From the NCBI GenBank assembly GCA_040954595.2, contig JBECUI020000038.1:1-64000 (forward strand): a DNA stretch of 64,000 nt, written 5' to 3'. Position 1 is the first letter of the stretch. Each line of letters starts with the position of its first letter. The position numbers and the translations under genes are program-made. Below are positions 1 through 64,000 of the stretch, one piece after another. Source of the stretch: Balanoglossus misakiensis. Taxonomy: Eukaryota > Animalia > Hemichordata. The notes beneath the pieces were generated by a model. The model ran no database searches and was not told the DNA's origin. It saw only the letters and a list, made by a program, of their open reading frames with translations.

Positions 1-3000
1 AAATTCGAAAATTTGTAATTTTTTGATGATTTTCACCCATGTTTTTTTTCAAAAATCAACGAACCCATGATTTTTTTTCAAAAATCGACAAAATTTTGAG
101 ATTTTGCAAAGTCGAAAATTTGTCATTTTTTGATGATTTTCACCCATGATTTTTTTCAAAAATCGACGAAATTTTGAGATTTTGCAAAGTCGAAAATTTG
201 TCATTTTTTGATTATTTTCACCCATGATTTTTTTCAAAAATCGACAAAATTTTTAGATTTTGCAAAGTAGACAATTTGTCATTTTTTGATGATTTTCACC
301 ATGATTTTTTTTTAAAAAATGACGAAATTTTGAGATTTTGCAAAGACGAAAATTTGTCATTTTTTGATGATTTTCACCCATGATTTTTTTTCAAAAATGT
401 ACGAAATTTTGAGATTTTGCAAAGTCGAAAATTTGTAATTTTTTGATGATTTTCACCAATGTTTTTTTTTAAAAATCAACGAACCCATGATTTTTTTAAA
501 AAATTGACACCAATGTTTTTTTTTAAAAATCAACGAACTCATGATTTTTTTAAAAAATTGACATTTTGAGATTTTGCAAAGTCGAAAATTTGTCATTTTT
601 TGATGATTTTCACCATGATTGTTTTTTTCAAAAATCGACAAAATTTTTAGATTTTGCAAAGTCGAAAATTTGTAATTTTTTGATGATTTTTACCCATGAT
701 TTTTTTTTTCAAAAATCGACGAAATTTTGAGATTTTGCAAAGACGAAAATTTGTAATTTTTTGATGATTTTCACCCATGACTTTTTTTCAAAAATTTACG
801 AAATTTTGAGATTTTGCAAAGTCGAAAATTTGTCATTTTTTGATGATTTTTTCCCATGATTTTGTTTTTCAAAAATCGACCAAATTTTGGGATTTTGCAA
901 AGACGAAAATTTGTCATTTTTTGATGATTTTCACCCATGATTTTTTTCAAAAATCGACGAACCCATGATTTTTTTTTCCAAAATCTACGAAATTTTGAGA
1001 TTTTGCAAAGTCGAAAATTTGTAATTTTTTGATGATTTTCACCCATGTTTTTTTTTCCAAAATCGACGAAATTTTGAGATTTTGCAAATTCGAAAATTTG
1101 TAATTTTTTGATGATTTTCACCCATGTTTTTTTTCAAAAATCAACGAACCCATGATTTTTTTTCAAAAATCGACAAAATTTTGAGATTTTGCAAAGTCGA
1201 AAATTTGTCATTTTTTGATGATTTTCACCCATGATTTTTCTCAAAAATCGACGAAATTTTGAGATTTTGCAAAGTCGAAAATTTGTAATTTTTTGATGAT
1301 TTTCACCCATGATTTTTTTTCAAAAATCGACGAAATTTTGAGATTTTGCAAAGTCGAAAATTTGTCATTTATTAATGATTTTCACCCATGATTTTTTTTC
1401 AAAAATCGACAAAATTTTGAGATTTTGCAAAGTCGAAAATTTGTAATTTTTTGATGATTTTCACCCATGTTTTTTTTTCAAAATTGAACGAACCCATGAT
1501 TTTTTTCAAAAATCGACGAAATTTTGAGATTTTGCAAAGTCGAAAATTTGTCATTTTTTGATGATTTTCACCCATGATTTTTTTTAAAAATCGACAAAAT
1601 TTTTAGATTTTGCAAAGTCGAAAATTTGTAATTTTTTGATGATTTTTACCCATGATTTTTTTTTTCAAAAATCGACGAAATTTTGAGATTTTGCAAAGAC
1701 GAAAATTTGTAATTTTTTTATGATTTTCACCCATGACTTTTTTTCAAAAATTTACGAAATTTTGAGATTTTGCAAAGTCGAAAATTTGTCATGTTTTGAT
1801 GATTTTCACCCATGTTTTTTTTTCAAAAATCGACGAAATTTTGAGATTTTGCAAATTCGAAAATTTGTAATTTTTTGATGATTTTCACCCATGTTTTTTT
1901 TTCAAAAATCAACGAACCCATGATTTTTTTTCAAAAATCTACGAAATTTTGAGATTTTGCAAAGTCGAAAATTTGTCATTTTTTGATGATTTTCACCCAT
2001 GATTTTTTTCAAAAATCGACAAAATTTTTAGATTTTGCAAAGTCGAAAATTTGTATTTTTTTGATGATTTTTACCCATGATTTTATTTTTCAAAAATCGA
2101 CGAAATTTTGAGATTTTGCAAAGACGAAAATTTGTAATTTTTTGATGATTTTCACCCGTTTTTTTTCAAAAATCAACGAACCCATGATTTTTTTTCAAAA
2201 ATCGACAATATTTTGAGATTTTGCAAAGTTGAACATTTGTCATTTGTTGATGATTTTCACCCATGTTTTTTTTTTCAAAAATGGACGAACCCATGTTTTT
2301 TTTTCAAAAATCGACGAAATTTTGAGATTTTGCAAAGTTGAACATTTGTCATTTGTTGATGATTTTCACCCATGTTTTTTTTTTCAAAAATGGACGAACC
2401 CATGTTTTTTTTTCAAAAATCGACGAAATTTTGAGATTTTGCAAAGTTGAACATTTGTCATTTGTTGATGATTTTTACCCATGATTTTTTTTCAAAAATT
2501 GACGAAATTTTAAGATTTTGCAGTCGAAAATTTGTCATTTTTTGATGATTTTCCCCTATGATTTTTTTCAGAAATCGATGAAATTTTGAGATTTTGCAAA
2601 GTCGAAACTTTGTCATTTTTGATGATTTTCACCCATTTTTTTTCAAGAATCATTTTTTGAAGATTTTCACCCATGTTTTTTTTCAAAATCGACGGACTTT
2701 TGAGATTTTGCAAATTCGAAAATTTGTCATTTTTTGATGATTTTCACCCGTTTTTTTTTCGACGAACCCATGTTTTTTTTTTTCCAAAATCGACGATATA
2801 TTGAGATTTTGCAAAGTCGAAAATTTGTCATTTTTTTATGATTTCCCCCCCCCCCCCCCACGATTTTTTTTTTCAAAAATCGACGAAAATCTCGAAGTTC
2901 TTGCAAAGTCGAAAATTTGTCATTTTTTGATGATTTTCAGCCATGATTTTTTTTAAAAATCGACGAACCCATACTTTTTTCAAAATCGACAAAATTTTGA

Positions 3001-4206
3001 GATTTTGCAGTCGAAAATTTGTCATTTTTTGATGATTTTCATCCATGTTTTTTTTTCAAAAATCGACGAAATTTTGAGATTTTGCAGTCAAAAATTTGTC
3101 ATTTGTTGATGATTTTCATCAGCTATAACCCATTTTTTTTTCAAAAATCGACGAATTTTTGAAAATTTTGCAAAGTCGAAAATTTGTCATTTTTTGATGA
3201 TTTTCACCCATGATTTTTTTCAAAAATCGACGAAATTTTGAGATTTTGCAAAGTCGAACATTTTTCATTTATTGATGATTTTTACCCATGATTTTTTTTC
3301 AAAAATTGACGAAATTTTAAGATTGTGCAGTCGAAAATTTGTCATTTTTTGATGATTTTCACCCATTTTTTTTCAAAAATCGACGAAATTTTGAGTTTTT
3401 GCAAAGTCGAAAATTTGTCATTTTTTGAAGATTTTCACCCATGTTTTTTTTTTAAATCGACGGACTTTTGAGATTTTGCAAAGTCGAAAATTTGTCATTT
3501 TTTGATTATTTTCACCCATGTTTTTTTTTCGACGAACCCATGTTTTTTTTTCCAAAATCGACGATATTTTGAGATTTTGCAAAGTCGAAAATTTGTCATT
3601 TTTTTATGATTTCCCCCCCCCCCCACGATTTTTTTTTTCAAAAATCGACGAAAATCTCGAAGTTCTTGCAAAGTCGAAAATTTGTCATTTTTTGATGATT
3701 TTCACCCATGATTTTTTTTAGAAATCGACGAACCCATACTTTTTTCAAAATCGACAAAATTTTGAGATTTTGCAGTCGAAAATTTGTCATTTTTCGATGA
3801 TTTTCATCCATGTTTTTTTTCAAAAATCGACGAAATTTTGAGATTTTGCAAAGTCGAAAATTTGTCATTTTTTGATGATTTTCACCCATGATTTTTCTCA
3901 AAAATCGACGAAATTTTGAGATTTTGCAAAGTCGAAAATTTGTCATTTTTTGACATTTGACATTTGTTGATGACAACAAATGTCAAATTTTCAACTTTGC
4001 GAAATCTCAAAATTTCGTCGATTTTGAAAAAAATTATGGATTCGTCGATTTTTGAAAAAAATCATGGGTGAAAATCATCAAAAAATGACAAATTTTCGAC
4101 TGCAAAATCTCAAAATTTCGTCGATTTCGAAAAAAATCATGGGTTCGTCGATTTTTGAAAAAAAAAACATGGGTGAAAATCATCAAAAAATTACAAATTT
4201 TCGACT

Positions 4207-4612
4207 TAGTGTGGTATGATGTGTATTCCCGTAGGATTTTTGTGCTAAAATTGATTTTTTTGCTGTTTTGGCTTCTACGGGGACCCAACTACCCGAAAAT
4301 GATGGGGTGCAATTTTAAGGGCCCCTCCATCATATTTTTCTGGGGGGGGGGTACTTCCGTTTTGTGGTATGATGTGTATTCCCGTAGGATTTTTCTGCTA
4401 AAATTGATTTTTTTTGCTGTTTGGCTTCAATGGGGACCCAACTACCCAAAAATCATGGGGTGCAATTTTTAGGGCCCCTCCATCAATTTTTTTCGGGGGG
4501 TCTCTTCTGTTTTGGTCACTCGAGGATATTTGTTCACCTATTTACTCTATCATCATGGGAATTTGGGCTACAATTAATTTGTTTTTGTTGTGTTTGCTTT
4601 GGAGGAGACCAA
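4207..4612 (+). mobile_element. Truncated copy of the left end of the Academ-type element at 9723
   Basis: Near-identical to 9723-10129, with the same upstream satellite junction (TTTTCGACT|TAGTGTGG). Confidence 0.9.
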
Positions 4613-6377
4613 ATTTGTAATTTTTTTGATGATTTCCCCCCCCCCCCCCACGATTTTTTTTTTCAAAAATCGACGAAATTTTGAGATTTTGCAAAGTTGA
4701 ACATTTGTCATTTGTTGATGATTTTCACCCATGTTTTTTTTTTCAAAAATGGACGAACCCATGTTTTTTTTTTAAAATCGACGAATTTTTCAAAATTTTG
4801 CAAAGTCGAAAATTTGTCATTTTTTTGATGATTTCCCCCCCCCCACGATTTTTTTTTCAAAAATTGACGAAATTTTGAGATTTTGCAAAGTCGAAAATTT
4901 GTCATTTTTTGATGATTTTCCCCTATGATTTTTTTCAGAAATCGATGAAATTTTGAGATTTTGCAAAGTCGAAACTTTGTCATTTTTGATGATTTTCACC
5001 CATTTTTTTTCAAGAATCATTTTTTGAAGATTTTCACCCATGTTTTTTTTCAAAATCGACGGACTTTTGAGATTTTGCAAATTCGAAAATTTGTCATTTT
5101 TTGATGATTTTCACCCGTTTTTTTTTCGACGAACCCATGTTTTTTTTTTTCCAAAATCGACGATATATTGAGATTTTGCAGTCGAAAATTTGTCATTTTT
5201 TGATGATTTTCATCCATGTTTTTTTTTCAAAAATCGACGAAATTTTGAGATTTTGCAGTCAAAAATGTGTCATTTGTTGATGATTTTCATCAGCTATAAC
5301 CCATTTTTTTTTCAAAAATCGACGAATTTTTGAAAATTTTGCAAAGTCGAAAATTTGTCATTTTTTGATGATTTTCACCCATGATTTTTTTCAAAAATCG
5401 ACGAAATTTTGAGATTTTGCAAAGTCGAACATTTTTCATTTATTGATGATTTTTACCCATGATTTTTTTTCAAAAATTGACGAAATTTTAAGATTGTGCA
5501 GTCGAAAATTTGTCATTTTTTGATGATTTTCACCCATTTTTTTTCAAAAATCGACGAAATTTTGAGTTTTTGCAAAGTCGAAAATTTGTCATTTTTTGAA
5601 GATTTTCACCCATGTTTTTTTTTTAAATCGACGGACTTTTGAGATTTTGCAAAGTCGAAAATTTGTCATTTTTTGATGATTTTCACCCATGTTTTTTTTT
5701 CGACGAACCCATGTTTTTTTTTCCAAAATCGACGATATTTTGAGATTTTGCAAAGTCGAAAATTTGTCATTTTTTTATGATTTCCCCCCCCCCCCACGAT
5801 TTTTTTTTTCAAAAATCGACGAAAATCTCGAAGTTCTTGCAAAGTCGAAAATTTGTCATTTTTTGATGATTTTCACCCATGATTTTTTTTAGAAATCGAC
5901 GAACCCATACTTTTTTCAAAATCGACAAAATTTTGAGATTTTGCAGTCGAAAATTTGTCATTTTTCGATGATTTTCATCCATGTTTTTTTTCAAAAATCG
6001 ACGAAATTTTGAGATTTTGCAAAGTCGAAAATTTGTCATTTTTTGATGATTTTCACCCATGATTTTTCTCAAAAATCGACGAAATTTTGAGATTTTGCAA
6101 AGTCGAAAATTTGTCATTTTTTGACATTTGACATTTGTTGATGACAACAAATGTCAAATTTTCAACTTTGCGAAATCTCAAAATTTCGTCGATTTTGAAA
6201 AAAATTATGGGTTCGTCGATTTTTGAAAAAAATCATGGGTGAAAATCATCAAAAAATGACAAATTTTCGACTGCAAAATCTCAAAATTTCGTCGATTTCG
6301 AAAAAAATCATGGGTTCGTCGATTTTTGAAAAAAAAAACATGGGTGAAAATCATCAAAAAATTACAAATTTTCGACT

Positions 6378-6787
6378 TAGTGTGGTATGATGTGTATTCC
6401 CGTAGGATTTTTGTGCTAAAATTGATTTTTTTGCTGTTTTGGCTTCTACGGGGACCCAACTACCCGAAAATGATGGGGTGCAATTTTAAGGGCCCCTCCA
6501 TCATATTTTTCTGGGGGGGGGGGGGGTACTTCCGTTTTGTGGTATGATGTGTATTCCCGTAGGATTTTTCTGCTAAAATTGATTTTTTTTGCTGTTTGGC
6601 TTCAATGGGGACCCAACTACCCAAAAATCATGGGGTGCAATTTTTAGGGCCCCTCCATCAATTTTTTTCGGGGGGTCTCTTCTGTTTTGGTCACTCGAGG
6701 ATATTTGTTCACCTATTTACTCTATCATCATGGGAATTTGGGCTACAATTAATTTGTTTTTGTTGTGTTTGCTTTGGAGGAGACCAA
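6378..6787 (+). mobile_element. Second truncated copy of the Academ-type left end
   Basis: Same sequence and breakpoints as 4207-4612, offset 2171 bp. Confidence 0.9.
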
Positions 6788-9722
6788 ATTTGTAATTTTT
6801 TTGATGATTTCCCCCCCCCCCACGATTTTTTTTTTTCAAAAATCGACGAAATTTTGAGATTTTGCAAAGTTTAACATTTGTCATTTGTTGATGATTTTCA
6901 CCCATGTTTTTTTTTCAAAAATGGACGAACCCATGTTTTTTTTTTAAAATCGACGAATTTTTCAAAATTTTGCAAAGTCGAAAATTTGTCATTTTTTTGA
7001 TGATTTCCCCCCCCCCCCCCACGATTTTTTTTTCAAAAATTGACGAAATTTTGAGATTTTGCAAAGTTTAACATTTGTCATTTGTTGATGATTTTCACCC
7101 ATGTTTTTTTTTTCAAAAATGGACGAACCCATGTTTTTTTTTTAAAATCGACGAATTTTTCAAAATTTTGCAAAGTCGAAAATTTGTCATTTTTTTGATG
7201 ATTTCCCCCCCCCACGATTTTTTTTTCAAAAATTGACGAAATTTTGAGATTTTGCAAAGTCGAAAATTTGTCATTTTTTGATGATTTTTACCCATGATTT
7301 TTTTTCAAAAATTGACGAAATTTTAAGATTTTGCAGTCGAAAATTTGTCATTTTTTGATGATTTTCCCCTATGATTTTTTTCAGAAATCGATGAAATTTT
7401 GAGATTTTGCAAAGTCGAAACTTTGTCATTTTTGATGATTTTCACCCATTTTTTTTCAAGAATCATTTTTTGAAGATTTTCACCCATGTTTTTTTTCAAA
7501 ATCGACGGACTTTTGAGATTTTGCAAATTCGAAAATTTGTCATTTTTTGATGATTTTCACCCGTTTTTTTTTCGACGAACCCATGTTTTTTTTTTTTCCA
7601 AAATCGACGATATATTGAGATTTTGCAAAGTCGAAAATTTGTCATTTTTTTATGATTTCCCCCCCCCCCCACGATTTTTTTTTTCAAAAATCGACGAAAA
7701 TCTCGAAGTTCTTGCAAAGTCGAAAATTTGTCATTTTTTGATGATTTTCAGCCATGATTTTTTTTAAAAATCGACGAACCCATACTTTTTTCAAAATCGA
7801 CAAAATTTTGAGATTTTGCAGTCGAAAATTTGTCATTTTTTGATGATTTTCATCCATGTTTTTTTTTCAAAAATCGACGAAATTTTGAGATTTTGCAGTC
7901 AAAAATTTGTCATTTGTTGATGATTTTCATCAGCTATAACCCATTTTTTTTTCAAAAATCAACGAATTTTTGAAAATTTTGCAAAGTCGAAAATTTGTCA
8001 TTTTTTGATGATTTTCACCCATGATTTTTTTCAAAAATCGACGAAATTTTGAGATTTTGCAAAGTCGAACATTTTTCATTTATTGATGATTTTTACCCAT
8101 GATTTTTTTTCAAAAATTGACGAAATTTTAAGATTGTGCAGTCGAAAATTTGTCATTTTTTGATGATTTTCACCCATTTTTTTTCAAAAATCGACGAAAT
8201 TTTGAGTTTTTGCAAAGTCGAAAATTTGTCATTTTTTGAAGATTTTCACCCATGTTTTTTTTTTAAATCGACGGACTTTTGAGATTTTGCAAAGTCGAAA
8301 ATTTGTCATTTTTTGATGATTTTCACCCATGTTTTTTTTTCGACGAACCCATGTTTTTTTTTCCAAAATCGACGATATTTTGAGATTTTGCAAAGTCGAA
8401 AATTTGTCATTTTTTTATGATTTCCCCCCCCCCCCACGATTTTTTTTTTCAAAAATCGACGAAAATCTCGAAGTTCTTGCAAAGTCGAAAATTTGTCATT
8501 TTTTGATGATTTTCACCCATGATTTTTTTTAGAAATCGACGAACCCATACTTTTTTCAAAATCGACAAAATTTTGAGATTTTGCAGTCGAAAATTTGTCA
8601 TTTTTCGATGATTTTCATCCATGTTTTTTTTCAAAAATCGACGAAATTTTGAGATTTTGCAAAGTCGAAAATTTGTCATTTTTTGATGATTTTCACCCAT
8701 GATTTTTCTCAAAAATCGACGAAATTTTGAGATTTTGCAAAGTCGAAAATTTGTCATTTTTTGATGATTTTCACCCATGATTTTTTTTTTCAAAAATCGA
8801 CAAAATTCCCATTTTTTGAAGATTTTCTCCCATGTTTTTTTTCAAAAATCGACGAACCCATGATTTTTTTTCAAAATCGACGAAATTTTGAGATTTTGCA
8901 AAATCTCAATATTTCGTCGATTTTGAAAAAAATCATGGGTTCTTGCAAAATCTCAAAATTTCGTCGATTTTGAAAAAAATCATGGGTTCGTCGATTTTTG
9001 CAAAAAATCATGGGTGAAAATCATCAAAAAATGACAAATTTTCGACTTTGCAAAATCTCAAAATTTCGTCGAATTTGAAAAAAATCATGGGTTCTTGCAA
9101 AATCTCAAAATTTCGTCGATTTTGAAAACAATCATGGGTTCGTTGAATTGTGAAAAAAAACATGGATGAAAATCATCAAAAAATTACACATTTTTGACTT
9201 TGCAAAATCTCAAAATTTCGTCGATTTTGAAAAAAAATTATGGGTTCGTCGATTTTTGAAAAAAAAAAATGGGTGAAAATCATCAAAATGACCAATGTTC
9301 GACTTTGCAAATCTCAAAATTTCGTCGATTTTTGAAATAAAAAATCATGGGCTATAGCTCATGAAAATCATCAACAAATGTCAAATTTTCAACTTTGCGA
9401 AATCTCAAAATATCGTCGATTTTTGAAAAAAAAACATGGGTTCGTCGATTTTGAAAAAAAAATCATGGGCTATAGCTCATGAAAATCATCAACAAATGTC
9501 AAATTTTCAACTTTGCGAAATCTCAAAATTTCGTCGATTTTGAAAAAAATTATGGGTTCGTCGATTTTTGAAAAAAATCATGGGTGAAAATCATCAAAAA
9601 ATGACAAATTTTCGACTGCAAAATCTCAAAATTTCGTCGATTTCGAAAAAAATCATGGGTTCGTCGATTTTTGAAAAAAAAAACATGGGTGAAAATCATC
9701 AAAAAATTACAAATTTTCGACT

Positions 9723-12700
9723 TAGTGTGGTATGATGTGTATTCCCGTAGGATTTTTGTGCTAAAATTGATTTTTTTGCTGTTTTGGCTTCTACGGGGAC
9801 CCAACTACCCGAAAATGATGGGGTGCAATTTTAAGGGCCCCTCCATCATATTTTTCTGGGGGGGGGGGTACTTCCGTTTTGTGGTATGATGTGTATTCCC
9901 GTAGGATTTTTCTGCTAAAATTGATTTTTTTTGCTGTTTGGCTTCAATGGGGACCCAACTACCCAAAAATCATGGGGTGCAATTTTTAGGGCCCCTCCAT
10001 CAATTTTTTTCGGGGGGTCTCTTCTGTTTTGGTCACTCGAGGATATTTGTTCACCTATTTACTCTATCATCATGGGAATTTGGGCTACAATTAATTTGTT
10101 TTTGTTGTGTTTGCTTTGGAGGAGACCAACCTGGCCAAAAATAATCGGGTGCAAATTATAGGGCCCCTCCATCATTTTTTATTTGGGGGGGGGGGGGCAC
10201 TTCCATTTTGGCCACTCCGAAGTTGTTTGTTGGCCTATTTACTCCCTTCTCATAGAATATTTTGCTAAAAATATTATTTTTCTTTGATGTTTTGGTTTCA
10301 ATGGGGCTCCACCAGAACTAAAATGATGGGGTTCAAATTTTTGGAACCTTCCATCATGTCTTGGGGGGGGGGGAGGGTAATCATTTCTGTTTTGGCCACC
10401 CTGAAGATACTTATTCACCTATTTACTATACGGTTAGTATTGTCGTGGTATTTCTTGCAATTTGGTTTGCTCCTTTGGATTGAATGCAGACTGACTGCCG
10501 AAAAGTGATGGTGTGCAAAATGTTGGACCCCTTTACCACATTTTTTGGTGGGGGGGGGGGGTTCTCTATATTTGTTTTCGCCAACCCGTTGTAACAGTAG
10601 TTTTTTTTATCTTAGATTTTTTCGTTTATTCTAAATTTAGTATACTAAGGTAAATTAAAACTCCTTTATATATAATAAAGTACATAATGTGTATTTTAGT
10701 TTATTTTCCGAGCTACAGTCCCATCTCATAAAATGGACCCTTGAGGCACCCTCCCTACCACGGACGGTGCAATAAACAACCCAAGAAGCATAACGATTCT
10801 TTTCTGATATCTTGGTATTCTCAATCATCATTTTCACGAAACCCAGTTCTGTTTGATCTACTCATCGCCAGTGTCGTTATCTTCAAGAACATTTCCCCCT
10901 GGTTTTCAGTCTCCACCATAGCATTTGCAGAGGGGAGTACATAGTAAATCATTCTTTGAGCAACTGCAACGTCCCCTACAACCTGCTTTGCAGCCACATT
11001 TGATAAGCTCTAGTACTGCCTTTGGTGCAGGGAGAGCAAGACATTTTACTGGATAAAACACGCCATTCTCCGATTTCCACCCATTCTTTTTGATTGGGGG
11101 AAGTTCAGGACAATTTGTTGCGTATGATTTATCTCTCATTGTGATGAAGGGGTGGCACCCTTTTCACAGATCACGCAAATCTTATTTTTATCTACATATT
11201 AATTCTGTAGTTTATTGCAAAATGTCCTAATAGCTATCGAACTGGAACGTAAAACGCTGCTTACGGTGCTAAGAAAATAGCCAATATGTATTTAGTAATA
11301 AAACTGAGATGTAGTTCACAGACTTGTTTTATTTTCAGTAGTATTGAGCTACAAAATGAGCCAAATTTGATATTGTTAATGTTTACCAAAACAAGTTTTA
11401 GAAGTAAGACATAGTTCAAGGGCTTTTTACAGCACTATTTTGCTATTGGCATGAAAATTTTGAAAATACTACTTTAAAATAGACAATACTTCAACTGATA
11501 TGGCTTTATTTACGACAGTATTTAACTTTGAAATGAGTTCAACTGAATATCGTTTTAATACCCCAAAAAACAAGTGTTGATTAAAACGTACTTCAGAGTT
11601 TATGCACAGACTTATATCGATGAGAATTTTAGTACAATGGTAAATATCTCAGACATTGATTGTGCTACGAAAGAATAAACAACTCTTAACGAAAAAGTTA
11701 CCAGAATCATATGCATATGATTCTGGTAACTCACGGCCCCTCGGGTGTAATAAACGGCTGCTATGGCCCTCATGGCCAGGCAATAGGTGTTCACTATTTG
11801 GTATAGCCTAGTATACTATATTTTTGTAAACCATAGAAAACATGAGTGTGGTGATGAGTTGGGTGGCGGTCCAAGGTGAGGGGAGGTATATTATGCTAAG
11901 TCCAAACCAGAGAGATATTTGTGGTTGATTTGTTAGTGTCAAAATTCAACTAAGTATATTTATAAAAATAAGATAGCGCTGTAGTATATATGACAACTGA
12001 TACAAATGTAGGTAACTGATATGTTTACCCATAAACCGTCTAATATTTAAGATTCCCAATATGTGGAGAGGCCCTAAAATTTGACCTCATTTTTGAGCAG
12101 TTAGGTCCCCATAGAAGTTAAAAAAAAAGAAATTGGAAGAAATCCTTTACAAATACACATGTCACACTATGAACAAATATCTCCAGGGCTGCTAAAACTA
12201 AAGTGACCCCCCCCCCTGCAAGAAAATGTGATGGAGGGGTCCAACAAATTGATTTCCATCATTTTGGGGATGTTTATTCATCATTGAAACCAAAACAGCA
12301 AACAAAACAAATAACTATTAGCAAAAACTCCTACGAGAATACACGGTATAGGTGAACAAATACCGTTAAGATTGTCGGAATGTAAGTGCCCCCCCCCCAC
12401 AAATGTAATAGAGGGGCCCTAAAATTTGCATGTGATCTTTTGTGACCAGGTGTCAAAACAGCAAAAAAAAAATTCTTTAGCAGAAAATTCTACGAAAATG
12501 GAGTAGATAGGTGAATAAATATCTTCGGGGAGGCCAAAACAGGAGTGACGACCCCCCCCCCCCCCCCCCGAAAAAATATGATGGAGGGGCCCTAAAAATT
12601 GCACCCCATCATTTTCGGGTAGTTGGGTCCCCATAGAAGCCAAAACAGCAAAAAAATCAATTTTAGCACAAAAATCCTACGGGAATACACATCATACCAC

Positions 12701-12870
12701 AAAACGGAAGTACCCCCCCCCCCGAGAAAAATATGATGGAGGGGCCCTTAAAATTGCACCCCATCATTTTCGGGTAGTTGGGTCCCAATAGAAGCCAAAA
12801 CAGCAAAAAAATCAATTTTAGCACAACAATCCTACGGGAGCTGTTTTTCATGACATACCATACCGCACTA
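9723..12870. mobile_element. Non-autonomous Academ-type DNA transposon with ~0.8-kb TIRs built of ~160-bp subrepeats
   Basis: Termini TAGTGTGGTATG...CATACCGCACTA. TSD ACT (9720-9722, 12871-12873); removing the element restores satellite TTTTCGACTGCAAAAT. Internal CXC transposase remnant. Confidence 0.8.
10906..11139 (-). pseudogene. C-terminal remnant of an Academ-type transposase (tesmin/TSO1-like CXC tail)
   Basis: GWK...PAPKAVLELIKCGCKAGCRGRCSCSKNDLLCTPLCKC motif inside the TIR element; the rest of the gene is missing. Confidence 0.75.
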
Positions 12871-15800
12871 ACTGCAAAATCTCAAAATTTGGTCGATTTT
12901 TGAAAAAAATCATGGTGAAAATCATCAAAAAATGACAAATTTTTGATTTTGCAAAATCTCAAAATTTCGTCGATTTTGAAAAAAATTATGGGTTCGTCGA
13001 TTTTTGAAAAAAAACATGGGTGAATTTTCGACTTTGCAAAATCTCAAAATTTCATCGATTTTGAAAAAAATCATGGGTTCGTTGATTTTTTAAAAAAACA
13101 TGGGTGAATTTTCGACTTTGCAAAATCTCAAAATTTCGTCGATTTGGAAAAAAAAATCATGGGTTCGTTGATTTTTAAAAAAAAACATGGGTGAAAATCA
13201 TCAAAAAATGAAAAATTTTCGACTTTGCAAAACCTCAAAATTTCGTCGATTTTGAAAAAAATCATGGGTTCGTCGATTTTTGTAAAAAAATCATGGGTGA
13301 AAATCATCAAAAAATGACAAATTTTCGATTTTCCAAATCTCAAAAGTTCGCCGATTTTGAAAAAAAATCATGGGTTCGTCGATTGTTTAAAAAAAACATG
13401 GGTGAAAATCAACAAAATGACAAATTTTCGACTGCAAAATCTCAAAATTTCGTCGATTTTTGAAAAAAAAATCATTGGCTGTAGCTCATGAAAATCATCA
13501 ACAAATGTCAAATTTTCAACTTTGCGAAATCTCAAAATATCGTCGATTTTTGAAAAAAAACCATGGGTTCGTCGATTTTTGAAAAAAAACATGGGTGAAA
13601 ATCATCAAAAAATGACAAATTTTCGACTTTGCAAAATGTCAAAATTTCGTCGATTTTGAAAAAAATTATGGGTTCGTCGATTTTTGAAAAAAATCATGGG
13701 TGAAAATCTTCAAAAAATGACAAATTTTCGACTGCAAAATCTCAAAATTTCGTCGATTTTCGAAAAAAAATCATGGGTGAAAATCATCAAAAAAATGACA
13801 AATTTTTGATTTTGCAAAATCTCAAAATTTCGTCGATTTTGAAAAAAAATCACGGGTTCGTCGATTTTTTAAAAAAACATGAGTGAAAACCATCAAAAAA
13901 TGACAAATTTAAGACTGCAAAATCTTAAAATTTCGTCGACTTTTGAAAAAAAGCATGGGTTCGTTGATTTTTTAAAAAAACATGGGTGAAAATCATCAAA
14001 AATTTACAAATTTTCGACTGCAAAATCTCAAAATTTCGTCGATTTTTGAAAAAAAAATCATGGGTGAAAATCCTCAAAAAAACGACAAATTTTTGATTTT
14101 GCAAAATTTCAAAATTTCGTCGATTTTGAAAAAAAATCATGGGTTCGTTGATTTTTTTAAAAAACATGGGTGAAAATCATCAAAAAATGAAAAATTTTCG
14201 ACTTTGCAAAATCTCAAAATTTCGTCGATTTTGAAAAAAATTATGGGTTCGTCGATTTTTGAAAAAAAATCATGGGTGAAAATCATCAAAAAATGACAAA
14301 TTTTCGATTTTGCAAAATCTCAAAAGTTCGTCGATTTTGAAAAAAAATCATGGGTTCGTCGATTGTTTAAAAAAAACATGGGTGAAAATCAACAAAATGA
14401 CAAATTTTCGACTGCAAAATCTCAAAATTTCGTCGATTTTTGAAAAAAAAATCATAGGCTATAGCTCATGAAAATCATCAACAAATGTCAAATTTTCAAC
14501 TTTGCGAAATCTCAAAATATCGTCGATTTTTGAAAAAAAAAACATGGGTGAAAATCATCAAAAAATGACAAATTTTCGACTTTGCAAAATCTCAAAATTT
14601 CGTCGATTTTGAAAAAAAATATGGGTTCGTCGATTTTTGAAAAAATCATGGGTGAAAATCATCAAAAAATGACAAATTTTCGACTGCAAATCTCAAAATT
14701 TCGTCGATTTTTGAAAAAAAATCATGGGTGAAAATCATCAAAAAAATGACAAATTTTTGATTTTGCAAAATCTCAAAATTTCGTCGATTTTGAAAAAAAT
14801 CACGGGTTCGTCGATTTTTTAAAAAAACATGGGTGAAAACCATCAAAAAATGACAAATTTTCGACTGCAAAATCTCAAAATTTCGTCGATTTTTGAAAAA
14901 AAACATGCGTTCGTCGATTTCTGAAAAAAAAAACATGGGTGAAAATCATCAAAAAATGACAAATTTTTGATTTTGCAAAATCTCAAAATTTCGTCGATTT
15001 TGAAAAAAAATCACGGGTTCGTCGATTTTTTAAAAAAACATGGGTGAAAACCATCAAAAAATGACAAATTTAAGACTGCAAAATCTCAAAATTTCGTCGA
15101 CTTTTGAAAAAAAACATGGGTTCGTCGATTTTTGAAAAAAAAACATGGGTGAAAATCATCAAAAAATGAAACATTTTAGACTGCAAAATCTCAAAATTTC
15201 GTCGATTTTGAAAAAAATTATGGGTTCGTCGATTTTTAAAAAAAAATCATGGGTGAAAATCATAAAAAAATGACAAATTTTCGAGTTTGCAAAATCTCAA
15301 AATTTCGTAGATTTTTGAAAAAAATCATGGGTGAAAATCATCAAAAAATGAAAAATTTTCGACTTTGCATAATCTCAAAATTTCGTCGATTTTGAAAAAA
15401 ATCATTGGTTCGTCGATTTTTGAAAAAAAAAACATCGGTGAAAATCACCAAAAAAAAATAGGTATTTGACTCAGAGTAAACAAGATTGTGTAATTGATAC
15501 ATGTCAGAACGAGATAGAGATATCACGCGCTAAGTTCATGTTTAAGAAATATTAAGATGACGTGTTCCTTTTATGACATAATACTTGACTAACGTATTAA
15601 TAAGAGGTGGTGAAATTTGATATCACATTATTATCACCGGAGATCCGTGACGGGAGTCAACGAGCATGGATAGAGTCGTGTAATTCTTACGTGTGACCAG
15701 TAATAAACCACAACTATTTGTGTTACTCGGAAAACTTGTTGAAAGTCTCGTTATGCCTCTCGTTAAGTTTACGATATGCCGGGTACCTCTCTCTGACTCT

Positions 15801-16442
15801 ATGAATATGTTGGGTGGAGAAGGAGAGGGAGAGAATTTACACTCTCACCCTTCGGACGTGGCTGATTCCCCAAAGAAGCCCCGATGAGGTAAACGTCCGA
15901 AGGATGGCGGGCGTAACAAAACTACAGTGTTCGCAACATGACCTCAGGTCCGCCGCAGGTTTTGCATGTTACAGCAGAAAACGTCTCCGTCAGACCACTA
16001 AAAGTAATACCTTTAGGACATAAATTATTTATCTTGAAAGATATTGCTGTATGCAAATTTCATCTCCGGATTGCTATCGGCGAAACATACCGAGGCTGTC
16101 GTCGCTATAGTTGGGACCGACAGTCGAGACCCACATTGTATTGTAAGGAAAGTTTTAGACGCAACTTAATCAAAGCAGGTATAGTTAGCAGAGCAGATTA
16201 AGTTAGCAGAGGAGTGTCGGTATCGTCCACCGTAAACAGGTGTATTCCTATCGGATTTCAAGCGACAGTCAATTCCACTGGTCATCGATGTTTTTCTCCA
16301 AGGTGTTTGAAATACGTCTGTTCGATAGAGTCGTTGTTCCAAAATATGCACGGATGCACGGAATGCGACCACATCTGGTTGTTGACAACAAACTAAGGTA
16401 GATTATGACTATAATCCCAACTGTCTCCTGTGTGACACACTC

Positions 16443-18410
16443 CTGTTGTGATTATTGCTGGAATAGGCAATGTTTTAATCTGCCTGCAAAGACTCGTGTG
16501 ACAAAGATTGTCGGCCAGTCAACATCACCAACGATATTAACAATATAAAATAAATAAAATTTCAACGATTCAACTTCTTTTCTAGCTTCCTATCTGGATA
16601 GTTTGTTTTTTTTACTCTAAAGATCGCCTTTCTTCCAGGCCACGTGGCAAGAGACGTTATCAACTTCTACTATGATCGATGCGAGAGTACTATAGTATTC
16701 TCATATACACAGACAAAGGCCACCAAAATAAGAGAATCATTTGGTCAAATGGTAGAGGGCGCAAAAACAGATATTTCAAATGACAAAATTTTCCGATAAA
16801 CGTGTTTAATCAAATCAAACTGTGCTCAATGGTATGCTTGCAAAAATTGAATACAAATGAAACAAAACACAGCAACTGCCATGAACAAGAAGTTTATTCA
16901 TGTCAAAATTCAATTTTTTTGAATCATTGATTTCAATTATCAGCTGAAAACTAAAATTAGATTGTCATCTTGAACAGTATAAAATCAGCGAGCCATTAGA
17001 CATTAAGTACCCAGCATACTAAAATAAAACCATGTAAACATGCACAATTAGATAATCAAATAATTTTTATTTATTCACCATGATGTTTTTAATGTATGTC
17101 AAGTCAAAGTACTTGAAGTTATGGACGATCAATTAAAATAGAAAACTGTAATTTTAATGGCTGGGTAATGTATCCAATTTCTGCCCAATATATGAAATTT
17201 CCGAGTTAGCAACTGAAGAATTCGTGGGGAAAATAGTTACGTGATGTGTAACAGAATTCACTTGGAAGTAAGGAGTTTTTGTAAAATCAACATGCATATT
17301 ACAATTTATTTGTAAAAACTTGATTGGCAATGGAAAATTGGCGTTTAAATATATAGTACTTCAAGATGAACAGATAAAATATAAGTTATTACAGATGTCA
17401 TTTTACGACAACAAGGAATGGTAAATCGTTCTTTAATATCTTTAAAGATGCCAGGTCAAAGGTCACCTTTGCAAATTCAACCACTGGTACCATAGCCATT
17501 TCAAATGTAGCCAAAAGTGCGCCACCACTTTCTTCAAACATACTGAAACCATCTACAGGTTACCGTAGTCATATATCTCTTGGCATCCATGGCAGTTTAG
17601 CTAGTCATGAGCTGGCAAGGGGTGACCTGTAAGCTTTAAACTCTGGCTTCGGTAATGTCGACTCTGGCTCTGGCATATACTTGCAGGTCCATATGACCTT
17701 GGGGTGAACATGGTCATGAAGAAATAAATAGAATCTGTTTGGTGCATTGTCAACTTCATTTTATAGTTTCAAAAAATTACAATATGATGAGTAATATTGT
17801 TGTTGTTTTCAAAGAGACTCACCACACACTTTAGTAAATCAATGACTTGAAAAAGTTTTGAGGACTATCATTTGTCAGAATCTCGGACCGCGAGGCACAT
17901 ACTACCTTAAATAGTTTCACTCGCAGCTTCTTGTGGGCAGTTTCTCCTTGCGTACCTGTACAGACACACCAGGAGGCCGTTCCCGATGAACAACTCAACC
18001 CACATGAAAACATTCAAGCGTCTGGTCACACCCATTTCCGTCAAACAAGAACATGAATGAAACTGCGGAGGAAGAGAACGGGAGAGTGCCCATTAACCCT
18101 GTAATGACCAATCATTTACTGGAACAAGGTTCAGGATGTACGATCACTGGAGTTGAAAATAAGGTCATGGATTTGAAAATTATTTTGAGTTATGAAATTG
18201 AAAATACATATTTTTCATTGTGGATTCTCCGACATAAATATTATCAAAAACAATAAGGGTTGTCTTTTTAATTTATGACATATAACGCCATGAATCTAGC
18301 CCATTAATACAAAGGCAATACTAAAACACATTTCGGGTTAGCGTTATGACAACTTGAAGAAAATATGAATACAAACTTTCTAAAGTAATATTTTAAAGGT
18401 TGGCGTATTG
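16443..18410 (+). repeat. ~1.97-kb segment, direct repeat of 34041-36009
   Basis: Colinear, high identity by eye with scattered substitutions, from CTGTTGTGATTATTGCTGG to GGTTGGCGTATTG. Confidence 0.93.
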
Positions 18411-18525
18411 ATTACAGCTTGTTTGTTCTGCTATTAATGGAAATTCGGTTAGAGCCGTTTGAGGCAACTCTTATTCTGTCAAAGTTATGGCGTTAACTTA
18501 TTCTGATAAAGTTATGTTAACGCTA

Positions 18526-18633
18526 ATCTGATTAAAATCAGATGTAGGGAACGGCGACGTGTTTTTTATGCTGTCGCAGCATCAAAAAACTACGTCGCCA
18601 TTCCCTAGGCCTACATCTGATTTCAAACAGATT
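18526..18633. repeat. Short hairpin/MITE-like palindrome; related decayed copy at ~18895-18998
   Basis: AATCTGATTAAAATCAGATGTAGG...GGCGACGT / ACGTCGCC...CCTACATCTGATTTCAAACAGATT inverted arms. Confidence 0.6.
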
Positions 18634-18669
18634 GTGTTAACATCAGGAACACTTTACATACATAAACTA

Positions 18670-18876
18670 CTGTAAAACACTTTATTTTAGCGAGTTGAAA
18701 TTTTCACGATATCGAGAGAGGCTACTGTTTCGCGAGTATTAATTTTCGCGTTCTCTTATTTCATTCACTGCATCGTTATCTTCAAAAATAATTATGCGAC
18801 CTCTTATTTTCATACCATTTTGGCTCTCACGTATCTCGCGAAAATGTATTGCTCGCGAAAATAACTTGTTTCACAG
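18670..18876. mobile_element. TA-flanked MITE (Tc1/mariner-like signature)
   Basis: TA|CTGTAAAACA...TGTTTCACAG|TA with internal TCGCGA-type subrepeats. Confidence 0.6.
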
Positions 18877-19309
18877 TATATGCAAATATGCAGTAATCTG
18901 AATAAAATCAGATGTATGGTACGACGACGTCTTTTACTTATGTGGTACAGTATTATTAGTATGCTGTCGTCATACCAACTGCGATTTTAGTCAGATTGTA
19001 TGTACGTCAACACTGATTGTTGTGGCTGCCTTAAATAGGTTTTCACTTTGCGCTACCTCTATACGTAACGCGTTCACTCAGTAGACCAAAGTACACGGAT
19101 GTCCAGCAGACAAGAGTTCCTGTTTATACCATGAGGCTAGAAGACTGTATTGTGTTATTATACAGTGGTGCAGTCTAGATTTTAGTGAGGGATTGAAGCG
19201 AATCCAATTGCTTGCTTGAAACTCGCCCATCGTGATTGTGCATTGATAAAATACAATAATCATACCACAGAAACATAAATTCCAGCTGCGCCTATCAGCG
19301 AGATTGTCA

Positions 19310-20237
19310 TAGCCTGGAGACCAGGGCGTCGGGGAAAAGAAACGCCCGGGGACAGTCTCTATTTACGAACAGAATTCTGTTCGTAGAACGACACGTGTGG
19401 TAAATCTTGCGTGTAAGCTAATTGGTCACTCAATGTTAACCACATGACATCGTCGCCTTCTAAATAAGGAAATAGAGGTGGAGTCATGTGTGAAATTCCC
19501 GCGATGGGATGTGGGAGTGGTTTTGAAAGTGTATGAATATTCATAACCAAGCTTTGTTAAAGGCACGTAAGGTGTAACTTTTGGGATAATTTTCATAATT
19601 TTTGTTTCAAACTGCACTACCATTAGTCCATGCAGATGGAGGTAGTGAACAATACACAAGCATTATAAACCCTAAGTATGAGTGCATATGCAAGTTTTAA
19701 CCAGATAAATAATAAAGCTTTGCCGCAAGCGATTATGGCCGCCACCGTGGGAAAATGCAAGAAACAATGAAAATGTTGCATTTCCGGTTGTGAAACTTCA
19801 TAAACAAAACATGATCTCATCCACTTGAGCTCATGGAAGTAAATGTACACCACTGAGACATCAGATTTTCATTTTTCATTGCAATATTGCGCTTTTTTTA
19901 AAATTGCAGGAATTTTCGTTTTTCTTTAATTTTTGGCCATTTTGTCATAAATAAGTGTTGAGCTTGATATATTATCATGAAATAGCATTTAATAGACATA
20001 ATTAAAAGCATATATGAGATTATTTAAAACTTTAATTTTTTATCCAGTTACAGCTTACGTGCCTTTAATTATATCATCCAACCACTGGCGCCCGTCAACA
20101 TTTGATAGATCACTCGTTATCCATTTGTTACTAAGCGACCTCGATCGTTGCCAAGACTACTATCTTTCAGCTCAGCAGGACTTGCTCGACTGTCCCCGAG
20201 CGTTGTATTTTAGATCGACGCCCTGGTCTCCCGGCTA
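19310..20237. mobile_element. Non-autonomous DNA transposon with 9-bp TSD, TAGCC termini (AcademH-like)
   Basis: TSD AGATTGTCA at 19301-19309 and 20238-20246; ~50-bp imperfect TIRs TAGCC(T/G)GGAGACCAGGGCGTCG...CGGGGACAGTC; no coding capacity. Superfamily is inferred. Confidence 0.8.
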
Positions 20238-21778
20238 AGATTGTCAATATATACGCCGCATGTTGCCAGCCAGGGCCCCGACTGACATTCCCTCTGAATA
20301 TACACACCCCTCTATTGAAAATGGAACATTCCTGCAAGCAAAGCATGTTGTACTTGCTTACATCAGCTGTAGTGACTTGTGTAGACCCCCAGTGCGCGGC
20401 CTCTACTGTCTGTATATGGTCTGTCACAGTCCCCGGGAGTAACTGTCATGACAGAAATCGGTTTGTCAACGGCAAAACGGAGATAAGGTGTTTTTTCCGA
20501 ATATAGAATATTCAATTCTGTTTGATTCGGTCATGCCCAAAGTGTGCGTAGCTGTCGTCCTCTGACAACGCTCGCTCATATTTCATGCGGAGAACTTAAG
20601 TAGGTTCAAGCCAAGTTTTAATAGTTGGGCTAAGGTCTTCCCTGATAAGTGTTGAAATGTTTGGGGTGTTACTGTCCGGGCTGTAACGACTTGGGTCGTG
20701 GAAAATGGGGGCTGAAACGACTGGGGCCGAAAGGGTCAGAGTGCCGGAACGACCTGTTTAAACATGTCGTTCCAGCACTATGACCCTAAAGTGTTACCTA
20801 AGATAGTGTCCAGCGTCTAGCCGTTATTGAAATTATAGACCCTGCAGCGAGACTGAGCATGATTTGTTGTTGTCATGAAACTCATCTCGTACTCCAGTCA
20901 CTTTCATACAAAACGGCTATGAGTGTCCAATGGTCTTTGTTGAGACTGTTTGACATTGAATGGCATTGACCTCGCGGGAGGATATCCTTCATGAATACAA
21001 TGCAGGATATAATTTACATTGGCTAAGGGCTTTGAGGTGCACCAAATTAGTAATTTAGACACACCTTAATTATTACATGCCACCCCAAACTTTTTTAAAG
21101 CAAGAAACAAAATTGCAGTGCTTTTCCAATGACGCTTTTTAAAATGTAGAATCAGATTGTTTTCTTGTCGCTCAGGTGTCCAAAATAAATATAGCTGTGA
21201 TCAATTCCTACTTAAAGCAAACAAAAGTAAATTGAGTTGAATGGGCACGTCCGGCCCATATTTGACCCATTTCACATTTTTTCTTTCTTAGGCTGCATTC
21301 ACAAACACCTCTGGAGGGGGGGGGGGGAATTCATCTTTTACCGCTAATTTTCACATGCCCCCCCCCCCTTTCACAACCCGAAATATTTTGAAATCCCCCT
21401 TCCGAACTGCCAAAATTTTGAAATCCCCCCATTTTCTTTCACAGAGCAAAACTCATAACTCTGCTCAAGCGCTCCCATGAAAAGAATTTGAAACTGATGT
21501 TTCCCCTCATCAGTGGGTATTAAAACTGAACATTGTTTTTATTTTTTAAGTATTTTGTATGATTATAATTAAAAAATATACAACTTAGCTAAAATGCTTA
21601 GATGAGTTAATCAGATTTTCAAAGTCCACCTAAAAGATCATTTAATCTTTCCAGGGTGCGGTTTATGTTGGAGATAGTATCAGTTAGGCTATTTCTCAGA
21701 AAATCAATGAACGATCTGCGGACACCCCGAATAATATGTTACCACAACGCTAGCCAGGAAGCACATGGGACATTTCAC

Positions 21779-21984
21779 AATGAGGCAGTGAACACTGGGG
21801 GGACCAGACTGACACGTTAACCAATCAGGGAGCTGTATGGTGAATAAATACATATTAATAAGACCTAACCTACAAGGTCCTGCATAATGAGGCAGTGAAC
21901 ACTGGAGGACCAGACCTACACATTAACCAATCAGGGAGCTGTAAAGTGAATAATGCATTGTAATAAGACCTAACCTACAAGGTC
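21779..21984. repeat. Two ~107-bp tandem copies with CCAAT motifs, LTR/U3-like
   Basis: AATGAGGCAGTGAACACTGG...AACCAATCAGGGAGCTGTA...TAAGACCTAACCTACAAGGTC twice, next to the truncated RT. Confidence 0.6.
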
Positions 21985-22129
21985 TGGTGAATAATACATA
22001 GTAATATGACCTAACACATAAGGTCCCTCCAATCAGCGAGCCGCAAGTGGACCTTAGAGAAGTGGATAAACCAATCAGAACATGTAATACGTGTGCATAG
22101 GACCTGTAATGTAGGTCATTTTGAAACAG

Positions 22130-24144
22130 GACTAGTTCACCATGACCAACCACATGACCCAGGAAATCGATCTGCTCATAACCCACATAACACTTAGTTG
22201 GTCTCGCTGTTAACTTTGCCTTTCGTAGTCTGCTCATCAAATCTGTAATTGTCTTGATATGTTCTTCCCATGATGCAGTGTGGATCAGTATGTGATCGAT
22301 ATAGTTGTCTACGTTCTTCATATCTCTTAACAATCTTCTCATAATTCTGCTAAAAGTCGCAGCACTATTTACAAGTCCGAAAGGCATTTTGATAAATTGG
22401 TATAGCCCATCATGCGTGATAAATGCCGTCAATTGTTTAGAATTATCAGTCAACGGGACTTGCCAATATTCTTTGCTGAGATCTACTTTAGTGAAATAGT
22501 GATCCTTGGATAACTTAGCAAAAAGCAAAAAGCTCACTCAGGTCTGGTGTAGGCTCTGCATCAAACACTGTTATGCGATTGAGCTTTCTCATGTCAACAC
22601 AACAACGATTGGACCCATCAGATTTCTTCACCATTACCAGTGGAACAGCATATGGACTCTCTGAAGGTTCAGCTACTCCCATCTTAATCATCGTTTTGAC
22701 TTCATCTTTCACTGCTTCACGGAGTGCATGAGGGATGGGGTATGGCCTACTGCATACTGGTGTTGGATCCATCAACTTGATGTCATGGAAACCCAGGTTG
22801 GTGTTACCACGAATATCAGTTAACATATCTTTGTAATTGATCAGCAACCTCCTCACCACTTGCTTCTGTATGTCTGACAAGTTGTCACATACATTCACAT
22901 CTGCAGCAAATTCTTTCTGCTTGAATGCAGGAACCCGCAGTAAGTCATCGTTTACTTTAACCCCTGTGTTCTCTTGTACTTCTGAAGATTCATAACTCTG
23001 CTCATCTATCACAGATACACACACAATCTCAAGAAGTCCAGCTGATACTTCATCTAGCTGATCAGTTCTTCGATAGTACCTCTTCAACAGGTTGGCATGG
23101 AATGTTTTCACCCTATGACCAAAGTCAATCTTGTAATCCATATTGCTCGCTTTCTCCACCACTGGAAAAGGACCCTTCCAGTGCATAAGTAGTTTATTAT
23201 GGTCAGTAGGTAGTAGCAATAACACCTCGTCACCTTTGTTGAACTTCCTCCATTTGGCCTTTCTATTGTAGTAGGACTTGTATTTGCCTTGTGATATCTT
23301 CAGTTCTTGTCTTGCTAAATCGCATGCCTTCTTTAATTTCTTTTGAAGATCAAGGATGTATTGATAAGTCGTTTTGGTTTCTGGTTCACTGATCTCTCCA
23401 GTCCATAGTTCTTTCAAGATAGCCATTGGACCACGCACACTCCTCCCATAAAGTAACTCAAACGGAGAGAATCCTGTGCTCGATTGAGGCGTTTCTCTGT
23501 AGGCAAATAGTAAAGCATTCAGATAACGATCCCAATATGTTGGACGTTCCTCACACATCTTCCTGAGCATGAGTTTCAATGTACCATTGAACCGTTCCAC
23601 TAGACCATTGAATGCTGGGTGGTATGGGGTGGTAGTCATCTGCTTTATAGACAAAAGCCGGCTGACCTCACGCATCACATCTGATGTAAATTGAGTTCCT
23701 TGATCTGTCAGAATTTCACGTGGACACCCCACTCTTGAGTAGATGTCCAGGAGCGCCTCTGCAACAGTCTTGGTATCAATGTTAGTCAATGCAACAGCCT
23801 CCGGATAGCGTGTTGCATAATCAACAACAGTAAGTATGTACCTATTCTTGCGTTCAGTGCATGGATGAATAGGGCCAACCAGGTCTACTGCAATACGTAG
23901 GAAAGGGATATCTATTAGTGGCATACTTCCAAGTGGTACCTTGGTCACCCGTCCCTTTGGTTGTGTCCGTTGACATGAATCACAGGACTGACAGTAACGG
24001 GAAACATCTGATGTTAGCCCAGGCCAAACGAAGTTGCTGAGGATCTTGTCTGTGGTCTTGTGAGTTCCGTGGTGACCACCCAGCACTGATTCATGGGCTA
24101 GTCTCATCACCTGGTTACGATACACTCTGGGAACCACCACCTGT
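22130..24144 (-). pseudogene. Gypsy integrase (H2C2 + rve core) followed by reverse transcriptase; frameshifted, truncated before RNase H
   Basis: AHESVLGGHHG..CQSC, VDLVGP, TDQG, NGLVERFN, WKGPF; RT MPFGL; catalytic YIDD mutated to YIDH; frameshift at ~22520. Confidence 0.92.
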
Positions 24145-24993
24145 CACTACAGCTTGAACGACGCCACCTATGGGCAGTATTTCCGTGGCAGCCTATGAAG
24201 CTCATGAATATTTAATTAGACACAGTAATGGCGTTCGCGATCGAACACAGCTGTCGATGCACAGCATAATTCGGTGAGTAATATTGCTTTATTCCAAGTT
24301 TTGTTTAGTAAAATTAGCAAGATGTCAGAGACAATATGAAATAAAGTTGCGATTCTGCTGTGTTATTTATGTGTATCAGCCAAATAACTTGAACATTTTG
24401 ATCACCCGCTGACAGTCCCTGGCCGTTGCTATAGCAGAAGCCGTCCTAAGCAACCATAAACAAACACTAAAAATTACAACGATTCAGCTTCACAGAATTG
24501 TTTTTTTCAATTTGAAAACCATACGAATTTAGTCTTTTATACGTAAACATAGGATTCCATGTTTAAAATGCTGCTACAAGCAATATGACGAAATCATACC
24601 AAGCGAAAATATACGACCCTGTGTGTTCCTTGGCAGCAGCACGGGTTACATTGATTGTAATGGCGGCGCTTCGAATTTTCGGCGACATGGTGATATTGTT
24701 CATAGAATTGACAGAAAATAAGACCGTAACTGAAAAATCAGAAACCAATAGTTTGTGCTAAAATATATTCTTGATATAATTCGCTGGAAATTCGAGGGTG
24801 AAAACGAAATAAGAAAAAAATGAATGGGCGAGATTGTTATGGTAAGGTTACCCACATTCTTTCTATGTCACCTTTGACCTCAATTTCTGGAGGAAGTATA
24901 ATGAGCAGGTGTTTTGTTTTTGCTTCCCTCGGATAGATAATTATTGTAAAGATATTTCTCTTGTTCACCCTTTTCAGGTATAGATTTAGAGCC

Positions 24994-27900
24994 ATGTGGG
25001 GCAAACTATTCAACAGGAGTAGCGCACTTCTTAAAAGTTTGTCTATTGTTATGCCGAATAGAAAAGGGAAAAGTTACTTCAACATAGGCCAGTGGGCAAA
25101 GGACCAAAAGATAGCGAGACAGGTAGCTGAAGAGAAGTGTTTACAACAACTATATCAGGAGAAATTGAAGACTAGATCTTTGTCTGGGAGCGTGGCCAAC
25201 AACCTATTGGTAGTTAGAACAAAGAGAGGACAGACTAAACACAGGTTTAACTTAGGAGAGTGGTGTAGACAGAGAAAGAGAAAGAGAGATGAGGAAGAAA
25301 GCATAATTCAGGATAAGTTGAATAAGTTGAGTGCAGCTAGGAGACTAGTAAAAAGATCCTCAACCCAGCTAGCTAGACTAGAGAAGAAGAACAGTAAGAT
25401 TTGTGAGATCTTAGCTACAAAGAATAATAAGAGAAAGGTAAGCTAGATCAGATAAATAGACTTAGTCATAATTTTAAAAATCTCAGATTTGTATAAATCC
25501 TCTTCAAATTTTAGCCCAAATTCGCTTTTTGAACTTCATGTCACATGATCCTGTGTAAACAATGATAACAAAATGGGTTCAGCTTTGATGCAAAACATCT
25601 AGGTTTTCCAACAAACTATGTATATTTTTTAGGATTTTTATTGCAGAAGTTGTCAGAAAAATACAGGCTACACGTGTGTATTTCTTATCAAGGACATTTA
25701 AATTAATGATTAACTTGTAAGAAGATTTTATTTTATATATAATGATTATATTCTAATTAGTATATATTTATCACACACTTAATCTTTCAGATTCCTGTTG
25801 ATGTTGTTAATGTGAAACGCTCTAAATGGGTCCACAAGAACACTGAAGTATGTGCAGATAATAGTGAATCTTTGAAGCTGTCGCGACGTCAACAGTATGA
25901 ACGTAGGTGTGAAACCTTATCAGCAGCCATAAATATTCATGTAGCAACTACAGATGTAAGCCCAGCCAAAGGTATAAATAAACCGAATGTACTACATCCA
26001 CCAAAAGCAGCACTTGATGGTTTGTGGTATACTCTTGTTAATTCTGCCACTCCTGACCAAATGAAAACATTCTTCAGAACCTCTCCCCAAATCAGTAAAA
26101 AAGTAATGCCATCAGTATTTGATAAATACATCAGTAAATTTGAGAAAAGTGAGAACAATTTGGTGAGGAGTGTCAGAACTATGTATGAGGGCGGAGTACT
26201 ATCCAAACGAAAATATAACTGTCTGAGGCAGAGTGAACTTCAGATGTTCTCCAACTTGAAACATCCTAGGAAAGCATTAGAAATTCATTCTGGCTGTAGA
26301 ATACCAAGACTGCTCCCATACACAAAAGTTGTACAGTATGTAAGTAACCTTGACATTGGAAATCTTGAGCCAATTATATCATCTGAAGGCAAACAAGTCG
26401 GCTTAAAAAGAAACCCTGAGGAGTTGCTTATTAAGATTGCCAGTTTATATTTAAATATGGGGGAAACACAGCCTGATATTCTTAACTGGTTCGGTAAACA
26501 GGAGGGCTCATTTCAAATCAGTATAGGTGCTGACGGGGCTCCGTTTGGCAAACATGGACAGGCCACTGCATGGCTAGTTAGTTTCTTGAATGTGACCCAC
26601 CGTGTTGCTAGCCCAGACCACAATTTTCTCCTATTAGGGGCAAACATAAAAGAGGATGACCCCATAATGATTGAATTTGCAATTGCATTGTCAAAAGACC
26701 TTGAGTGTATTGAGAAACGTAAATATAAAGTTGGCAGTCTTGATGTAACTTTTCAGGTGTCACTTTTACCCTTTGATCAGAAGGGATTGGCCAGTGTGTC
26801 TGGAGAACTAAGCAATGCAGCAAAGTATTTCAGCTCATTTGCTAACGTTCCAAAAATGATATTGATTGTATTGGAGCAGAAATTGGCCCAGGTCAGAAGT
26901 GGGATGAATGGAAATATCAGAAAAGAATTAAAGATGCAGAAGCTGTTGAAAAGTTGAAGTCAACTAAGAAAATTAAAACTGGAAAGCCCAAAACAGTGCG
27001 ACCCAAAATCACACAATTTATAGCCAGTCTGAGGTCAAGACAGGAATTTGTACCACCGTTGGGTAGATTTATTGATTGTGCCAAGGCTGAGCCATTGCAT
27101 TTAAAGAACAATGCATGGCAATACTACTTCCAACGATTACTGATTGACGCAGTTGCCCACACTTCGGAAAAGGGTCGTGAAAATGGAGTTAAAATTGAGA
27201 ATCTACCTAACGAGTCATATCTGTACAAATTCCTGTCTGCCCTAAAATATCAAGTAAAAGCTGGAAAGTTGTATAATAAGATTGTAAAATACTTCAATGA
27301 AAATAGTGTCAAGTCAAATGCCAACATTAATGTGGTTTATCGCTTCACTGGTGAGGAGTCTCGCAAACTTGCTTGGCATTTCATAGGATTGGTATTAGCA
27401 TTGAGAAGCGATACAGACAGACCAAAGCGTCGGGCTCAATTAGCTCTCTACACATATACTGGTATCTTGCTTAGAGATATCACTTTGTTATTCTCACGAT
27501 TCAACATAAATGAGGGAGATTTGCTTGTACTTAGGCATAAGTGTCGGTGGTACTTTAATCTACATTCCCTGTTTCTGAATGTCAATAATACTGTGTGGCA
27601 CATTGGTTATGTAGTCCCAAAACACACCACTAGTATCTATAAGCAATTCAGTCTGGGATTAGGCCTAAACACAATGGAAGGCAGAGAGGCAAAGCATCTA
27701 CGCCTGCTAGAATTCAGTGAAAATTCTACACCTCAAAATAGGTGGGCCCTCATATTTCGACACGAATATGTGATGCTTTTTTGGCTGAGGAACAAAAGTC
27801 CAAAAGCTGACAACTATAGAAATGCAAATGTAGGTCAATTTGAGCTTAAAGAAAAAGAAAAATACATTCCCAGTCGATATTATGAGAATGCAGGCTACTG

Positions 27901-28031
27901 TATGTGTGGCAATTTAAAAAAATGAAACAATGACTGCCTGTGAAATATGTGTTGACCCAATTATGGATGACATAAAAAAAGCAGCTGTCACTGGTAAAAT
28001 ATCAAATAAACTCAAGAAACTTATGCTGTGA
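24994..28031 (+). pseudogene. Spliced RAG1/Transib-like transposase; exons 24994-25437 and 25791-28031; two single-base frameshifts (~26850, ~27920)
   Basis: Phase-0 AAG|GTAAGC...TTTCAG|ATT intron joins the ORFs in frame. Motifs SIGADG, PFDQK..SG, EPLHL, RFTGEESRKL and GLGLNTMEGREAKH are colinear with RAG1 ESCDG, YDEK, DALH, RMNGNFARKL and GAWASEGNESGN. C-terminal CxCG-x9-CxxC after frame repair. Confidence 0.75.
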
Positions 28032-28883
28032 ACAATGATTGAATTTGAAACAGTGGATTGTGTCACTGTGTGCTACTTTAGAATTAAAGGATAACTATAG
28101 TATTAATTACATTACAGAATTATAAAGACTCATCTGTAGTTGAGAGCTGCATTTAATAAAAATGGAGATCACAAATCACATGAATTCACACTTTTTGAAC
28201 TGGAGATGATATGTTTCTTATGGGATTTTGTATATGTGTGCATGTATGGGGACAGGGAAATTGAAACTTATCTTACCACTATTAAGTATTGTGAATAAAC
28301 CCTTAATCGTATAGTGATTGCAGTGCTTTGCAAAATTAAAATGTATGACATACATAAGCTTGATAGAAAAGTTTTACATTTTTCTTGAGGAGTTGTTTAT
28401 TCTGCACCTGCACGAAATTTTAATGAATTTGTGAAAAAATAAAGAATTAAGTCTCATCAAATTCTTGATATTTATAAATTTTGTCATGGAATTAATTGTA
28501 AATATTAATTAAATTTAGACCAGAAATCCTGGTTAACTGTTAGATGAGCAGTTTTGATTGACTTATCAATGTTGATTGTAGGTAACATACATTTTTTTCT
28601 GAAACTAATGAAAAATCTATGTTACAATAATGATGGAAAAAAAGAATTTTACAGTTTAGGAAATTTTGTAAACATTATCTGTTCATTTGTATTGAATGTA
28701 GATAAATAAAGACAAGTGATGAATTTTTGAGTCTTCTAATTTTCCTTTTTTTATTTGAATATATGTCAATTGTGAGAGGACTGTCTTGACAGACTGATAC
28801 ATCTACACTGAACAACATGTGCCACAGATCAGGAAAAAAATGTTCCTCAGATGGGTTGAATCAGTGTGAAAAATCAATAGGGT

Positions 28884-29534
28884 TCAGTTCTCTGGATGTA
28901 ATGGAATTCCATGTTTGTTCCAGGCACCAAAGCTGAATCTAACAGCAACAGTCTCCCTGTTGATAAAATATTTCACAACACAGGGCTTCTCAGGTGTGAA
29001 TATAACAGCTACCCTCTTTCCACGGACTTTCTTCTCTAGGATATTCTCTGTATGCTGACCGATAGCGCCCTCGTAGCAATAACCTTTCCGTATCACATAC
29101 AATAGCTTCAAGGAACTTGTGAAGGTCAAGGTTATGATAGCCCTGGAGGTCTTCTCGTCGATACCAAAACCGGTCCGAGTAGCAAACTGATGAAAAACAT
29201 CAAATACTTCCCTCGGCATTTGTCGTGTAAAGCTGCTTTGCCATGGTAACCTTAACGACGGGGATGTTGACAGCCGAGCGTAGAAGGTCTTCTGCCAGTA
29301 GGTCATATCACGCTGAAACATGGGAAATACGGCGACGTCACGCCAACGAATCTTGTCCTTTGACAGCTTGTCGTTTCGAAATATGGCCCTTGTTGTCACA
29401 TCCTCAAGTTCATCAAAGAGTGGGTGTATATACAGATTGTCCGACACGCATTTTTTACGTTTAAGCACAGATTTTGCCTCTCGCAATTTGCGTTTTATAA
29501 CTTTCTCGGCATCGATCAACACGGGCGCCGCCAT
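28884..29534 (-). CDS. 216-aa basic orphan protein, second gene of the transposon, convergent with the transposase
   Basis: Uninterrupted ORF starting in a CAAGATGGCGGCGCCC context 85 bp inside the right terminus; no domain recognised. Confidence 0.75.
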   Translation of the reverse strand: MAAPVLIDAEKVIKRKLREAKSVLKRKKCVSDNLYIHPLFDELEDVTTRAIFRNDKLSKDKIRWRDVAVFPMFQRDMTYWQKTFYARLSTSPSLRLPWQSSFTRQMPREVFDVFHQFATRTGFGIDEKTSRAIITLTFTSSLKLLYVIRKGYCYEGAIGQHTENILEKKVRGKRVAVIFTPEKPCVVKYFINRETVAVRFSFGAWNKHGIPLHPEN

Positions 29535-29621
29535 CTTGGCAATGCGTTGCTATGGTGAACATGGGAGCTCGCGCTTCGCGGAATACTGCCCAACATAGCT
29601 CTAGTATTTCCCGCAGTGTGT

Positions 29622-31391
29622 AACAGCTTTTCACCAAATTGGACCATTGGCGAATTGAACTCTCTGTACAGGATCCCATCTTTCATGATGAACTTCAACC
29701 TACCTCCATTCCTAGTCACTTTCTCGTCACCCAAAATTGCCTTCTCACGTAGTTTGTCAAGAGTGGAGTCTTCTTCTTGAGCTTGTTGAAGCTTCCCTGG
29801 CATCACCACTTCACCAACAGCTTTAGGTACTTTAAGCTCTCTGATTGGTTTTTGGTTGGCTATCTTCTGGGCTCTGGTCTCCACAGCATTTGCTAAACCT
29901 GGTACCTGTCCAACAGTTGTACACAGTCTACATGTCGGCAATGGTTCCTGCCATGTAGTATCAGGATTCGAAGGGTCAGATACACCATCAATGTTGCCCA
30001 GTATTAAATCATACACATGGTTCATCATGCACAGTGCAGTAACATCACCAACAAAGTAAGGGGTATCAACTTTTATAGAGGCTACAGGTACTCTTCTAAT
30101 AGTCCCATCTATCAGAACACACGTCCTGTACTCACCAGTCAGCTGATTACTTGACACCAGACTTCTTCGAACTACCACGCTACTACACCCACTATCACGC
30201 AAAACGCTAACCAGCTTACCATCGAGCAATCCCTTCATTACCGGCATCTTCTTCACTCCATGGGCACTACAAGCAGCACTCATCACTGGGAGCTTATGAC
30301 CACATGGTAACACGAACTCCTTATTCAGTGTTGCATCTGTTTTATCTATTTCCATTGCTACCACCATACATGCATAACCAGTGTCTAGTCCCCTGGGCTG
30401 TTGACGGTTGCCCCAATGTGTACATTCTTGTTTAGGTGGATAGTTTCTATCTTCTTCAGTTAACAATACCGCCGTCTTATGCATCTTTGGCTTACTTCTA
30501 CAATCTTTTGCCATATGACCACCTTTACCACATACGAAGCACGTACCTTTAAAAACATGGGAACCATTGGTTTTGTTATTAAACTTATTTACTTGATTTG
30601 GATATACAGAAGGCTTGGTATTTGCTGTCGGCTGGCTCCTTGGATTATTCTTGGCATTACTTGGCAGTTTCCACCACCCTCGGGCATCTAAGTATTTTGA
30701 GGCAGTAGATACCATCTCTTGGACATTCTCTGGCCGTCGCTCTCTAATGAACATTGCCATGTCTCTGGAACATACTCCAATAAACTGCTCTCGAAGTAAC
30801 AGATCTGTAAGCCCATTGTACGTCTTTGGAGTACCAGCCAGTTCTACCCATCTGCCCAAATAGTCACCAATACGGTCCATAAACTTTTGAGCACTTTCAT
30901 CATAATGTGGCATACACGAACGGAACTTGTCATGAAAACTCTCCTCACTTAACTGGTAAGCCCTCAATAACTCTGGTTTCAATTCATCATAATTATTTGC
31001 AGACGCTGCAGGCATTTGGTTGTATGTGGATACATCCTTACCTTGTAACAATATGCACTGAGATTCACCCCCAGTCATCTTTTTCCCACTTCTGAGCAGT
31101 GGCGTAGCGCTGAAAACGTTGAAGGTACGCATCCATATCATCAACATCCTCACGAAAACCCTGTAGTCTCGGAGCACGCGCTTTGGCCAAATTATTTTCA
31201 GTAACCTGCTGTTCTGTATTTTCCCCTTTCAATTTTAATTCTTGTAAGTGAATTTGCATTTTCAGTATCTCTCTCTCATGTTCCTCGCGCCGCCTATTAT
31301 CTTCTCTCTGCTCCTCTCTCTCAGTAGCCCTAAGATCCCTCTGTCTAATTTGTTCCTCTCTAACATAATCTTTTAAAGCAGTCCCTTCCAA
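29622..31391 (-). pseudogene. Gypsy gag (SCAN-like capsid, CCHC knuckle) and aspartic protease, frameshifted at ~31070
   Basis: DDMDAYLQRFQRYA, LLLREQF, CFVCGKGGHMAKDC, LRDSGCS, DLILGN. Confidence 0.9.
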
Positions 31392-31710
31392 CCCAAATTT
31401 TCTCCCTATCTTAGATATTCTTTCTGCATATATGCTTTGCTGTATCGCGATTTACAACCCCCAGTTTGACAACCCCTAGCAGTACAGGGCATTCAGCACA
31501 AGTCAACACAGCCAAACGCACGACGCAAACCAACACGGCCCATATTATATAGCAGGAAACCACAAGCGCACATACAGTAACAGTACCAGCCTACAGACCC
31601 AGCACCGTCTTCACAATTTGCAGAATCTCTACCTATCAAAACCATGGTCTCCACTATATGGCAACAATTTATGATAGTATACAAACAAATGCACAACAAA
31701 ACGATAAAAC

Positions 31711-31727
31711 TCCCGGACGAGCCCCCA
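31711..31727 (-). promoter_or_regulatory. Primer binding site complementary to tRNA-Pro
   Basis: Minus strand reads ...TGACA|TT|TGGGGGCTCGTCCGGGA directly after the LTR edge (31730). Confidence 0.88.
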
Positions 31728-32408
31728 AATGTCAGAGGTGGAGGGCACCCCTCTGATTCCAGGATAAATATTGAGCAGCTCTCAGTGCCAAGGAGTAAAC
31801 ATCCGTGGATAAGGTATGGGGAGAAACTACACAAACCAGTGCGGATACAATAATACAGTTGATTTAATTTAAATCAATTAAATAATATAAAGATAATACT
31901 AGGAATATAATTTTTGTGCACAATATGCACAATATCAAATGTCTCTGTCCTAACCAATTTAGCAGGTACAGGTATGCTGATACAATTGGTCATACAATAC
32001 AATGGGTTACTTAATATATTACATAAATGAATATATTCACAATATCACTATAGTTTATTGTCTATTGCATATTGTCTAAACAATGGTAAGTGTCACTTAG
32101 CTGTATATAACATTCATAGTAAACAATCATGATTCAACCACAATATGGGATGGAGTCCTGTATAGATGAACGATGTAGCGACGATCCACATTACACATAC
32201 AATCTGTGATACACCATGTTTTCTACCACTTGTAGTCCTCCAGTAGTCAAGTAAACACACTGAAGACTGACTTGTTAGATGCAAGTCTTGGGTTAAATGG
32301 CTGAATGAAAAATCAACAAACATTGACTGAAATGTCCACCTTAGCAACTGTTCACAAATGAATACTGACGTTTCTCAATAATAATTATCAGAAATTTGGA
32401 CTAGTTAA

Positions 32409-33203
32409 GATGGGTCCCTAGGATCTTTTTGCCCGTTGCTATGGGCCTTTATAGGACATTACACCCCGATTTGGACTAAGCCGTTTTCAGAGTCTAACAA
32501 GGGGCTGGTAACTAGTTAAAAATACGCACGATTGTGAGCGCGCGCCCCCTGACGCCATTGATATGCAAATTAGTTAGGTCAAATTTCAAAAGCCTAAGGC
32601 TTTTTATTCCGTGACCTCAAAAACGAACTTGATACGTATTCATTAGTTGCTTGAACCAGGGAAGATCGTGACGGATTTTGTTTTCGAATATTATCGTTGT
32701 ATCCTACGATTTCAGCATACCCGTACCACACCTGAAAAAGTCATCGATTTTGGGTGTTTTTGGACGCACTCTTCCACTGGTATCGCTTCTTAGCACGACG
32801 AAAACCGAAAAAACGATCCGTCACACTATGCGGAAGTGCGTTTTCAACAAGCAGGTCAAATTTGGCTGGCCTACGTCGCCTGTGAAAAAAGCCTTAGGGA
32901 TTTTCGTGAACGGTACAAAATCTCTGTGTACAAAACATTGGATTTTTAGCGTTCGATCCAGTTACTGTGGTTACAGGACGCGCACGCTATCGCTGACCGC
33001 TGCTTTGCCGTATTAGCGTGGCGGCCTATGGCCGGGCGGTAGCTGCCGTAAACATACTCAGACAGGGGGTGTGCACACAATCGTGTGTATTTTTAACTAG
33101 TTACAAGCCCCTTGTCGGACGTTCATAACGGTTTCGATCAAAATTGAGTGTAGTGTCCTATAAAGGCCCATAGCAACGAGCAAAAAGATCCTAGGGACCC
33201 ATC
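32409..33203 (+). mobile_element. 795-bp TTAA-flanked MITE (Kolobok-like RR termini), ~130-bp TIRs
   Basis: TTAA|GATGGGTCCCTAGGATC...GATCCTAGGGACCCATC|TTAA; near-identical inverted copy at 53536-54330. Confidence 0.9.
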
Positions 33204-34040
33204 TTAAAGCGTCATGATTACATGTGATATCATGGAAAATTATGCTTTAACTATGACCGTCCTATTACTTACAAATTGTCGAATTTGACATAAATATCCA
33301 TAAAATATAAATTTAAGTTATAGTAAATAAATAAACAAATACATTACTTACACGAGAATTCTTCACCACACTTCATGCTCAGCAATACCGGGTCTATAGG
33401 ATGGTTCCACAGAACTCTGCTTGGAGCAATTTCCAGCCACACCACATACGACCATGCCAGCCACGCCAATCGCCCGACCACACCGGTTTGCACTGAATAA
33501 GCACAATTCTGCTTTCTAGAAGTACTGAATTTACTTCCACTCGAATTGCAGAAACAGTGGTCCTGAGAGCACTAATGCGCGCTACAGCATTACATGGACA
33601 CAGCAAGGTATGGTGCAATATTTCCCCTAGTATTTCTACTCACTGAGCAGGGAGACCCGACTTGTTGCTCCCTTCAAGACCTAAATTGAAGTGTGCTCTC
33701 TTACTACACGAAACTTAGCTAACGAAGCCCTATTCATTAACATGACAATACACGGTGTCACTACACCTGAAATTATGCGGGCACCTGGGTTTCCACTGAC
33801 TCCAGTACTACCTAATTATATGACAAGTTGGGACCGACAGTCGAGACCCATACAGCATTACAATCAACAAATAGTAAAAAAAAATAAAAAAGTAAACAAA
33901 AAACAGGAAAACATTTTAAAAATACAAATAAAATTATGAAACTACTAAAAAAACAAAACAAAAACAAAAACAACACAAAAACACAAAACAACAAGCGAGG
34001 TCAATAAAGATTAACGCTTACAAAGATAGAAAAAGTAAGA

Positions 34041-36009
34041 CTGTTGTGATTATTGCTGGAATAGGCAATGTTTTAATCTACCTGCAAATACTGGTGTGAC
34101 AAAGATTGTCGGCCAGTCAACATCACCAACGATATTAACAATATAAAAATAAATAAAATTTCAACGATTCAACTTCTTTTCTAGCTTCCTATCTGGATAG
34201 TTTGTTTTATTTTACTCTAAAGATCACCTTTCTTCTAGGCCACGTGGCAAGAGACGTTTTCAACTTCTACTATCATCGATGCGAGAGTACTATAGTATTC
34301 TCATATACACAGACAAAGGCCACCAAAATAAGAGAATCATTTGGTCAAATGGTAGAGGGCGCAAAAACAGATATTTCAAATGACAAAATTTTCCGATAAA
34401 CGTGTTTAATCAAATCAAACTGTGCTCAATGGTATTCTTGCAAAAATTGAATACACATGAAACAAAATACAGCAACTGCCATGAACAACAAGTTTATTCA
34501 TGACAAAATTCAATTTTTTTAATCAGTGATTTCCATTATCAGCTGAAAACTAAAATTAGATTGTCATCTTGAACAGTATAAAATCAGCGAGCAATTAGAC
34601 ATTAAGTACCCAGCATACTAAAATAAAACCATGTAAACATGCACAATTAGATAATCAAAGATTTTTTATTTATTCACCATGATGTTTTTAATTTATGTCA
34701 AATCAAAGTACTTGAAGTTATGGAAGATCAATTAAAATAGAAAACTGTAATTTTAATGGCTCGGTAATGTATCCAATTTCTGCCCAATATATGAAATTTC
34801 CGAGTCAGCAACTGAAGAATTCGTGGGGAAAATATTTACGTGATGTGTAACAGAATTCACTTGGAAGTAAGGAGTTTTTGTAAAATCAACATGCATATTA
34901 CAATTTATTTGTAAAAACTTGATTGGCAATGGAAAATTGGCGTTTAAATATATAGTACTTCAAGATGAACAGATAAAATATAAGTTATTACAGATGTCAT
35001 TTTACGACAACAAGGAATGTTCAATCGTTCTTTAATATCTTTAATGATACCAGGTCAAAGGTCACCTTTGCAAATTCAACCACTGGTACCATAGCCATTT
35101 CAAATGTAGCCAAAAGTGCGCCACCACTTTCTTCAAACATACTGAAACCATCTACAGGTTACTGTAGTCCTATATCTCTTGGCATCCATGGCAGTTTAGC
35201 TAGACATGAGCTGGCAAGGGGTGACCTGCAAGCTTTGAACTCTGGCTTCGGTAATGTCGACTCTGGCTCTGGCATATACTTGCAGGTCCATATGACCTTG
35301 GGGTGAACATGGTCATGAAGAAATAAATAGAATCTGTTTGGTACATTGTCAACTTCATTTTAAACTTTCAAAAAAATAACAATATGGTGAGTAATGTTTT
35401 TGTTGTTTTCAAAGAGACTCACCATACACTTTAGTAAATCAAAGACTTGAAAAAGTTTTGAGGACTATCATTTGTCTGAATCTCGGACCGCGAGGCACAT
35501 ACTACCTTAAATAGTTTCACTCGCAGCTTCTTGTGGGCAGTTTCTCCGTGCGTACCTGTACAGACACACCAGGAGACCGATCCCGATGAACAACGACACC
35601 CACATGAAAACATTCAAGCGTCTGGTCACACCCATTTCCGTCAAACAAGAACATGAATGAAACTGCGGAGGAAGAGAACGGGAGAGTGCCCATTAACCCT
35701 GTAATGGCCAATCATTTACTGGCACAAGGTTCAGGATGTACGATCACTGGAGTTGAAAATAAGGTCATGGATTTGAAAATCATTTTGAGTTATGAAATTG
35801 AAATACATATTTTTCATTGTGGATTCTCCGACATAAATATTATCAAAATCAATAAGGGTTGGCTTTTTAATTTATGACATATAACGCCATGAATCTAGCC
35901 CATTAATACAAAGGCAATACTTAAACACATTTCGGGGTAGCGTTATGACAACTTGAAGAAAGTATGAATACAAACTTTCTAAAGTAATATTTTAAAGGTT
36001 GGCGTATTG
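34041..36009 (+). repeat. Second copy of the 1.97-kb segment at 16443-18410
   Basis: Colinear match. Confidence 0.93.
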
Positions 36010-36542
36010 CTTAGCATAATCATTTTTCCGTTTGCTGTGACATTTGTCTCCCTGTGAGAGTTTAAGTAAATGTAGAGTCACGCAAATTAGGCAACATCAA
36101 TATCCCATACGTAATTCAGTGTGTTTTGTTCGCATTTTTGGTTTTCATTTTGAAAATGAACAAAGGACTTTCCTATCATTGACCAACACTCGTATGAATA
36201 CATCCAAATTACCCAACTTTAATTTTCCTTAAAGAATTGGTCAGCTCTGCGAATATATTTCACCTGACCACTTCCTTTGCTAAGGAAGAGTGTTGTTTAT
36301 GTAATAATATTTTTATAATATTTATAACTTATGTAGCACATTAAATCTCAACGTGCTTTAAGTTGTCCCATGGTCATTTGAGCTAGGATGTTGGACCTAA
36401 ATATTCCATTAAACTCCCTGGGGAGCAAACAACATCTCACCATCATTAGAAATGCCAAATTACAGTGCTTTTGGCCACGTATTAACCTGGGGATTTACAG
36501 TTAACTTTAAATACACACGCATATGCATTTAATCCCCATGTG

Positions 36543-36884
36543 AGGGACAAAGTCTCTCTCTCGCTGCCCTTTTCCCATATTATATTTGATAAGAGACACC
36601 GTTTGTTATTCTACATGTGGATATATAGCGAATGAACGTTCAACCACACACAACTTCCATCCCTCTTATAGACAGGAGAGTGAAAAACTCGCCAAAATGA
36701 ATAATCGTTCTTTACCATTTATTCATTTTGGGCGAGTTTTTACTCTCATATCGTACAAACGAGACGGAAGTTGTGTGTGGTCGAATGTTGATTCACCATA
36801 TATCCACATGTAGAATAACATCAATGGCGTCTTGTATCATACATAATTAATTGAAAAAAGGCAGCGATGAGAGACTTTGCCCCT
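36543..36884. mobile_element. Kolobok-derived MITE (left TTAA lost)
   Basis: AGGGACAAAGTCTCTCT...GAGAGACTTTGCCCCT|TTAA; matches the terminus at 59160-59349. Confidence 0.8.
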
Positions 36885-37199
36885 TTAAACAATTGGTCAG
36901 CTCTGCGAATATAGTTCACCTGACCACTTCCTTTGCTAAGTAAGAGTGTTGTTTATGTAATAATATCAATATAATATTTATTACTTATATAGCACATTAT
37001 GCAATAAATCTCAATGTGCTGCTTTGAAGTGTTTCCCATGGTAATTTGACCTAGGTCGTTGGACCTAAAATATTCCATTCCACTCCATGGGGAGCAAACA
37101 ACAGCTCACATGTGCAGCTTTTATATCAGCAAAGCAGACCTATACATACACATTACAATATCCGATCCACCAAATTACCCTTTTCTTATAGGCGGGGAG

Positions 37200-37312
37200 A
37201 GGCAAGGAGATGTAAATTGCCTTGCCAGAGGACACAACACCACAACCATGCCAGGGATCAAACTCTTGATTCTTTGATTATGGGTCTGATGCTCTAACCA
37301 CTGGACTATGAC
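37200..37312 (-). mobile_element. Degenerate tRNA-derived SINE head; paralogous copy at ~61755-61853
   Basis: Minus strand AGTGGTTAGAGC (A-box-like), GAGTTTGATCCC (B-box-like), then GTGTCCTCTGGCAAGGCA CORE-like tract. Confidence 0.5.
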
Positions 37313-40300
37313 ATTAATTTGAGGCCATCGCTTTCGTCAATTTCCCTGCGCTCCCCCTGGTAGTTTACGTCCAGTCCCTTACTTGTAATTGTCTTTGTTT
37401 GGCAACTGCAGGCCAAAAAGTTTTACTACCATGAATAAATCTACCCTAATCGATTATTCATAAAAGTACAACGTTTTTTTTTTTGGAACTACTGTCGACA
37501 TTGTAAAAACCCCAGGTAGTAACTTGGGGGTGAAACAAGGCAACTCTCAGTAGCTCCTGGGAACAGTTCAATTTCAAGGTCATATCATTAAATGTGCTGG
37601 TCCAGTGAAAAAAAATGGGTCTCATGAACGTTCCCCAATTCATGACTCATCGCCAAGGTCCTTGGAATGAAGCACATTTTAAAACAGGCAACTGGTCTGG
37701 TCTTTTGCTTTGTCAACTTTCGACAAGCTTTAGCCGTGCATGCCCTGTAAGTCACAATGCACATTAGACATCAACATTACTTTAGAACATGGTGAATTTC
37801 ACACAGTGTGTAGGTTATATTATTGACTGCTACAATATTTTCAGTGTTTGGGTGTAAAATGAACCCAGGTAGCTGGCAGTTGAAACACTACTGAACAAAC
37901 AGTTTCATGTCAATGTAATCCAGACATTATCACTGAAGAGGTGTGAACGAGCGAAGACATTCAGGAGGCTCCTCTGTGCAAACACTGCCCTTGGCTACCA
38001 GCTGTGAAGTGATATGATAGAATTGTACCACATCAACTAGCAAGGCCCTGCACTGTAAGATGTTAAGTGTTATTTTTTGTGTGTTTTATTTGGTCCCATT
38101 TGTATAGGTATATACAGTGGGACCTTATGGATTTGGTTGCGTCTGTATGTATGTATGGACATATGGACGGATAGATGGATGTATGTCCGTACACATCAAA
38201 AACTTGAAAACCGTTGCGCCAATAACCTCGATATTTGGTGTGTAGATGCATGCTAGGCTGTAGATGGGAGTTTGTTCAAACGAAGTTGTCATTGCCAAAA
38301 ATATATACAAATTAGCTGGGAAAACCTTAATTTGGTCAAAACTCAGAAACACGACAAGTCCTGGTCATGTTGATTTGAAAAAATGGTATGATAGTACCTT
38401 ATATTAGCCTCACACATTTCTGTATGTTTTAAGCTAATAGTGTGAATTTTCTACTTGTTATGCATTTTTTTGTCTTTTTCCACATTTTTGGTAAAAAATC
38501 TACTTTTCTGGAATTGATCAGCCGACTTCTGTGAAATTTACTATGGAGCTTCATATAGGTGATCTGAGTTACATGATGGATACCAACGTAAAACCACATA
38601 TTGCCACCAGTCAAATATGTTGAAAACAGTGTCATATTTGCTACCGAAACAGATCCTACTGTATCCTTTAACACCCCATTAGGGAACATGTATTCAAAGC
38701 ATAGTAAGTTTCCACAGTGGGAAAAATACATGCAGTAAATGTCACAGTGCATTGTTAACAATGCATAAATTAGATAATTAAGTCAAAGGCTGACATTTCT
38801 CACTGTGTGTGACCAGGGTATCATTTTAAACACAGACTGGACTTTGAGTATTGTGTCCAATGGAAAAAATACATCAGCATCTACGTCTGCAAAAATGGTG
38901 TCAGAACTGACATATCTTATCATGTATGCCATCGAACTCAAATGATAAAATCTTCCTTTCATGTGACCTGTCTGGTTAAAGTTTACTGCCAACATTTCAC
39001 CATGCTTTACCCACCCAAGACACAGTGTGTCAAATCCAATATTTGGTTCAATGAATGAACCATGAAAGTTTCCGAATTGGTACTACCCGAAAACGTCACA
39101 TCAAGCTAAATTTGGAATTTTGATGGGGTGGGGAGGTAAAGCTTATCTAACATATAGTCGTTTAGATTTAACACTATGCCTGTGAGTTACATGTTAATAT
39201 TTTCTGCATGTCTGTCGCGTACAATGCGTCGGTGCGCAAAAATGATCACAGGTACTATTCAGAAGAATTCCGCTGATTCATGATGACTATGTGCATGGAA
39301 AAACCCTGATTATGATCTAACTGATAAACAATAGCATGATATTAATAAAATATACACATTAACCAATGAATGAACCATCATGAAGATTGTGCCCTAACAC
39401 TTATTTAAGCTTTTATCACTATTATACCTTTGTCATTACTAAAGATATGAACAGCCCTGTACACCAAAGCTATCACCACATTTGTTAACCTTTATTACAC
39501 CATTCATATGAAACCATTCACCATCATCAACCTCTATTATATTCATTGTTTTGCCCATTATAATCTGTGTACCCTCAATTTTACCACAAACCATCACCAC
39601 ATCAGTTAACTGTTTATTAAACACTTCCACATGTGTTGCCCATTATTATACCATTGAAATTTGTAAATCGATCATTATACCTATCATACAAGCAATTGCT
39701 GATTGCTGTTAACCCTTGTGTACCACAAGCCATTATCATGAAATAGGCAACATGAATTTCACATAACACAGTTTGTCAGCTCTGAAAATGAAGTTATCAT
39801 GATCATTATCTATGCTAATTAAAAGTGTACGTGGGAAATTGACCTTAGCAGGCGCTGCCTTATTAAGCTCAAAGTCAGAGTATAAATAAATGTACAGGCG
39901 TGTAAATTAGACAACATCAATATAACGCAGATAACACAGTTTGTCAACTCTGAGAATATTGTTCTCAGGACCATTTCCCATGCTTAATTAAAGTGTTGTG
40001 TATGTGGTACAGTTTGGATTCCTTGTCAGATTTCCTATAACACAGGTCGTGAGCCCCGAAAAGTACCATAACACAATTCTCATGAACATTTTCCATGATC
40101 AATAAAAGTGTTGTGTGTAGCATAGTCATTTTTCCGTTTGCTGTGACATTTGTCTCCCTGTGAGAGTTTAAGTAAATGTGGAAACACGCAAATTAGGCAA
40201 CACCAATATCCCGTACATAATTCAGTGTGTTTTGTTCGCATTTTTGGTTGCCATTTTGAAAATGAACAAAGGACTTTCCATTGACCAACACCCGTATGAA

Positions 40301-41574
40301 TACGTCCAAATTACCCAACTTTAATATTCCTTAAATAATTGGTCAGCTCTGCAAATATTTTTCACCTGACCACTTCCTTAGCTAGGTAAGAGTGTTGTTT
40401 ATGTAATAATATTAATATAATATTTATAACTTATGTAGCACATTAAATCTCAACATGCTTTAAAGTTGTTCCATGGTCATTTGACCTAGGTCGTTGGACC
40501 TAAACATTCCATTCAACTCCCTGGGGAGTACAGCTCACCATCATTAGCAATGTCAAATTACAGTGCTTTTGGCCACATATCAACCTGGGGATTTACAGAC
40601 AACTTAAAATCCCCCTCAGCATGCATTTAATCCCCATGTCAAAGTGCAGAGCTTGCATCACCATCTACCCCTTACAGTACTTATGGCCATGTATTAACCT
40701 AGGGATTTACAGTCAACATTAAATACCCATGCATATATTAACCTGGGAATTTACATTCAACATTAAATACCCATGCATATATTAACCTGGGAATTTACAT
40801 TCAACATTAAATACCCATGCACATGCATTAAATACGTATGCCAAAGCGCAGAGCTTGGATCACCATCTACACTGATGCATCATTAGGCTTGCTACGCCAT
40901 TTCCCCTAATGCAAAGAATCACATTCAATGTCACCATTGTATTAGCTATGTCAAATTTCAGTGCTTTTGGACTTGTATTAACCCAGGGATTTTCAGTCAA
41001 CTTTTAATCCCCACATGCATTTAATACCCATGTCAAAGTGAAGTGTTTGCATCACTATCTACCGGGATGCATCATCAAGCTTGCATCGCCATTTACCCTG
41101 ATGCAAAGAATCAGATTCAGTGTCACCATTTCATTAGCAATGTAAAATAAAATTGCTTTTTGCCAAGTATTAACCAGGGGTACCAATTCTCTGCCCTAGC
41201 AAGGGCCAGGGGTACTTATTCTCTGCCCTAGTAAAGTTTACAATCCCATAAATCACTATTGCAATAACATGAACTATGACATGTTCAATGCACAGCAAAA
41301 CAGCAGCAACCAATCCAATTGAATGTTAAAACATGTCTCAATATTTATTATCAAATATTAATTTTTAAGATTACCCTAAGAAGTCTCTATAGTATCACAC
41401 ATTTTAACATCTAGGCTAGCTGATGATAAGTAATACTTACCAGAAACTTGTCCATATCTGATGCTTTTTGACAACAATACCAAAAGTGGTTCACAATGTG
41501 GGTCACCCATTTCAGCAGTGGTTTGCACTCTTTGTTTTGTGCAGCCTTAAAAAAACACAGAATACACTCATGAT

Positions 41575-41728
41575 TGTGATGTCCGGGGAGGGGTTATTGA
41601 CAGTCGACAACGACGGAGTTCCACAGAAGTGATGTTTATTGAATGACAACCACGCGGGAACTAACAGTTACAGGAAATCACGTATACAGACCATGTGACA
41701 ATCACGTGATCATGACAATACTATCACA
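41575..41728 (-). repeat. 3' LTR
   Basis: Identical by eye to 52896-53049. Confidence 0.96.
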
Positions 41729-42201
41729 TCTCCTCAACTTTAGAAGAAAACTTGTACTTTAAGTTTACAACTCGCTTTGGAAAGTATGAAATTTGCCAAC
41801 ACTGTCAAATTGTAATGCTTTGTGAATGATCATGTTCTAACAAACGAAAACAAACAGAACCTTAACCTTAACAAGAACTTGAGAACTTCATAACTAGGAA
41901 AATACAAATCTCCAAGAGAAAATTTGCTCTACAGAAACTCATTCCATAATGTTTGTGGACAGTCTTATGTCAATATAATCTATCCTTCTGGCATGCAATA
42001 GTCTTTGTGCCAAGGAGGTTTAGATTTTATTCTTGTTGAGCGTCTCACATCAGTACTATTGGGGTTTACATTTGTCTTAGGTGAATTTGTCACTGGCATT
42101 GTTGGAGGAACATTTACAATCGTTTCCAACGATGCTGTACCAGTAGGTGAAACAGGACTAGGACATGCTGGTCCAGTTGATTTCTGACTAGAACAGACGG
42201 G

Positions 42202-42736
42202 TTATACTGGCAAGTTATCCAGGTTGTTATGTGTAGACAAATCATGGATATGGGGGTTACAGGATGGAACACCATTTTGAACCCTTTGAGGTTGTTCATA
42301 TGTCAAATGTTTGGAGTTCCATTCAGTGCCCTGGAAGGAAAATTCTGGATATTCCTCAACATATTTCTTTACATGTCCAGTGGACCTTCTTTTTACACCT
42401 TTGGAGTTTTCCAATAATAACGCACCTCCATCTTTCTGGATGACTTTGTATGGTTCTGTCTCGAAATTGGGAGTGAGTTTGTTTTGCCTAAATGCTTGCT
42501 GGAGCAAAACAGTATCACCTTCCCTGATATCTGAGGAAGTGGCATGTCTCCTGTTGTCGGCATAGAACTTTTGTTTCATTTTCATTCTGTTGTTTCTTTC
42601 TCTCATTTTGATTTGCCAATCAGACTCATTGATTGTTTGGGATGGAATTCTCAGTCTAGGAATTTTGTCCCTAAACTCTCTTCCCATCAGAGCCATAGCA
42701 GGAGATATGCCTGTCACAGTATGGGGTGTATTTCTA
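42202..42736 (-). pseudogene. C-terminal part of the same integrase
   Basis: FLFE|YRNTP.TVTGISPAMALMGR continues across the YR insertion. Confidence 0.92.
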
Positions 42737-42855
42737 TATTCAAAGCCTTATCACATAGCGAGATTATTACGCCATGAATATTCATAAGACCAGTGTATAT
42801 AAGTAAGAAGAGAATGCTACTTGTGGCCAATCCCTTGCTTCCAGACTTAGAAGTG

Positions 42856-44609
42856 ATGATGACTGACGGACGCGGTAATACTCCGGCTACCACAAGCTTG
42901 CCTTTGTCGGCTACCACGGCCACTTTTACACAGGCTCATGTAGCAGGGCCTTCAGCTAGTCAAGGCAGCTCTACACGTGTTTCGGTGCAAGTCCCGGAAG
43001 GCGCAGCTTCTCAGGCTCAGGTGGTGGCAGGCGATACGCCCGCTCAGCATAATAATAGGGATGGCCAAGATCAGCGTTTATCGCAGCAGCAGGTAATTAT
43101 CAGTTTTTGGCTCATTAGCGGAATGTAAATGTCCTTCGGTCTTTGGCTAGGTTTTGTACATACATGTTTCATCGGCCATATTTTGGTCGGTTTAGTTCGA
43201 TTATGTTGTTATATTTATTGGGTGTACTGTTAACACTATTGTGCAATAGTAGGCGCTCTGGGAGCACCAGGTGGAGTTGCACGAATATGTTATTATGGAT
43301 GGTGCAATAGTAGGCGCTCTGGGAGCACCAGGTGGAGTTGCACGAATATGTTATTATGGATGGTGCAATAGTAGGCGCTCTGGGAGCACCAGGTGGAGTT
43401 GCACGAATATGTTATTATGGATGGTGCAATAGTAGGCGCTCTGGGAGCACCAGGTGGAGTTGCACAAATATGTTATTATGGATGGTGCAATAGTAGGCGC
43501 TCTGGGAGCACCAGGTGGAGTTGCACGAATATGTTATTATGGATGGTGCAATAGTAGGCGCTCTGGGAGCACCAGGTGGAGTTGCACGAATATGTTACTG
43601 TGGTGGCACAATAGGTGTTCTGTGAGCACTGGGCGGAGCTGCATGAACATTGTTCATGTAGTGGAGAGCAATAAAGGAATATGCGGGGAGCATCGTAGAG
43701 TGTGTTAAAAAAAAAAAAAGCATTCGACTGAAGTTCCATGCAATGTTTGATATTCTGTACAACGGTTGGAATGACGGAATGTGTGCAAGGAGTGCGTAAT
43801 TAGGTAGATTTGCATATGAATGGGTAACAGTTATTTTAGAGCCACGCATACAATGGACATTGTTTAAGGCATGCCAGGTGGGGCGTGCATTCAAAAGATA
43901 CCATATGGTTGTGGAGTGCTCCTGTGAATTTGCATAAGTTCTTTCTATTGTTCTGTATGCTCATAGTATCATGCATGTTGTTTTGTGGAATACGGTCATG
44001 ATATTGGGTGTGACTTCGAATGTAGCCGAAATGGTGTCTGGTAGTGGAATTGTCTTACGCATGGGATATTGTAAAGTAACACTGTTAGATGATATCAGGA
44101 TGTGACGTTGACTGATATATTTGCCTGAATTGTTTCAGGTTAATGAGAAGTTGACACTGCTAATGAAGAAAGTTGACAAAATCGAAGAAACAGCGGGTGT
44201 AGCATCTGTAGATGAAGCCTTGCATAAAGTGATGGAATTCGCGCATACCCCAGCCTTCTCATCAAGACCACAGGTGTTGAGTGCTCTACGTACGTTGGTG
44301 GATAGAGCTACTTTGGTGTCGCATCCTAAACTGCAGAGATTTCGAGCTGTATTGTCGCAGTTTGAAGCGAATGATTTTGGAGAGGACGCTGGACGCTTGA
44401 TCATTCTGTTACTGGGTAACAAAGAGGAAGAAGAGATTGCGTCGAAAGTTTCAAAATTCTTAAAACACAGGCCTTCCAACGATCGTTTTCGTCCGTATGG
44501 CCGAGGAAGGAGAAGGCAATCGTATGGGAAAGATTTCCGATGTTTTAGATGTGGCCAGCCTGGTCATTTTGCCCGCAATTGTCGAATGAAGCCAGATCAG
44601 GAAACGTGA
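42856..44609 (+). CDS. Gag-like protein with CCHC knuckle, two exons (42856-43092, 44139-44609)
   Basis: CAG|GTAATT donor and TGTTTCAG|G acceptor, both phase 0; CFRCGQPGHFARNC; AATAAA at 44663. The splice is inferred. Confidence 0.72.
43241..43650. repeat. 61-bp minisatellite, ~6 near-identical copies plus one degenerate copy
   Basis: GTGCAATAGTAGGCGCTCTGGGAGCACCAGGTGGAGTTGCACGAATATGTTATTATGGATG at 43241, 43302, 43363, 43424, 43485, 43546. Confidence 0.95.
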
Positions 44610-44901
44610 ATTTGTCTTGTAATTCAGTGACTGTAATGACGTTATTTTGGGATACATAATGAAATAAATACACCCGTCTTTATTGTATGCTGCATATTTG
44701 TTTATTTGTGTTGACGAATGATAAGTACATGTCCCATGTTTGAAGATTTGCATGTACGTATGCATATATATAATGTGGTTTAGGTTACCTCTCGATGGGA
44801 GGGGCCTTAACTAGGCTCTTTGCTTTTGCAACCTGCCATTTGTAGGATCCTGTCGAGGGGCGCCCCCACATTTCAGGACGGTTGATATCACCGTTTTGTT
44901 G

Positions 44902-47097
44902 ATGGAATCCTCTTTTGTTTGCTGTTGGTTTCAGCCACCAGTATGGGAAAATGACTTTATGGTGGATATGCATGCTGTCCCGAGAACCCAATATTCGTGG
45001 AGAACGCTTGGGGGCGCCCCTCGTCAGGGTCCTCACCATACCTCGCCTTCGATAGCTATGATAGCACGCGGAGTAGAGTTTGCAACTCCTGATGACTTGG
45101 TATTTCGGAATACGAAAGATTTCATGGCCGGGCAGATACATGAACATGGTGATTATTGGGACATGATTACAGACCATATACATAACAAGAATGACATTAT
45201 GGACTGGATAAGGAATCGTGTTAGTATTTCACAATATTTTACCCATTTCAAGGGGGAGTTTAAAGGGCAACAGTATGATCATGATATTCCACCCCCTAGG
45301 GTGTTTCAGAATCATCCGAATTGTCGTCAGCATGGTCGGTTTATCGCTCAGACTATCGCTGAACGTGTTAAAGCTGGAGCAGTATCAGTTTGGGGGTTGG
45401 TTGGTCGCCACCAACCTCCTTATTTGGTTATGCCGATTTCGGTTGAACCGTCTAAACCGCGTATGTGTATTGACATGCGCTTTCTTAATCTATGGACGGA
45501 ACCTCGTCCGTTCCACTTAGATAAGCTTTTTGAAGTCACTAGATACTTGGCTGAAGGCGATTTTCAGTTTAAGTGTGATGATAAGAGTGGGTACGACCAC
45601 GTTTTAATACGACATACTGATAGAATGTATGTAGGATTTCAATGGGCGGGGGTGTGGTATGTGAATAATTCATTACCTTTTGGTTGGAAGTTATCGGCAT
45701 ATGTATATCACACTTTGGGATATTGTGTTACTAGTTATGCTAGATTATTGGGAGTACCTTGCATTCAATATATCGATGATAGGCATGGGGGTGGATTAAA
45801 GTTGCCAGCTGATGCAAGTTCTTCTTGGGATAGTTTGCAATGTGCACAGGCTGCAGCTTATATATTGTGTAAAATCGCTATTGATGCAGGATATTTTCTC
45901 TCTTTGGAGAAAAGTGTGTTATATCCTGTGACATCTTTGATAATGTTAGGTTTTTCAGTCGATTCGGTGAATAGATCCTTTTCTATCCCGGATGATAAAA
46001 AAACGAAGTTTTTAAATTTGCTGGAGGATGTTCTGTCACAGAGGGCAGTTCCACTTTTGACAATGCAGAAATTAATGGGGAAATGCATTTCATTTACGTT
46101 AGCATTACCATGCGCTCGGTTATATGTTCGACAAATGGCCAATGCTTGTGGGAAAGCTCAGATATCGAGTAGAGCTTTGATACCTATAAGGGGACGCTTG
46201 AAATCTGAGATTGTACAGTGGAAATCCATCTTAGATTCGGCGGGTAAATTTATTTGGCCAACCGAAAGTCATGTAGGGGTAAGGGTATTTTCTGACGCAA
46301 GTCAGTACAAATGGGGTGCGGTTATGTACGTAGCTAATAACAAGGTGGTTATAGGAGATATGTGGGATAGTAAGTGGAAAGATTTTCCCATTATAAAGAA
46401 GGAAGCAGAAGCTTTGTGTAGAGCATTGGTTGGTTTTCAAGAGCAAATTCGTAATACTCGAGTTGATGCATATATCGATGCACTTCCTATAGTACAGGCA
46501 TGGAATGGGGGAATTCCGGGAGCAAAAGATGTTGATTTGAATGAAATTTTGAAGCGTATCTTTGACTTCTGCTTTCAGCATAATGTTCGACTTACCCTTA
46601 CATATATACCTTCTAAGGCTAATGATGCCGATCTACCTTCTCGATCTACATCATTGTCAAATGCTACTTTGACCGCTGTGGTATGGCAATTCCTGGAGGA
46701 AAATTTTGGTCCTCATCATATAGATGGCATGGCTGATGTTTCTAATAAGAAGTTATCTCGATATGTGTCACAGTTTCCTCAGATAGGATGTGAGGGTGTT
46801 AATTTTTTCCAGCATGTTTTCTCAGACAAGGATACCATTTATGTGTATCCACCATTTTTCTTAGTGGCTGCGACACTTAAACATGTCATTAGTCAGAGAT
46901 TACATGCCACAGTGATTGTACCGAGAGGTCGTTTTCTGGCTTCGTATTGGCCCGTTATTAATCAATTAGCAGCTGCGGTTATAAAGTTGGGTAGTCGAGG
47001 GGAAATAGGTATTATTCAAGCCCCCTCTACTCAGGGTTATATAGATTATGAGTTGCGGTGTGACCTCTTGGCAGTCAAATTCGATTGGGATGTATAA
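44902..47097 (+). CDS. DIRS/PAT-type RT - RNase H - N6-adenine methyltransferase-like polyprotein
   Basis: DDKSGYDH, LPFGW, YIDD; FSDAS..WG, KEAEA, YIDA, NDADLPSR; IDGMA...N.K, YVYPPF; no stops. Confidence 0.95.
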   Translation: MESSFVCCWFQPPVWENDFMVDMHAVPRTQYSWRTLGGAPRQGPHHTSPSIAMIARGVEFATPDDLVFRNTKDFMAGQIHEHGDYWDMITDHIHNKNDIMDWIRNRVSISQYFTHFKGEFKGQQYDHDIPPPRVFQNHPNCRQHGRFIAQTIAERVKAGAVSVWGLVGRHQPPYLVMPISVEPSKPRMCIDMRFLNLWTEPRPFHLDKLFEVTRYLAEGDFQFKCDDKSGYDHVLIRHTDRMYVGFQWAGVWYVNNSLPFGWKLSAYVYHTLGYCVTSYARLLGVPCIQYIDDRHGGGLKLPADASSSWDSLQCAQAAAYILCKIAIDAGYFLSLEKSVLYPVTSLIMLGFSVDSVNRSFSIPDDKKTKFLNLLEDVLSQRAVPLLTMQKLMGKCISFTLALPCARLYVRQMANACGKAQISSRALIPIRGRLKSEIVQWKSILDSAGKFIWPTESHVGVRVFSDASQYKWGAVMYVANNKVVIGDMWDSKWKDFPIIKKEAEALCRALVGFQEQIRNTRVDAYIDALPIVQAWNGGIPGAKDVDLNEILKRIFDFCFQHNVRLTLTYIPSKANDADLPSRSTSLSNATLTAVVWQFLEENFGPHHIDGMADVSNKKLSRYVSQFPQIGCEGVNFFQHVFSDKDTIYVYPPFFLVAATLKHVISQRLHATVIVPRGRFLASYWPVINQLAAAVIKLGSRGEIGIIQAPSTQGYIDYELRCDLLAVKFDWDV

Positions 47098-47316
47098 ATC
47101 ATGTAGTTGTTACTATTTATGGGATATATGATGGGTATACAGTAAATGGTTTTTCTTCTTTGGTGAATTTGTAGTATTGCAAAAGATCGTTAGGATTTTG
47201 ATAGAGATATTATAAGTGTATCTTCTATTAATGTCAATATTATCTGGTATGAAATAAATAAAATATTTTATGTCTTAGTAGACTGATGAATGGGTGTCTC
47301 TTATGATTTCTTCTAG

Positions 47317-48585
47317 ACATGTTGGATTTGTGGTGCTTTGAATGATACAACATCTCAGTCATGTGGTGTCTGTTCATCAAAAGCGATCCAAGGAACCGGT
47401 TTAAATGACTTCAACGGTGTTGACCTTCATCATATCGACCAACGTATCTCGGATTTATTAGGGGATCGATCTCCGTATGAGAAACAGAAAGACCGCTTAA
47501 TACAAGAACTTGAGTTATTCCTTGCAAGACTCCCTGTGCCCAAGCCTGTAAGCCGAGCTAGCCCGCACGATATTGTTAGGTTTTTAGTCTTTAAGGATAA
47601 AGATGCGAAAACGCAAGTCCATCGTTACACATGTGCATACTTAGGTCAGCCTGGTCGTGCGCCATGCGGTTGTCCTAAACGTCTGAGGATAGGTTCAGCC
47701 AAAAACATGATATCTAAGATCTCTTCATATTTTCAAGCACGACAAAAAGAAAATCCGAATCAGCGTTTTTGTAACCCCACTGATAGTATAATGGTGCAAA
47801 GGTATTTAAAGAAAATCTCTGAGGAGCAGGCACAAGCGAATGTGACAGTCAGACAGGCTAAGCCGTTATTTTTGCCGAAGGTCATTTGCGTCTTTGAGCA
47901 TTTGTTAAAGTTACTCTCTTCATGTTCGTCACCACTCTTAGCATATATATATGCTAGAGACATGGCCGTGTTTAAGCTTTTATTTTTCTCAGGTGATAGA
48001 GCAGGGGATCTGGGTCACATTAAGACACAGGAGGTTCTTCGTTTCCCCGATAATTCAGGTTTGCTTTTCAATCATACATTTGGGAAGACTCTTCGTGGAT
48101 GTAATTCAAATATGTTTGTACTTAAGAGATGTGCGGATACCCGTTTGTGTCCTGTAAATACTTTAGAGCGATATATTGATTTGTCTTTAAATCTAGGTGT
48201 AGATATCATGACTGGGTATTTGTTTAGACCCACTAAACCTAATGGTGATATAGAGAACAAACCTTTGTCATCGCAGGTTATATATCATCGGCTTAAACTT
48301 TATTTACAATCACTTAATATGGATGAAGGTGAGACACCACACAGTCTGAGAAGTGCGTGTGCTATCACTATGTCGTTAGCGGGTGCTCACGTAGATGAAG
48401 TCATGAGTCATGTGGGTTGGAAAACTGAGAAGATGGCTGATTATTATACTAAGCTGTCAGTTGTTGCCAATATTGGCCGCCAAGGCAATAGAACGGAGGA
48501 TTTGCTTGCTTCCATGCGACATATTGAAAGGTATAATGCAACTGAGAAACTTGTTGGATTCACAAGGGCTTTTCAGGCCAAGTAA
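47317..48585 (+). CDS. Tyrosine recombinase with N-terminal CxxC-x10-CxxC; 5' end probably spliced
   Basis: GDRAGDL, GKTLR, CPV, HSLR, HVGW, DYY catalytic set. No ATG upstream of the zinc finger; TTCTTCTAG acceptor at 47316. Confidence 0.93.
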   Translation, partial: TCWICGALNDTTSQSCGVCSSKAIQGTGLNDFNGVDLHHIDQRISDLLGDRSPYEKQKDRLIQELELFLARLPVPKPVSRASPHDIVRFLVFKDKDAKTQVHRYTCAYLGQPGRAPCGCPKRLRIGSAKNMISKISSYFQARQKENPNQRFCNPTDSIMVQRYLKKISEEQAQANVTVRQAKPLFLPKVICVFEHLLKLLSSCSSPLLAYIYARDMAVFKLLFFSGDRAGDLGHIKTQEVLRFPDNSGLLFNHTFGKTLRGCNSNMFVLKRCADTRLCPVNTLERYIDLSLNLGVDIMTGYLFRPTKPNGDIENKPLSSQVIYHRLKLYLQSLNMDEGETPHSLRSACAITMSLAGAHVDEVMSHVGWKTEKMADYYTKLSVVANIGRQGNRTEDLLASMRHIERYNATEKLVGFTRAFQAK

Positions 48586-49210
48586 AATGTGGGCGACTTT
48601 TCTGTGATCTGTTATATTATACGCAGCTACATGGTAGTTTCAATATAATAAATAGTATATACTTGTGGCTTGGACACTCCTCTTTCGTCCGTTTCCTTAT
48701 TGACGTAAACCAGTGGGGGGAGTGGGGATTGAGGTTTGAGGATTGGGGATTTAGGTGGGGGAATCTTTGAGGAGAGTTTTATAAATAATGAATATCGCGG
48801 GCAAATGGACAACATCAGGCTCTTTAACCCATTCCTTATAATAATAGGTATATCATTGAGCGGAGTGATTAGGCTTTAAATATTATATTATTCAAAGCCT
48901 TATCACATAGCGAGATTATTACGCCATGAATATTCATAAGACCAGTGTATATAAGTAAGAAGAGAATGCTACTTGTGGCCAATCCCTTGCTTCCAGACTT
49001 ATAGAAGTTAAGATGTAATTAGGATCGAGTACCCAGGAGGGGGATAAGGTGACTATGTAGGAGGAAGTGGGGATCGGGTAAGGTGTTCGCCCACCCGCCC
49101 ACCCCCTTTTTATCATTTCGCTCATGATTACCAACATCAGGCTCTTTAACCCATTCCTTATAATAATAGGTATATCATTGAGCGGAGTGATTAGGCTTTA
49201 AATATTATAT

Positions 49211-51273
49211 TATTCAAATAGAAAATGTGTCAAATCTTTGTACCAACTTTTCTTTTGCAATTTAGCAATTCGTACAGACTTCAAAATTATTTCATTCAGC
49301 CTCTCAACACTTCCATTGCTCTGAGGCCAGTATGGAATGGAATATTCATGATCAATACCTAAGTAATCAAGGAAACCTTCAAACTCGGCTGAGGTAAAAG
49401 GTGGACCATTGTCTGATTTGACACAGTAAGGCAACCCATGTGTAAGAAACATAGCTTCCATGGCTTTTATGACATGGGCAGCATCTGTTTTCTTTAACAA
49501 AACTACTTCAGGCCATCTAGAGTATAAATCAGTTACCACTAGTAATTTCTCACCATCACATACATCCAAAAGATCAACTGCTAAATCGAACCATGGTCCT
49601 TCAGGTAACTGTGTGGGTAATAATGGCTCTGGGTTTGGCCTGGCACTGACCAATTGACATGGATGACAGGATCGTATCAGTTTTTCCACATCCCTGTCCA
49701 TTCCTGGCCACCAAACTCTGTCACGTAAACGAGCCTTTGTCCTCACAATTCCCTGATGACCCTGGTGTGCAATTTTCAAGATTTTTCTTTGCAAAACTTG
49801 AGGAACAACCAATCTGTTACCACGCATGATCAATCTGCCATACAACCATAATTCGTCTTTCACATGCCAATAGGGTGAAGACTTCAATTTTGACCAATTT
49901 GCAGAGGTAATACACTTTTCAACCAATTGCAAGCTCTGGTCTTTTGCAGATTCTCTCTCAATATCACGTGGGGTGATAGCAGATGGCATAGCCTCTAAAA
50001 CAACACTACATGCAAAATCTTCAGTCTCTCTACAATAGTTGTCAGATGGTTCGTCCACGGGCAATCTACTCAACATGTCCGCATAATTATTCTTTCCCTT
50101 GATATGGGTGATATGATAATCAAATTGTTGCATATATAACAGCCATCTCTCAATTCTAGCTGAAGGGGGCCTGGAGTTAGGGCTGAATACTTTCAATAAA
50201 GGCTTATGGTCAGTTCTGACCTCAAAATGACTGCCTAGCAGAAACTGCTGAAGTTTCTCACATGCCCATTTAACTCCAAGCGCCTCTCGCTCAAACTGAG
50301 AGTACCTCGACTCAACATGTGTAAGCTTTCTGCTAACATAGTACACTGGTTGATATGAACCATTACTTTGCATTTGTTCAAGGATTGCTCCAACACCAAC
50401 GGGCGATGCATCAGAAGTGACTCGAGTTTTAGCACCCTGCTTGAAATAAGCCATGAATGGACTTGTGGTCAATTTATGTTTGATGAGATTGAATACTTTC
50501 TCATGCTTGGGAAGCCATTTCCACTTTGCATCTTTGCGAGTCAAATCCCACAGTGGGCTTGTCACTGTTGCAAATTTATCGACATATTTTGAGCAAAATT
50601 GAGCCAGCCCAAAGAAACTTCTCAATTCTGATTTGTCAGTTGGCGTTCGAGCTTTTACAATAGCTTTGACCTTCTCATCAGTGAGTTTCATACCCTGGGC
50701 CGTCATCAAGTGACCCATGAATATCATACTGTCTCCTAGCTTACATTTTGTAAAGTTCAGCGTTAAACCATGCTCACTAAAACGCTTGATCACTTTCCCA
50801 ACTCTGGCATGCAGCTGCTCATAATTTTCAGCTACTACTCTAATATCATCATGCATGTTGTGGGCACCCTCACAGCCCTTCAAAACCTGGCTAATTAGAT
50901 TTTGAAACTTTTCAGTCGCCATGTTCACACCAAAAACTAAACGCTTGTAGCGATACAAAGAGTTGGGCCCTGAAAAGGTTGTAATATCCCTGCTCTTTTC
51001 ATCGAGCTCAATTTGATGGAAAGCCATATTCATATCAAGCTTGCAAAATACCTTGGCCCCTGAAATTTCCTCTAGCGTTTCATCCATGGTGGGAACAGGG
51101 TGTCTTTCCCTAACAATGGCTTGATTTGCTTTTCTCATGTCCAGACATAGTCTGATATCCCCATCAGGCTTTTGTACTGTTACAAGGGGGTTGACCCAAG
51201 AGGTCGGACCCGAAACCTTCTCTATTACTCCCAGCTTTTGAAGGTCGTTGAGTTTTTTCAACAACTTTAGCAC
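49211..51273 (-). pseudogene. Gypsy RT-RNase H-integrase, interrupted by the YR element
   Basis: LCLDMR, LVFG, MHDD, SDASPVG, EREALG, TDHKPL, AHQGHQG, SDNGPPF, SNGSVER. Confidence 0.95.
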
Positions 51274-52795
51274 GGCGGTTGAAAGGAATTCGCCGGTACT
51301 GGGCTATGGGTTTGACACTCTCATCAATATGCAAATGGAGCTTGTAGCCCTTTAACTTACCCAACCCATTAAATACCTCAGGATATTTCCTCCGCAATTC
51401 TGCAAGAATTGGCGAAGAATTATCAGCAGATATTGAATTTATCGTGTACAGATTCACATTTCCAACTCTCAACATATTTAAATTCTCAGAAGTACTCCGA
51501 CTCAACAAAATCGGTTGATCAGCCTTGATCACTATAAAATCAGCAATACATTTCTTTTTAGTAGGCGCTTCAACATGTAAGGCACATTTACCCAATATAT
51601 CTAAAGGTTTACTAGAACCATAGGTAAACACTTTATTGTTACAATTTCGAACTTTCACACCACGCTTTTCAGCAAGTCTGCGAAATTGTCTTTCACCAAT
51701 GAGATTACATGTAGCACCACTGTCGATGATAACCGGCACGTGTTGATTCTCGATCTGAATACCTGTATCAGTGAGGTCCTTCCCACTGGAAGCACGGAAA
51801 GCAGCATTGAAAGCATAGTACGCTTTCTCCTCGTCAGTCTCGACGTCTGCATGGCCACCATCGGCGTTTGCATCAGTAGTCGTCTGAGCTACCTTGTGTG
51901 TACCGCGACCATCACCACGCGTACGGCCACGTCCACGTGCGCTGCGGTTACCACCACTGCCTCGACTGTTGCCATTTTCACTGTCTTTAGACGGACAGTC
52001 TTCCCACTTAGCACGACAGTCTGCAGCTCTGTGTCCCGGTTTTTGACATCGGAAACACCGGTCGGATTTTTGTTCGGCATTGCGAGAACTACCACTTGTA
52101 CTGGCGCGACATTCACGTTGCATGTGACCTTTCCTTCCACAACGGAAACAGGCTAAGTCCGCCATTTTGTTTTTGGCGCGCGTACGTTTACCGCCAATAT
52201 TGACTGCATTTGCACTCACAGCTTGAGTACCAGACACCAAAACTAGTGCATCTTTGTCGTGATACGACCGTATGATTTGTAGTAGTTTGGTAGTGTCCAA
52301 ATTCTTTTCACGATACAGCTTGCTTTTTAGCACCTTGTCGCTGATGTAGAGCAAGACACGATCTCTTATCTGGTTGTCTTTTTCCGTCTCGGGAAAATCA
52401 CAGTCTTTCAGTAGGTTCTTGAGACGTATTACGTAGCTGTCGACCGTCTCCCCGGACGTGGGAGTTGCGCTGTAAAACTTCTGTCTCGCCATAGGAACGT
52501 TTTTCTGCAGTTGAAAGTGTTTATCCAAACATGCTATCAACGTTGCGCAGTTTGTGACGTCACCAGTTTCATCTTCAGATTTAGTGCTAACAATGTCTCT
52601 GATGCCCGCTCCAGCCATGTGCAAAAGTAAGGCACGCTTCTGCGCATTATTTGAAACACCAGAAGCTGCTACGAACAGTTCAAATTCCTGAAGCCAACGC
52701 TCCCACCTTTGCTGAAGAGCCTCCGGTTCGCCTTCACAGTCGAATCCCGCCACTCCTGGCAGTCCGGACAGCGTTACGGGTGTAGACATTTTCAT
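51260..52795 (-). CDS. Gypsy gag (two CCHC knuckles) and aspartic protease
   Basis: WERWLQEF, ALLLHMAG, CFRCGRKGHMQREC, CFRCQKPGHRAADC, IIDSGATCN. Joined to pol except for one extra A in a homopolymer at ~51255. Confidence 0.92.
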
Positions 52796-52895
52796 GCACT
52801 CAAATCACGGCTAAAAAGTCACCAAATCTCGTAAAGGTTGCTTGCGTATGTTCTTCGATAGTTAATTTAGACAACTAAATCCTCGTCGCCATTTA

Positions 52896-53049
52896 TGTGA
52901 TGTCCGGGGAGGGGTTATTGACAGTCGACAACGACGGAGTTCCACAGAAGTGATGTTTATTGAATGACAACCACGCGGGAACTAACAGTTACAGGAAATC
53001 ACGTATACAGACCATGTGACAATCACGTGATCATGACAATACTATCACA
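52896..53049 (-). repeat. 5' LTR
   Basis: Identical by eye to 41575-41728; adjacent to the PBS. Confidence 0.96.
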
Positions 53050-53535
53050 ATGATCTGATATAAACTGATGGTTCATAACTATTCACCATAGACCTGAACT
53101 TGTTTGTGACATTTACTGATGCAAATAACAACTGCACAATTTGAATATTGCCATAACTATTTTCAAAGGTAGTTTGACACCCACCCCACCCAAAATGATA
53201 GAAGGATCAGTTAGTAACATTCTATACCCTTACATTTTTATGTGTCAGTGTCACACATATTTAGAAGATAAATGAAAACTGAATACAAGAATAAAAGTTT
53301 GTCTAACCTTTATGATCTTCTTTGACAAGTTCTTGGCAGCATGCCAAATGTCATGAGAATGTTTTATGTCTGGGTGATCGTCTCCTATAAGAGTGGGTAA
53401 ATGTGATTACAAATGGAGCTTCAAAATGACAGTGTTATGATTGCCAAATACATTATCTCAGAAAAACAAAATCAACATTGACCTGTATAACAGCTTTGCT
53501 TTTGGCATTTCAAAGCAACATATAACCCAAGTTAA

Positions 53536-54330
53536 GATGGGTCCCTAGGATCTTTTTGCTCGTTGCTATGGGCCTTTATAGGACACTACACTCAATTTTG
53601 ATCGAAACCGTTATGAACGTCCGACAAGGGGCTTGTAACTAGTTAAAAATACGCACGATTGTGTGCACACCCCCTGTCCGAGTATGGTTACGGCAGCTAC
53701 CGCCCGGCCATAGGCCGCCACGCTAATACGGCAAAGCAGCAGTCACCGATAGCGTGCGCGTCCTGTAACCACAGTAACTGGATCGAACGCTAAATATCCA
53801 ATGTTTTGTACACAGAGATTTTGTACCGTTCACGAAAATCCCTAAGGCTTTTTTCATAGGCGACGTAGGCCAGCCAAATTTGACCTGCTTGTTGAGAACG
53901 CACTTCCGCATAGTGTGACGGATCGTTTTTTCGGTTTTCGTCGTGCTAAGAAGCGATACCGGTGGAAGAGTGCGTCCAAAAACACCCAAAATCGATGACT
54001 TTTTCAGGTGTGGTACGGGTATGCTGAAATCGTAGGATACAACGATAATATTCGAAAACAAAATCCGTCACGATCTTCCCTGGTTCAAGCAACTAATGAA
54101 TACGTATCAAGTTCGTTTTTGAGGTCACGGAATAAAAAGCCTTAGGCTTTTGAAATTTGACCTAGCTAATTTGCATATCAATGGCGTCAGGGGGCGCGCG
54201 CTCACAATCGTGCAGATTTTCAACTAGTTACCAGCCCCTTGTTAGACTCTGAAAACGGCTTAGTCCAAATCGGGGTGTAATGTCCTATAAAGGCCCATAG
54301 CAACGGGCAAAAAGATCCTAGGGACCCATC
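53536..54330 (-). mobile_element. Second copy of the 795-bp TTAA MITE, in a Kolobok intron
   Basis: TTAA on both sides; reverse complement of 32409-33203. Confidence 0.92.
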
Positions 54331-55649
54331 TTAAAATCATAAAATTACACTTACTCATCAGAGCTGTAATCTGCATGTGGGCATCTGTTACGACTTCTTT
54401 GACATTTACACCTTTCTCCTGAAGCTGGTTTAGACTTTTAACAAGGCAGGCCTTTTCCATGTTTGTTGACTTCTTCTCTGTTTCTCTTTTGTCCATGGTT
54501 ATTATCGACAGAATTTTCTTGGTGGTTTCCTCCATCACAGTATAGGTGCAATATTGCGCACAAAAACCCGGGGAATCCATTCGCCCATCACCTGAGACAT
54601 AATCAAGTAAATATGTCAGTCAAATTATACATAAGTATGCATAAGTGAGAACATTTCCAATTCAATGATTTTACAATGAGTATGAAATGATGCAAATGAG
54701 GAAGTAAATGCCACCAAATAATAACTATTGTATTCTTTTCTAAATCAGCAGAATAGAGTGTGTAAGTATAAACTTTTAGACATAAATTACAAGTGCATTG
54801 GCCGACATGTGATGGATAATCAGTGGGGTGAGCCAATCAGATTAGGTGCGTGTCATTAACAATGAAGCTAAAAACTTACCCAGTAAAACAAGTTCTTGGC
54901 CATCAAATGAATCAATGATGTCTTGTTGTTGTCGTATCCAAAATTCATCAAGACATGGTATTAGATAAGCTTTCTGAATTCTATTGTAAGTATTCTGGGA
55001 GCAAATTCTGAGTGACAGAATGCTTGCCAAAAAATTAATTTTGGCATAATTATTACCAGACAATAGAATGGCAGCTGCTGTGAAGAGATCACCACTATGA
55101 AGTCTCCTGTTCAAAATTGGTTGTGAACACCATTCGTACTCAAGGTGACCAGCTGAGCATTCCTGAAAAAAAAAAGTTTAAAGATTCATGCTTATTTGAT
55201 CATTTCATGTTGATTTCTCCAAGACACGATAAAACAGATGTTAATACCGATAACTTTGTAATTTCAGTTGACTATTGTTTTTTATTATAAACCTAAAGGA
55301 ACAATGTGCACCCACATAGGATTATAACTAGAGTTTCCTGTTCATCTAAATAATACTGGCATAGTGATTGTCCATACAATGCACACTACAGTTGGTATAG
55401 TTTAACAATAATTGTCAAGAATATACCATATTTAGTTCACACTCACCCACTTTAGATATAAAGCTGAGCCAACAAACTTTGAAGTAGAGGATATCAATCC
55501 ACTGCAAGACTTCAATGCACAGACTTGCCTAATAGATTTTTTGCCAAGGGCCAGAAGCTGGTTAAAAAAAACAGACATGTTGTAGAGTCACCAAGGAGGC
55601 TTTCCCCATCTTCTTCTGTGACAACTCTCTGCAGACCCGGTGATGGTGT

Positions 55650-55683
<34 letters not shown>
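55650..55683. repeat. (TCA)n microsatellite encoding poly-Asp in the Kolobok transposase
   Basis: Direct reading; the minus-strand frame gives GGDDDDDDDDDDET. Confidence 0.9.
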
Positions 55684-56850
55684 CCACCGTCACTTTCAAT
55701 ATCGTCGTCACCAATGGCAGGAACCACCTGCACGCCATTAGTTCTGAGAAATGGACAAAAAATCCTAACAATGCTCATGACTTGTCCATCAGAGTTTGTC
55801 AGTCAGCTGTTAGTACAAATGTTGTAAGTTGATGTTTCATTCATAAAAGAAAATTTATCATATATATGAATTTTAGCGTCCAACACTTAGGCTTTTTTTA
55901 ACCATGAGGATATTTTGCTTTCCATTTGTTGTGTACCCATCCAATAAGGAACTTTGATGATAGTGATAAATGCGCACTTACATTATAGAAATATCAAAGC
56001 TGGGCTCATAGTCATAATCATCATCGTCACATAGGTTCATGTCTTCCTCTTTGTCTTCCTCAGAAATATCAATGCTCAACCTGGTAGTAATAAAACCAAG
56101 GAATTAATCTGAATAGTGGGACAATGCTGCTCACTAAAAATACATATAGTCACTCATAAGCACAAAAAAGAAAGAAAACATTTCCCATGAATTTAAGTAC
56201 AAGCAAATGTTCTGACACACGTGATGCATGTCATGAAACTGATTTTCCCAACAAATTTAAATTTAGTGTAACAGGAGAAAAGAAGCAATCGAAAAGGCTT
56301 GCTCAAGCAAGGGATACATGCATGCCGTATATGACAATAGAATAAGGAAAACTTACTCAAATGGATTGATGAAAGACTCAGACAAATTTCTTGGAAATCT
56401 TACACGGCCGCTGGAGAAAAAAATGACAAAATAGGCACACATGAGACGGCAATATGTACTGAACTAATTTACAGCTGTGAACTAAATATAACACACATGA
56501 AAATTGAACTCTGAAACAAAGTGACAGGGGCACACAGGGACAGCAGCATCACTGCTTATTTTTACAGGTTCCTCTCTATCTTGGTTTCACACAAGTAAAT
56601 TTAGGGTGCTTGGTAAACATTTGCCATTTTGCTTTCTAAGAAATATTTTCATGTTGATAGCTACACAGAATAACTTATTCACACAAGCATAAGCAAGGGA
56701 GTTAGAAATTAGTACATTTACATGTATGTAAAGCAGTCGCTCCTGCTTTTGTCCTAAAGCAGGAGATTAATGTTTATCACAAAAGGTACAAAAGAGGGGG
56801 GAAAGCCACATTTCACTATAAAAGTTTACCTAACTACAGTTTATCTTCAG

Positions 56851-57273
56851 ATTAATAGAATCTCACACTCCCAAGGACCTGGGATCACATTTCTCACAAG
56901 AGTTGGGGATTTTCTGTCCCACACGAGCCGCAGGCTCGTGTGGGACAGAATATCCCCGACGAGTGTGAGAAATATGATCCCAGGTCCTTGGTGTGTGAGA
57001 TTCTTTTTCTCACACGGTCACAAATTAGCCAAGTTCGTTAAAAACATTGAATAAATGACTCTGGAATTGTTGTCTGGGGGCACGTTGTAGTCTCTGTGCC
57101 TGTAATACACATCGCGCCATTGGATAACATTTAGTGCGCGTAGCGACAGAACACTTTGTTAACCAATCAGCACTCACGTCATATACAGCTTTCTATTCAG
57201 TGAGATTGTGAGAACAATTTGTTCCCACACTCTGTTCTCACACTCCCAGCGTACGGGGAGTGTAAGAAAAGAT
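56851..57273. mobile_element. Hairpin-headed non-autonomous element (Crypton-like, tentative)
   Basis: ~70-bp-arm palindrome centred on CACACGAGCCGCAGGCTCGTGTG; short terminal hairpin CACTCCC..GGGAGTG. Confidence 0.5.
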
Positions 57274-60200
57274 AGTGTCATACCTTTCACTTTGTACTGG
57301 CTGTGATGGGCCTTCTGTAGATTCCATAGGTTTCTCTTGTGATGATTCTCCTATCTCCTGAACATCTATCTCTGCAATTCCAGAGATGGAAGAAACCCTG
57401 TACAAAGAAAAAAAAGACTAAAATTTGATACATGACAAACTAGGTCTGCACAAACGTTGTAGGTTCCAGTTCCCCCTAATCCCCCAACCAGTAAGCAGTG
57501 AAAAACCTATGTTTGCTGGATTAAAACCATAGACGTGAATGTCTTGGTCAACACACTGAATAAATTGTATAGGATGATTTTGGTTGTTTATTGGAGGGCA
57601 AATGTCAGGTATACTTCGCCATTGTTATGTTGATTATTGTCACCTGAGAGTTTGAGCAGAGGCTTTTCCTCATACTACAGATTGTGGCTAGAAGCATTGA
57701 AATTATCATGTAATGTAAAAAAACAGTGCTTAAACACCTACCTGACTGATGATATTTCTGATGCAACTAATTCTTCTAAATTTTTTTCGATATCACAAAG
57801 ATGGCCATTTCCTGGCGTTGATGTCATAGGAAAAGTTTGGGTGGCTTGTCCTTGATCATCACGTTGCCTATAAATTTTAAGAAACAAATATATACTTTTA
57901 GGTATTCCCATCTATCACACAGATAACTATGTGGAATGCAACATTTCATTGTTTCATTTCTATAAATTATATTACGGACACAATTACTTTTCATGAGCCA
58001 TAAAAACATGTCACCTCTTTAAAACAATATACATCATGTATACTGCAAGAGCCCCATCAAATATGAAAATCTATTGTGTACTATACAAAGCTCAAAGTAT
58101 CATGATCAAAATTTATTTGGTACCTAGTTTCCATAGACGGTGCAAATACTTGCAGTGTTTCTTGGCCACTTGGAGATGATGCAGGCCTGGTAAATTCTGC
58201 ATCTGTTGTTGCTGTAACTTGATGTTCATAATACCTGTCCACACAAATAATAAGACACAATGAACCTTTTTTGCCTTTACAATGGCTTGTTTACGTAGCC
58301 AATTTCTGTCTTTAGAAGGGATTACACACAGCCATAATTTGCCTCAGAGGACAGGTTACAGACACGTAAGGTGAGAATAAGATAACTACGAGAAAATAGC
58401 CAAATTTTTCTTCAGTTCATATACAGCTCAAGAAATGTACACAACTGGCTATAACAAAACGGAAGTTGTAGCAGAACAAAGAACAACCAAATTCCGCTAA
58501 AAGCATATTGTCTCGTATGTTCGATAACAGTAATACATGTAGATTGTCCGGAGGAAAAAAAAGAAAAAAAAAAAAAATTGCAGTACCGTACAATTTATCT
58601 CGCATAGTCATACATTGATACAAACGGTCCAGCGTACTACATACAACTGCTGGTCGAGGGCGAGGTATGCGCTGGGCAAAATCACTAAGTGAAATACGAC
58701 TTGAAACAGCACATTTAGAATTACATTGAGATGATGCTCGCAGTGATTCTGTGAGACACAGATTCTAAATTCATGTACACAATTCATGCCGTATCTTTGG
58801 CTATGGAGTACGTACACAGTGAATGCACGAATATGTACTTACCGGTCGATCAGTACCTTTGCGACCTGGCGGTTCGTTTCCAATACCAAGGAGCGTTTGA
58901 TTTCATTCCAACGATGAATTTCCGAGAAAATGTTTATCTGACCTACTTGTTTCAGCAATTGTTTACGTTTTTTTGCCGAAGCAGTGGTTTGTGGGCGGCC
59001 ACGAGCACGTTTACGTTTACCACTGCTACTGGGAACAGACGCCAAAGCATCCGCCATGACTGTCGCTACAGCTATAATTATATGTATGACGTTTCATTTT
59101 GTGTATATACCCTTGCACATGCGCACATTGGTAATGATCGAAGCCCGGCCCGCGTCCGCGCTCGAATAAATGGTAAAGAACGATTATTCATTTTGGTGAT
59201 TTTTTTACTCTCGTGTCTACAAGCGGGATGGAACTTGTGTGTGGTCGAACGTTGATTCACTATATATCAACATTTAAAATAACATACACAGTGTCTTGAA
59301 TGAATCAAAAGTAATGGAAAAAAGGCAAAAAGAGAGAGACTTTGTCCCTTTAAGTCAAAGGCTGATATTTCTCACTGTGTGTGACCAGGGTATCATTTTA
59401 AACACAGACTGGACTTTGACTACTGTGTCCAATGGAAAAAATACATCAGCATCTATGTCTGCAAAAAGGTGTCAAAACTGACATATCTTATCATGTATGT
59501 CATCAAACTCAAAGGATAATATCTTCATTTCATGTGACCTGCCTGGTTAAAGTTTACCGCCAACATTTCACCATGCTTTACCCACCCATGGCACAGTGTG
59601 TCAAATCCAATATTTGGTTCGATGAATGAACCATGAAAGTTTCCGAATTGGTACTACCCGAAAACTGCATGGCAAGCTAAATTTGGAATTTGGATGGGGT
59701 GGGGAGGTAAAGCTAACCTAACGTACAGTCGTTTAGATTTAACATTATGCCTGTGAGTTACATGTTAATATTTTCTGCATGTCTGTCGCGTACAATGCGT
59801 CGGTGCGGAAAAATGATCACAGGTACTATTCAGAAGAATTCCGCTGAATCATGGTGACGATGTGCATGGAAAAATCCTGATTATGATCTAACTGATAAAC
59901 AATAGCATGATATTAATAAAATATACACATTAACCAATGAATGAACCATCGTGAAGATTGTGCCCCAACACTTATTTAAGCTTTTATCATTATTATACCT
60001 TTGTCATTACTAAATATATCAACAGCCCTGTACACCAAAGCTATCACCACATTTGTTAACCTTTATTACACCATTCATATGAAACCCTTCACCATCATCA
60101 ACCTCTATTATATTCATTGTTTTGGCCCATTATAATCTGTGTACCCTCAATTTTACCACAAACCATCACCACATTAGTTAACTGTTTATTAAACACTTCC

Positions 60201-61109
60201 ACATGTGTTGCCCATTATTATACCATTGAAATTTATAAATCGATCATCATACCTATCATACAAGCAATTGCTGATTGCTGTTAACCCTTGTGTACCACAA
60301 GCCATTATCATGAAATAGGCAACATGAATTTCACATAACACAGTTTGTCAGCTCTGAGAATATTGTTCTCAGGACCATGTCCCACGCTTAATAAAAGTGT
60401 TGTGTATGTGGTACAGTTTAGATTCCTTGTCAGATTTCCCATAACACAGTTCGTGAGCCCCGAAAAGTACCATAACACAATTCTCATGAACATTTCCCAT
60501 GATCAATAAAAGTGTTGTGTGTAGCATAGTCATTTTTCCGTTTGCTGTGACATTTGTCTCCGTGTGAGAGTTTAAGTAAATGTGGAAACACGCAAATTAG
60601 GCAACATCAATATCCCGTACAGAATTCAGTGTGTTTTGTTCGCATTTTTGGTTGCCATTTTGAAAATGAACAAAGGACTTTCCATTGACCAACACCCGTA
60701 TGAATACGTCCAAATTACCCAATTTTAATATTCCTTAAATAATTGGTCAGCTGTGCAAATATTTTTCACCTGACCACTTCCTTTGCTAAGCAAGAGTGTT
60801 TTTTATGTAATAATATTAATATAATATTTATAACGTATGTAGCACATTAAATCTCAATGTGCTTTAAAGTTGTCCCATGGTCATTTGATTTAGGTCGTTG
60901 GACATAAATATTCCATTCAACTCCCTGGGGAGCAAACAACATCTCACCATCTTTAGAAATGTCAAATTACAGTGCTTTTGGCCACGTATTAACCTGGGGA
61001 TTTACAGTTAACTTTAAATACACATGCATATGCATTTAATCCCCATGTGACTATAAAACAGTTTGTAAATGTGAATATGTCCACATTACACAACTTGAAT
61101 TTTACTTAA

Positions 61110-61440
61110 AGGGACAAAGTGTCTCTCTCGCTGCCCTTTTTACCATTAATTATGTTTGATACAAGACATCGTTTATGTTGGCTGTATAGTGAATCAATGT
61201 TCGACCAAACACAACTTCCACCCCACTTGTACACACAAGAATGAAAAAACTCGCCAAAATGAATAATCGGTGTTTACCATTTATTCATTTTTGCGAGATT
61301 TTTACTCTCAGATTCTACAAACGGGATGAAAGTTGTTGGTTGAATGTTGATTCACTATATAGCCACATGTAGAATAACATAAATGGGTTCATGTATCAAA
61401 CTTAATTGAACAATGGTGGCGAAAGAGAGACTTTGCCCCT
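61110..61440. mobile_element. Kolobok-derived MITE, TTAA TSD
   Basis: TTAA|AGGGACAAAGT...ACTTTGCCCCT|TTAA; same locus as 36543-36884 in the paralogous block. Confidence 0.88.
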
Positions 61441-62814
61441 TTAAACAATTGGTCAGCTCTGCGAATATAGTTCACCTGACCACTTCCTTTGCTAAGTAAG
61501 AGTGTTGTTTATGTAATGATATCAATATAATATTTATTACTTATATAGCACATTACACAATAAATCTCAATGTGCTGCTTCAAAGTGTTTCCCATGGTAA
61601 TTTGACCTAGGTCGGTGGACCTAAAATATTCCATCCCACTCCATGGGGAGCAAACAACAGCTCACATGTGCAGCTTTTATATCAGCACAGCAGACCTAAA
61701 CATACTCATTACAATATCGGATCCACCAAATTACCTTTTCTTATGGGCGGGGAGAGGCAAGGAGATGTAAACACCACAACACCACAACCATGCCAGGGAT
61801 CAAACCCTTGATTCTTTGATTATGGGTCTGATGCTCTAACGACTGGACTATGACTTTATGTGGCACAATGACCTTTCCATTTAGTGCCTTGTTCAGCTCT
61901 CAGTCAGGGTTTAAGCAAATATGGAAACATGCATATTAGGCTCTTTGAATTTCCAAAAATTCAGTGTGTCAGCTCCCATTTCCCAAGACCAGTTCCCGTG
62001 CTAAATAAAAGTGCTGTGTGTGGCATAATCATTTTTCCGTCTGCTGTGACATTTGTCTCCCTGTGAGAGTTTAAGTAAATGTGGAGACACGCAAATTAGG
62101 CAATCCCATATATCCCATACATAATTCAGTGTGTTTTGTTCACATTTTTGGTTTTTATTTTGAAAATGAACAAAGGAGTTTCCTATCATTGAGCAACTCA
62201 CTCCATTAACAGTTGCTCGATATGCAGGCTAACTTGCTAGATCACTAAAGACTTAAAGCATGTTGAGGTTGGTGCCCCAAACCCTCTTGAAGACAACTGG
62301 TTGCTAACGATTGCCAATTAGGCAATTTGGATATTCTACACATAACACAGTTTGTCAACTTTGAGAATACTGTTCTCAATACTATTTCCCATGCTTAATA
62401 GAAGTGTTGAGTAACAGTATGTGGTAGAATGGCATTCCTATACGTTGCCTTCTTTTGCTCATTATCACGGTTTCAGTAAATTTAGAGACACGCAAGTTTA
62501 GCAGCTTGAATTTCTCATAACACAGTTTTGAGCTCCGAGAACAGAGTTCTCATGAACATTTCCCATGCTCCATAAAAGTGTTGTGTATGTCTTACAATGA
62601 TCTTTCCATACGCTGCCTTGTATAGCTGCTGTTAATAATTCAAGTTAATGTGGAGACGTATTAGGCAACATCAACGTCCAATACATAACACAGTTTGTAG
62701 GTATGAATACATCCAAAATACCCAACTTTAATTTTCCTTAAAGAATTGGTCAGCTCTGCAAATATATTTCACCTGACCACTTCCTTAGCTAAGTAAGAGT
62801 GTTGTTTATGTAAT

Positions 62815-63450
62815 ATTATCATACATGCAACGCCTGTATTTAACACTTTCTATTGTTCTCGCCCCGAAGATATTTTACGGTATTTCACAATGTGAAAATA
62901 TCGCGTCCACGTCTCGGCGTGACAGTTCACTGCGCGCGCGAGCGACACACGGGGCATAGTGGAGAGGGGTGTTGTAAAATTCGGTTATTAGAAGCTGTAA
63001 TAAAGTTTTCAAAGCTGGCGGTTTTGTCATGTTGAATGCATCAGTTTTAGTTCTTCGAAATTCTCAATGCAAAATAATTGTTAACATGATATTTTGAAAG
63101 AGAACGTAGACAATTTTATTTAGAATGTGGATGTGCCCATCGTAATGAAAGCTGCCAACCCCCTTAAAATGATACTACGGCCCACACGTCATACGTCACA
63201 ACATGGCTACTGCCGTGATCCCAGCGCCCGGTTCAAATTTGAAATTATTTTTCTCGGCGCATTTCTGCAAATCGTACTGTTTTATAGGTAGGCATGTATG
63301 ATAAAGAGGTTATTACACGAATTTTGGTCGATAACGCGACGCATTCTCGTGATGTCTGTATTTTGACTCGTTGCGAAGCGCAACTCATCAAAATACGGAC
63401 ATCACTCGAATACGACGCGTTATCGACCAAAATTCGATTAATAACCCCTA
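62815..63450. mobile_element. ~635-bp insertion ending in a 140-bp hairpin (Crypton-like, tentative)
   Basis: Splits the module GTTTATGTAAT|AATATTAATATAATATTT, which is intact at 40396 and degenerate at ~60800; palindrome at 63308-63447. Confidence 0.65.
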
Positions 63451-64000
63451 AATATTAATATAATATTTATAACTTATGTAGCACATTAAATCTCAACATG
63501 CTTTAAAGTTGTCCCATGGTAATTTGACCTAGGTCGTTGGACCTTACTATTCCATTCAACTCCCTGGGGAGCAAACAACATCTCACCATCATTAGAAATG
63601 TCAAATTACAGTGCTTTTGGCCACGTATTAACCTGGGGATTTACAATCAACTTTAAATCCACATATGCACCATATTCCAATGTCAATGTGAAGGGCTTGA
63701 AATACCATCTACCCTGATGCATCATCAAGTTTGTTTCGACAACTTTAAATCCCCTTCAGCAAGCATTTTATACCCATGTCAAAGTGCAGAGCTTGCATCA
63801 CCATCTATCCTGATGCATCATCAAGCTGCTTCGCCATTTGCCCTGATGCAAAGAATCAGATATAGTGTCACCATTGCATTAGCAATGTCAAATTACAGTG
63901 CTTTTGGCCAGGTATTAACCTGGGGATTTACAATCAACTTTAAATCCCCATATGCACTATATTCCAATGTCAATGTGAAGGGCTTGAAATACCATCTACC

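Follow-up and report, generated by a model that had tools for sequence, protein, structure and literature searches.

What kind of transposon interrupts the Ty3/Gypsy retrotransposon in the 64,000-nucleotide stretch of Balanoglossus misakiensis DNA analysed here (the window), and does it belong to a described family? The answer that we consider probable is that the locus is a copy of a two-gene cut-and-paste transposon from an as yet unclassified branch of the CMCT clade (here EnSpm, Mirage, Chapaev, Transib and RAG1), which is likely to be helped by a small partner protein of its own. The features concerned are the following.

21923..31228, minus strand: host Ty3/Gypsy (order SCAN-gag, protease, integrase, RT), from Pfam matches; not belonging to the element
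24142..24144, plus strand: left copy of the target site duplication (TSD), TGT, read from the sequence
24145..24185, plus strand: left terminus, CACTACAG..; the element starts at 24145
24994/25051-25437, plus strand: first coding exon (ORF), basic and probably coiled; start at Met 24994 or 25051, splice predicted
25438..25790, plus strand: predicted phase-0 intron, GT..AG, from the splice-site letters and the frames of both exons
25791..28031, plus strand: main exon with two frameshifts; stop at 28029-28031
26517-26537, plus strand: first Asp, ISIGADG
26769-26786, plus strand: second Asp, PFDQKG
26826-26849, plus strand: YFSSFANV at the CxxC position
27089-27112, plus strand: PLH motif
27671-27697, plus strand: Glu, TMEGREAKH
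from 27896, plus strand: C-terminal CxC-x10-CxxC
28884..29534, minus strand: ORF2, an intact frame encoding a basic alpha/beta protein of 216 aa; convergent to the transposase gene, with its ATG 85 nt inside the right end
29578..29618, minus strand: right terminus, CACTGCGGG.. (read inward); the element ends ..CCCGCAGTG at 29618
29619..29621, plus strand: right TSD copy, TGT, read from the sequence

The boundaries that the first-pass annotation had taken from the interrupted Gypsy frame could be confirmed in the sequence: the element occupies 24145-29618 (~5.5 kb), has CAC..GTG ends and is flanked by TGT on either side. According to the Pfam matches, it is inserted just upstream of the Gypsy integrase zinc-binding domain, and the flanking Gypsy ORFs on the minus strand are gag-protease (29516-31228) and integrase (22515-24143). 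The terminal inverted repeat (TIR) of the window copy is poor, with 9 identical positions among the outer 20 nt of the two ends, and longer similarity between these ends did not reach significance (score 67, against a mean of 52 and a maximum of 81 in shuffles). Both ends contain the 10-mer GGGCAGTATT 27 nt from the respective terminus (24172-24181 and 29582-29591), and these two sites are its sole occurrences within the 64 kb. Comparison of the host flanks (X at the break) with the second Gypsy of the window gave scores of 120-123, which were alike with or without the 3-bp duplication. Among the read contigs, none joined the two flanks of the element, and loose ends with good support were not seen at either terminus, contigs being unable to show absence.

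The same annotation had described a spliced transposase of ~900 aa on the plus strand and a convergent intact 216-aa ORF on the minus strand, and both genes are indeed present, the transposase with a predicted splice and a length of ~875-895 aa. As assembled, its frame is broken twice: two frameshifts, one near 26848 and one near 27916-27922, connect three frames, and both sit in homopolymer runs. One contig of sequencing run X2 has an extra T behind 26847, so the first frameshift may be allelic or come from an error of the assembly; run X1, possibly the source run of the window itself, has contigs that bridge both junctions. A P. flava homologue shares 74%, 71% and 58% identity with the three pieces of the transposase. 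The first exon contains an F-x-I-G-Q-W motif, which is also present at the N-termini of the homologues P0051 and P0059, and tblastn of P0051 on this exon gave a weak match at 25078-25113 (E 0.19).

Among 66 homologues, the putative catalytic residues are almost invariant (D181 66/66, D262 65/66, E566 66/66), as is H370 (66/66). The replacement of the CxxC motif after the second Asp by YFSSFANV, already noted at the first pass, is a property of the whole family, since CxxC was found at this position in none of the 66 homologues and in none of 117 sequences of a further count. At 19 and 22 residues past the second Asp, the places of C727 and C730 relative to D708 in mouse RAG1 (PMC4914335), the homologues mostly have Ser and Ala. 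Of the H(3-4)H motif that precedes the Glu, the second His is kept in 64 of 66 homologues and the full motif in 24, the first position being Tyr in the window and in the Ptychodera homologue P0002. The spacing from the second Asp to the Glu is 269-305 aa in 65 sequences (median 301). The cysteines of the C-terminal CxC-x10-CxxC are retained in 64, 64, 63 and 61 of the 66 homologues, and a CxxC upstream of the core was seen neither in these, some of which are N-terminally incomplete, nor in the first exon of the window.

The fold was modelled for P0002 (pLDDT 91.4; 70-74% identical to the window transposase) in place of the window protein, and a RAG1-like fold of the transposase is predicted from this homologue (Foldseek E 1e-11). 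The model matched RAG1 with Z 23.0 (rmsd 4.5, 483 aligned residues), BbRAG1L with Z 19.9, HzTransib with Z 19.8, the P element with Z 12.5 and Hermes with Z 6.5, at 9-13% identity to RAG1/Transib chains over the structural alignments; RAG1 and Transib were the only CMCT members appearing among the matching solved structures. Among predicted models, TM scores were 0.63 and 0.60 for RAG1, 0.62 for EnSpm, whose cnidarian and arthropod Transposase_21 clusters had 0.62 and 0.61, 0.59 for Plavaka and 0.58 for a cluster bearing DUF1280. In the ESM Atlas, 3346 clusters matched at E<=0.001, the transposase's own unnamed cnidarian clusters with TM 0.82-0.85 and named families with at most 0.63; the Atlas flags poor agreement among its best named matches. 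When clusters were ranked by language-model features, the closest named ones were a cluster with 16% DUF1280 (0.97), followed by RAG1_RNase_H and RAG1 (0.95). Sequence searches of the PDB returned nothing for a window piece or for the 66-sequence profile, and no significant Pfam family was common to the 66 homologues. The 25 listed families, out of 57 at E<=1 for the 66 members (best listed E 0.0056), did not include Transposase_21 (PF02992), which also had no match in the window pieces or P0002; 76 matches carried no precomputed Pfam annotation. Judged by these models, the transposase is a CMCT-clade enzyme, and a RAG/Transib-specific placement is not supported over other CMCT members, since predicted EnSpm and Plavaka folds score about as well as RAG1. 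The first-pass proposal of a separate lineage in the RAG/Transib/CMC group holds in that the enzyme is predicted to match the RAG1/Transib core structurally and stands apart from the described families tested, but gains no support as to a closer affinity to RAG1 and Transib than to the rest of the clade.

ORF2 was modelled with five helices and seven strands, with high confidence over its C-terminal domain. Foldseek returned no match for this model at E<=0.001 in the PDB or among viral models; its best Z score, 7.4, was to a generic helical hairpin, and that of the alpha/beta part was 5.2. The clear fold matches included neither RAG2 nor Argonaute N domains, which does not exclude either of them. 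A kelch propeller was rejected on the basis of size (216 aa) and the secondary structure of the model, and ORF2 has neither a kelch Pfam match nor a chromatin-reader Pfam domain. Comparison with the transposase did not identify ORF2 as a fragment of it (hhalign probability 0.1). In a protein database search, the single sequence had 0 matches and a profile 17. ORF2 homologues carry the Pfam accession PF26709, so the protein family has already been noticed, although we found no paper naming PF26709 in the literature.

Related loci show that ORF2 is under purifying selection and inherited together with the transposase. A convergent ORF2 homologue was present in 33 of the 37 related loci that extend 1400 nt or more downstream (4/37 had no ORF2) and in 16 of 20 nucleotide families, which agrees with the first-pass suggestion of a non-RAG2 partner; all 34 positive loci had it convergent with the transposase, and no other orientation occurred at E<1e-8. 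The divergence of ORF2 follows that of the transposase (distance correlation 0.63, 0/5000 permutations, 16 lineages), and dN/dS was 0.31-0.34 in the 3 unsaturated of 11 pairs. The ORF2 ATG is located 78-107 nt inside the right end in 8/8 checked elements, and the left end of 6/10 full-length elements contains an inverted copy of the ORF2 region (98-339 bp, 88-96% identity). The layout had been likened to ProtoRAG, which is correct for the convergent genes but not as a sign of shared ancestry: the genes of MuDR are convergent too, so this arrangement is not confined to ProtoRAG.

In most cases, the TIRs of the relatives begin with CACG.. and are perfect over 10-16 bp, and near-identical copies with different flanks occur. 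The 3-bp TSD claimed for the window copy was exact in 5 of 11 testable relatives (chance ~9e-7), matches of at least 4 bp occurring in 0/11; the six relatives without a 3-bp duplication include some with a flank in common with another copy, which mixed assemblies would give. The TSDs of the window and the five relatives are TGT, GAT, ATT, TAG, ATT and ATA, none of them TWA (TAA/TTA). In viral contigs, no relative of the element was found, and a Chapaev3 motif pattern brought up no reference sequences there. The single match in prokaryotic genomes (L081) lies inside a 294-bp tandem array with a GC content below that of its flanks, and we read it as probable eukaryotic DNA in a bin and not as transfer to bacteria.

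By analogy with RAG1 and Transib, a transposase dimer would bind the element at its CAC ends and at the subterminal motif, excise it, probably by nick and hairpin, and insert it with a 3-bp stagger. The enzyme likely has no zinc at the site where RAG1 holds it, and zinc binding by the conserved four cysteines at the C-terminus is likely. ORF2, expressed from a right-end promoter, might be a nucleic-acid-binding cofactor that assembles or controls the transpososome, which is the weakest step of this model and to which we give roughly even chances; TnpA has been modelled in such a role for EnSpm. RAG1-type enzymes are thought to have acquired RAG2 once. A stronger version of our reading, which we think unlikely, would make the lineage a superfamily-level branch of the RAG1 clade, common in corals and other marine invertebrates, without the zinc site and dependent on a small partner of undescribed fold, so that a RAG1-type enzyme would have acquired an obligatory second subunit independently, in the manner of RAG2. 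For RAG1-type enzymes, a large lineage that shares their fold but lacks CxxC, has another fixed partner and makes a 3-bp stagger offers a natural comparison, addressing the role of the second subunit, the purpose of the zinc site and the determinant of TSD length. Many proteins listed as uncharacterized in coral, hemichordate, nemertean and annelid genomes also receive an identity through it, and the lineage can be tested in cells, since copies exist that look intact and have 3-bp TSDs.

The preferred reading has to be weighed against three others, one of which departs from it in the role of ORF2 only. If ORF2 were an anti-silencing or RNA-level regulator that does not act on the transposase, its weak resemblance in features to clusters of Argonaute N/L1/PAZ (0.93, with a recognition score under the bar of the tool) would make sense, the inverted copy of its region in the left end could give double-stranded RNA, and co-inheritance is compatible with any element-encoded function. 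The Argonaute lead, however, has no significant structural match (best Z 5.2, alpha/beta part) and the protein no chromatin-reader domain; we lean against this possibility, while taking it seriously. It is quite improbable, in our view, that the element represents a divergent subfamily of EnSpm/CACTA, which Repbase may already contain, with ORF2 taking the part of TnpA. Such a subfamily would account for the two genes with an accessory second protein, the comparable predicted folds including the Transposase_21 clusters, and the CACTA and CACTG ends of the window copy, and CAC..GTG ends with a 3-bp TSD serve for classing elements as EnSpm in PMC12730594. However, the relatives end in CACG instead of CACT, C(2)C is absent, Transposase_21 is missing among the families listed, and by features no EnSpm cluster is among the matches listed, where RAG1-type clusters are present. 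Moreover, PMC13547354 has TnpA spliced from or tandem to TnpD, whereas ORF2 is convergent.

A derived branch inside the Transib/Chapaev/RAG1 side, which lost its zinc cysteines and gained ORF2, also appears improbable; of the three it comes nearest to the title of the first-pass annotation. Its identity of 9-13% to RAG1/Transib chains compares with a mean of 26% among RAG1L and Transib (PMC9435367), its Asp-Glu spacing of 269-305 aa with 206-214 aa in Transib and 253 in RAG1 (PMC1131882), and neither an N-terminal CxxC in the 66 homologues nor a TWA target in the six TSDs was observed. The nearest feature clusters (DUF1280, RAG1_RNase_H, RAG1) speak for such a branch, notwithstanding the poor agreement flagged by the Atlas, as do the equation of DUF1280 with Chapaev and its grouping with RAG1 in PMC3985635, and the 3-bp TSDs reported for some Transib lineages (bioRxiv 10.64898/2026.08.26.747230).

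In a search confined to the literature, we found no description of an element like that of the preferred reading, a two-gene transposon of an unclassified CMCT lineage. With RAGL/ProtoRAG and RAG1-RAG2 (PDB 5ZDZ, 6B40; PMC10629977, PMC9435367) it shares the RAG1-like fold (~460-480 aligned residues), the D-D-E order, CAC ends and two convergent genes within TIRs; however, the partner there is a six-bladed kelch RAG2L and here a 216-aa alpha/beta protein, the TSD is 5 bp there and 3 bp here, CxxC is lacking here, identity is ~10%, and the tail there is CX2CX3GHX4C (CCGHC; PMC10629977) instead of CxC-x10-CxxC. Transib (HzTransib, PDB 6PQX; PMC1131882) is alike in fold (Z 19.8) and CAC ends, but SxxCxxC is absent here, a second gene is present and the insertion between the second Asp and the Glu is longer (median 301 aa). 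Chapaev3 (PMC4079192, PMC4411706) has the same CAC..GTG ends, 3-bp TSD and LH motif, and in some members a two-exon transposase, but targets TWA (PMC4079192), which none of our six TSDs matches; C(2)C is missing here, H(4)H occurs in 24/66 only, a second gene is present and the cysteine-rich N-terminal Chapa zinc finger of Chapaev/Chapaev3 is absent. EnSpm/CACTA (TnpD and TnpA; PMC12730594, PMC13547354) resembles and differs from the element as weighed above. The wider CMCT clade, including Plavaka, ESTA and Lanisha, shares CA..TG ends, a 2-5-bp TSD and the RAG1-like DDE core, whereas C(2)C and H(3-4)H, reported for all lineages listed in PMC12730594, are respectively absent and mostly without the first His here, the comparison covering members other than the ESTA and Lanisha sequences. 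In features that define these families, the element departs from RAGL, canonical Transib, Chapaev3 and canonical EnSpm transposons alike.

The transposon lies within a minus-strand Ty3/Gypsy element and splits its pol frame, leaving the gag-protease ORF on one side and the integrase ORF on the other.

24145..29618: two-gene transposon, 5474 nt, which starts CACTACAG and finishes CCCGCAGTG
24994 or 25051 to 25437, +: first coding exon of the transposase
between 25437 and the main exon, +: predicted phase-0 intron of the transposase
to 28031, +: main exon of the transposase, broken near 26848 and 27916-27922
29534-28884, -: ORF2, intact, 216 aa

TGT flanks the element on the left and right, and its outer terminal inverted repeats are weak (9/20 identical between the two ends). 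The 10-mer GGGCAGTATT begins 27 nt in from each end, and this equal depth, together with its absence elsewhere in the window, fixes the boundaries independently. Both junctions are bridged by contigs of sequencing run X1, which may be the window's own source. The window sequence and the shared subterminal 10-mer thus bear out the boundaries, interrupted Gypsy frame and TGT duplication of the first-pass annotation. The host Gypsy (21923-31228, -) harbors a SCAN-like domain in gag and an integrase upstream of the reverse transcriptase, an order of the Gmr1 type.

Joined, both exons encode about 875-895 aa, in line with the spliced plus-strand transposase of about 900 aa described initially, with the splice being predicted and the frame broken twice, in each case at a homopolymer run. 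As assembled, the window copy cannot make the full-length protein. One contig of run X2 contains an extra T behind 26847, and given this variant at the first break the living copy may be able to make full-length transposase. Upstream, a short ATG exon with a GT donor (24820-24841) would be spliced into a frame other than that of the transposase and may represent a 5' UTR exon that carries an upstream ORF.

Scanning metagenomes produced 253 matching stretches, of which 212 were confirmed and 80 kept as related loci; a prokaryotic bin supplied an extra locus, L081, on an 86-kb contig. The usual termini of these relatives are CACGC(C/T)GGG or CACGGTGGG. Both termini were chosen by eye in 12 loci, 11 of which had sufficient flank. 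Five of these 11 showed an exact 3-bp duplication (L003 GAT, L006 ATT, L075 TAG, L076 ATT, L081 ATA), for which the probability by chance is about 9e-7, and none showed a duplication of at least 4 bp, which agrees with the 3-bp target site duplication (TSD) read from the window. The other six were mismatched at 3 bp (L002, L010, L012, L048, L052, L073), L048 matching at 2. A left flank is common to L073 and L075 and another to L048 and L052, and a right flank to L012 and L011, as expected of assemblies mixing copies. TWA occurred in 0/6 TSDs, the window's TGT counted. L081 (5241-13782) is a complete 8.5-kb element, flanked by the ATA duplication, that sits in a tandem array of 294-bp period, and its contig, which is filed in an Anaerolineae bin, is probably animal DNA. 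The copies L047-L052 have in common a second terminus-like CACGCCGGG, some 845 nt in from the left terminus and directly after an inverted ORF2 fragment.

Searches of Pfam and of PDB sequences with the transposase gave no significant match. A protein search yielded 76 matches among 3152 candidates, the closest from Ptychodera flava (75%) and the remainder at 32-44%; the named ones (Acropora, Actinia, Porites, Desmophyllum, Lineus, Owenia, and Pocillopora in another search) are all annotated as uncharacterized or hypothetical. The transposase profile reached 3346 clusters (50% identity) at E<=0.001, and 721 when the cutoff was 1e-30; many of the clusters are fragments. In the alignment of 66 of the 76 matches, the catalytic residues (numbering of the P. 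flava homologue P0002) are kept at D181 in 66/66, D262 in 65/66 and E566 in 66/66, as is H370 of the PLH motif (66/66).

Mouse RAG1 has the zinc ligands C727, C730, H937 and H942 beside the catalytic D708 and E962 (PMC4914335). At homologue positions spaced from the second Asp like these cysteines, Ser and Ala prevail, and a CxxC after this Asp was found in 0/66 homologues and 0/117 further representatives spanning the region, so that the CxxC loss first seen in the window is family-wide. In 2/66, a CxxC lies at another point between Asp and Glu, and the H-motif retains its first His in 24/66 and its second in 64/66. Since C(2)C and H(3-4)H are reported for all lineages of the CMCT clade (EnSpm, Mirage, Chapaev, Transib, RAG1; also Plavaka) in PMC12730594, the missing C(2)C is a real departure from this pattern. 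A C-terminal CxC-x10-CxxC is conserved in 61-64/66 homologues; the core zinc would be lost and the cysteine tail would bind zinc.

The intact P0002 was folded in place of the broken window protein (pLDDT 91.4). Its model matched RAG1 (Z 23.0, rmsd 4.5, 483 aligned), BbRAG1L (Z 19.9), HzTransib (19.8), the P element (12.5) and Hermes (6.5). Against predicted models, its own unnamed clusters, mainly cnidarian, reached TM 0.82-0.85, followed at one level by RAG1 (0.63, 0.60), EnSpm-type Transposase_21 clusters (0.62, 0.61), Plavaka (0.59) and a cluster with 16% DUF1280 (0.58). Because the latter score alike, the predicted fold assigns the transposase to the CMCT clade and no nearer; the expected match to the RAG1/Transib core stands, but it is shared with EnSpm and Plavaka. 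In language-model features, DUF1280-bearing and RAG1-type clusters come next after its own, with EnSpm absent among the matches listed. DUF1280 corresponds to Chapaev, which PMC3985635 places in one group with RAG1, and the ranking leans weakly to the RAG1/Transib/Chapaev side.

With the window ORF2 protein as lone query, homologous ORFs were found in 32/80 loci; two rounds of profile searching then placed a convergent homologue in 34/80. Of the loci whose downstream sequence spans 1400 nt or more, 33/37 have it (16/20 by nucleotide family), as do 21/22 of those with 2000 nt or more; it is also found in L081. None of the 80 loci contained a non-convergent homologue at E<1e-8, and L001, L018, L037 and L040 lacked ORF2 even in a permissive search. 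Transposase and ORF2 distances correlated across 19 elements, or 16 when reduced to one per family (Spearman 0.63, 0/5000 permutations). The two trees have four multi-member groups in common; L003, L006 and the window differ in position or lack resolution. ORF2 dN/dS was 0.31-0.34 in three pairs (8/11 pairs were saturated at silent sites), and in 8/8 elements checked the distance from its ATG to the right end is 78-107 nt. The protein is basic (39 K+R versus 22 D+E), and PF26709 is carried by 17/17 database homologues. Its model (pLDDT 83.9) combines helices at the N-terminus with an alpha/beta domain of seven strands and had no significant fold match in structure comparisons; a propeller is rejected on this model. 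The intact minus-strand ORF described initially is borne out, and so is a non-RAG2 partner, which co-occurs with the transposase across relatives.

An inverted copy of the element's own ORF2 region (98-339 bp, 88-96% identity) lies 280-900 nt inside the left end in 6/10 full-length elements of different lineages (L002, L010, L048, L068, L075, L081), the window, L003, L006 and L076 having none; such copies might be a source of antisense or hairpin RNA, or might have arisen incidentally when ends were repaired.

Elsewhere in the window, 44112-48585 (+) is probably a DIRS-like retroelement (zinc-knuckle ORF, 760-aa ORF without Pfam match, ALOG and tyrosine-recombinase ORF), and 49210-52804 (-) is a second Ty3/Gypsy (PNMA-gag, RT, RNase H, integrase) with about 30% identity to the host's integrase. 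A complex satellite (1-15440) consists of 78/79-bp and ~105-bp units running in both directions; its higher-order repeats measure ~2.2-2.6 kb. An 803-nt inverted repeat (32405-33207/53532-54334, 98%) and a 1975-nt direct repeat on either side of the host Gypsy (16443-18414/34041-36013, 97%) are possibly LTRs or another mobile element.

The element is bounded and flanked by a TSD, its catalytic triad is conserved and its second gene is co-inherited and under selection, and the architecture of its transposase is predicted to be RAG1-like. By analogy to the nick-hairpin chemistry of RAG1/Transib described in PMC10629977, it would be excised and then inserted with a 3-bp stagger. ORF2 might bind nucleic acid and assist the transpososome as a cofactor, in a role like the one modelled for EnSpm TnpA (PMC13547354), a proposal that we consider about as likely to be right as wrong; it could instead serve in anti-silencing or at the RNA level.

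No description of the family was found in the literature searched, which did not extend to the places where such a family would first be filed (Dfam, Repbase Reports and the majority of subscription journals). Membership failed for the RAG1L/RAG2L transposons, from which the element differs in partner, TSD, zinc motif and tail; for canonical Transib (motif, spacing, second gene); for Chapaev3, whose TWA target, C(2)C and Chapa domain it lacks; and for canonical EnSpm, whose layout differs and whose domain gave no match to it. Taken by itself, a 3-bp TSD is compatible with Transib (bioRxiv 10.64898/2026.08.26.747230). The separate lineage originally proposed thus stands apart from these four groups in the features compared, but the fold places it only within CMCT. 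The element represents a real, well-supported and apparently unclassified two-gene transposon lineage within the RAG1 clade. The gene pair of MuDR is also convergent. The element has the same gene layout as ProtoRAG, and its working mode would be like that of RAG1/Transib.
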